Shown piece by piece: positions 1 to 64,000 of a stretch of 64,000 bases of DNA. Made by a program: the position numbers and the translations under genes. The notes below the pieces were generated by a model. That model saw only the letters and a list, made by a program, of their open reading frames with translations, was not told where the DNA came from and did no database searches. The DNA is from Gammaproteobacteria bacterium (GTDB lineage: Bacteria; Pseudomonadota; Gammaproteobacteria; UBA1113): assembly GCA_021773295.1 (NCBI GenBank), contig JAJFKI010000025.1:1965-65964 (forward strand), written 5' to 3'. Position 1 is the stretch's first letter. Every line of letters starts with the position of its first letter.

Positions 1-191
1 TGATGTTGGTCTGGCAGGGTGTGTGTGTAAAACAAGCGTGGTTTGCCTTGTTTTGTTTGCACTTGACGTTGCTGTTTCCAAGACTTGAGAGAGCGTTTCA
101 TTTTACGCTTTTTAGGTGACTGCCAAAATCTAAGAAGTTGGCCGCTTGATACTTCTCCAGTGTCCCAATGTTTCCAAGTTAATGTACTCAT
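1..191 (-). CDS. hypothetical protein, partial; ATG at 191..189 and the gene runs off the window edge; basic Trp/Lys-rich N-terminus
   Basis: Manual reverse-strand translation gives 63 codons with no stop (MSTLTWKHW...SPKKRKMKRSLKSWK...). It is absent from the ORF track because it is truncated. Confidence 0.25.
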   Translation of the reverse strand, partial: MSTLTWKHWDTGEVSSGQLLRFWQSPKKRKMKRSLKSWKQQRQVQTKQGKPRLFYTHTLPDQH

Positions 192-491
192 GTTGTCTTC
201 TCCGTAAGTTGTCCAATTTACATGTCGGGATTCATTGTTAATCCCTTGTCCGTGGCTCAATCTCTGAGCGTTGTTCAATGTTAACGCAACCGAAAGCCAA
301 TGTAAAGCAAATTTTGAACAAAATAGAAAAAAAATAAAACAAAAGTAGCTTTTTTTAGGAGGTAAATATGGTGGTTAAAAGCATTTTTTATAGATAAGTT
401 ATTGAAATATATGAAGTTACCCTCCCGCACCACTTGGTCATTGCCTGTGACTATTAAATCAAGGATAATATCGCCTTCACAAAAACACTAG

Positions 492-3400
492 GTGAGGTCA
501 CTTGTGCTTATTCTTGATGGTCCTACTGCGCTTTCTACTTTCCGCTTACAACGCTTACTCAACTCAGTGCAACTGATTGATTCTAATATAAAAAACATCA
601 GTGCTGATTACGTTTATTTCATTGATAATGTAGTGCCTTTAAGCGCGCAACAGTTACAGACGTTACAAACCTTACTTCCGGGAGCAGCCCCCTTTAAGGG
701 CGATATCAATGCCCCATGCTATTTAAGCACCCCTCGCATTGGTACGATTTCTCCTTGGGCCTCTAAAGCCACAGATATTTGCCGAAATTGTGAATTAGAC
801 GTCATTGACCGAGTCGAGCGTGGTATTGTTTATCAGCTAAAAGGTCAAAGCAGTGATGACGGTGCTTGGCAGCAGGCATTATACGATCCAATGACTCAGA
901 GTTTATTGACACAACTCTCAATGGCCGAGCAATTATTCTCGCATCATCAACCACAAGCATTGACCGTCATCGATATCTTGAGCGAGGGCAGAGCCGCTTT
1001 AGTAACCGCAAATAAGCAATTAGGTTTAGCCTTGGCCGACGATGAAATGGATTACTTACTCGAGAACTTCCAAAAATTACAACGCAACCCCAATGACATA
1101 GAATTGATGATGTTCGCCCAAGCGAATTCTGAACATTGTCGCCATAAAATCTTTAATGGTCAATGGATCATTGATGGCGAAGAGCAGTCCACCACACTTT
1201 TCAAAATGATTACGCAAACTTATGATAATGCACCCGAAGGTGTGTTATCGGCTTATAAAGACAATGCGGCTGTGATTAAAGGTTTTCTTGGCGAACGTTT
1301 TTTCATGGAGCCACGGGATAAGTGTTATCACTTTCAACAAGAACCAATTCATATTGTCATGAAAGTCGAAACCCATAATCACCCCACCGCCATTTCACCA
1401 TACCCTGGGGCTGCCACTGGTAATGGTGGTGAAATTCGTGATGAAGGTGCCACGGGCCGTGGTGCTAAACCAAAAGCGGGTTTGACCGGCTTTAGTGTGT
1501 CCCACTTACATATTCCTGAATTAGCCCAACCTTGGGAACAAGCTTATGGCAAACCAGCACACATGGCATCTTCCTTGGAGATCATGTTAGAAGGGCCCAT
1601 CGGTGGCGCTGCTTTTAATAATGAGTTTGGTCGTCCTAACTTATGTGGCTATTTTCGAAGTTTTCAATTGCAAGTGAACGAAAAGGTACGTGGTTATCAT
1701 AAACCCATCATGATAGCCGGGGGTTATGGTAACATCCGAGAAGATCATGTAGCGAAGTTACCTTTGCCGGATAAAGCCTTATTAATCGTATTGGGTGGTC
1801 CCGCCATGGAAATTGGTTTAGGTGGTGGTGCTGCGTCTTCAATGGCAGCAGGAACATCTGATACGCGTTTAGACTTCGCCTCCGTACAACGAGAAAATGC
1901 AGAAATGGAACGGCGAGCACAAGAAGTCATTGACAATTGCTGGGCCTTAGGCGATGACAATCCTATTTTATCGATTCATGATGTAGGGGCTGGTGGCTTA
2001 TCCAATGCATTGCCGGAAATTATTCACGATGCCGAATGTGGGGGGCGTTTTGAATTACGTGATGTTCCCAATGCCGAGCCAGGCATGACACCCTTAGCTA
2101 TTTGGTGTAACGAAGCACAAGAGCGCTATGTGATAGCTATCAGTCCATCGCAGTTAGCGTTATTCACCGCCTTTGCTGAGCGTGAGCGTTGTATTTTTTC
2201 CGTGGTTGGGCATACGACGAAGGAGCATCACTTACAAGTGACTGACAGAGCATTTAATAATAAGCCCATCGATATTCCTATGGATGTGATTTTTGGCAAG
2301 CCTCCGAAAATGTTGCGTGATACTAAACGTAAGGCTTATGAATTACAGGCATTTAATACCAGTGAAATTAATGTCAGTGATGCCATGTTGCGAGTCTTGC
2401 AACATCCTACCGTTGCCAGCAAAAACTTTTTAATTACTATTGGCGATCGCAGTGTTGGAGGCCATGTGGTGCGTGATCAAATGGTCGGCCCATGGCAAGT
2501 GCCTGTAGCAGATGTGGCAGTGACCACCAATAGTTATCGCAGCTTCACCGGTGAGGCAATGGCCATGGGTGAAAGACCTCCTGTTGCCCTAATATCACCG
2601 GCAAGCTCAGGGCGATTAGCCGTGGCAGAAGCACTTACCAATATTGCAGCTGCAAAAATAGAGGCTTTGTCAGAAATCCGCTTATCGGCAAACTGGATGG
2701 CGGCTTGTGGCTATGACGGTGAAGATGCCGCCTTATTTGATACGGTTAAAGCCGTGGGTGCTTTATGTGTCGAACTTGGGATCACCATCCCCGTGGGTAA
2801 AGATTCATTATCCATGCGCACCAAGTGGCAAGACAAGCATGAAACGAAACAAGTGACAGCGCCTTTATCATTAGTTGTATCTGCTTTTGCGCCCGTGAGT
2901 GATGTGCGTCAAACCTTAACGCCGCAGTTGCAAGACAGTGCGGATACACAATTATGGTTAATTGATTTAGCCCAAGGTAAGCAACGCTTAGGCGCGTCCA
3001 TTTTAGCGCAAGTGTATAAGGAGCTAGGTGATTGTGCGCCTGATTTAGAAGATGTACAAAGCTTAAAGCAATTCTTTCATGCCATACAAGCCTTACAGGA
3101 TGAGCAATTACTTTTAGCCTATCATGACAAGAGTGATGGCGGTTTGTGGGCGACACTTTGTGAAATGGCCTTTGCCAGTCGTTTGGGGTTAGATATTGAG
3201 CTCAGCGTTTTAGGTGATAATGCCATGGCTGCTTTGTTTAATGAAGAATTAGGCGCTGTGGTGCAAATTAAATCAGACCATGAAGGCCAATTTAAAACAG
3301 CATTACAAAATGCCAATTTATCTAACGCTGTTTATAAGATTGCGACAATTAACAAAGAACAACAGATTCGCGTGAGTCATAATAGCCAAGTGTTAACAAC

Positions 3401-4370
3401 ACATTCTCGCATAGAGTTACAACAAGCATGGGCGCTAACGTCTTATTATATGCAACGCCTACGTGATAATCCACAGTGCGCTCTACAAGAGTATCAGCAA
3501 CTATCCGATGAAACCGATCCAGGTTTAAACGCGACCTTATCCTTTGATATCGATGAGCGCATTGCAACGCCATATCTTAATTTAGCCGCGAAACCACAAG
3601 TGGCCATCTTGCGTGAGCAAGGTGTCAATGGTCATGTGGAAATGGCGGCTGCCTTTACCGAGGCAGGGTTTGAAGCCATTGATGTTCACATGAGTGATAT
3701 TATCACGCAGCAAATGAATTTAGAACGCTTTGTTGGTCTCGTTGCTTGTGGTGGTTTTTCCTATGGTGACGTCTTAGGCGCTGGCCAAGGTTGGGCGAAA
3801 TCAATATTAATGCATGACCATGCTAAAAAAGTATTTAGTGATTATTTTCAGCGTAGCGATACCTTTGCATTAGGGGTTTGTAATGGCTGCCAAATGCTAA
3901 GTAGTTTACAAACGATTATACCGGGTGCTGATAATTGGCCAACCTTTGAGAGAAACACGTCCGAACAATTCGAAGCTCGCTTGAGTTTGGTTGCAATTCC
4001 AGAATCACCGTCTATATTCTTTAAGGGTATGGCCGGCTCAAGGATGCCAATCGTAGTTGCTCATGGCGAAGGCCGTGCTAAATGGAAAGCTGATGCAGCA
4101 CAGCAACAAATAACCCAGGCGAATTTAGTGGCGATGCAATATGTGGATAATCATGGCAAAGTCACTGAGCGATTCCCAGCAAATCCTAACGGTAGCCCGG
4201 GCGGGGTGACGGCTGTTACGACCACCGATGGTCGCGTTACCATAATGATGCCGCATCCAGAGCGAGTATTTCGAGCCATACAAATGTCTTGGCACTCAGC
4301 AACGTGGCAGGGAGCCAGCCCTTGGTTAAGAATGTTTGAGAATGCCAGAGTGTGGCATTCAAGGGGCTAA
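492..4370 (+). CDS. purL: phosphoribosylformylglycinamidine synthase (large single-chain PurL), GTG start
   Basis: 1292-aa ORF with an FGAM synthetase N-terminal domain, AIRS-like domains and a C-terminal glutaminase domain ([12 protein letters not shown] motif). Length and architecture are typical of gammaproteobacterial PurL. Confidence 0.95.
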
Positions 4371-4443
4371 AACCCCATGGACACCTAAGCTTTCCTTAAG
4401 AATATGTGGGTAGAATAGCCCCAGATTAACCTTTGGAGATTAT

Positions 4444-5955
4444 ATGAAAATGGCTGCTGAAACAAAAGTGACGCTGCCCTGGAAAAAAAGAAAAAAATCC
4501 AAGTGGAAGCCTGTGTGGAAAGACTTCGATATTCGCAGTCGCGTTTATAATCCTACGCCTGAAGATTTAAATCCATTCAGTAGAACAGTAACTTTAGATG
4601 CTGTAAGAAATGACTTTGATCGTAAAAACTTAGCTTTGATTCAATTTAATGGCGTATCATTTCTTAAATCCACCATGCAAGTATACGAGGGAGTTCCTTA
4701 TCTTGAGACAGCTTTTAGTAAAATCGAGGAACAAGGCAGTGCGCTGTGGTTTTCACAGTTCAATGAAGAATGTTTGTCTGGCTTGTCGGATGAGGCAAGA
4801 AAGCAACAAGAGTGGCTTTTATTAGAAGTAAAAAATGCCTTATATAAAAACTTCGTATTACAACTGAATTTGTTAACGTCGTCAGCGTCAGTACGCAATG
4901 GTATTCTGGGTGTTCTTAGTCAAGAATCATTATACGGCTGGGCACGCTTTTTCTTTAGCAAGCACTTTGAAACAGCGGGCATGGAGACACAATTTATTAA
5001 TTTCACAAATGGTGATGTACTCGGGAGCGTCAATATTGTTTTCCAGCAAAAAATAAAATATAGAAACACTGTTAAAGTAGGACATTATAAGGATTTTTCA
5101 GAGCCTATTATTTTAGGGGAGTTTAGACTTTTTATGCGCTTACTACCACAAACGCCAGAAGCTAATCTAGATTTTACGGACTACCTTTTTGCGCAGAATG
5201 ATCTTGGTAAACATGCGCTTAAGACCAGTGACGCAATGTCTTCAAGTAAGATGATTGCAACATTAGCCTATGGTGCTTTGCTGCCTAACTATCAAATAGT
5301 CTCTTGCGAGATAAGAGATGCATTTGCGGGTGCCTTCGATATCGTTTTAGCGCAACAGGATTATGAGCGGAACTATTGGGATGCTTACCATTGGCGGGAA
5401 AAATGGAGAGATGCTATGGCAGTCGCGGCTAATGCTTATTTTAAAAAAAACAATACCGCAGAGCAGGCAGCCTATGCTGCGTTTGAGTTTTTTAATGAAG
5501 CTTATAGACACCCCGACTATTTAGTAGAAACACTGGAACATTTAAGTCTCAATACTTCTAAAAAATCATCGACAAAGAACAAAAACATTAAAAAGGTTGA
5601 TATTAAGCATATTATTCAGAAGATATCAGATAGAGTGACTCTTATTATCAGCCATAGAGCAAAGGCTTCACATAAAAAATTAGACTATATTATGGAAGAT
5701 ATCACTGCTACTATCTTTGAGTTAGCGAGTAATGAGAGTGATAATGGTATTCTGATAAGTTGTTTAAGATGTGTCTTAGCAGAAATGACTGATGCGATGC
5801 GGATTTATGAAGCTAACCGGAGATCAGAGCCTACAAAGAAGAAAGCTGAGATGTCGAACTTATCAAAAGCTGACGCTACATTATTTTCTGCAGCTGCTGC
5901 TAGCAGCAGTTCGAGTTCTGCAGGTAGCGCCAGTCGTTCTTCTCTGAGGCAGTAA
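4444..5955 (+). CDS. hypothetical protein, effector-like; basic patch PWKKRKKSKWKPVWK near the N-terminus and a poly-Ser/Ala C-terminal tail
   Basis: 503-aa ORF with no recognisable housekeeping family. The C-terminus reads ...FSAAAASSSSSSAGSASRSSLRQ. The gene appears AT-rich and sits immediately downstream of purL. Confidence 0.7.
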   Translation: MKMAAETKVTLPWKKRKKSKWKPVWKDFDIRSRVYNPTPEDLNPFSRTVTLDAVRNDFDRKNLALIQFNGVSFLKSTMQVYEGVPYLETAFSKIEEQGSALWFSQFNEECLSGLSDEARKQQEWLLLEVKNALYKNFVLQLNLLTSSASVRNGILGVLSQESLYGWARFFFSKHFETAGMETQFINFTNGDVLGSVNIVFQQKIKYRNTVKVGHYKDFSEPIILGEFRLFMRLLPQTPEANLDFTDYLFAQNDLGKHALKTSDAMSSSKMIATLAYGALLPNYQIVSCEIRDAFAGAFDIVLAQQDYERNYWDAYHWREKWRDAMAVAANAYFKKNNTAEQAAYAAFEFFNEAYRHPDYLVETLEHLSLNTSKKSSTKNKNIKKVDIKHIIQKISDRVTLIISHRAKASHKKLDYIMEDITATIFELASNESDNGILISCLRCVLAEMTDAMRIYEANRRSEPTKKKAEMSNLSKADATLFSAAAASSSSSSAGSASRSSLRQ

Positions 5956-6152
5956 CACATAAATATCCGAGAATTTAATCAGCTGATCCGCGGTGCTTTC
6001 ATCGAATGTAACCTCGATAGTTTCTTTGACTAACATATTTAGTTTACTTTATGTGTCCGATATAGGGTATCCACATCAGATTTTGGTAGGGATATCGGCA
6101 GGGCTCTTCTCTACTACAGGCATTTATTGTCTTCACATTTGGTACGGATAAT

Positions 6153-6383
6153 TTAATGAGATCGTAAGGCTTTACCAATGATGTTAACGGTGTCGTTCGC
6201 TATGTCGCTAAGGGTTTGCAGAGTGAGTTCACTTATCAGCATGACCGCTAGTACTAGGCAGAAAAAAAGTGCCTTAGGATCATCAAAACAGACTGCGTAA
6301 ATTGCCAGTGGCAAAGCAAGCTCTTCGAGGGTATTCAAACGGACTCGATTGTAATTATTACTAATGTTGTTTCTTTGAAACAT
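6153..6383 (-). CDS. small hypothetical hydrophobic protein (uncertain)
   Basis: 76-aa ORF in the otherwise empty 540-bp gap between the effector-like gene and rplS. It has no family signal and no clear ribosome-binding site. Confidence 0.2.
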   Translation of the reverse strand: MFQRNNISNNYNRVRLNTLEELALPLAIYAVCFDDPKALFFCLVLAVMLISELTLQTLSDIANDTVNIIGKALRSH

Positions 6384-6430
6384 ATCTACACCTCTTTAGT
6401 TTAGGATTCCTATTTATGCAATGAAGCCCG

Positions 6431-6468
6431 ATAAAAAGTGTAGGGGCGCGTGTGAAGCGCCCCTACAT
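6431..6468 (-). terminator. Rho-independent terminator downstream of rplS, a variant of the REP-like palindrome family
   Basis: The hairpin is GTAGGGGCGC-gtgtgaa-GCGCCCCTAC. Read on the minus strand it is followed by ACTTTTTAT, and it lies about 30 nt beyond the rplS stop. Confidence 0.6.
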
Positions 6469-6495
6469 TACTAACGCAGAATGACTCACCAAGCA

Positions 6496-6897
6496 TTATT
6501 CTTTATCTGCTTCGTCTTTTTTGCTGACTTTATTATTCTTATTTTTAGTTTGCAATTTTTCTTTAATACGCGCTTTCTTACCAGTTAAGCCACGTAAGTA
6601 ATATAATTTAGCGCGACGTACATCACCGCGACGTTTTACCGTAATATCTTCAACCAGTGGGCTAAAGAGTAGGAAAACACGCTCTACGCCTTCACCGTGA
6701 GATATTTTACGGACCGTAAAAGAAGAATTCCAGCCGCGATTACGTTTTGCAATCACGACGCCTTCAAAGGCTTGTAGGCGTTCACGTTTACCTTCGACGA
6801 CTTTAACGCTAACTACCACTGTGTCACCTGGATTGAACTCCGGGACTTTTTTATCTTGCAAGCGTTCTTGCTCTAATTGTTCAATAATATTCGCCAT
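6496..6897 (-). CDS. rplS: 50S ribosomal protein L19, with a Lys-rich C-terminal extension
   Basis: [11 protein letters not shown]...[16 protein letters not shown]...[14 protein letters not shown] matches L19. It is the terminal gene of the rpsP-rimM-trmD-rplS operon. Confidence 0.95.
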
Positions 6898-6920
6898 TAT
6901 AAGCTCCTAACTCTAAGTTA

Positions 6921-7637
6921 TCATTCGTTGCTACAGCGGGAGGGCTGTGGTGAGCGCTCCTTGTATTCGTCTAGCAAATCCGGTCGGCGTTGTTCCGTGC
7001 GCTCGTGCGCTTTTTGTTCTCGCCATTGTTGAATTGCTTGATGATCGCCACTTAACAGTACCTTTGGTACGGCCATGCCTTGAAAGATTTCAGGGCGCGT
7101 ATAGTGGGGATAATCAAGTAATCCCTGGCTAAATGAATCTTGTGCTGCAGAGTCTTCGTGCCCTAAGGCGCCCTCTTGCAATCGGGTGATGGCATCAATC
7201 ACTGTCATCGCCGCAAATTCACCGCCGCTTAAAACGTAGTCCCCGACGGACCACTCTTCATCGATGTCCATCTCTATGAGGCGTTCATCAATTCCCTCAT
7301 AACGACCGCAGACAAAGATAAAACGTTCATCCTTAAGTCTTTGAAGCATTTTCTGTTCAACTGGCCTGCCTTGGGGGCTTAAGTATATGACTTTAGCAGC
7401 AATTGTACAATCATTTTTTGCAGCCAGAATGGCCTTATGTAAAGGCTCTACCATCATTACCATACCGGGGCCGCCGCCATAGGGTCGGTCATCCACATTG
7501 CGGTGTTTATTGTCGCTAAAGTCTCTTGGATTCCAGCATTTGATGTCGATGATGCCGGCTTGCTGAGCACGTTGCGGGATACCATAGTCTAAGGCCGCAA
7601 ACATCTCGGGGAATAGGCTGATGATATCGAAGCGCAT
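6921..7637 (-). CDS. trmD: tRNA (guanine37-N1)-methyltransferase
   Basis: [13 protein letters not shown]...GGGPGMVM... is a TrmD signature. Its operon position between rimM and rplS is conserved. Confidence 0.95.
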
Positions 7638-8192
7638 TTAAAACTCCGGATCCCAGTCTACGGTAATACGTTGTTGTTTTTTATCGACATTTTTTAAATA
7701 AAGATCATCGACCATAGGGACTAAATGCTGTTTTTCGCCTTCAATCACTAACACGTCATTAGCACCGGTAGGTAGGATTTGGCTGACAGTGCCAAGCTTA
7801 ACATCATCGAGATTCAAGACGTCCATGCCTTCTAATTCAAACAAGTAATAATCATCGTCAGCAAGCTTGGGCAATTGCTGTTTATCGACGACAATATCTA
7901 GATTGGTGTATTGCTGGGCTTGGGTTCTATCATCACAACCCTCGATTTGGGCCACATAACCCTTACCATGAGCTTTGAATTGCAAGATATTAATGGCTTG
8001 ATAGCCGTTAGGATGAGCGAGGTACCAGGGCTGATAATTCGCAATATTTTCCGTAGGATCACTAAAGGACTGGATTTTCACCCAGCCTTTAATGCCATAG
8101 GCTTGTCCGATTCGACCCATCACGATAGGATTTTCAACCGCTGCCAATTGCTCGTGAGGCAGCGGTTGGCGTTCAATACGATGTTGTTTCAT
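7638..8192 (-). CDS. rimM: ribosome maturation factor RimM
   Basis: 184 aa, between rpsP and trmD. The sequence GRIGQAYGIKGWVKI... is a RimM-like PRC-barrel N-terminus. Confidence 0.9.
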   Translation of the reverse strand: MKQHRIERQPLPHEQLAAVENPIVMGRIGQAYGIKGWVKIQSFSDPTENIANYQPWYLAHPNGYQAINILQFKAHGKGYVAQIEGCDDRTQAQQYTNLDIVVDKQQLPKLADDDYYLFELEGMDVLNLDDVKLGTVSQILPTGANDVLVIEGEKQHLVPMVDDLYLKNVDKKQQRITVDWDPEF

Positions 8193-8197
8193 GGGAC

Positions 8198-8467
8198 TTA
8201 TGCTGCTGCTTGTGTAGCCGCTTTTTTATGTTCTTTTACTAAGCTTTTTACACGGTCACTGGCTTGGGCGCCTTGGCCTACCCAGTGATCAAATCGTTCT
8301 AAATCAAACAGTAAGCGAGGTTCTTGTCCCCGTGCAACCGGGTTGAACTGGCCAATGCGCTCTATGTATTTGCCGTCTCTAGGGCTGCGTTTATCAGCCA
8401 CGACGATGCGGTAAAAAGGGCTCTTTTTAGAACCACCGCGAGCTAAACGGATTACTACCATAATCAA
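8198..8467 (-). CDS. rpsP: 30S ribosomal protein S16
   Basis: [27 protein letters not shown] matches S16. Confidence 0.95.
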
Positions 8468-8600
8468 TTATTTCCTTAGTTACTCTGGAAAAATGTTAAC
8501 CATTTTTTATAAAGAGCGTATTTTACGCATTTTTTCATCATTTGAGAAGGGGGAGCGCAAAAATATTTTAAAAGAGGGGCAATTCATACCGGAATTGCTA

Positions 8601-10019
8601 TTAAAAAGGCAACCCACCGCCGCCTGGGAATCCGCCTGGGGGCATTTTGCCCTGCAATTGGCGCATCATTTTACTCATGCCGCCTTTGGAGAATTTCTTC
8701 ATCATTTTTTGCATTTGCGCGAATTGTTTTAATAATTTATTGACGGCTTGGATATCGGTGCCAGAGCCTTGAGCAATACGCCGTTTGCGAGAGCCTTTGA
8801 TAACGGCAGGGAAACGACGTTCTTTTTTAGTCATGGAATTAATGATTGCTTCGAATTGTACGAAGGATTTATCACTGACTTGTGATTTTAATCCGGAGGG
8901 CATTTGGCTCATGCCAGGTATTTTTTCTAGCATGGAACTGGCGCCACCCATGCTTTTCATTTGTTGTAATTGTTTACGAAAATCTTCGAAGTCAAACCCT
9001 TTGCCTTTCTTTAATTTTTTAACCTGTTGCTTTGCTTCTTCCTTATCGACTTTACGTTCGGCAATTTCTAATAAGGATTGCAAATCACCTTCGCCAAGGA
9101 TGCGGGAGACGATTCTGTCAGGGTAAAAAGGTTCTAAGGCATCGGTTTTTTCACCCACACCAATAAACTTAATAGGCCTTTGGGTGATTTCACGCACGGA
9201 TAAAGCGGCACCGCCGCGGGCATCACCATCGGTTTTTGTTAAGACGACACCGGTTAATTCTAATGCCTCATTGAACGCCTTTGCGGTATTAGCAGCATCT
9301 TGCCCCGTCATGCTGTCGACCACGAATAAGGTTTCAATCGGATTAATCGCTTTATGGATACGTTTTATTTCATCCATCATGGCGTCATCAATGTGTAGGC
9401 GACCGGCAGTATCGACGATGACCACATCAATCATTAATTTTTTCGATAAGCTGATAGCGTCTTTGGCGATGGAGACGGGATCTTTACTATTGGAGCTGGG
9501 GAAAAATTCAACCCCGATTTCTTTTGCTAAGGTTTGTAATTGCTCGATAGCGGCAGGGCGGTAAATATCGCAGCTGGTAACTAATACTTTTTTATTTTCA
9601 GTCTCTTTTAAAAAGCGTGCTAATTTAGCGACAGTGGTGGTTTTACCAGAGCCTTGCAAACCTGCCATTAAGATCACGGCAGGTGGCTGCGCAGCTAAAT
9701 TCAATGAATCATTTTCGCCGCCCATGAGTTGGATCATTTCATCACGCACAATCCTAACAAAGGCTTCACCGGGGCTGAGGCTTTTCATCACTTCACTACC
9801 GATGGCACGTTCGGTGACTTTCTCAGTAAAGGATTTGACAACGGACAAGGCCACATCGGCTTCTAATAACACGCGCCTAACATCACGGACAATGTCTTTG
9901 ATATTACTTTCTGTTAAGCGCCCCTGCCCCTTAAGGCTGCGCAGTGTATTGGTTAATTTATCACTTAAACTATTAAACATCATGATTCCAGGCGTTAATA
10001 ATACGGTAGCGGAGTACAT
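8601..10019 (-). CDS. ffh: signal recognition particle protein Ffh
   Basis: 472 aa with an NG domain (GLQGSGKTTT, DTAGR, TKTD) and a Met-rich M domain. Confidence 0.95.
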   Translation of the reverse strand: MYSATVLLTPGIMMFNSLSDKLTNTLRSLKGQGRLTESNIKDIVRDVRRVLLEADVALSVVKSFTEKVTERAIGSEVMKSLSPGEAFVRIVRDEMIQLMGGENDSLNLAAQPPAVILMAGLQGSGKTTTVAKLARFLKETENKKVLVTSCDIYRPAAIEQLQTLAKEIGVEFFPSSNSKDPVSIAKDAISLSKKLMIDVVIVDTAGRLHIDDAMMDEIKRIHKAINPIETLFVVDSMTGQDAANTAKAFNEALELTGVVLTKTDGDARGGAALSVREITQRPIKFIGVGEKTDALEPFYPDRIVSRILGEGDLQSLLEIAERKVDKEEAKQQVKKLKKGKGFDFEDFRKQLQQMKSMGGASSMLEKIPGMSQMPSGLKSQVSDKSFVQFEAIINSMTKKERRFPAVIKGSRKRRIAQGSGTDIQAVNKLLKQFAQMQKMMKKFSKGGMSKMMRQLQGKMPPGGFPGGGGLPF

Positions 10020-10020
10020 A

Positions 10021-10175
10021 CTCCCCGTGACTCAAAATGCGAAATTAATGCTATTGCTTTTTGCCCCCAGGGTTCGTTTAAAACTTGCCAATAGAATGAC
10101 TATTACCTGCGTTTTAAACGAACCCTGGGAACAAAAATCAAGTCGCCTAAATTCCGAATTTTGAGTCACGGGGAG
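10021..10175. mobile_element. MITE-like repeat, copy A (~155 bp), with an 18-bp perfect terminal inverted repeat and a 19-bp perfect inner inverted repeat
   Basis: The outer terminal inverted repeat is CTCCCCGTGACTCAAAAT...ATTTTGAGTCACGGGGAG. The inner repeat is CCCAGGGTTCGTTTAAAAC/GTTTTAAACGAACCCTGGG. The sequence is homologous to the copies at 45351 and 46864. Confidence 0.7.
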
Positions 10176-10330
10176 TATAGCACCTTTTGTTTCCCACCAA
10201 AACAGGCCTTTTTTTGGCTTAGGATCGAATGAATATCTATAATATGTGCAAAGCGGCTTAAAATATTGGCAGAGTTGGTCTGTTTTTGCTATATTTCAAG
10301 TACGTTTTGAGAAAGCAAGAGGTGGCGATT

Positions 10331-21073: not shown

Positions 21074-21112
21074 GAAAAAAAATGTAGGGGCGGTTCGCGA
21101 ACCGCCCTGCTG
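21074..21112. repeat. REP-like palindrome copy between the convergent genes era and the 757-aa gene
   Basis: GAAAAAAAATGTAGGGGCGGTTCGCGAACCGCCCTG. The left flank CAATGAAGC is shared with the copy at 6415. Confidence 0.6.
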
Positions 21113-21124
21113 GAACAGCGCTGA

Positions 21125-23398
21125 TTAGCGTAATACCAGCATCTCGTCATCATCATCACTCGAACTGGCCGTATCCGTATATTCATCTTCAGCATCCGTA
21201 TCACTCTTATACTCACTCTCATCCATCGCAAAAAAACCAATGGTACCTACGCTTTTAGTAATGCTAGGTGGTGTTAAACTGCGTTCAGATAATTCGCGGC
21301 TTAATTGACGTACATTGCGTTGTTGTTCAGAGTCATCCTCTGCTGTTGGTTTTGAAAACATGCAGCACACCGTATTCCAAACTTTTTTCCAAAAACCCGT
21401 TTCGCTTTGTACGGTTACTAAGTCTTTTGCTAATTGGAAAGTAGCCCCAAAAGTTTTACTTAGTTGAGTATTCAGTTTGCTAACAGGGAAGAATTGTCGT
21501 TCTTGCACAAAGCGAAGTTTGCTTTCTCGATAAACATTGCACTCACTTTTTGCATACGCTTGATTAACGCGGCCTTGTATTTCCCGTTTGAAATCGTCAT
21601 CACTTTCATCATTATCTATGGGCTCGATGATCCTATAGCCATCATTGGTAATGGGTAATCGCAGGTAATTGTCTTCAATGCTCTCATGCAAGGTACCACC
21701 ACCCACATCATAGCGTTTGGCGAAATAGTAAAACATCAGTGCGCGTGTTAAGGGGGGAATATTTTGTTGGCGCTGTAATTCTTCGGCGTAATTCAGTAGT
21801 TTAAGAATGACCGCATGTCGGTCTTTACTGAAGGTAACCATTGCTTCATTGACGATGTACTGCAACAAATCGGCAACCACGCCTTGAATCCATTTTAGAA
21901 AATGCTCTTCTGTTGAAAAATCATCAAACTTGTGATTTTCATTAGCCTCTTCATCTCTAAAACAGTCAGCGAGTAGAGTCCCTAGTGCATAGTTATCCTC
22001 CTGATGTTTGAGGTAATAACTGTAATGAGGGTTGTCTTTTTCACTGTGGTGGCCATCACGCAATTTCATTTTTCTCTCAGGCACGATGTGTATGCGTAAA
22101 CTTTTTAACAGATCATACAATATATTTAACTCAGGACTATCTACATCCATTGTTTTAAGCAATGATGCTAAGGCATTTTCCATACCAATTAATCGTTTAA
22201 AACGCGCTTTATCTTTTGTGTTATTACGTTTAAAGCTTATAGGCATTGCTTGCCAGAATAAGGTGTTAATGAGTCCATTAACGCCATCTGTATTAATGTC
22301 GAATAAATCGGTGTGGTACTTCATCAGCATGCTGGCAAGGTTCGATAAATCACTCAGGAATTGTTGGGGATTTTTAACAATGTTTTTATAACTGTTAATG
22401 ACTTGGTACCAGAGTGTTTCAAAACCCTTGTTGTCGATGTAGGCGGGCTGAATTTTTGCAAATAGCGCACGCTGTAATTCAAGTTTGCAGATTAGTTGCC
22501 ACGATCCTAAGGACTGTTGGTGATCCTCCGTTTCTTCTTCATTAGGCGCACTGAGCCCATTGAATTTTTTGATTAACGTATCATGCTGAGTATCATCCAG
22601 TAAGGATAAAATAATATCACGACGTAAGGTTATGTCACTGACATTATGTATACAATAATTAACATACAAAATCAAAGCTTCGCCAGGATCGATGACTTCT
22701 TCGTCACTACTATGTTTTTCAGCCCATAGCTCAAGTGTGCTTAAAAAGCTTTGAATCAAAAAATGAAGGCTCAGCGTTTGTGGGGTATGGCTAGTGGCGA
22801 AGGCTTCGAATATTAACGTAATATCACGCCACATTGTCGCCAAGCGCTCATTTTTAAATAACTCATGCTTTAGCGAAGTAGACATTGTTTTTATAGGAAG
22901 TTTCGGCGTGATAGCCTGATAAATTTCGACATAACTAGCAGTGGGATTATTTTGTAATGTAAGTAGTTTTACCAAGTCAAAATGTTGTGTTTTATCCAGC
23001 AATAGTGTTGGAATTGTTTGCTGTGAGAGGTAAAACTTTAATGCTGTCTGTAGTGGCAAGCCATTGACACTACACCATGATTTTAAGGCATTAAGAAACT
23101 TATCTATGCTGGCTTGAATAGGGTTAGTAGGGAATATATCATGGTTTGGCAAAGCACGTAACTGCTGCATCAGTGTATGCCAGTGCTCGTTAATTGCTTG
23201 CCTTGCTAATAATTGTTGCTGTTTGATTTCACTAAGAGGCGTTTGATCATCGAGGGCTTCCATGAGGTCAAATGCCACTTCACTTTCACTTTCACTTTCA
23301 CTTTCTTCAATTTCTTCAATCACTTCAATCACGAGAATGCTCCTTAAAAAAAGCAGGTTGTCACAATAAAGACGCCAACTACGAATAGGGAAGGGCAA
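21125..23398 (-). CDS. large hypothetical effector-like protein with N-terminal (ES)n repeats and a strongly acidic C-terminus
   Basis: 757-aa orphan ORF. It ends ...DTDAEDEYTDTASSSDDDDEMLVLR. It contains an in-frame hexanucleotide tandem repeat, and the start may be at a downstream Met. Confidence 0.65.
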   Translation of the reverse strand: MPFPIRSWRLYCDNLLFLRSILVIEVIEEIEESESESESEVAFDLMEALDDQTPLSEIKQQQLLARQAINEHWHTLMQQLRALPNHDIFPTNPIQASIDKFLNALKSWCSVNGLPLQTALKFYLSQQTIPTLLLDKTQHFDLVKLLTLQNNPTASYVEIYQAITPKLPIKTMSTSLKHELFKNERLATMWRDITLIFEAFATSHTPQTLSLHFLIQSFLSTLELWAEKHSSDEEVIDPGEALILYVNYCIHNVSDITLRRDIILSLLDDTQHDTLIKKFNGLSAPNEEETEDHQQSLGSWQLICKLELQRALFAKIQPAYIDNKGFETLWYQVINSYKNIVKNPQQFLSDLSNLASMLMKYHTDLFDINTDGVNGLINTLFWQAMPISFKRNNTKDKARFKRLIGMENALASLLKTMDVDSPELNILYDLLKSLRIHIVPERKMKLRDGHHSEKDNPHYSYYLKHQEDNYALGTLLADCFRDEEANENHKFDDFSTEEHFLKWIQGVVADLLQYIVNEAMVTFSKDRHAVILKLLNYAEELQRQQNIPPLTRALMFYYFAKRYDVGGGTLHESIEDNYLRLPITNDGYRIIEPIDNDESDDDFKREIQGRVNQAYAKSECNVYRESKLRFVQERQFFPVSKLNTQLSKTFGATFQLAKDLVTVQSETGFWKKVWNTVCCMFSKPTAEDDSEQQRNVRQLSRELSERSLTPPSITKSVGTIGFFAMDESEYKSDTDAEDEYTDTASSSDDDDEMLVLR
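23276..23304. repeat. hexanucleotide tandem repeat (CACTTT)4-5, in-frame inside the 5' end of the 757-aa gene
   Basis: CACTTCACTTTCACTTTCACTTTCACTTTC on the plus strand, equivalent to (GAAAGT)n encoding ESESESES. Confidence 0.8.
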
Positions 23399-23652
23399 GC
23401 TCGTTAACAGAGGAATAATACACTACCAGATCCCTCTGACGATGGGCATAAAAGCGTCATGAGAGTTAGTATAGGACAAGAATCGAATAATTCTAGCGCG
23501 AAAGTGTAAAAATTTTCACACAGCTGAGCTGAAATGAAAATCTTAATATAAATCAATAGGTGGTAATTTTCAGTGTATGACGGATTGCTATTTTTAGTGT
23601 TACAATGTGTTTTATTTATGACCTTCTCATCATCATAGACAAGGGGCTTTAT

Positions 23653-24345
23653 TTGACGCAGAGATTAGAACCAGCCTACATACTCCATACGCGATATTTT
23701 CGCGACACCAGTTTAATCGTGGAGCTCTTCACTCAACATGAAGGCACAGTGGCCGTGCTTGCCAAAGGCGCACGCAAGCAAGCGCGCTGGAAAGGCTTAT
23801 TGCAATTGTTTGCTCACGTGTTAGTGGCATGGCGCGGTAAGTCTGAGTTGCCTATCTTAACCGGTGCCGAACCAGGCGGTGATGCCTTAATACTACAGGG
23901 CGATGCCTTATTCAGCGGTTTTTATTTAAATGAATTGTTAATTCGTTTGTTACATAAACACGATCCACACCCGAGGTTATTTAACGTATACCAACAAACT
24001 TTGGCAGCATTAAATCAGGGTGAGGTTGAAAAAAGCTTACGGTGTTTCGAAAAACAATTATTGCAAGAATTAGGTTACGGTTTGGTGTTGGATAGGGAAT
24101 TAGAAAACAATACTCCTATCGATCCAGCGTCTTATTATCAATACCACTTAGAGCAAGGTGCCAGGAAAGTTACCGGCACTGCCAAGGCAACAGACATTTA
24201 CCAAGGAAAAAGTTTATTAGCGCTGCACCACGATCAATTAATCACACAAGAGGCTAGGCGCGATGCCAAGCGTTTAATGCGCCAAGCCATTGCTATTTTG
24301 CTCAATCATAAGCCGCTAAAGAGCCGAGAATTGTTTACTGTGTGA
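23653..24345 (+). CDS. recO: DNA repair protein RecO; TTG start inferred from AAGGGG ribosome-binding site and homology
   Basis: The C-terminal KPLKSRELF and overall length match RecO. The ORF track starts upstream at 23605. Confidence 0.85.
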   Translation: MTQRLEPAYILHTRYFRDTSLIVELFTQHEGTVAVLAKGARKQARWKGLLQLFAHVLVAWRGKSELPILTGAEPGGDALILQGDALFSGFYLNELLIRLLHKHDPHPRLFNVYQQTLAALNQGEVEKSLRCFEKQLLQELGYGLVLDRELENNTPIDPASYYQYHLEQGARKVTGTAKATDIYQGKSLLALHHDQLITQEARRDAKRLMRQAIAILLNHKPLKSRELFTV

Positions 24346-24428
24346 TAAAAATTATATCTTATGTCACACAATTCTCTTGACAAAGGAATTTCGTTACATA
24401 AGATATGACAAAATCCAGGAGTTAGTTT

Positions 24429-25160
24429 ATGAAACCAATCTTACTAGGCATCAACATCGATCACGTTGCTACTATTCGACAAGCCAGAGGTACGCGTTAC
24501 CCTGATCCCATTCAAGCCGCCACAATCGCAGAGCAAGCGGGTGCAGATGGGATTACTCTGCATTTACGAGAAGACAGGCGTCATATTCAAGACCGAGATG
24601 TTTACCGTTTAAAAGACGTATTACAAACCCGGATGAATCTAGAAATGGCTATTACAGAAGAAATGCTAGGTATTGCTGTGGCAGTGAAACCAGCACATTG
24701 TTGTCTAGTGCCTGAAAAACGAGAAGAGTTAACCACCGAAGGGGGGCTAGATGTCGTTGGCAATAGGGATAGCGTAAAAGCTGCTTGCGAGCGTTTAGCT
24801 GCTGCAGGCATTGATGTCTCATTATTCATTAATGCCGATCCACAACAAATCGAAGCCGCCATTGAGGCAGGTGCCCCCACCATTGAAATTCACACAGGTC
24901 ACTATGCTGATTTAACCGATCCAGTGCAAAAAAAACAAGAATTAACCCGCATCATTAACGCCGTAGAGTTTGCTGATAGTCAAAACCTAGTTGTCAACGC
25001 CGGCCACGGCCTCCACTACCACAACACCGAAGCCATCGCCGAAATCCCCCAAATCAATGAATTAAACATCGGCCACGCCATCATCGCCCGTGCCATCTTC
25101 ACAGGCTTTGAAGTAGCTGTTAGTGAAATGAAGCAGTTGATGCTAGCGGCGAGATCATAA
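24429..25160 (+). CDS. pdxJ: pyridoxine 5'-phosphate synthase
   Basis: [16 protein letters not shown]...PDP matches the PdxJ N-terminus, at 243 aa. Confidence 0.95.
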
Positions 25161-25303
25161 GCTTTACTTAATAATCTTTATATATACTTACGTATAAGCT
25201 TGACGCATAGCCCGGCAGGGTTTTTTGTGTCAAACAAATTACATAAATTGGGATGATGAGCAATAATTTGAGTATTAATGAAAGTGATAAATGAGGTGAA
25301 AAG

Positions 25304-27703
25304 ATGGCGGCAGAAGAGGACAATGAAAGTTTACGAGCACAATTGAAAAGTGAATATGATGACATAGAAAAAAGCTTGCCGCTGGTTAGAACTAGAACTT
25401 CACGGTGGCCGATTTTTTCAGGACGTTGGCGGCCGTTTTCAAAACCTGATGAGTCAGAACCACGATTTGATGAGTCAGAACTTAAATCCAAGTTATCGAA
25501 ATTATATAACATACTCATTCGAGCTACTCAACTTAAGCCACCTTACAAAGGCTTGATTAATTTAATAGCTGAGCGTTTAAGCCAGTATGTACTTGAAGTA
25601 AAACCTTATCTGCAAGATGAATGGTTAAAGCATATTAAAGAAGAGGAGTTTTGGAAAGCTTATGAGAAGTTTCCAGAATTTTTTAAATTTAGTAGGGTCC
25701 ACGAAGAATTTATTAAACAACAGGCAAAGTTATATTATGAGCTTGTAAAAGGACTCACAGAAGATAATTATGAAAAAAGTTCTAATCTTATTTTAAAAAT
25801 GTTTAGTGATGATAACGTTATCGGCTTAGATGAGGTTTTATTAGAGTTAGCAAAGGCAGATTTAGATGACTACAACAAAGTGTTTTTTCCAGTAAACAAC
25901 AAACCGGTTGTAAACTTGTACAGAAAAATGCTTGATAAGAGATGCTTGAGCTATGGCTCTACAGCATATCGACATATTGATTATGTGAGAAGACATAGTG
26001 ATGACTGCCAACTTCTACAACGTTCTTTTTATCCCCTTAGCAACTTTGATGTTAGTGATATGGAAGCATTACAAAGCTTAGTGAAAGAATCAAATGTCGA
26101 CAAGCAGTCTCCGATGTTTAGAATAATTAATGAGATTAAGAAGGCTGGGCTCAGTAAAGATAACTATAAGAGAATAGCATTTACTGATGATGAACTTAAT
26201 TTTTTTAAAGTGGCTGCTGAATTTAATAATAAGAATGGTTTATACCAAAAACTAGAGAAAGAGATGGGTGCGCAGAAAAGGACAGAGCATCAAACAGCGA
26301 GTGCAAATCAAGGTGTCCTCATTGTTGCAGGTGCGGATTTTGACGACTGCACTGCTGACTTGACAGATGAACAAATTCCTGAAAGTTTAACAAAAGCAGA
26401 TTTTTTATACTTATCCTCAAATAGACAAGATGAGCGGTTAAACATTCTTAACTCTAAAACTCGCGAGGCCGCTAAGACAAGAGGCTTCCTATATAATGCA
26501 TTTTATGTCATGCCATTTTTTGCGGAAAAGATTAATGCAAAATTTGTTCCGCTATTAATAGCCGATGTGGAAAATCACTTAGAACCTGGTACTGCATTGC
26601 GAAAAAATTCAAAGTACACTGCAAAAAGTGAAGATCTGAAAATAAAAATACTTCTTGCACAAATGTGGCATGCAAAGATGACGCATGGACAAGAAGGGAA
26701 GGCGATGAACTTTGATTTTTATGATGACAGAGAAGATATACTTTATGTGCTCGACATTTTTTTTAAAAGTAACAAACACCTAATCCCAACAAATGTTACG
26801 CTTAGGTTGCATCAATTAGTTCCTAAGAAAAATCAATACAATATAATTAATACTGGAATTAAGGGTGAGGGAGGTGAAATATTGAATGCGGAAGGGAGTA
26901 TGACGTATGATGATGACTCTGAAAATACGCTAGTCGATGACGGAATGTTAAGATTGGATAATTTTTTGAATGATAAGTTAAAAAACATGGATAAATATAA
27001 GAAATTTAGGCGAAGTATTGATTTCATACTAAAGACTTTTAAAGATGCTTTACAAGACGAGCTACGAGATCAGGATCCAGATTTCCTTAAATACCGAAAA
27101 CAAAACAAAGAGATATATATTACCGCACTTGAAGAGATAATGAAAAAAATAAACATAGATATACTTACTGACAAAGACTATGAGTACATAAAGCAACTTC
27201 GTGATGATTTTCAATTAAAGCCCAGGCAAGCGAGGGGAGAAACGGACTTTAAAATCCATGATTTTGATAAAGAATACTTTAATCGTTTGGCAACATTACT
27301 GCATGTAGATATCAAGTTAGACCTAAACTTACCTGATCCCTCACCATCAGCAGCTGCTTCATCTTCATCACAACCCGCAGTGACTACACCAGTCGCTGCT
27401 GCTTCAAGCTATGGGGATATGCAACAAGCTTTTAATGCTAGTAAGAGCATTAGAAATGAAAGTAACAAAAAAGAATTTTCGCATGTGGATGATGCAGCTG
27501 CGGGGCGCAGCAGTGACGAACATGTTGCAGCAAGAAGCAGCGATGAAGCGAATGTAGCTGCTGCTAGCTCGGACAGTGATAAAACTAGTAGAAAAGATAA
27601 AGGAAAAGGTAAGAAAAGACAGGGTGGTTCATCGTCAGACAAAACTGAGATTGACACAAGTCGAGATGATGTGTCCGACTGGTATCCGAGAGGCCCGCAG
27701 TAA
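25304..27703 (+). CDS. large hypothetical effector-like protein; AT-rich, with a Ser/Ala-rich then basic C-terminus
   Basis: 799-aa orphan ORF ending ...PSPSAAASSSSQPAVTTPVAAASSYGDMQQAFNASKS...KDKGKGKKRQGGSSSD.... Confidence 0.7.
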   Translation: MAAEEDNESLRAQLKSEYDDIEKSLPLVRTRTSRWPIFSGRWRPFSKPDESEPRFDESELKSKLSKLYNILIRATQLKPPYKGLINLIAERLSQYVLEVKPYLQDEWLKHIKEEEFWKAYEKFPEFFKFSRVHEEFIKQQAKLYYELVKGLTEDNYEKSSNLILKMFSDDNVIGLDEVLLELAKADLDDYNKVFFPVNNKPVVNLYRKMLDKRCLSYGSTAYRHIDYVRRHSDDCQLLQRSFYPLSNFDVSDMEALQSLVKESNVDKQSPMFRIINEIKKAGLSKDNYKRIAFTDDELNFFKVAAEFNNKNGLYQKLEKEMGAQKRTEHQTASANQGVLIVAGADFDDCTADLTDEQIPESLTKADFLYLSSNRQDERLNILNSKTREAAKTRGFLYNAFYVMPFFAEKINAKFVPLLIADVENHLEPGTALRKNSKYTAKSEDLKIKILLAQMWHAKMTHGQEGKAMNFDFYDDREDILYVLDIFFKSNKHLIPTNVTLRLHQLVPKKNQYNIINTGIKGEGGEILNAEGSMTYDDDSENTLVDDGMLRLDNFLNDKLKNMDKYKKFRRSIDFILKTFKDALQDELRDQDPDFLKYRKQNKEIYITALEEIMKKINIDILTDKDYEYIKQLRDDFQLKPRQARGETDFKIHDFDKEYFNRLATLLHVDIKLDLNLPDPSPSAAASSSSQPAVTTPVAAASSYGDMQQAFNASKSIRNESNKKEFSHVDDAAAGRSSDEHVAARSSDEANVAAASSDSDKTSRKDKGKGKKRQGGSSSDKTEIDTSRDDVSDWYPRGPQ

Positions 27704-27730
27704 ATGCAGCAACAAGGCTAAGAATGATAG

Positions 27731-30493
27731 TTACTCAACCAATTGATCCCGGCTCATACTCAAAATGCGTTCGGCTTCGATTTCAAAGTGTTTGTAAAGA
27801 TTAGGCACAGCTTTTACATCCGCTTGTTTCACGGCTTGTTCTAAGGCTGCTGTTGCTTGTTGTAAGCCTGGGACACCTGAATAACACAAGGCGCCACGCA
27901 ATTTATGCAATTGTGCTTTTAAGTTTTCTAAATCCTGTTGTTGGTAAAGAGTGTTAATCAATTCAACATCATCTGGCAATTGCTCTAATAACATATCTAA
28001 TAATTCTCGTGCTAAATCTTCGCGACCATTGGCGAGTTTGATGCACTCTTGCCAATCAATCGGGCTTTCTGGTTGCTCGCTTTGTGGTGCGTTTGAAGTA
28101 TTGCCCCATTTTTCCAATAATTGGCTCAAACGATTCATAGAAATGGGCTTCATGACCCTGTCATTAATGCCCGCTGTTTGAATATCCGTTTTAAATTCGG
28201 TAAGTTCATCGGCACTCATCATGATGATCGGGGTTTCTTGATTCAAATTATCTTGCTGACGAATGTGCATCGCTGTTTCAATGCCATTCATACCCGGCAT
28301 ATTCATATCAACAAAAATTAAATCGTACGGGACTTTTTGCACGAGCTTCAATGCACGGTTACCATCTTTGGTGGTATTGACTTTATAATTCATGTTTTTC
28401 AAGGTGCGGCTCAACAAACGACGGCTGGTTTGATCATCATCGATGACCAGTAAATGTGTTTGCTCTTGGAAAATAGGTTCTAGTTTAATGGGATCGGTAA
28501 AGTGCTCATTAAATAATAACGCCGATATTTCATGATAAAATTTCTTTTGCCCGATGGGTTTAACAATACAACGGCTGGCACCTTTGGTGATGAATTGGTT
28601 AAACATGGATTGATCCACGGTGTTGAGTAACACTACAATAGGACCATGATAAACCCTCGTGGTAGGCACTAAAATTTGATGAATAAACTGTGTAATCGTA
28701 TCAGCACGGCCTGCATCTAACAGTAATAATTGAAATTGGTTTGGATTAGCCGTTTGCAGCAAACTTAGTAATTCACTCATATCCGTCACGGCTGTTAAGC
28801 CCAGGTTCCAGAGCTTAAACATTTCCTGAAAAGATTCGGTGGTGAGTGCATTTGGTTCATACAATGCGGCGTTCATATCAGAAAATCGCTTATAAGCAAA
28901 ATGGTGTTCGCCAGAAGCGATTAAATCACTGTCGACACTAAACCAAAAGGTTGATCCCTGATGTAATTTGCTCTCAACACCAATTTCACCACCCATTAGT
29001 TGCACCAGTCTTTTACTGATCAACAAACCAAGGCCCGTACCACGGTATTTTTTCTGTGCTTTATTATTAACTTGATGAAAGGCTTTAAAGATACGTTTGA
29101 GATCATCTTTTTTGATACCGATTCCTGTGTCAGTGATTTTAATAGTTAATTGACAACGGCTCTCCTCGATGGCATCTGCGGCCACTCGGATCACCACATG
29201 GCCTTCATCGGTAAACTTAATGGCGTTACTGACTAAGTTGGTAATGACTTGTTTAATTCGTAGTGGATCGCCAATTAATTTCATGGGTACGTTATGATGG
29301 ATGATTGGAATTAATTCAATGCCTTTATTATGGGCTGCTGGTGCTAATATCATTAACACTTCTTCGATACATTCGCGAATATCTAAGGGAATGTAATCTA
29401 GCTCTAAGCGTCCCGCTTCAATTTTTGAAAAGTCTAAAATGTCATTAATGACGGCTAATAAATTATCAGCAGATTTTTTCACAGTGTTTAAGTAATCACG
29501 TTGGTGAGATTTTAATTCAGTTTCCAGTAACAAATTATTAAAACCGATGATGCCATTCATCGGTGCACGGATTTCATGAGACATGTTAGCAATAAATTCT
29601 GATTTAACGCGGTTGGCTTCAGTTGCATCATTGCGTGCACGATCTAAGGCTTTATTTTCCTGTTCTAGTTTTTGTAATGCCCCGGTCAATTCAGTGGTTG
29701 CTGTAAATACTTTTTGATTCAATTCACGCTTACCCGCTTCTACTTGCTGACTTAAACGGTTAAGGCTTTGGGCTAAACGACGGATGTCTTTGTTGGGCGA
29801 TTCGGTTTTAATCGGTTTTGTGCGGCCATTTGAAAACTCACGGCTGGCTTTCATAATTGTTTGCAGAGGGCTTAGCAGCAGGCGATCAAAGTTAATCACT
29901 AAAATGATGGCAAGGGCAATGCCGAGCAATACGATAAATAGATTAATAGCAACGCTTTGGTATTCTAAAATAAGCGTGCTATTACGCGCTAAGTCCAAAG
30001 ACATCCAACCGAGAATGTCATTAGGTTTTAATGTTTGATTGCTCTGTTTTGCGCGCAGCAAGCCATCTTCAATATTCATTTGTTGCACGGAGATGGGCGC
30101 AGTAAAGTGTAAAATATTTTTTTGCTTTGTGAGATGAATATTGGGATCGCTGGTATCAATGCGTCGTTCTTGTTGTGTTAAGCGTTCAGGACCCGCATAG
30201 GCTAAGACATTACCGTTTTTATCATAAATAGTAACGGCTCTCAGAGCTGTGTTTTCAGTAGCAGCATTGGTGAGGCCCTGGAGGATGTGGATATTTTTTG
30301 TGTATAAGCCATATTTGCTGGCAGGGGTTAATTGCCGTATTAAAGAATACCCACGGTTTTGTAAATCTTTTTCTAATTCTTTGATTCTGAGCGCACTATA
30401 GTAAACCGCCATGGATATAGAGATGATGATCGTGGGCAAAAGTGCCAGGGCGATGATTTGCAGTCTTAAAGGCTGTTTTTTCACGGTGCGCAT
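27731..30493 (-). CDS. hybrid sensor histidine kinase of the BarA/GacS/LetS family (two-TM sensor, HisKA, HATPase, REC and Hpt domains)
   Basis: Motifs are the H-box FIANMSHEIRAPMNGIIGF, GTGLGL, a receiver (LLVIDDD...DLIFVDMNMPGMNG) and a C-terminal Hpt domain (HKLRGA). The protein is 920 aa. Confidence 0.85.
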   Translation of the reverse strand: MRTVKKQPLRLQIIALALLPTIIISISMAVYYSALRIKELEKDLQNRGYSLIRQLTPASKYGLYTKNIHILQGLTNAATENTALRAVTIYDKNGNVLAYAGPERLTQQERRIDTSDPNIHLTKQKNILHFTAPISVQQMNIEDGLLRAKQSNQTLKPNDILGWMSLDLARNSTLILEYQSVAINLFIVLLGIALAIILVINFDRLLLSPLQTIMKASREFSNGRTKPIKTESPNKDIRRLAQSLNRLSQQVEAGKRELNQKVFTATTELTGALQKLEQENKALDRARNDATEANRVKSEFIANMSHEIRAPMNGIIGFNNLLLETELKSHQRDYLNTVKKSADNLLAVINDILDFSKIEAGRLELDYIPLDIRECIEEVLMILAPAAHNKGIELIPIIHHNVPMKLIGDPLRIKQVITNLVSNAIKFTDEGHVVIRVAADAIEESRCQLTIKITDTGIGIKKDDLKRIFKAFHQVNNKAQKKYRGTGLGLLISKRLVQLMGGEIGVESKLHQGSTFWFSVDSDLIASGEHHFAYKRFSDMNAALYEPNALTTESFQEMFKLWNLGLTAVTDMSELLSLLQTANPNQFQLLLLDAGRADTITQFIHQILVPTTRVYHGPIVVLLNTVDQSMFNQFITKGASRCIVKPIGQKKFYHEISALLFNEHFTDPIKLEPIFQEQTHLLVIDDDQTSRRLLSRTLKNMNYKVNTTKDGNRALKLVQKVPYDLIFVDMNMPGMNGIETAMHIRQQDNLNQETPIIMMSADELTEFKTDIQTAGINDRVMKPISMNRLSQLLEKWGNTSNAPQSEQPESPIDWQECIKLANGREDLARELLDMLLEQLPDDVELINTLYQQQDLENLKAQLHKLRGALCYSGVPGLQQATAALEQAVKQADVKAVPNLYKHFEIEAERILSMSRDQLVE

Positions 30494-30655
30494 AAATCCT
30501 TTATATTTTCATAAGATTAGGTATTATACCTCTTCTACTTTAAAACACACAAAAATGTGTCGATTCCTCTGGGTATAGACTATATTTATATGAGGAAGTA
30601 ATATATATTTCATAGAATAAAATAATAATAGACAAAAGATTTAACAGGTTCATTT

Positions 30656-32266
30656 ATGGCAAACGACACTCCAGGGAATAATAATCACCAAGCTAGGAAT
30701 CATGTGCTAGCCAGCCAGGCCGATTTAGATCCTAAAGATAGGCCCATTGTTGATTTGGTGGAATGGTGTCAGCAGCGGGGCAATATCGTGGCGCTGCAAA
30801 GCGGTTTGATTTTGACGACAGAGCCAACAGCGCGCGATGTACAAAATTGTAAAGCGTTGTTAGTGAACAAAGGTTATAAACCTGGCAAAGTGATGGAAGC
30901 CACGCCGCAATTGATTACCCTGATGCTCGCCAATGTTGCGGATGATGATGAAGCGCAACAACAAGTCGATGTTCAAGAAGATGAAATCTCCAGCCAACAA
31001 AAACGCTTGCGGATTTTAGTGCAAGAAGCTGTCGATGCTGATGTGTCGGATATTCATATCGAAGTGCGCCCGGAGGTTGCAAAAATTCGTTTTCGTAAAT
31101 TTGGTGAAATGTATTTGCACGCCGAGTGGTTCCCCCGCTTGGGTCGCGAGTTAGCCTCTGTAGCCTTTAATAAAGAAACCGATCATGCCACCGCACACTT
31201 TAACCCCTTAATTCCACAAGATGCATCCATGCCTTTGCAAGTTTATGGTTCAGACGTGCGTTTACGTTTGGCCAGTATGCCAGCTCATGGTGGTTTTGAT
31301 GTGGTGATGCGTATTTTAGGCGTGGGTGATGATACTAAAGTCGTGACCCTAGAAGATTTAGGCTATACGCCAGAGCAAGTGTATATTATCAAGCGTGCGG
31401 TACATATGCCTCATGGGGCTGTCTTATTATCAGGGCCAACAGGATCGGGTAAAACAACGACATTAGCCAGTTGTATGCAAATGGTAAAAAGCACGCGTAA
31501 AGTGTACACCATTGAAGATCCGGTGGAAAAAGTCGTGCCAACAGTGACGCAAGTGCCGGTGAATTCCGATAAAGACGACAGAAGTTTTGCGAATTTTGGC
31601 CGCGCTGCTTTGCGGATGGATCCAGACTACATCGTCCTGGGTGAAATGCGTGATGAAGACACCGCGAATGTGATGATTCGCGCGGCGATCACCGGTCACT
31701 TAGTGTTTTCAACGGTGCACACCAACTCTGCGCCGGGGATTATCACCCGTTTAATCGATATGGGTTTATCGCCCACTATGTTAAGTGATGCCAATGTCTT
31801 AGTGGCATTGATTTTCCAACGCTTAGTGGCAACCTTGTGTCCCCATTGCAATGTGCCTCTTAAAGATGCGCCTGCGCACAAAGAACATATGGAACGCTGG
31901 CACGCTGTCTTTGGCGATAACGTAGAATATATACGCGCCCGTGGCGGTTGTAAAAAGTGCAATAACATCGGTATTGGCGGCCGCTCTGTGGTAGCTGAAG
32001 TGATTTGGGTGGATGACACTGGCCGTGAATTCATTCAAAAAGTCGATACCCTAGGATGGCAAAAGTACCTACGTAACCAAGGCTGGCAATCTTATCGCGA
32101 CCGAACCTTAGAAACCGTTATCGAAGGCAAAGTCGATCCCTTCGACGCCGAAACCTTAGTGGGCGAAATCAGTATTCACTCTGCAGAGGCCGGCTTCGAC
32201 TACACCCGCATCCGCGAAGACATGGAAAATGAAATGGCCCGCGAAGCGAAGAAGCCCCCCCAATAA
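30656..32266 (+). CDS. type IV pilus / type II secretion family assembly ATPase (GspE/PilB/BfpD class)
   Basis: Walker A LSGPTGSGKTTT, Asp and His boxes, and a tetracysteine motif CPHC...CKKC are present. 536 aa with an N-terminal extension. Confidence 0.85.
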   Translation: MANDTPGNNNHQARNHVLASQADLDPKDRPIVDLVEWCQQRGNIVALQSGLILTTEPTARDVQNCKALLVNKGYKPGKVMEATPQLITLMLANVADDDEAQQQVDVQEDEISSQQKRLRILVQEAVDADVSDIHIEVRPEVAKIRFRKFGEMYLHAEWFPRLGRELASVAFNKETDHATAHFNPLIPQDASMPLQVYGSDVRLRLASMPAHGGFDVVMRILGVGDDTKVVTLEDLGYTPEQVYIIKRAVHMPHGAVLLSGPTGSGKTTTLASCMQMVKSTRKVYTIEDPVEKVVPTVTQVPVNSDKDDRSFANFGRAALRMDPDYIVLGEMRDEDTANVMIRAAITGHLVFSTVHTNSAPGIITRLIDMGLSPTMLSDANVLVALIFQRLVATLCPHCNVPLKDAPAHKEHMERWHAVFGDNVEYIRARGGCKKCNNIGIGGRSVVAEVIWVDDTGREFIQKVDTLGWQKYLRNQGWQSYRDRTLETVIEGKVDPFDAETLVGEISIHSAEAGFDYTRIREDMENEMAREAKKPPQ

Positions 32267-32320
32267 TAAACCCTTAAGTTATTTGAACTAAATTTAATAT
32301 GATGTTGTTAATTTAAATGA

Positions 32321-32400
32321 CTATCCTAGAAACTGCAGTTAAACGCGAATCAAGGTGTTGCGCCAAAATTTGCGCTTTAACTGCCGTTTCTAGGATTATT
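32321..32400. repeat. long imperfect inverted repeat / hairpin of the TTAACTGCCGTTTCTAGGATTAT family
   Basis: The arms ATCCTAGAAACTGCAGTTAAACGCG and CGCTTTAACTGCCGTTTCTAGGAT flank a ~25-nt loop. It lies between the ATPase and platform genes. Confidence 0.6.
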
Positions 32401-32499
32401 GGTTGAAGAGATTACATTCACTTAATCTTCTGTTATAGTTTTTGAGAGCATGATCCCATGGAACGGGGGAGGGCATCATGAGTATATCGAGGAAACAGT

Positions 32500-33564
32500 A
32501 TGGCCATCGGTGGCGTTACACGGAAAAAAACCAATTACTTGCAAGGCTTGACGCATTTGCTCGATAGAATGCAATTCGACGGCGCTGAGCAACAAGCCTT
32601 TTTGGAAGATTTAGCCACACTGGTGGAAGATGGTGTGCCTGCTAATAAAGCAGTTGATGTTATTCTTAAGGTTGAAATAGGCGTCAAACTCAAAGTCGCC
32701 AAATCCATGATGAACAAAATCGCACAAGGTCGTCCCATTGCCGATGGCATGGTGGGGTGGTTTCCGGCTTACGTGGTGGAACTCATCCGCGCGGGGGAAA
32801 CCAGTGGTACCTTGACGCAAAATATCCGTGGTGCCGCGGAATCTTTAGGTCAAAAGTCTGATACGATTGCCTCCTTATTATCTTCATTAACTTATCCTTT
32901 AGTCGTTATTATTTCTGGTTGCGGCGTTGCCGTTTATATGAATCATTCTATTTTTAAACAATTTATGGCCATTAAACCCTTGGAACAGTGGCCTGAGAAT
33001 GGGCAGCAACTGGTGCACTTCGCTAACTTTCTTCAAGACTGGTGGGTCGTACTGGTGGTGAGTATCATCGCCATTGGTGTGATGATCGGCAGAATCATGT
33101 CGAATTATATTGGCACTCTGCGACCTGCCTTGGATGCGATTTTTGGGTTTACCATTTATCGCGAACTAAAAGCCGCACGCTTTATGGAAACCATGGGGCT
33201 ATTGATTTCAAACGGGGTAGTGTTTAAGCAAGCCCTGAAAATTCTACATTATCAAGCGAATCCCTACTTAGCCTTTCATTTGATGTTAATGGAGCGTAAA
33301 TTGGCGCGCGGCCGTAGTAATATTGCTGATGTCTTTGCCACGGGTATGGTGGATCCTAATGATGTGGTACGATTGAGAGCGATTGCCGATGCCAAAGGTT
33401 TTGAGCATGCCTTGATTCGTCTAGGTAAACAATCGGCCGAACGCAGTGTGAAAACCATTAAAAAGTTTGGGCGATTAATGGGTGGTGTTTTACTGGCGGT
33501 AGCCGCAGGCTTGGCTGGTTTTATGATCATGGGTATTTATTCTGTTGGTTCTTCTTTGTCATAA
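32500..33564 (+). CDS. polytopic inner-membrane platform protein (GspF/PilC family, of the short BfpE/PilR-like size)
   Basis: 354 aa with three hydrophobic transmembrane regions and two cytoplasmic domains, immediately downstream of the ATPase. Confidence 0.75.
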   Translation: MAIGGVTRKKTNYLQGLTHLLDRMQFDGAEQQAFLEDLATLVEDGVPANKAVDVILKVEIGVKLKVAKSMMNKIAQGRPIADGMVGWFPAYVVELIRAGETSGTLTQNIRGAAESLGQKSDTIASLLSSLTYPLVVIISGCGVAVYMNHSIFKQFMAIKPLEQWPENGQQLVHFANFLQDWWVVLVVSIIAIGVMIGRIMSNYIGTLRPALDAIFGFTIYRELKAARFMETMGLLISNGVVFKQALKILHYQANPYLAFHLMLMERKLARGRSNIADVFATGMVDPNDVVRLRAIADAKGFEHALIRLGKQSAERSVKTIKKFGRLMGGVLLAVAAGLAGFMIMGIYSVGSSLS

Positions 33565-33578
33565 CGAGGTGAAATGAA

Positions 33579-34106
33579 ATGCGAATCTTTAAATTGAAAC
33601 AACAACGTGGTATCGGTTTGTTGGAGTTAATGTTGTCACTGGGGATTATCGCGGTGATGTTGATCATGGCGACGAAGTATTATAATTCGACGAAGGTACA
33701 GTCAAATGTTAATACGGCAGTGCAAAATATTCAGGCGGCATATGCAGCCTGTGAGGCTTCACTGAATGATGCACCTGATGGAACGCTTTGTAAAAATACG
33801 GATACACTGTCGAAAAATGGATATTTACCCGTTGGTTTTGCTGGGGATGCTACCTCAGAAAATCCTTGGGGAGGAACCTTTACGATTGATTATAGTGGTA
33901 GCCCTAGGACCGTTAATATCTCGGTGAAAGATGTTCCAGATGTAGATTGTAATATTTTAGTAAATCGTTTACAGCAGACATTAGTGACTAGCACTTCAAA
34001 AATCACCTCTCCCGAAATGCTTAGTTGCACTGGTGATCCAGCTGTTTGTGAACCTGTTAGCACGCCATGCAAGTCAGGAACGCAGGCTGTGTCAATTAGT
34101 TATTAA
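33579..34106 (+). CDS. prepilin-type protein 1 (type IVb-like pilin)
   Basis: The leader MRIFKLKQQRG is followed by IGLLELMLSLGIIAV, with Glu at +5. The sequence shares an NPWGG motif with its paralogs and has C-terminal Cys pairs. Confidence 0.8.
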   Translation: MRIFKLKQQRGIGLLELMLSLGIIAVMLIMATKYYNSTKVQSNVNTAVQNIQAAYAACEASLNDAPDGTLCKNTDTLSKNGYLPVGFAGDATSENPWGGTFTIDYSGSPRTVNISVKDVPDVDCNILVNRLQQTLVTSTSKITSPEMLSCTGDPAVCEPVSTPCKSGTQAVSISY

Positions 34107-34643
34107 ATGAGAGTGACTTTAAAGACAAAAGATTTAGCGTGTTATCGATGCCAAGGACTAACGATGATTGAACTATTGTTAGTTCTTGGCATTGTGGCAG
34201 TAATCATCGTGATGGCAACCCGTTACTATGGTCAAGCCAAGATGGGGCAGCATGTCAATGCTGCCCTGCAAAACGTGCAAGCCATGTACGCTGCCTGTAC
34301 CAAATATCGCGCCGATGTCACCAATGCGACCTGCAGCATGGCCGTATTAACGCAACAGAATTACTTACCCGCGAATTTTGATGGAGGAAAATCAAACGTC
34401 TCAGCAGCGAATCCTTGGGGCGGAAATGCGAGTGTGGGAAAGGGTCCTGATGGCACAGTGGCAGTGACACTAACCGGTGTTCCCAATGATGATTGTTCCC
34501 GTTTAGTGAAAGATGTTGCCGCTACCATGACCACGGGGCAGTCCATCAGTAGTCCTGATTGGTCTTATGGTGAGTTTGTCAGCGGCTTATCCTGTGGCCA
34601 AGATGATGATAGTGGTTCTAGCAGCCCCACCTTTAATTTTTGA
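34107..34643 (+). CDS. prepilin-type protein 2
   Basis: A 17-aa leader ending CQG is followed by LTMIELLLVLGIVAV. NPWGG and DDC...C motifs are present. Confidence 0.8.
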   Translation: MRVTLKTKDLACYRCQGLTMIELLLVLGIVAVIIVMATRYYGQAKMGQHVNAALQNVQAMYAACTKYRADVTNATCSMAVLTQQNYLPANFDGGKSNVSAANPWGGNASVGKGPDGTVAVTLTGVPNDDCSRLVKDVAATMTTGQSISSPDWSYGEFVSGLSCGQDDDSGSSSPTFNF

Positions 34644-34651
34644 GGCGTTGT

Positions 34652-35242
34652 ATGAAAAAATTAAAAGCCATTGGCCTCATCGAGTTACTGCTCGTCTTAG
34701 TCATCATGGCAAGCTTAGTTATCCTCAGTGTTCGTTACTACGTTTCCACCAAGGCCCAAGCCCAAATCAATCAAGCCGTTTCTAATATCAAAACTCTGTA
34801 TGCCGCTTGCACCGCTTATTACGATGCTACGAAATTTGTCGTCCAAGGACAGCCGCAAAGTCAATGCGATTTACAAACCTTAGTGGATAAAAATTATTTA
34901 CCCCCTGAATTTGCCCCAGTGAAACAAACGGCTGCATCGGGTGATGGCGATGATGGTGGCGACTCCTCCACGCCCACCTTCACTAACCCAGCCAATCCAT
35001 GGGGCGGTAATGTCACCTTGGGTATCGGTTTACCGGAAAAATCATGCGGCGGATCATCTGGCATGCCGGTTGTGAGCATTGGTTTTACGGATGTCCCTAT
35101 CGACATTTGCACAGCCCTAGTCAAACGCATGGCCACGTCGATGAGTCATGGCCAATGCATCCGCGGCGCGGTGACTTGGGATGCAGGGGATGTAAGCTCA
35201 GATTTAACATGCAGTACGGGCAATCCTGACTTTAGCCTTTAG
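34652..35242 (+). CDS. prepilin-type protein 3; start ATG 34652 preferred over the track's 34640
   Basis: MKKLKA followed by IGLIELLLVLVIM; the mature N-terminus aligns with pilin 1. NPWGG and DIC...C motifs are present. Confidence 0.75.
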   Translation: MKKLKAIGLIELLLVLVIMASLVILSVRYYVSTKAQAQINQAVSNIKTLYAACTAYYDATKFVVQGQPQSQCDLQTLVDKNYLPPEFAPVKQTAASGDGDDGGDSSTPTFTNPANPWGGNVTLGIGLPEKSCGGSSGMPVVSIGFTDVPIDICTALVKRMATSMSHGQCIRGAVTWDAGDVSSDLTCSTGNPDFSL

Positions 35243-35250
35243 GAGGTATC

Positions 35251-35793
35251 ATGTTGCAACGCTCACATTATTCGCGCAAAGCGTTTACCTTAATTGAATT
35301 AATGTTAGTCATTGCAGTGATTGTCGTCATCATCATTACGGCAACGCGCCTTTATCAACAAGACAAAGAAAATGTTAAAGCCAACAATGCCGTGCAACAA
35401 GTCCTCACCATTAAAAACGCGGCCGATCACTACATCGCCAATCTATCTACCGCTGATCTGTGTAAGTTGCAGAGTAAAGAACTTTTGGATCATTTAATCA
35501 ATGTTGGCTTACTCACAGATACCTATCGCACTAGCCCTTGGGGAACACACGTGTCCGTCAAGACCGTGGGTGCGGCGCAAGAATACAACGTCTACATGTA
35601 CAGTTTACCCGCAAACGGTTGCGAAAAAGCCCGCGAGCAATTAGAAACCTTTCGCAAAATGGGCAGCGAGAGAGTGGCTGGGACAACAGAAAGTGAAATT
35701 GATAAAGTCACCTGTGATGCGGTAAAAGATCCCATCCGTTTAAGGGCGTTTATTCTTGTTAACACCGGTGCCAATACTGGCATGGGGTGTTGA
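35251..35793 (+). CDS. prepilin-type protein 4
   Basis: The leader MLQRSHYSRKA is followed by FTLIELMLVIAV, the classic FTLIE. SPWG and C...C motifs are present. Confidence 0.8.
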   Translation: MLQRSHYSRKAFTLIELMLVIAVIVVIIITATRLYQQDKENVKANNAVQQVLTIKNAADHYIANLSTADLCKLQSKELLDHLINVGLLTDTYRTSPWGTHVSVKTVGAAQEYNVYMYSLPANGCEKAREQLETFRKMGSERVAGTTESEIDKVTCDAVKDPIRLRAFILVNTGANTGMGC

Positions 35794-35804
35794 TTTGTTT
35801 ATCA

Positions 35805-35850
35805 TTATCCTAAAAACGGCCGTGTCTTAACTGCCGTTTCTAGGATTATC
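35805..35850. repeat. hairpin of the TTAACTGCCGTTTCTAGGATTAT family, a likely terminator after the pilin genes
   Basis: ATCCTAAAAACGGCCG-tgtcttaa-CTGCCGTTTCTAGGAT. Confidence 0.6.
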
Positions 35851-35910
35851 CTTGGCTATCTGGCCTTGGGCCAATAAGACAAGAGGATGTGCCGCTGGTT
35901 AGAGTCTCGT

Positions 35911-35991
35911 GTTTGGAGAAGGGGGTACCCCCAAATCAAGCGCAGGAGGCCGGAGGCCGACGGGCCATTGGGGGTACCCCCTTCTCCAAAC
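35911..35991. repeat. 22-bp perfect inverted repeat, GC-rich, with a GGAGGCC x2 spacer
   Basis: GTTTGGAGAAGGGGGTACCCCC...37 nt...GGGGGTACCCCCTTCTCCAAAC. Each arm contains the self-complementary GGGGGTACCCCC. Confidence 0.8.
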
Positions 35992-36226
35992 ATGGGACGG
36001 CAAAAATGTGTCAACAACTAAACTCACACAGGAAAAAGGAGCCGCTTGTTCCGGGTTTTAAAGTAGAACAGTTACACATTAATCGCTTGATACCTATTGA
36101 TATTTTTGCTCAGTCAGTGATAATAGAACAATTGCAATGCACGCGCGTGCGCGCGTTATTTGTGCTCATTAATCAAGGGGCCAAGGAAAGGCGCATTATA
36201 AAAAGGTTTTTGGAGTAAGTTTTCGT

Positions 36227-36823
36227 ATGAGAGCATTAATTAGACTGATGATACTGGTCATTCTAACGACCATGAGCACAATGGCCACGGCTGGCATCTA
36301 CATGGGCACCAGCTCTCAAGTGCCACACCATTACACACCGCAGCCAACCACTAGCACCATGCTACCACCTGCCTCTGCGACGTATGTCCCACCCAAAGGT
36401 TCGGGCAGAGTGGTCCATCCACCCATGACCGTAACAGCGAAACCACCTCGGCCGAGTATGCTTCCTAAACAAAAAATGTTGCCAAAACCGACCATCACTG
36501 CCACTTGTGGTAAAGGCGATTGCACACCACCCTTGCCAAAAGCGCCAGTACGTGTGGTCCATGCGCCCGTTCATCACGATTTACGTGTCAATTTATACAC
36601 CGGTTCACTGAAAAACAACGTAGAATCCATCGTCCGACGCAGCCATTGGGGGCGCGTGATTTGGACCTTGCCTTATGATTTTAAATGGGTGGGCAATATC
36701 AACATGACTGGCCCCGATGCCATGAGTATTTTAGCGCAATTATTAAAACCTTATCCCGTGCAAGCGGTTTTTTACGATAAAAACCACGTCGTTGCCATTG
36801 TAGCCAGGAGACCGAATCAATGA
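36227..36823 (+). CDS. secreted Pro-rich protein, putative secretin-associated factor (TcpQ/PilL/BfpG-like by position and architecture)
   Basis: A signal peptide is followed by a Pro-rich linker and a ~90-aa C-terminal domain. The stop overlaps the secretin start codon, indicating translational coupling. Confidence 0.45.
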   Translation: MRALIRLMILVILTTMSTMATAGIYMGTSSQVPHHYTPQPTTSTMLPPASATYVPPKGSGRVVHPPMTVTAKPPRPSMLPKQKMLPKPTITATCGKGDCTPPLPKAPVRVVHAPVHHDLRVNLYTGSLKNNVESIVRRSHWGRVIWTLPYDFKWVGNINMTGPDAMSILAQLLKPYPVQAVFYDKNHVVAIVARRPNQ

Positions 36824-38505
36824 TCATCAAAAAATGGATTACACTTGCCGTTGTCGCGGGAAGTGTCGTATTAGCAGGCTGCTATCCGGGTTATAAAGAA
36901 ACCGTAGAACAAGTGGAACACACCAAAGAAACCATCCATCAAAAAGAACAAACCTATAACCCACCACCACCACCGGTGATGGAAAAAACCGGTGCTTATG
37001 TGGATACAAGACCGGTGAGCTTGGATAGACCGCCGTATTGGTTAAAGCGCCGCGTCTCTATTCATGGTGCTAATTTACCCGTGACGTTTTACATTGAACA
37101 AGTGTTAGATGGTATCAATACCAATATCCAATTCGACAATGATCTCGATCGCGGTAAATTAATTTCTGTTAATTACCGTGGAACCATTAAGGGTGCCTTG
37201 AATCGTATTGCCACAAAATCTGATTACGCCTATCACATTAACAATAAAACCGGTGATATTACTTGGACGGGATTTGTGACCAAAACCTTTGATGTGTCTT
37301 TCTTGCCGGGGCACGCAAAGTATGAAGTTGGCGGTAAGCAAGGTGGCGGTGATTCACTGGCGTCCGGTGGCGCTGGCGGCGGTGGCAGCAGCGGCGGTGG
37401 TGATGGTGGCGTTACCATTAATTATACCGGGGTTGATTTATCCAAGAGTGATCAATACAGCAGTTTGACGGGTGATCTTTCTATTTGGAAAGACATCGAA
37501 ACTACCGTGAAAAATTTATTGTCCAAAGAAGGTAAAGTGACCGTGTCACAAGCCACGACAACGATTACGGTGCATGATCACCCAGAAAATGTAGAAGCTA
37601 TTGAACGTTTCGTTGAAAAAATGAATAAAGAATTATCGAAACAAGTGCGCATTTTAGTACAAGTGCTGAATGTGAAGCTCAGTCATAACTTTGACTATGG
37701 TATCAATTGGAATTTAGTGCGTAATTTTGGTAGTTTGAACTCACTCGCGTTGACGGGCTCATTGGCGAGTAATGCTGCCGCGACTAACTCATTATCACCT
37801 TTGGCATTAACCTTTACGGGGCACAAGGGTAAATGGGGTGGTACCGATCAAATTATCCAAGCCTTATCAAACCAAGGTAAGGTAAGTTTGGTGACACAAC
37901 CAACGGTGACCACGCTTAATAACCAAGTGGCAGAAATCACCATCCAAAATCAAAAAAGTTATATTCAAAGCGTCAGTAACAGCGTTAATGAAAACTTTTC
38001 ATCCAGTGGGGTGAACCCAGGGGTTGTAACCACGGGCTTTAACCTGTATTTATTGCCGAAGATACAGCGTGATCGTATCTTTTTACAAGTGAGTACGACG
38101 ATTTCCAACTTGCAATCCATCCGCGAAATTAATGCGGTAACGGGTGAAGTATCGAGTAATGAGGAGAGCTCGAATCAATCAGATCTGAGTAACAGTGCGA
38201 ATGATGACAGTGACTCGGGCAGTCAGTCCAATTCGAGCAATACAGGTAGTGCGGCTGGTTCATCCTCAAATAGCGCGCAAATCATCCAAATCCCAGAAAT
38301 TGATGAGCGCCGTTTCAATCAACGTAGTGTGATTCCAAATGGAGCCACTCTGATCATTGCCGGCTTTAAAACTCGCAATCATACGGCGAATGAATCTAAA
38401 TTCCTTTATACCAGTCTTTTAGGCGGTAAAGGTGGTGAAGCAGTAACGGAAGAATTAGTGTTACTCATTACGCCAGTGATCCTCAATGATGGAGACACTT
38501 ACTAA
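36820..38505 (+). CDS. lipoprotein secretin (type IVb pilus BfpB/TcpC/R64-PilN-like)
   Basis: Lipobox LAGC; secretin-domain motifs PTVTTLNNQVAEITIQ and the C-terminal ELVLLITPVIL. 561 aa. Confidence 0.8.
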   Translation: MIIKKWITLAVVAGSVVLAGCYPGYKETVEQVEHTKETIHQKEQTYNPPPPPVMEKTGAYVDTRPVSLDRPPYWLKRRVSIHGANLPVTFYIEQVLDGINTNIQFDNDLDRGKLISVNYRGTIKGALNRIATKSDYAYHINNKTGDITWTGFVTKTFDVSFLPGHAKYEVGGKQGGGDSLASGGAGGGGSSGGGDGGVTINYTGVDLSKSDQYSSLTGDLSIWKDIETTVKNLLSKEGKVTVSQATTTITVHDHPENVEAIERFVEKMNKELSKQVRILVQVLNVKLSHNFDYGINWNLVRNFGSLNSLALTGSLASNAAATNSLSPLALTFTGHKGKWGGTDQIIQALSNQGKVSLVTQPTVTTLNNQVAEITIQNQKSYIQSVSNSVNENFSSSGVNPGVVTTGFNLYLLPKIQRDRIFLQVSTTISNLQSIREINAVTGEVSSNEESSNQSDLSNSANDDSDSGSQSNSSNTGSAAGSSSNSAQIIQIPEIDERRFNQRSVIPNGATLIIAGFKTRNHTANESKFLYTSLLGGKGGEAVTEELVLLITPVILNDGDTY

Positions 38506-39741
38506 ATGCCAGCAATCGTCCGTAATGATGGAGAACAATTTGCGGTTTATACATACCGCGAATTGCTCGCCTTAAAAAAGTCATCATTACTGAAACGAGA
38601 AATCCAATTACTCAAAGAAGAACACGGTCAATATGCGCGCTTTTATTGGCAAGAAGAAGGTGATGTCGAAGCCGTTTTTTCCCGCGATCCCGGTTTTTTA
38701 TTAGCAGAGTGTGCCTGGGAGCACTTTGGTAGTCCTGATGATTTAATTTATTGTGAAGTGATGCCCGGCGAGCAAGTAGCGATTTTGATCGTGATTCGCG
38801 CTGGGGCAGTCTATTTAGATGCCGAAGTGTCGGTTGATAATCTCTATGATGAATTCGTCCCCTTAGCTACGGGCGAAAATCAATATGATATTTATATCTA
38901 TGGTGATGCGCCCTTAGCGGAAGTAGCTGCAGAAGGCGTGTTCGCTTTTGATGATGCTCATGTGAAATCTTTTACCCATTTAGAAGACTCTGCCTTTTCA
39001 AAATTACCCTTGAATGAAGATTTTCGCCTGTTACTTGTTGATAAAGCCATTGCCGATTTAAAACTGAAAGAAGTGAGCTTAGTGCCTTTATTGGTGATCA
39101 TACTCGGCATAGGGGGGATTGGGTATTTTGCCTATCAAATGATGAAACCACCACCGCCACCGCCACCGAAACCCATTATCGTCAATCCATACGCCCAATA
39201 CGAACAACAGTTAGCCTCACCGTCACCAGAAAATATTTTAAACGCAGTGGCGAAACAGGTACAAGTGGTGAGTATTATTCCTGGCTGGCAGGCGACTAAT
39301 ATGAAATATGCCAATAATACCTTGGATGTGACTTTAACCACGCCCATTCAAGCATCAGGGGATTTTTTAGTGCATTGGGCGAAGAAGAATAATTTAGACT
39401 TAGGTATTCAATCTAATAGCGCGTCGGTAAAAATTTCTATTGATGTACCCTCAAGACCTAAACCAACGACGATTTATAACCTTAGGCAAATCTTAGCAGA
39501 AATCTTTGATGATACGCATTTATTTTTACCGGGCTCAACTGTCACCTTTTCATCACCGACGGCACAAGGTAAGTTTTCATCGAGTACAGTGACGGTGAAT
39601 TTTAACAATCTGGCTTCCCCTATTCTAAACTTATATGGTAGGGTATTAAAAGATAAACCGGTGGTATTAGAGAGCATGACATTCAACCTACAAGGGGGGC
39701 TGTTAAGCGGTCAAATGAAGTTAACGGTATTAGGGGCATAA
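38506..39741 (+). CDS. bitopic inner-membrane assembly protein (BfpC/R64-PilO/GspL-like architecture)
   Basis: A ~200-aa cytoplasmic domain, a single transmembrane helix (LVPLLVIILGIGGIGYFAY), a PPPPPPPKP stretch and a ~190-aa periplasmic domain. Confidence 0.5.
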   Translation: MPAIVRNDGEQFAVYTYRELLALKKSSLLKREIQLLKEEHGQYARFYWQEEGDVEAVFSRDPGFLLAECAWEHFGSPDDLIYCEVMPGEQVAILIVIRAGAVYLDAEVSVDNLYDEFVPLATGENQYDIYIYGDAPLAEVAAEGVFAFDDAHVKSFTHLEDSAFSKLPLNEDFRLLLVDKAIADLKLKEVSLVPLLVIILGIGGIGYFAYQMMKPPPPPPPKPIIVNPYAQYEQQLASPSPENILNAVAKQVQVVSIIPGWQATNMKYANNTLDVTLTTPIQASGDFLVHWAKKNNLDLGIQSNSASVKISIDVPSRPKPTTIYNLRQILAEIFDDTHLFLPGSTVTFSSPTAQGKFSSSTVTVNFNNLASPILNLYGRVLKDKPVVLESMTFNLQGGLLSGQMKLTVLGA

Positions 39742-39746
39742 GGCTT

Positions 39747-49608: not shown

Positions 49609-51465
49609 ATGAATAAGTATCCATGGTGGAAGTATTTAATCATATTAGCCGTGATTGCCTTCGGTATTATTTACTCCGTCCCTAATTTATTTCCTGATGA
49701 TGTCGCCGTACAAATTTCTGCGCACACGGGTTATACCATGGATCAAGCAACCATAGACACGGTCAAAAAGACCTTAAGCTCCCATAATATTTCTTATAAA
49801 TCCATCACCAAGCAAGATGAGCATACGTTGCTGATTCGTTTTAAAACGGCAGAAGAACAATTGCGCGCTAATGATTTACTCAAAACTAACTTAGGGGATA
49901 ATTACACGGTCGCCTTAAATTTGGCATCTAGCACGCCGTACTGGATGACGGATATTGGTGCTAATCCCATGAAATTGGGGTTGGACTTACGAGGTGGTGT
50001 GCATTTCCTCCTGGCTATCGATGTGGAGTCCTTAATGAAGCGTCGCATCAATGGTGATGTGCGTAGCATTGGTTCGGAATTGCGGAATAAACGCGTCCGT
50101 TATCGTGGTTTAACCATGCAAGATAATGTCATTACCATTAACTTTAAAAAAGACGATGACTTAAACAAAGCTGTTACTATCATTAAACAAAACTTTCCTG
50201 AGTTACAATTGAAAATTAACCGTAGCGAAGGCAATGAATCGATTCGAGCACAAATGTCGCCGGAAGCGAAATTAAAATCGCAGAATTATGCCGTGGATCA
50301 AACCACCACGATTTTGCGAAATCGCATCAATGAACTCGGTATTGCCGAACCTATCGTACAACGTCAAGGTGCAGAACGCATTGCTGTTGATTTACCCGGC
50401 GTACAAGATACGGCGCGTGCGAAACAAATTTTGGGTGGTACGGCAACCTTAGAATTTCATTTAGTCGATGTTGAGCATGATCCTTCACAAGCAAAAACCA
50501 GTGGCGCTCCCTTTGGTACCAAACTTTATGTTTATGAAGACCGGCCCTATTTATTGAAAACCCAATCTATTCTTTCAGGCACATCCATTACCGGCGCATC
50601 CTCTACCATCGGTCATGATGGCAGACCTTCTGTTGATATCCGCTTAGGTGGCGGGGGTGAAGCCATGTTTTATCGCATCACCAGTGAAAACGTTGGTAAG
50701 CCTTTATCGATTGTGTATGTGGAAACAAAAATGCAAGCCAAAAAAGACGCTGGTAAGGTGACGTATATCCCGCGTAAAACGGAAAAAGTCATTAACATTG
50801 CTACCATTCAATCAGCGCTTGGGAATAATTTCCAAATCACCGGTTTAACCGATGCCAGAGAAGCACGTAACTTGGCCTTACTGTTAAGAGCAGGAGCCTT
50901 GCCGGCGCCGATTAGCATTATTGAAGAAAGCACCGTTGGTCCTAGCATGGGGCGTTCTAATATTGATAAAGGCTTATTATCTTTAGAACTTGGCATGATC
51001 TTTATTGTGGTGTTCATGGCGATTTATTACCGCTTGTTTGGTTTTTTTGCTGACATTGCTTTAATGTTTAATTTACTGTTACTCGTGGCGATTTTATCCA
51101 TTCTCGGTATGACGCTAACACTGCCGGGTATTGCGGGTATTGTCTTGTCAGTGGGTATGGCCATTGATGCCAATGTGCTTATCTTTGAACGGATACGAGA
51201 AGAGTTGCGTAATGGCATGTCGCCACAAGCGGCGATCAAAGCTGGTTACGAACGTGCCTTCGCCACGATTGTTGACTCGAATGTCACTACACTGATTGCA
51301 GGGGCTGCCTTGTTTGGCATTGCCACCGGTGCGATTCGCGGTTTTGCCGTGACTTTGTGTATCGGCTTAATGTGTTCAATGTTCACAACCATTACCGGCA
51401 CACGCGCTATAGTGAATTTAACCTATGGCACACGCAGTGTGAAAAAATTATCGATTGGTATTTAA
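49609..51465 (+). CDS. secD: protein translocase subunit SecD
   Basis: 618 aa with a large periplasmic domain and a C-terminal 6-TM block. Confidence 0.95.
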   Translation: MNKYPWWKYLIILAVIAFGIIYSVPNLFPDDVAVQISAHTGYTMDQATIDTVKKTLSSHNISYKSITKQDEHTLLIRFKTAEEQLRANDLLKTNLGDNYTVALNLASSTPYWMTDIGANPMKLGLDLRGGVHFLLAIDVESLMKRRINGDVRSIGSELRNKRVRYRGLTMQDNVITINFKKDDDLNKAVTIIKQNFPELQLKINRSEGNESIRAQMSPEAKLKSQNYAVDQTTTILRNRINELGIAEPIVQRQGAERIAVDLPGVQDTARAKQILGGTATLEFHLVDVEHDPSQAKTSGAPFGTKLYVYEDRPYLLKTQSILSGTSITGASSTIGHDGRPSVDIRLGGGGEAMFYRITSENVGKPLSIVYVETKMQAKKDAGKVTYIPRKTEKVINIATIQSALGNNFQITGLTDAREARNLALLLRAGALPAPISIIEESTVGPSMGRSNIDKGLLSLELGMIFIVVFMAIYYRLFGFFADIALMFNLLLLVAILSILGMTLTLPGIAGIVLSVGMAIDANVLIFERIREELRNGMSPQAAIKAGYERAFATIVDSNVTTLIAGAALFGIATGAIRGFAVTLCIGLMCSMFTTITGTRAIVNLTYGTRSVKKLSIGI

Positions 51466-51476
51466 GAGAGGCGCTG

Positions 51477-52394
51477 ATGGAATTTTTCAAACCAGATACA
51501 AACATTGATTTCATGGGCTTACGCAAATTAGCCGCTGTCATATCGGTCGTGGTGTGTGTGGCATCCTTAGTGGTGTTGGGCATGAAGGGGTTAAACTGGG
51601 GCTTAGAATTTACCGGTGGTACCGAAGTCAAAGTCGCTTACAGTGAGCCTGCCAATTTAAATCTCATACGACAAGCATTAACAAAAGCAGGGTTTGACGA
51701 TATCACAGTGCAAACCTATGGGACGTCTAAAAATGTGTTAATGCGTATGCGTGGTCATCAAAATTTAAAAAAGAAAACCATTGGCGACGAAATTATGTCA
51801 GCGCTACCCGGTAGTACCTTACTCAGTGTTGATTATATCGGACCGCAAGTGGGGAAAGAGTTAGCCACCAATGGTGCTTTGGCTTTATTCATTGCCATGT
51901 TGGGGACAGCAGTTTATGTGGCGCTGCGTTTTGAATACCGGTTTGCTGTAAGTGCGGCTGTGGCTTTGCTTCACGATCCGATCATTATCCTCGGTGTGTT
52001 TTCCTATTTCCAAATGGAATTCGATTTAATTTCCTTAGCGGCGATATTAACCATCATTGGTTATTCCCTTAATGACACCATCGTGGTCTTTGATAGGGTG
52101 CGGGAGAATTTCCGCAAGCATCGCAAGTTTTCTCCTTCAGAAATCGTCAATATGTCCGTCAATCAAACCTTGTCACGGACAATCATTACCTCTGGTTTGA
52201 CTTTGTTGGCGGTGCTAGCGCTCTTCTTCTATGGTGGTCAAACGCTGCATGGCTTTGCTACGGGCTTGTTGATTGGTATCGTTGTTGGCACATATTCTTC
52301 AATTTATGTGGCGGGAGCTTTGGCAGTTGTCTTAGGCTTGGATCGCCAGAACTTCTTACCTCAGAATAAAGAAGCGTTAGATAATCGCCCATAA
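51477..52394 (+). CDS. secF: protein translocase subunit SecF
   Basis: MEFFKPDTNIDFMGLRK matches the SecF N-terminus. The start was moved from the track's overlapping 51357. Confidence 0.9.
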   Translation: MEFFKPDTNIDFMGLRKLAAVISVVVCVASLVVLGMKGLNWGLEFTGGTEVKVAYSEPANLNLIRQALTKAGFDDITVQTYGTSKNVLMRMRGHQNLKKKTIGDEIMSALPGSTLLSVDYIGPQVGKELATNGALALFIAMLGTAVYVALRFEYRFAVSAAVALLHDPIIILGVFSYFQMEFDLISLAAILTIIGYSLNDTIVVFDRVRENFRKHRKFSPSEIVNMSVNQTLSRTIITSGLTLLAVLALFFYGGQTLHGFATGLLIGIVVGTYSSIYVAGALAVVLGLDRQNFLPQNKEALDNRP

Positions 52395-52397
52395 GCT

Positions 52398-53678
52398 TTA
52401 GGATTGGATGTAACGATTACGTCCTTGGCGCTTCGCTTCGTAGAGTGCATTGTCAGCTTTTGTGATGAGTTCGTCAGCGCTGCCAACATCCTTTGCCTTA
52501 ATCGTAAAGCAGCCGATACTGACGGTGAGGTAGGGTTTCACCGTTGAGTATTTATGCTCAATATTTTCTTCTGTCGTGTTTTGTAAGATGCGTTCAGCCA
52601 TTTGCGCAGCGGATTTTTTGTCTGAGCTGGGTAAGATGGCCACGAATTCTTCGCCACCGTAGCGGGCGATAAAATCACCAGAACGTTGTAAGGTGTGTTT
52701 TAGGATTTGCGCCATGTCATATAACACTTTGTCACCTTTGACATGGCCGTAATTATCGTTATAACTTTTAAAGCAATCAATATCGATCATGAACAATGTA
52801 ATATTGGCATTTTCCCGTTGGGCACGATGCAACTCTTTGCCTAAGGTTTCAAATAAAAAACGCCTATTTGGAATTTGGGTGAGTTCATCAACTTGTAACA
52901 AGGCATTAATTCGCTTGTTCTTTTCTGAAAGTGTAGAAATAAGTCTATCTTTTTCAATTTGTAAACAGATACTGTGACTCGTGATTCGGTTGCTGCGGTA
53001 CAGTGTTGTGATTAATACCATTAAATACAAGGTACATACGGCAGCGACCATCATATTTTCCCATGAAAATTGTACAGCAAAAAAGATAATGGGGGGAATT
53101 AGCATCGGTAATGTGTGCGACAAGTACGCGCGTATAACACTCGAGTGTGGGACAAGTGTGCTCGCTGCAATGCCGCCAAGCATGAGCAACATGAAAAAAT
53201 CACCGACGATGTCTAAACGTCTCGCATACACTAAAAAAATGATTGCCCATAAAGAGCCTGCAATAAAGGCCAGCACCATGAAGGTGTAGATGAGCTTCTT
53301 AGCATAGCTAGGTTTTTCCCAGAGTCGATGCCGGACCACTCTTTTTGCTTGGAAATAGCGGATGATTGTAAGGATACTGATCACAGACCAGCTAAAGAGC
53401 AAATCATGGGCAGTTAATTTTGGCCACAGCATAAAATTAACAAGGCTAATCAATATCACATTAAAAGCTATTATTTGAACTGTTTGTTCATATAAGTATT
53501 TAATTTTGAGCGAGGTAACTTTCTCCCTGAAGACTTTGTCGTCGATCATTTTGTTGTGGCTCGCTGTATTAATTAAGTTCCATTGAATAAAATGAGTATA
53601 GTTTAGAATACTCTTAATGGACACCTTAAATAAGCACTGTGGCGTACTTATCCAATACCAAAATTCGCATTTTAGCAT
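52398..53678 (-). CDS. diguanylate cyclase (GGDEF) with an N-terminal polytopic membrane sensor domain
   Basis: An RYGGEEF active-site motif and an I-site-like RxxD are present, along with an N-terminal ~7-TM region. Confidence 0.85.
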   Translation of the reverse strand: MLKCEFWYWISTPQCLFKVSIKSILNYTHFIQWNLINTASHNKMIDDKVFREKVTSLKIKYLYEQTVQIIAFNVILISLVNFMLWPKLTAHDLLFSWSVISILTIIRYFQAKRVVRHRLWEKPSYAKKLIYTFMVLAFIAGSLWAIIFLVYARRLDIVGDFFMLLMLGGIAASTLVPHSSVIRAYLSHTLPMLIPPIIFFAVQFSWENMMVAAVCTLYLMVLITTLYRSNRITSHSICLQIEKDRLISTLSEKNKRINALLQVDELTQIPNRRFLFETLGKELHRAQRENANITLFMIDIDCFKSYNDNYGHVKGDKVLYDMAQILKHTLQRSGDFIARYGGEEFVAILPSSDKKSAAQMAERILQNTTEENIEHKYSTVKPYLTVSIGCFTIKAKDVGSADELITKADNALYEAKRQGRNRYIQS

Positions 53679-53723
53679 ACGATGGGTATAGAATAGTCTT
53701 TTTCATAGAAATTAGATAAAACA

Positions 53724-54341
53724 ATGAACAACATGCTGTCACATTTAGCCGATGCTATGAGTCAATTAATTGCCATTTTCATACAAAACTTGCCCTCGGT
53801 GTTAATCTTAATGGCCGGTTTATGGGGGATTCACCTGATTAATTGGTTTTTGAAAGGGCGGTTATGCTATCTCGGTATTTACCCACGCCACTTGGCTGGC
53901 ATTCCTGGGATTGTCTTGTCGCCGTTTTTACATGCAGATTTTAATCATTTATTTTTTAATACCATTCCTTTATTCATATTGATTACCTTCATGCTAGTGC
54001 CGGGTTGGCTCTATTTTTGGTTAGCGACGGCCAGCATTGTCATTATGAGTGGGATTCTGATTTGGTTAGTCGGCAGGAAAGCCATTCATATCGGCGCTAG
54101 TTCACTCATCATGGGTTATTGGGCATTTATGCTAGTGAATACCTACCAACACCCCAGCCTATTTTCCATTATCTTAGGGATTTTGACCTTGTATTACCTG
54201 GGTAGTTTAGTGACGCATTTATTTCCTGCCGGCGGCGGTGTTTCTTGGGAAGGGCATCTTTGCGGATTTGTGGCAGGCTTAGTGACGGTGTGGGCAATGC
54301 CTTGGTTGATTACTAATATTCTTTTGCCTTTATTAAGGTGA
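53724..54341 (+). CDS. rhomboid-family intramembrane serine protease
   Basis: Six transmembrane helices. GASS in TM4 is the GxSG catalytic-Ser motif, and His lies in the C-terminal helix (EGHLCGFVAG). Confidence 0.7.
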   Translation: MNNMLSHLADAMSQLIAIFIQNLPSVLILMAGLWGIHLINWFLKGRLCYLGIYPRHLAGIPGIVLSPFLHADFNHLFFNTIPLFILITFMLVPGWLYFWLATASIVIMSGILIWLVGRKAIHIGASSLIMGYWAFMLVNTYQHPSLFSIILGILTLYYLGSLVTHLFPAGGGVSWEGHLCGFVAGLVTVWAMPWLITNILLPLLR

Positions 54342-54502
54342 TTCTTTTGTATAAGTTCGGTGTGGGGGCCTTATTACACTTTATTTTTCATGGGGGGGCA
54401 AAAGAATTTCTGGGTTGTGTGTTTGTGGTGGGGTGAGCAGTGAGATGTATCTTTTTTATTCTGGATTCTGTATATTACAGTCCCTGGGAATAATGGGAGC
54501 AA

Positions 54503-55462
54503 ATGATGATTTTAGATAATATCCTTCAGGCCATTGGCAACACACCTACGGTGAAAATTAATCGCGTTGGGGCGGATTTGCCCTGTGAGTTTTATGGAAA
54601 GTGTGAATTTTTGAATCCTGGCGGAGCTGTGAAAGATAGGATTGGCTACCATATGGTGGAAGAGGCAGAGAAGTCTGGGTGGATTAAGCCTGGGGATACG
54701 TTAATTGAGCCTACCTCGGGGAATACAGGCATAGGTATGGCGCTGGCTGGCGCCGTGAAGGGCTATAAAGTTATTATTACCATGCCGGAGAAAATGAGCC
54801 ATGAGAAGCAAGTGGTGCTCGAAGCCTTGGGGGCTGACATCGTGCGTACCCCAACAGAAGCGGCTTGGGATGCGCCGGAGAGTCATATTGGGGTCGCCAA
54901 GCGCATGCAGCAAGAATTACCAAATGCCTATATATTGGATCAATACGCTAACCCTGCGAATACCGATGCTCACTATCAATTTACTGCGCAGGAAATTATT
55001 GATGATTTTGGGGATAACTTGCATATGGTCGTCATGGGTGTTGGTACGGGTGGTACCATTACTGGTGTTGCAAAGCGCTTGAAAGAATTTAATCGTGATA
55101 TTCAAATTATTGGTGTCGATCCCTATGGCTCAATACTAGGCGGCGGTGATGAAGTGTATCCTTACCATGTCGAAGGCATTGGTTATGATTTTTTCCCGAA
55201 GGTGTTAGATAACAACTTGATTGATCACTATGTCAAAGTTAATGACGCAGACTCTTTTAGAGTAGCACGGCAATTGATTAAGGAAGAAGGTTTGCTCATT
55301 GGTGGTTCCAGTGGTTCGGCCATGTGGGCGGCCATGCAAATGGCAGATAGATTAAAACCTGGGCAACGTTGTCTCGTGTTATTACCGGATTCTATTCGTA
55401 ATTATCTAACAAAATTTGTTGATGATACCTGGATGCTAAAAGAAGGTTTTGAGTTGAATTAA
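54503..55462 (+). CDS. PLP-dependent cysteine synthase / cystathionine beta-synthase family enzyme
   Basis: PLP-lysine region, TSGNTGIG and GIGYDF... match the CysK/CBS fold, at 319 aa. Confidence 0.85.
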   Translation: MMILDNILQAIGNTPTVKINRVGADLPCEFYGKCEFLNPGGAVKDRIGYHMVEEAEKSGWIKPGDTLIEPTSGNTGIGMALAGAVKGYKVIITMPEKMSHEKQVVLEALGADIVRTPTEAAWDAPESHIGVAKRMQQELPNAYILDQYANPANTDAHYQFTAQEIIDDFGDNLHMVVMGVGTGGTITGVAKRLKEFNRDIQIIGVDPYGSILGGGDEVYPYHVEGIGYDFFPKVLDNNLIDHYVKVNDADSFRVARQLIKEEGLLIGGSSGSAMWAAMQMADRLKPGQRCLVLLPDSIRNYLTKFVDDTWMLKEGFELN

Positions 55463-55515
55463 TTAAATTAGACCATACCTTAATGTAAGGAAGGACATAA
55501 AAGAGGTAATGAGTG

Positions 55516-58104
55516 ATGCGCATGGATAAATTAACGAGTAAGTTTTATAACGCCATTGGTGAGGCCCAGTCTATCGCGGTGGGTCGGGATAATGCTTTTT
55601 TAGAGCCAGTGCATGTGTTAAAAGCTATGCTGGATCAGCAGGGCAGCACCATCCGACATTTACTCACCAAGGCTAATGTTAAAAATATATCGAGCTTTTG
55701 TGCCAGTGTGGATGAAGCACTAGACAGATTACCACAAGTCACCGGCCAAGCCGGTGAAGTTGGGGTGTCTAATGAATTAAATCGTTTACTGAATGTGACG
55801 GATAAATTGGCGCAACAACGTAACGATCAATACATTTCCAGTGAATTATTTCTGTTAGCTGCTTTTGAATTCGATAATAATTTACAAGACTTATTGAAAA
55901 CAGCCAGCGTGACCAAACAAGCGATTGAACAAGCTATTGATGACATGCGTGGTGGTCAGCAAGTCAATGATCCTAATGCCGAAGAAAATCGTGAAGCCTT
56001 ATCAAAATACACTATCGATCTCACTGAGCGCGCAGAGCAAGCCAAATTAGATCCCGTCATCGGTCGCGATCAAGAAATTCGCCGTACTATTCAAGTGTTA
56101 CAACGTCGCACCAAAAATAATCCCGTACTTATTGGTGAACCGGGCGTGGGTAAGACAGCCATCGTCGAAGGCTTAGCGCAGCGTATTGTTAACGGCGAAG
56201 TACCGGAAGGGATTAAAGGCAAACGCTTACTATCTTTAGACCTAGGTGCACTGATCGCTGGTGCAAAATATCGCGGTGAATTTGAAGAACGTTTAAAAGC
56301 GGTACTCAATGATTTGAGTAAACAAGAAGGGCAAATTATTTTATTTATCGATGAATTGCACACCATGGTAGGTGCCGGTAAAGCAGAAGGGGCGATGGAT
56401 GCGGGCAATATGTTAAAGCCTGCATTAGCGCGCGGTGAATTGCATTGTATCGGTGCAACGACGCTCGATGAATATCGTCAATACGTTGAAAAAGATGCAG
56501 CCTTAGAGCGTCGTTTCCAAAAGATTCTTGTGGAAGAGCCCAATGTTGAAGATACCATTGCCATATTGCGGGGATTGAAAGAGCGTTATGAAATTCATCA
56601 TGGTGTACAAATTACCGACTCTGCGATTGTGGCTGCAGCGACCTTATCTCATCGTTACATCACCGATCGTAAACTACCAGACAAAGCTATTGATTTGATC
56701 GATGAAGCTGGTAGTAATATTCGTATGGAAATCGATTCCATGCCGGAAGAAATGGATACCTTAGAACGAAAATTAATTCAATTAAAAATCGAACGTGAAG
56801 CCTTGAAAAAAGAAGAAGATGAGGCGTCTAAAAAACGTTTGGGTAAATTAAATGGTGACATCAAAGAATTAGAACGTAAATTCGCCGACTTAGAAGAAAT
56901 TTGGAAAGCCGAAAAAGCGGCACTACAAGGCACGCAACATATTAAAGAAGCCTTAGAGCGGGCAAAAGCGGAAATGGAAACTGCGCGACGTGCTGGAGAT
57001 TTAGCAAGAATGTCTGAGTTGCAGTATGGGACAATCCCAGAGTTAGAAAAACAATTGCAAAACGCTGCAGACAGCGAACAAAAAGAAACGCAATTAGTGC
57101 GTAACAAAGTCACAGAAGAAGAAGTTGCTGAAATCGTTTCTAAGTGGACACACATTCCTGTTAGCAAGATGTTAGAGGGCGAACGTGAAAAATTATTGCA
57201 AATGGAAGAGGCATTGCACCAACGTGTCATTGGACAAGATGAAGCGGTTAATGTCGTGGCCAATGCCATCAGGCGCTCACGTGCAGGCTTGGCGGATCCA
57301 AACCGCCCAGTGGGTTCATTCTTATTTTTAGGTCCAACGGGTGTTGGTAAAACCGAACTTTGTAAAACTTTGGCAAGTTTCTTATTTGATTCTGAAGAAG
57401 CCATGGTACGCATTGATATGTCTGAGTTTATGGAAAAGCATGCGGTGGCGCGTTTGATTGGTGCACCTCCTGGCTATATTGGCTACGAAGAAGGGGGGTA
57501 TCTCACTGAAGCTATCAGGCGCAAACCTTATTCTGTGATTTTGTTGGATGAAGTGGAAAAAGCCCACCCTGATGTGTTTAATATTTTATTACAAGTATTA
57601 GATGATGGTCGTTTGACCGATAGCCATGGCCGTACGGTGGATTTTCGTCACGCAGTGATTGTGATGACGTCTAATTTAGGCTCTAATTTGATCCAAGAAT
57701 ATGCTGAAAAAGGTGAGTATGATCAAATGAAAAAAGCCGTGATGGATATGGTTGGCCAGCATTTTCGCCCTGAATTTATTAACCGTGTCGATGATACCGT
57801 GGTCTTTAAACCATTAGAAGCTGAACAAATCAAGAAAATTGCTGCTATTCAAATCCAACGCGTCGCTTCCCGTCTACGTGCGAGAGAGATTAAATTAGAT
57901 GTGGATGATGCAGCATTGCTGTTCTTAGCGCGTGCTGGCTTTGATCCAATTTATGGTGCTAGGCCCTTAAAACGTGCGATTCAGCAACACTTGGAAAATC
58001 CTTTAGCCGAAGCTATGTTGCAGGGGGAATATGCGGCAGGTACCATGGTGAACGTCACAGTGAAAGATAATGCATTACAATTTGTGAGCAGTAGTTCAGA
58101 GTAG
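55516..58104 (+). CDS. clpB: ATP-dependent chaperone ClpB
   Basis: Near-colinear with E. coli ClpB (two AAA+ modules and the middle coiled coil; [25 protein letters not shown]). The start is at MRMDKL. Confidence 0.97.
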
Positions 58105-58182
58105 CTGATCCTTGGGCCCGCATTATTTACTACTTGCCAATTAAATGATACCTTTGACACTCATTGATAAGGGAGCTCAAGC

Positions 58183-58731
58183 ATGAAACGATTTTTACTT
58201 TTTGGATTACTCTTCTTTTTCGCAGTGGCAAATGCGCAGAGTTTGCATCCCGAGCTCGTGCTTAACAAAATTACTCAAGTGAAGGCGAGTGAAAAGAAAG
58301 ACGAGATTTATCTTACTATTACCGAGTTTTCTTCAACGGGTAAAAATCGACATTATACCATTCCGCAATACCCAATTACCTGGCCCCAAGCAGCACTGCC
58401 GCAGGTAAAAGATTTATCTGTTTGGAAAAATACACTGGCGCCTGGAGAAAGTGCTGAAATTGTGGTTTCTGTGGTTGAGCATGATGTACCGCCTTGGAAT
58501 ACCGATGACTTAGTGGGTACCATGAAATTACGCCTTAAGAATACCAATGGTCAATTGCAACATGAGTGGGCTTATATGGGCTCAGGTGTCAGGGGTATGG
58601 GCACGAAGTTACAAACCAATTTAAACCAAGTGTTTAACTTTGATGATGCTGAAGGTGAATACAAATTAAATTTCCAATTATTAGAAAATAATTCAGCAGC
58701 GATGCCGACTCAGCAAAAAACAACGGGGTAG
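58183..58731 (+). CDS. secreted hypothetical protein
   Basis: A signal peptide (MKRFLLFGLLFFFAVANAQS) is present and there is no family signal. Confidence 0.6.
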   Translation: MKRFLLFGLLFFFAVANAQSLHPELVLNKITQVKASEKKDEIYLTITEFSSTGKNRHYTIPQYPITWPQAALPQVKDLSVWKNTLAPGESAEIVVSVVEHDVPPWNTDDLVGTMKLRLKNTNGQLQHEWAYMGSGVRGMGTKLQTNLNQVFNFDDAEGEYKLNFQLLENNSAAMPTQQKTTG

Positions 58732-58737
58732 ACAACG

Positions 58738-59184
58738 ATGAAGGGCTCGAAAAGAAGAAACAGTTCGATCTTAATATGTGCTTTGTCAGTAATAGTCTTG
58801 TTGAGTGGATGCCAAGAAAATACGGTAAAAACCCCCTATCACAACGCTTATAATAAAGACATTGGCGCTTATGCACCAAAACAATATTCTCATGCTTATA
58901 ATTATTTTTATTCTCGCGCAATCCAAGGTGATGCTGCTGCAGAGAATAATTTAGGCCATATGTACATGGATGGTCGTGGGATAAAACAAGACTCTACGAA
59001 AGCTATTTATTGGTATACCCAAGCGGCTAATCAAGGCTATCGTGCGGCGCAAGTGAACTTAGGCGTCGCTTATTTATACGGCCGTGGGACACTAAAAGAT
59101 AAACAAAAAGCATGCCATTGGTTATTGCTAGCAAAGCGCAAGGGCAGTAAGACGGCGACCGATTATTATCGGCGAAAATGCTAA
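58738..59184 (+). CDS. Sel1-repeat lipoprotein
   Basis: The lipobox is LLSGC. Two Sel1/TPR-like repeats are present (NNLGHMYMDGRGIKQD...QVNLGVAYLYGRG). Confidence 0.7.
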   Translation: MKGSKRRNSSILICALSVIVLLSGCQENTVKTPYHNAYNKDIGAYAPKQYSHAYNYFYSRAIQGDAAAENNLGHMYMDGRGIKQDSTKAIYWYTQAANQGYRAAQVNLGVAYLYGRGTLKDKQKACHWLLLAKRKGSKTATDYYRRKC

Positions 59185-59342
59185 GAGGAATCGCGAGTTT
59201 CATCCTTTATTCTAGGCCCATTCTTCCCACGTCGTCTTCTCGGCCTTGAGCCGGGAAGACGACGCAGCTAGACCAAATCAGAATCACGGACAAAAAATGC
59301 AAAAAAGTGTCGATTCCTCAGCCAGCAAGCACAAAAGAAGCA

Positions 59343-59630
59343 TCAATTATCTTCTTCATCCTCTTTACAAATCTTTAAGTGGTTTTTTTGCGCAAATTTT
59401 AAGATGGAATTATAAAGATCAGGGTTGGATTTTTTTAAAGCGGGATCTAGCATGACACATTTATTACCATCTTTGACAGACGGTTGTAATAGTGGTGAAT
59501 AAATAATCCGATGTTTACGAAAGGTGGATAAGGTACCGCTCATGCGCTCCGCCCAATCGCTGGGGCGAAATTTCTCGCCACTCTCGGTGACGCCTTCTAT
59601 GATTATTTTTTTATCATCTTTATCTGACAT
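59343..59630 (-). CDS. small conserved hypothetical protein (possibly DUF3579-like)
   Basis: 95-aa ORF. The family assignment is from memory only and is uncertain. Confidence 0.5.
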   Translation of the reverse strand: MSDKDDKKIIIEGVTESGEKFRPSDWAERMSGTLSTFRKHRIIYSPLLQPSVKDGNKCVMLDPALKKSNPDLYNSILKFAQKNHLKICKEDEEDN

Positions 59631-59725
59631 GTCGCTAACTTATTGTAAAATTCAAGGGTTTTTAGGATAATAGCTGACACAAGTATAGCACCCAGAAAGC
59701 ATTGCTTTCCAACCAGTGATTTAAT

Positions 59726-60469
59726 ATGAACGATACAATGAAAAATAAACGTCGCAAAGGTATTTATTTACTACCTAACTTATTCACCACTGCCGGTTTA
59801 TTCGCAGGGTTTTATGCCATTGTCGCTGCCATGAAAGGCTTATTTCATGAAGCGGCTTTTGCTATTTTCATCGCAATGGTCATGGATACCCTGGATGGTC
59901 GAGTGGCAAGATTAACGAATACTGAGACAGACTTTGGCTTCCAGTATGATAGTTTGGCTGATGTCGTGTCTTTTGGCATTGCTCCAGCTTTAGTGGTTTA
60001 TAGCTGGTCTTTGTTTAGTTTAGGGAAACTTGGCTGGCTGGCGGCCTTTGTTTTTGCGGCGACGACGGCGTTGCGCTTGGCGCGTTTTAACACGCAAGTT
60101 AGCACTGTTGATAGAAAATATTTTCAAGGTATGCCATCGCCCGCGGGGGCTGGGATCATTGCCAGCATGGTCTTGTTTGGCAGTAGCTACGGTTTACCAG
60201 CCATTCACTTAGCACCTATCATTGCACTGCTCACTGTGCTTGCGGGGATCTTAATGGTGAGCAATGTTCGCTATTATAGTTTCAAGAAAATTGACTTCAA
60301 AGGTCGTGTACCATTTTTTGCAATCGTTTTTGTGTTACTTGTCTTTGTTGCCATTAGCATTAATCCTCCGGGTATTTTGTTTTTAGGGTTCTTTGGCTAC
60401 GGTGTGTCCGGTGTTGTTATGACACTGTGGGGTTTGCGTCAAAAACGTAAGGCACGCAAAAAAACATGA
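59726..60469 (+). CDS. pssA: CDP-diacylglycerol--serine O-phosphatidyltransferase (CDP-alcohol phosphatidyltransferase family)
   Basis: MVMDTLDGRVARL... matches the D-G-x-A-R...D-x-x-D motif. A polytopic membrane protein of 247 aa. Confidence 0.85.
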   Translation: MNDTMKNKRRKGIYLLPNLFTTAGLFAGFYAIVAAMKGLFHEAAFAIFIAMVMDTLDGRVARLTNTETDFGFQYDSLADVVSFGIAPALVVYSWSLFSLGKLGWLAAFVFAATTALRLARFNTQVSTVDRKYFQGMPSPAGAGIIASMVLFGSSYGLPAIHLAPIIALLTVLAGILMVSNVRYYSFKKIDFKGRVPFFAIVFVLLVFVAISINPPGILFLGFFGYGVSGVVMTLWGLRQKRKARKKT

Positions 60470-61248
60470 ATCTTGCTGAAGGTTCATGGCAGCTTGATTT
60501 TTTAGAGTCGCCTTTATATCATGTTTTATCACATTTCAACATCTCTCACTTCTCTGAGTGGCCAAGTCACACACAATTAAATCAATCAGCCAGGCAGTGG
60601 TGTTCTCATTTATGCAATGCAAAGGGCAAAGAAATTACGTTTGTGCCTCAGGATAAGCGTGGTCGTATTTCTGCTGATGAACAGTATGAACCAAGGATCT
60701 ATTTAAAAGCAGAAGTGCAAACACGCCAACGTAATTGGCATGATTATTTCAATGCGTGCTGCTGGTGTCTCTACCCAAAGAGCAAAGCGCTGCTGAATGC
60801 GCTGCAATATCAAGATATTTTGAACCATGGGATCGGAAATCGCTCACGCCAACAAAATGTATTAACGCAATTTGATGAATGTGGTGTAGTGATTGTCTGT
60901 CAGCAGCCAGCATTAATTACATTATTGCGCCAACATCAATGGCAAGCATTATTGTGGCAACGCCGTGACGCTGTGTTGCAGCATATGCAGTGCTATGTTT
61001 TTGGTCATGCTCTTTTTGAAAAAGCGATGAAGCCGTATCTTGGATTAACGGCTAAAGCCATCATTCTTGATATGCCTAAGCTTGCATTGCCGCAGTTAGA
61101 TGCAATCATTGCGGATTATTTCAGACAAAAAAAATGGCAAGCTAATGAGAAACCACTTCAACCTTTCCCATTACTGGGCTATCCAGGCTGGCATCCTGAA
61201 CAAAGCTTAAACTTTTATCAGAATACTACATACTTTCGTGGGAGTTAA
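60466..61248 (+). CDS. conserved hypothetical protein
   Basis: 260-aa ORF, start-coupled to pssA, with no catalytic motif recognised. Confidence 0.55.
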   Translation: MNLAEGSWQLDFLESPLYHVLSHFNISHFSEWPSHTQLNQSARQWCSHLCNAKGKEITFVPQDKRGRISADEQYEPRIYLKAEVQTRQRNWHDYFNACCWCLYPKSKALLNALQYQDILNHGIGNRSRQQNVLTQFDECGVVIVCQQPALITLLRQHQWQALLWQRRDAVLQHMQCYVFGHALFEKAMKPYLGLTAKAIILDMPKLALPQLDAIIADYFRQKKWQANEKPLQPFPLLGYPGWHPEQSLNFYQNTTYFRGS

Positions 61249-61319
61249 CCCTATTGTTAATATTGCTAATTAACACTAAGATAAGGGATTAGATTTTTTG
61301 CATTAAGGGATAGCAACGC

Positions 61320-64000: not shown

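What the first reader, a model, noticed from the sequence alone, without database searches (positions are those of the whole stretch)
33579..35793. Four tandem paralogous prepilins with divergent C-terminal domains
The four adjacent genes (175, 178, 200 and 180 aa) share the N-terminal helix and an NPWGG/SPWG motif. Each has a D-region-like Cys pair. They differ strongly in their central and C-terminal regions; pilin 3 carries a Gly/Asp-rich insert, SGDGDDGGDSS. Leaders vary in length (11, 17, 8-12 and 11 aa). Pilins 1 and 3 align as (G/A)-IGL(L/I)E. Two of the four therefore appear to have Ala rather than Gly at -1, which is atypical for prepilin peptidase substrates. These could be one major plus three minor pilins or alternative antigenic or adhesive variants. 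Tandem quadruplication with no intervening terminator until the hairpin at 35805 suggests co-expression.
Basis: partly seen in the sequence, partly recalled or inferred. Interest (0 to 1): 0.6.

Follow-up and report, generated by a model that had tools for sequence, protein, structure and literature searches.

The report
Four type IVb pilin genes in tandem
Four neighbouring genes in an uncultured Legionella-relative encode related subunits of a hair-like surface fibre (a type IVb pilus); this is a normal feature of a pilus locus shared by many relatives, and the odd alanine at the cutting site of two subunits also recurs across that family.

Summary
Four intact, same-strand prepilin genes lie at 33579-35793. 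Each has a basic leader, Glu at +5, a hydrophobic helix, an (N/S)PWG motif and an aligned Cys pair. Pilins 3 and 4 have Ala at -1.

They are PilS/bundlin/TcpA-type type IVb pilins. They sit inside a chromosomal pilus operon: ATPase, platform, four pilins, TcpQ-like protein, PilN-type secretin, PilO-like, PilP. The host is an uncultured Legionellales bacterium.

This is not a recent quadruplication. The genes are 22-39% identical. Three pilin types already exist in the nearest relative, and only pilins 2 and 3 look like a lineage-specific duplicate.

In 71 related loci, arrays of 1-8 prepilins in this same position are the rule. About 8% of those pilins carry Ala at -1. Gly and Ala alternate within orthologous groups, so Ala is a tolerated family variant, not decay.

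No prepilin peptidase is encoded in the window or in the fetched flanks of up to 10 kb.

Best reading: pilin 1 is the major subunit and pilins 2-4 are low-abundance or accessory subunits. They are co-transcribed and matured by an unlinked PilD-type peptidase. Roles and processing are inferred, not shown.

Verdict: a new member of a known kind, of modest interest.

The parts
30656..32266 (+). Pilus assembly ATPase (GspE/PilB family), first gene of the pilin-containing operon
   Evidence: Pfam T2SSE, E = 2e-85. 53-76% identical in related loci, always just upstream of the platform gene.
32500..33564 (+). Inner-membrane platform protein (GspF/PilC/TcpE family); ends 14 nt before pilin 1
   Evidence: Pfam T2SSF. 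236 homologues, all from uncultured Legionellales, Coxiellaceae or Gammaproteobacteria.
33579..34106 (+). Prepilin 1 (175 aa, leader 11 aa, Gly at -1): predicted major pilin
   Evidence: Pfam PilS 22.9 bits, above the cutoff of 22. The mature N-terminus IGLLELMLSLGIIAVMLIMATKYY matches the family consensus at 20 of 24 positions. It is the first gene after the platform gene. 33% identical to IncI2 plasmid PilS over 80% of its length. AlphaFold pLDDT 83; best PDB fold match is TcpA.
34107..34643 (+). Prepilin 2 (178 aa, leader 17 aa, Gly at -1); its start codon directly abuts the pilin 1 stop codon
   Evidence: Pfam PilS 40.6 bits and N_methyl 23.4 bits. Reciprocal best hit with L003_1624. The public annotation starts at an internal Met and misses the leader (P0159).
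34652..35242 (+). Prepilin 3 (196 aa from ATG, leader MKKLKA, Ala at -1) with a Gly/Asp-rich insert before NPWGG
   Evidence: Pfam PilS 18.8 bits, below the cutoff. Closest to P2 and L003_1624. Relatives P0156, P0157 and P0158 share the GQCI motif and G/S/D-rich inserts, with Gly or Ala at -1. GAGG lies 6 nt upstream of the ATG.
35251..35793 (+). Prepilin 4 (180 aa, leader 11 aa, Ala at -1, Phe at +1): the most divergent copy and the likeliest minor pilin
   Evidence: Pfam N_methyl 22.9 bits, no PilS hit. 22% identical to P1. No word-based homologue other than itself. AlphaFold pLDDT 83; best fold match is TcpA, TM 0.50-0.53. It has the strongest Shine-Dalgarno sequence, AGGAGG.
35807..35846 (+).
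   Evidence: -19.2 kcal/mol, z = -6.6. Not called by the terminator scan.
35904..35998 (.). 31-nt inverted repeat in the 433-nt gap between the pilin operon and the secretin operon
   Evidence: 94% complementary. -74.8 kcal/mol, z = -9.9. Unique in the window and absent from related loci.
36227..36823 (+). TcpQ-like protein, first gene of the second half of the pilus locus
   Evidence: Pfam TcpQ 23 bits, below the cutoff of 27. Conserved in this position in most related loci.
36820..38505 (+). PilN-type type IVb secretin with a sequence ending LAGC near the N-terminus that looks like a lipoprotein signal
   Evidence: TIGR02520 257 bits (cutoff 287.65). Pfam Secretin and Secretin_N_2.
38506..39741 (+). 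PilO-like protein (411 aa), assigned by position
   Evidence: No Pfam or NCBIfam hit. Conserved after the secretin in related loci. IncI2 plasmids carry pilO2 in the same place.
39747..40457 (+). PilP-family pilus biogenesis protein
   Evidence: TIGR03021 35.9 bits, above the cutoff of 34.65.

Best explanation
**What it is.** The four genes are functional subunit genes of a chromosomal type IVb pilus, in the same pilin family as R64/IncI PilS, bundlin and TcpA. The host is an uncultured Legionellales bacterium.

**How it most likely works.**
- The genes are transcribed together with the assembly ATPase and platform genes.
- Each product inserts into the inner membrane by its hydrophobic N-terminal helix.
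- A prepilin peptidase encoded elsewhere in the genome removes the short basic leader after Gly (P1, P2) or Ala (P3, P4).
- The ATPase/platform motor then polymerises the subunits through the PilN-type secretin.
- Pilin 1 is most likely the major filament subunit.
- Pilins 2 and 3 are a duplicated second pilin type. Pilin 4 is a third, most divergent type. All three are most likely low-abundance subunits that prime assembly and/or decorate the tip.

**Shown:** gene integrity, family membership, fold, operon packing, conservation of the array, and recurrence of Ala at -1 in relatives.

**Inferred:** expression, cleavage, and which pilin plays which role.
For: **Family and fold**
- Pfam PilS and N_methyl hits.
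- A family profile hits BfpA (2.6e-6), TcpA (4.6e-6), CofA and PilS in the PDB.
- AlphaFold models of P1 and P4 (pLDDT 83) match TcpA best, with probability 1.0.
- P1 is 33% identical to IncI2 PilS, which also carries NPWGG.

**Machine context**
- ATPase, platform, TcpQ-like protein, PilN-type secretin and PilP flank the pilins.
- The same gene order recurs in most of the 71 related loci. Close relatives share the pdxJ and sensor-kinase neighbours, so the locus is chromosomal and vertically inherited.

**Intactness**
- All four keep Glu at +5, the PWG motif and the Cys pair.
- Codon usage falls within the range of housekeeping genes in the window.
- P1, P3 and P4 have Shine-Dalgarno sequences. 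P2 abuts the P1 stop codon.

**P1 as the major pilin**
- It is first in the array, and its N-terminus matches the strongly conserved family consensus at 20 of 24 positions. P2-P4 match at 12-14 of 24.

**Ala at -1 is tolerated**
- 16 of about 200 family pilins, in 11 loci, have Ala at -1.
- Gly and Ala alternate within orthologous groups: P3 and L003_1624 have Ala while P0156 and P0157 have Gly; P0163 has Ala while P0171 has Gly; P4 has Ala while L003_2166 has Gly.
- PMC3244431 states that cleavage occurs at Gly or Ala.

**Precedents**
- One major pilin plus three small minor pilins occurs in a type IVb pilus: BfpA with BfpI, BfpJ and BfpK (PMC4810605).
- A minor pilin initiates assembly of TCP (PMC5207764).
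- Of two tandem pilins in L. pneumophila, only one behaves as the major pilin (PMC13170364).
Against: - There are no expression or proteomic data, and cleavage after Ala was not tested.
- P4 has the strongest ribosome-binding site, which is not what a low-abundance subunit would be expected to have.
- No promoter or attenuator sets P1 apart from the other three.
- In several relatives the consensus major-type pilin is itself duplicated two to four times, for example in L012. Several co-equal major pilins are therefore possible.
- No large TcpB-, CofB- or PilV-like minor pilin is present here, although many relatives have pilins of 260-350 aa.
- No peptidase gene was found in the window or in the fetched flanks of up to 10 kb of relatives. 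The maturation step therefore rests on an enzyme that was not seen.
Confidence: 0.55

Rival explanations
1. The genes encode alternative or co-polymerising major pilins. One machine builds different or mixed filaments whose exposed C-terminal domains differ, giving adhesive or antigenic variety. This would achieve with tandem paralogues what the R64 shufflon achieves for PilV.
For: - All four are similar in size (175-196 aa) and have the same fold.
- Divergence is concentrated in the exposed C-terminal part.
- Across relatives the array is the variable module, with 1-8 pilins and 2.2-8.7 kb between conserved genes.
- Within-locus paralogues often cluster together, which indicates repeated lineage-specific duplication.
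Against: - The N-terminal helices that must pack in one filament core differ considerably among the four (36-54% identity). Only P1 keeps the family consensus.
- No switching device was found: no recombinase, no shufflon-like repeats and no internal terminators.
- The copies are old, not recently diversified.
Confidence: 0.25
2. The locus works mainly as a secretion device. A short pseudopilus-like fibre exports a substrate, as TCP exports TcpF. The extra pilins would then be tip or adaptor subunits for the cargo.
For: - Type IVb pili such as TCP secrete proteins through their minor pilin (PMC10120004, listed).
- The ATPase and platform proteins score best against GspE and GspF models.
Against: - No candidate secreted substrate gene lies in the cluster.
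- The pilins belong to PilS/bundlin families, not to GspG-K equivalogs.
Confidence: 0.1
3. The two pilins with Ala at -1 are processed poorly or not at all. They would remain membrane-anchored and act as assembly regulators or anchors rather than fibre subunits.
For: - Gly at -1 is the overwhelming norm (186 of about 206 motif hits here).
- From my own knowledge, not checked here: mutagenesis of P. aeruginosa pilin by Strom and Lory (1991) found that Ala was the only tolerated substitute and reduced cleavage.
- Pilins with Ala at -1 in this family have unusually short leaders: 7 of 16 are 6 aa, against a median of 11 aa.
Against: - Gly and Ala interchange among orthologues with no other change to the signal peptide.
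- Glu at +5 and the basic residue at -2 are retained in P3 and P4.
Confidence: 0.07
4. Some of the copies are decaying duplicates with no function.
For: - P4 has no close homologue.
- P3 and P4 fall below or miss the Pfam PilS threshold.
Against: - All four ORFs are full length and keep every family-invariant residue.
- P1 and P4, the two modelled, give confident pilin folds.
- Codon usage is normal for this genome and ribosome-binding sites are good.
- Counterparts of each type exist in other species.
Confidence: 0.03

Closest known systems
R64/IncI1-IncI2 thin pilus (PilL-PilV) and its chromosomal relatives (Salmonella Typhi SPI-7 pil, PAPI-1)
   Same: - The pilins are PilS-family, with the NPWGG motif and a C-terminal Cys pair.
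- P1 is 33% identical to IncI2 PilS.
- Both systems have a PilN-type secretin, a PilO-sized protein, PilP, one ATPase and one platform protein.
   Different: - The order here is ATPase, platform and pilins, followed by TcpQ-like, secretin, PilO and PilP. It is not pilL to pilV.
- There is no PilT transglycosylase, no PilU peptidase, no PilV adhesin and no shufflon.
- There are four PilS-like genes instead of one.
- The locus is chromosomal, syntenic and not on a conjugative element.
- The secretin scores below the PilN equivalog cutoff.
Bundle-forming pilus of EPEC (BfpA plus minor pilins BfpI, BfpJ and BfpK)
   Same: - It is a type IVb system with one major pilin and three small pilin-like proteins (PMC4810605).
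- The family profile's best PDB sequence hit is bundlin, 1zwt.
- Several relatives carry precomputed Pfam Bundlin hits.
   Different: - From my own knowledge of the bfp operon, not checked here: the minor pilin genes are not adjacent to bfpA, and the operon encodes its own peptidase (BfpP) and a retraction ATPase (BfpF). Neither is present here.
- Here all four genes are mutually homologous PilS-like proteins.
Toxin-coregulated pilus of Vibrio cholerae (TcpA and TcpB)
   Same: - TcpA is the best structural match for the P1 and P4 models: 8uhf, 3hrv and 1oqv, probability 1.0, TM 0.39-0.53.
- A TcpQ-like gene precedes the secretin.
- There is no retraction ATPase in the cluster.
   Different: - TCP has one large minor pilin, TcpB, which initiates assembly and retraction (PMC5207764). 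No large minor pilin is present here.
- From my own knowledge, not checked here: TCP encodes its own peptidase, TcpJ, and the TcpA leader is 25 aa. Leaders here are 6-17 aa.
Tandem type IVa pilins PilA1 and PilA2 of Legionella pneumophila
   Same: Adjacent paralogous pilin genes in the same bacterial order. [quoted passage not shown]
   Different: That is a type IVa system with two genes. The present family was recovered only from uncultured lineages in the scan of species-representative genomes.

Membership tests
Type IV pilin (class III signal peptide substrate) | Short basic leader ending in Gly (rarely Ala) at -1, Glu at +5, then about 20 hydrophobic residues | tested here: met
   All four show the motif. 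P1 and P2 have Gly at -1; P3 and P4 have Ala. Pfam N_methyl passes its cutoff for P2 (23.4) and P4 (22.9), falls just below for P1 (20.5 against 21.2), and gives no hit for P3.
Type IV pilin (class III signal peptide substrate) | Actual cleavage and N-methylation by a prepilin peptidase | not testable with these tools
   This needs protein chemistry. No A24 peptidase gene lies in the window or in the fetched flanks of up to 10 kb of 71 relatives (regex; tblastn with IncI2 PilU; Pfam).
Type IVb pilins (PilS, bundlin, TcpA, CofA) | Sequence match to a type IVb pilin family model | tested here: met
   PF08805 PilS: P1 22.9 and P2 40.6 bits (cutoff 22), P3 18.8, P4 none. The family profile hits BfpA at 2.6e-6, TcpA at 4.6e-6, CofA at 2.9e-3 and PilS at 5.4e-3.
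Type IVb pilins (PilS, bundlin, TcpA, CofA) | Type IVb globular fold | tested here: met
   AlphaFold models of P1 and P4 (pLDDT 83.0 and 83.3) match TcpA best, with probability 1.0 and TM 0.39-0.53. P2 and P3 were not modelled.
Type IVb pilins (PilS, bundlin, TcpA, CofA) | Long leader (about 15-30 aa) and a residue other than Phe at +1 | tested here: inconclusive
   Leaders are 11, 17, 6 and 11 aa, which is short for type IVb. Residues at +1 are Ile, Leu, Ile and Phe. The median family leader is 11 aa.
Type IVb pilins (PilS, bundlin, TcpA, CofA) | C-terminal disulfide-bounded D-region | tested here: inconclusive
   An aligned, nearly family-invariant Cys pair is present in all four. Formation of the bond was not tested.
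R64/IncI thin-pilus system (PilL-PilV) | PilN-family lipoprotein secretin | tested here: inconclusive
   TIGR02520 is the best hit at 257 bits but falls below the curated cutoff of 287.65. A sequence ending LAGC lies near the N-terminus and looks like a lipoprotein signal.
R64/IncI thin-pilus system (PilL-PilV) | Dedicated peptidase PilU, transglycosylase PilT, and PilV adhesin with shufflon | tested here: not met
   None is present in the cluster. Compare the IncI2 operon. No shufflon-like repeats were found.
R64/IncI thin-pilus system (PilL-PilV) | PilP-family protein | tested here: met
   TIGR03021 scores 35.9 bits against a cutoff of 34.65.

The most novel reading that the evidence does not exclude
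Between two conserved halves of a vertically inherited type IVb pilus locus, Legionellales and Coxiellales bacteria may keep a fast-turnover 'pilin cassette' of 1-8 tandem PilS paralogues. This cassette would set which protist hosts or surfaces the cell can bind. The Gly-to-Ala change at -1, together with a shortened 6-aa leader, would slow maturation and so fix the stoichiometry of accessory subunits in a co-transcribed array.
Probability: 0.12. Interest if true: 0.6.

Novelty: new member of a known kind. Interest (0 to 1): 0.3.

Why it matters
The locus shows that many uncultured Legionella and Coxiella relatives carry a chromosomal type IVb pilus of the PilS/bundlin/TcpA kind. I found no paper describing it in this order. 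The number and sequence of its pilin genes is the most variable part of the locus.

If these bacteria use the pilus for first contact with host cells, the array is a natural place to look for host-range determinants.

The family also offers a set of natural substrates with Ala at -1, paired with orthologues that have Gly. These could be used to test prepilin peptidase specificity.

For genome annotation, it flags one mis-called start: the public annotation of pilin 2 lacks its leader. It also shows that standard models miss half of the array, P3 and P4.

Tried and rejected
- **Exact-sequence look-up of the platform protein.** Nothing on record, so the source contig could not be pulled.
- **Word-based homologue search with P4.** It returned only P4 itself. 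No orthologue series could be built for it.
- **Search for a prepilin peptidase.** A GxGDxK motif search, tblastn with IncI2 PilU and Pfam scans of 40 window ORFs found none. The rest of the genome could not be searched.
- **Shufflon-like or phase-variation devices.** Only short, chance-level repeats lie inside the array. The 21-nt direct repeat is simply the NPWGG codons.
- **Terminator reading of the 35805 hairpin.** The structure is real but lacks a U-tract.
- **Rfam on the gap after P4.** Only sub-threshold generic hairpin hits to miRNA models.
- **dN/dS among the paralogues.** Not attempted. At 22-39% protein identity synonymous sites are saturated, and no close strain exists; each 100% hit is a single sequence on one contig.
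- **Recent horizontal acquisition.** Rejected. Codon usage matches housekeeping genes and the flanking synteny is shared with relatives.
Full report
**1. What is in the sequence**

Four ORFs sit head to tail on the + strand:
- 33579-34106 (175 aa)
- 34107-34643 (178 aa)
- 34652-35242 (196 aa from ATG; 200 aa from a TTG at 34640)
- 35251-35793 (180 aa)

Spacing is very tight. Pilin 1 starts 14 nt after the upstream gene. The pilin 2 ATG directly follows the pilin 1 TAA. Gaps of 8 nt separate pilins 2/3 and 3/4.

Each ORF begins with a class III signal peptide:
- P1: MRIFKLKQQRG|IGLLE
- P2: MRVTLKTKDLACYRCQG|LTMIE
- P3: MKKLKA|IGLIE
- P4: MLQRSHYSRKA|FTLIE

Glu is at +5 in all four, followed by at least 12 residues that are neither charged nor strongly polar. 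Ala at -1 in P3 and P4 is therefore real.

For P3 the ATG start fits best. GAGG lies 6 nt upstream, and homologues have the same short leader (MKQKA|, MKIFKHQKA|).

A motif scan of the whole window finds only these four, plus two false positives inside long unrelated ORFs.

The alignment gives 39, 38 and 22% identity to P1. Invariant residues are Glu5, the P-W-G of the (N/S)PWG motif, and three Cys. Identity falls along the protein: 36-54% in the N-terminal helix and 7-34% in the C-terminal part. The aligned Cys pair sits at P1 124/150, P2 130/163, P3 153/187 and P4 124/155. It is nearly invariant across the wider family. The Gly/Asp-rich insert of P3 is present.

**2. What the genes are**
- *Sequence models.* Pfam PilS (PF08805) passes its cutoff for P1 and P2, is just below it for P3, and is absent for P4. 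N_methyl passes for P2 and P4.
- *Profile against the PDB.* A profile of P1-P4 plus 32 database relatives hits bundlin (1zwt, 2.6e-6), TcpA (8uhf, 4.6e-6), CofA (9iuf) and S. Typhi PilS (1q5f).
- *Structure.* AlphaFold models of P1 and of the outlier P4 are confident (pLDDT 83.0 and 83.3). Both match TcpA best in the PDB, with probability 1.0 and TM 0.39-0.53.
- *Plasmid relatives.* P1 is 33% identical over 80% of its length to the 'type 4 pilus major pilin' (PilS) of IncI2 plasmids. That protein also carries NPWGG and a C-terminal Cys pair.

All four are type IVb pilins of the PilS/bundlin/TcpA kind.

**3. Context**

The array sits inside a pilus machine locus:

| Coordinates | Product |
|---|---|
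| 30656-32266 | GspE/PilB-type ATPase |
| 32500-33564 | GspF/PilC-type platform |
| 33579-35793 | the four pilins |
| 35794-36226 | 433-nt gap |
| 36227-36823 | TcpQ-like protein |
| 36820-38505 | PilN-type secretin |
| 38506-39741 | 411-aa protein in the PilO position |
| 39747-40457 | PilP-family protein |

The rest of the window is ordinary chromosome: trmD, rimM, lepB, rnc, era, recO, pdxJ, a hybrid sensor kinase, queA, tgt and secDF. Codon usage of the pilin genes lies within the range of these genes.

No A24 prepilin peptidase, lytic transglycosylase, PilV-like adhesin or second ATPase was found in the locus.

No terminator-like site lies inside the array. A much larger inverted repeat follows at 35904-35998 (-74.8 kcal/mol). 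The layout is most simply two operons, with the pilins at the end of the first.

**4. Relatives**

Homologues of the platform protein come only from uncultured Legionellales, Coxiellaceae and unclassified Gammaproteobacteria. A scan of species-representative genomes returned 71 loci, all from genomes of uncultured bacteria.

*Synteny.* The gene order ATPase, platform, pilin array, TcpQ-like, secretin, PilO-like, PilP-like recurs in most of them. Loci L005 and L012 also share the pdxJ and sensor-kinase neighbours, and several others share the sensor kinase. The locus is therefore old and vertically inherited in this clade.

*Array size.* The space between the platform and TcpQ-like genes ranges from about 2.2 to 8.7 kb. 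My motif scan finds 1-8 prepilins per locus there: 24 loci with two, 21 with three, 7 with four and 10 with five to eight. These are lower bounds from a regular expression. Multi-pilin arrays at this position are the family norm.

*Duplication history.* A rough neighbour-joining tree shows within-locus paralogues often clustering together, as in L012, L005, L006, L043, L001, L011, L016 and L067. This indicates repeated lineage-specific duplication.

*Orthology with the nearest relative.* L003 has 71% platform identity and three pilins. Reciprocal BLAST pairs them as follows:
- P1 with L003_956.
- P2 with L003_1624, with P3 as a co-orthologue.
- P4 with L003_2166, weakly.

The window therefore holds three old pilin types plus one extra duplication (P2/P3). 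It is not a recent quadruplication.

**5. Ala at -1**

After removing four false positives, 16 of about 200 family pilins have Ala at -1. They occur in 11 loci, including the window. Their leaders are short: 6 aa in 7 of 16, against a median of 11 aa for Gly pilins.

Gly and Ala alternate inside orthologous groups:
- In the P3 type, marked by a shared GQCI motif and G/S/D-rich inserts, P3 and L003_1624 (= P0158) have Ala. P0156 and P0157 have Gly.
- P0163 (MKQKA|IGLIE) and P0171 (…RLKG|VGLLE) share the same C-terminus but differ at -1.
- P4 has Ala, while L003_2166 has Gly.

This pattern argues that whichever peptidase serves this family accepts both residues. The literature already allows 'glycine or alanine' (PMC3244431). 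From my own knowledge, not re-checked here, Strom and Lory (1991) found Ala to be the only tolerated substitute for Gly at -1 in P. aeruginosa pilin.

Prepilin peptidases are often unlinked and shared between systems (bioRxiv 10.1101/576694). Absence of the gene from the locus is therefore not unusual. Actual cleavage remains untested.

**6. Most likely working**

*Shown:*
- four intact type IVb prepilin genes packed in one operon with the motor genes;
- family-wide conservation of such arrays.

*Inferred:*
- co-transcription;
- maturation by an unlinked PilD-type enzyme;
- polymerisation through the PilN-type secretin.

*Roles.* P1 is first in the array. It keeps the strongly conserved family N-terminus (IGLLELMLSLAIIAILLxMATRYY) at 20 of 24 positions, against 12-14 of 24 for P2-P4. 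That helix is the part that must pack in the filament core, so P1 is the best candidate for the major subunit. P2-P4 would then be low-abundance subunits.

*Precedents:*
- BfpA with BfpI, BfpJ and BfpK (PMC4810605).
- TcpB-initiated assembly (PMC5207764).
- L. pneumophila PilA1/PilA2, where only one of two tandem pilins is the major one (PMC13170364).

*Counter-indications:*
- P4 has the best ribosome-binding site.
- No separate promoter marks P1.
- Some relatives duplicate the major-type pilin itself.

The main rival is therefore several co-equal or alternative major pilins, and it stays open.

*My confidence:*
- about 0.9 that these are functional type IVb pilin genes;
- about 0.5 for the major/minor assignment.

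**7. Comparison with known systems**

The parts are all of known kinds. The system differs from the R64/IncI thin pilus in three ways: gene order; the lack of PilT, PilU, PilV and a shufflon; and the number of PilS-like genes.

From my own knowledge, not checked here, it differs from TCP, CFA/III and BFP in lacking a large minor pilin and a dedicated peptidase.

Literature searches found no description of a type IVb pilus in Legionellales. That library is incomplete, so this is absence of evidence only.

**8. Verdict**

I rate the finding a new member of a known kind and of modest interest. Its main value is the family-wide picture: a variable pilin array, and natural Gly/Ala pairs at -1.

Noticed in passing
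window 35904-35998: A 31-nt inverted repeat, 94% complementary, folds to a hairpin of -74.8 kcal/mol in the gap between the pilin operon and the secretin operon. It is a single copy in the window, is absent from all 72 fetched loci, and has no Rfam family. It could be a strong terminator or insulator, or the remnant of a small mobile element.
   Followed up: partly
window 34107-34643: The public protein for pilin 2 (P0159, 159 aa) starts at the internal Met of MIELLL. The deposited annotation therefore misses the 17-aa leader and the cleavage site.
   Followed up: partly
L001-L071, just downstream of the platform gene (about 11000 onward in most loci): The pilin array is the variable module of an otherwise syntenic locus, with 1-8 prepilins and 2.2-8.7 kb. 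There are two architecture classes: arrays of small PilS-like pilins (135-230 aa), sometimes with larger ones, and loci with exactly two large pilins (about 260-290 aa and about 315-350 aa).
   Followed up: partly
L012 11033-13331: Four tandem pilins have identical mature N-termini (IGLLELMLSLAIIALLLVMATRYYS...) but different C-terminal domains. This suggests very recent duplication or gene conversion of the helix-coding part.
   Followed up: no
window 24429-30493; L005, L012, L014: pdxJ and a 920-aa hybrid sensor kinase (sCache, HAMP, HisKA, HATPase, REC, Hpt) lie next to the pilus locus, with the kinase divergently transcribed. L005 and L012 share both neighbours, and L014 and several other loci share the kinase. 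The kinase could regulate the locus, or it may simply be conserved synteny.
   Followed up: no
window 25304-27703: A 799-aa ORF between pdxJ and the sensor kinase has no Pfam domain.
   Followed up: no
window 41100-46800: A small accessory-looking patch lies downstream of the pilus locus. It holds a MarR-type HTH protein, a HipA N-terminal-domain-only ORF overlapping an HTH gene, tRNA-Leu(caa) at 45120-45206, and a DUF4143/AAA_14 ATPase.
   Followed up: no
window 58738-59184 and 61320-62441: A Sel1-repeat protein and a patatin-like phospholipase. As I recall, both domain types are common among Legionellales effector-like proteins.
   Followed up: no
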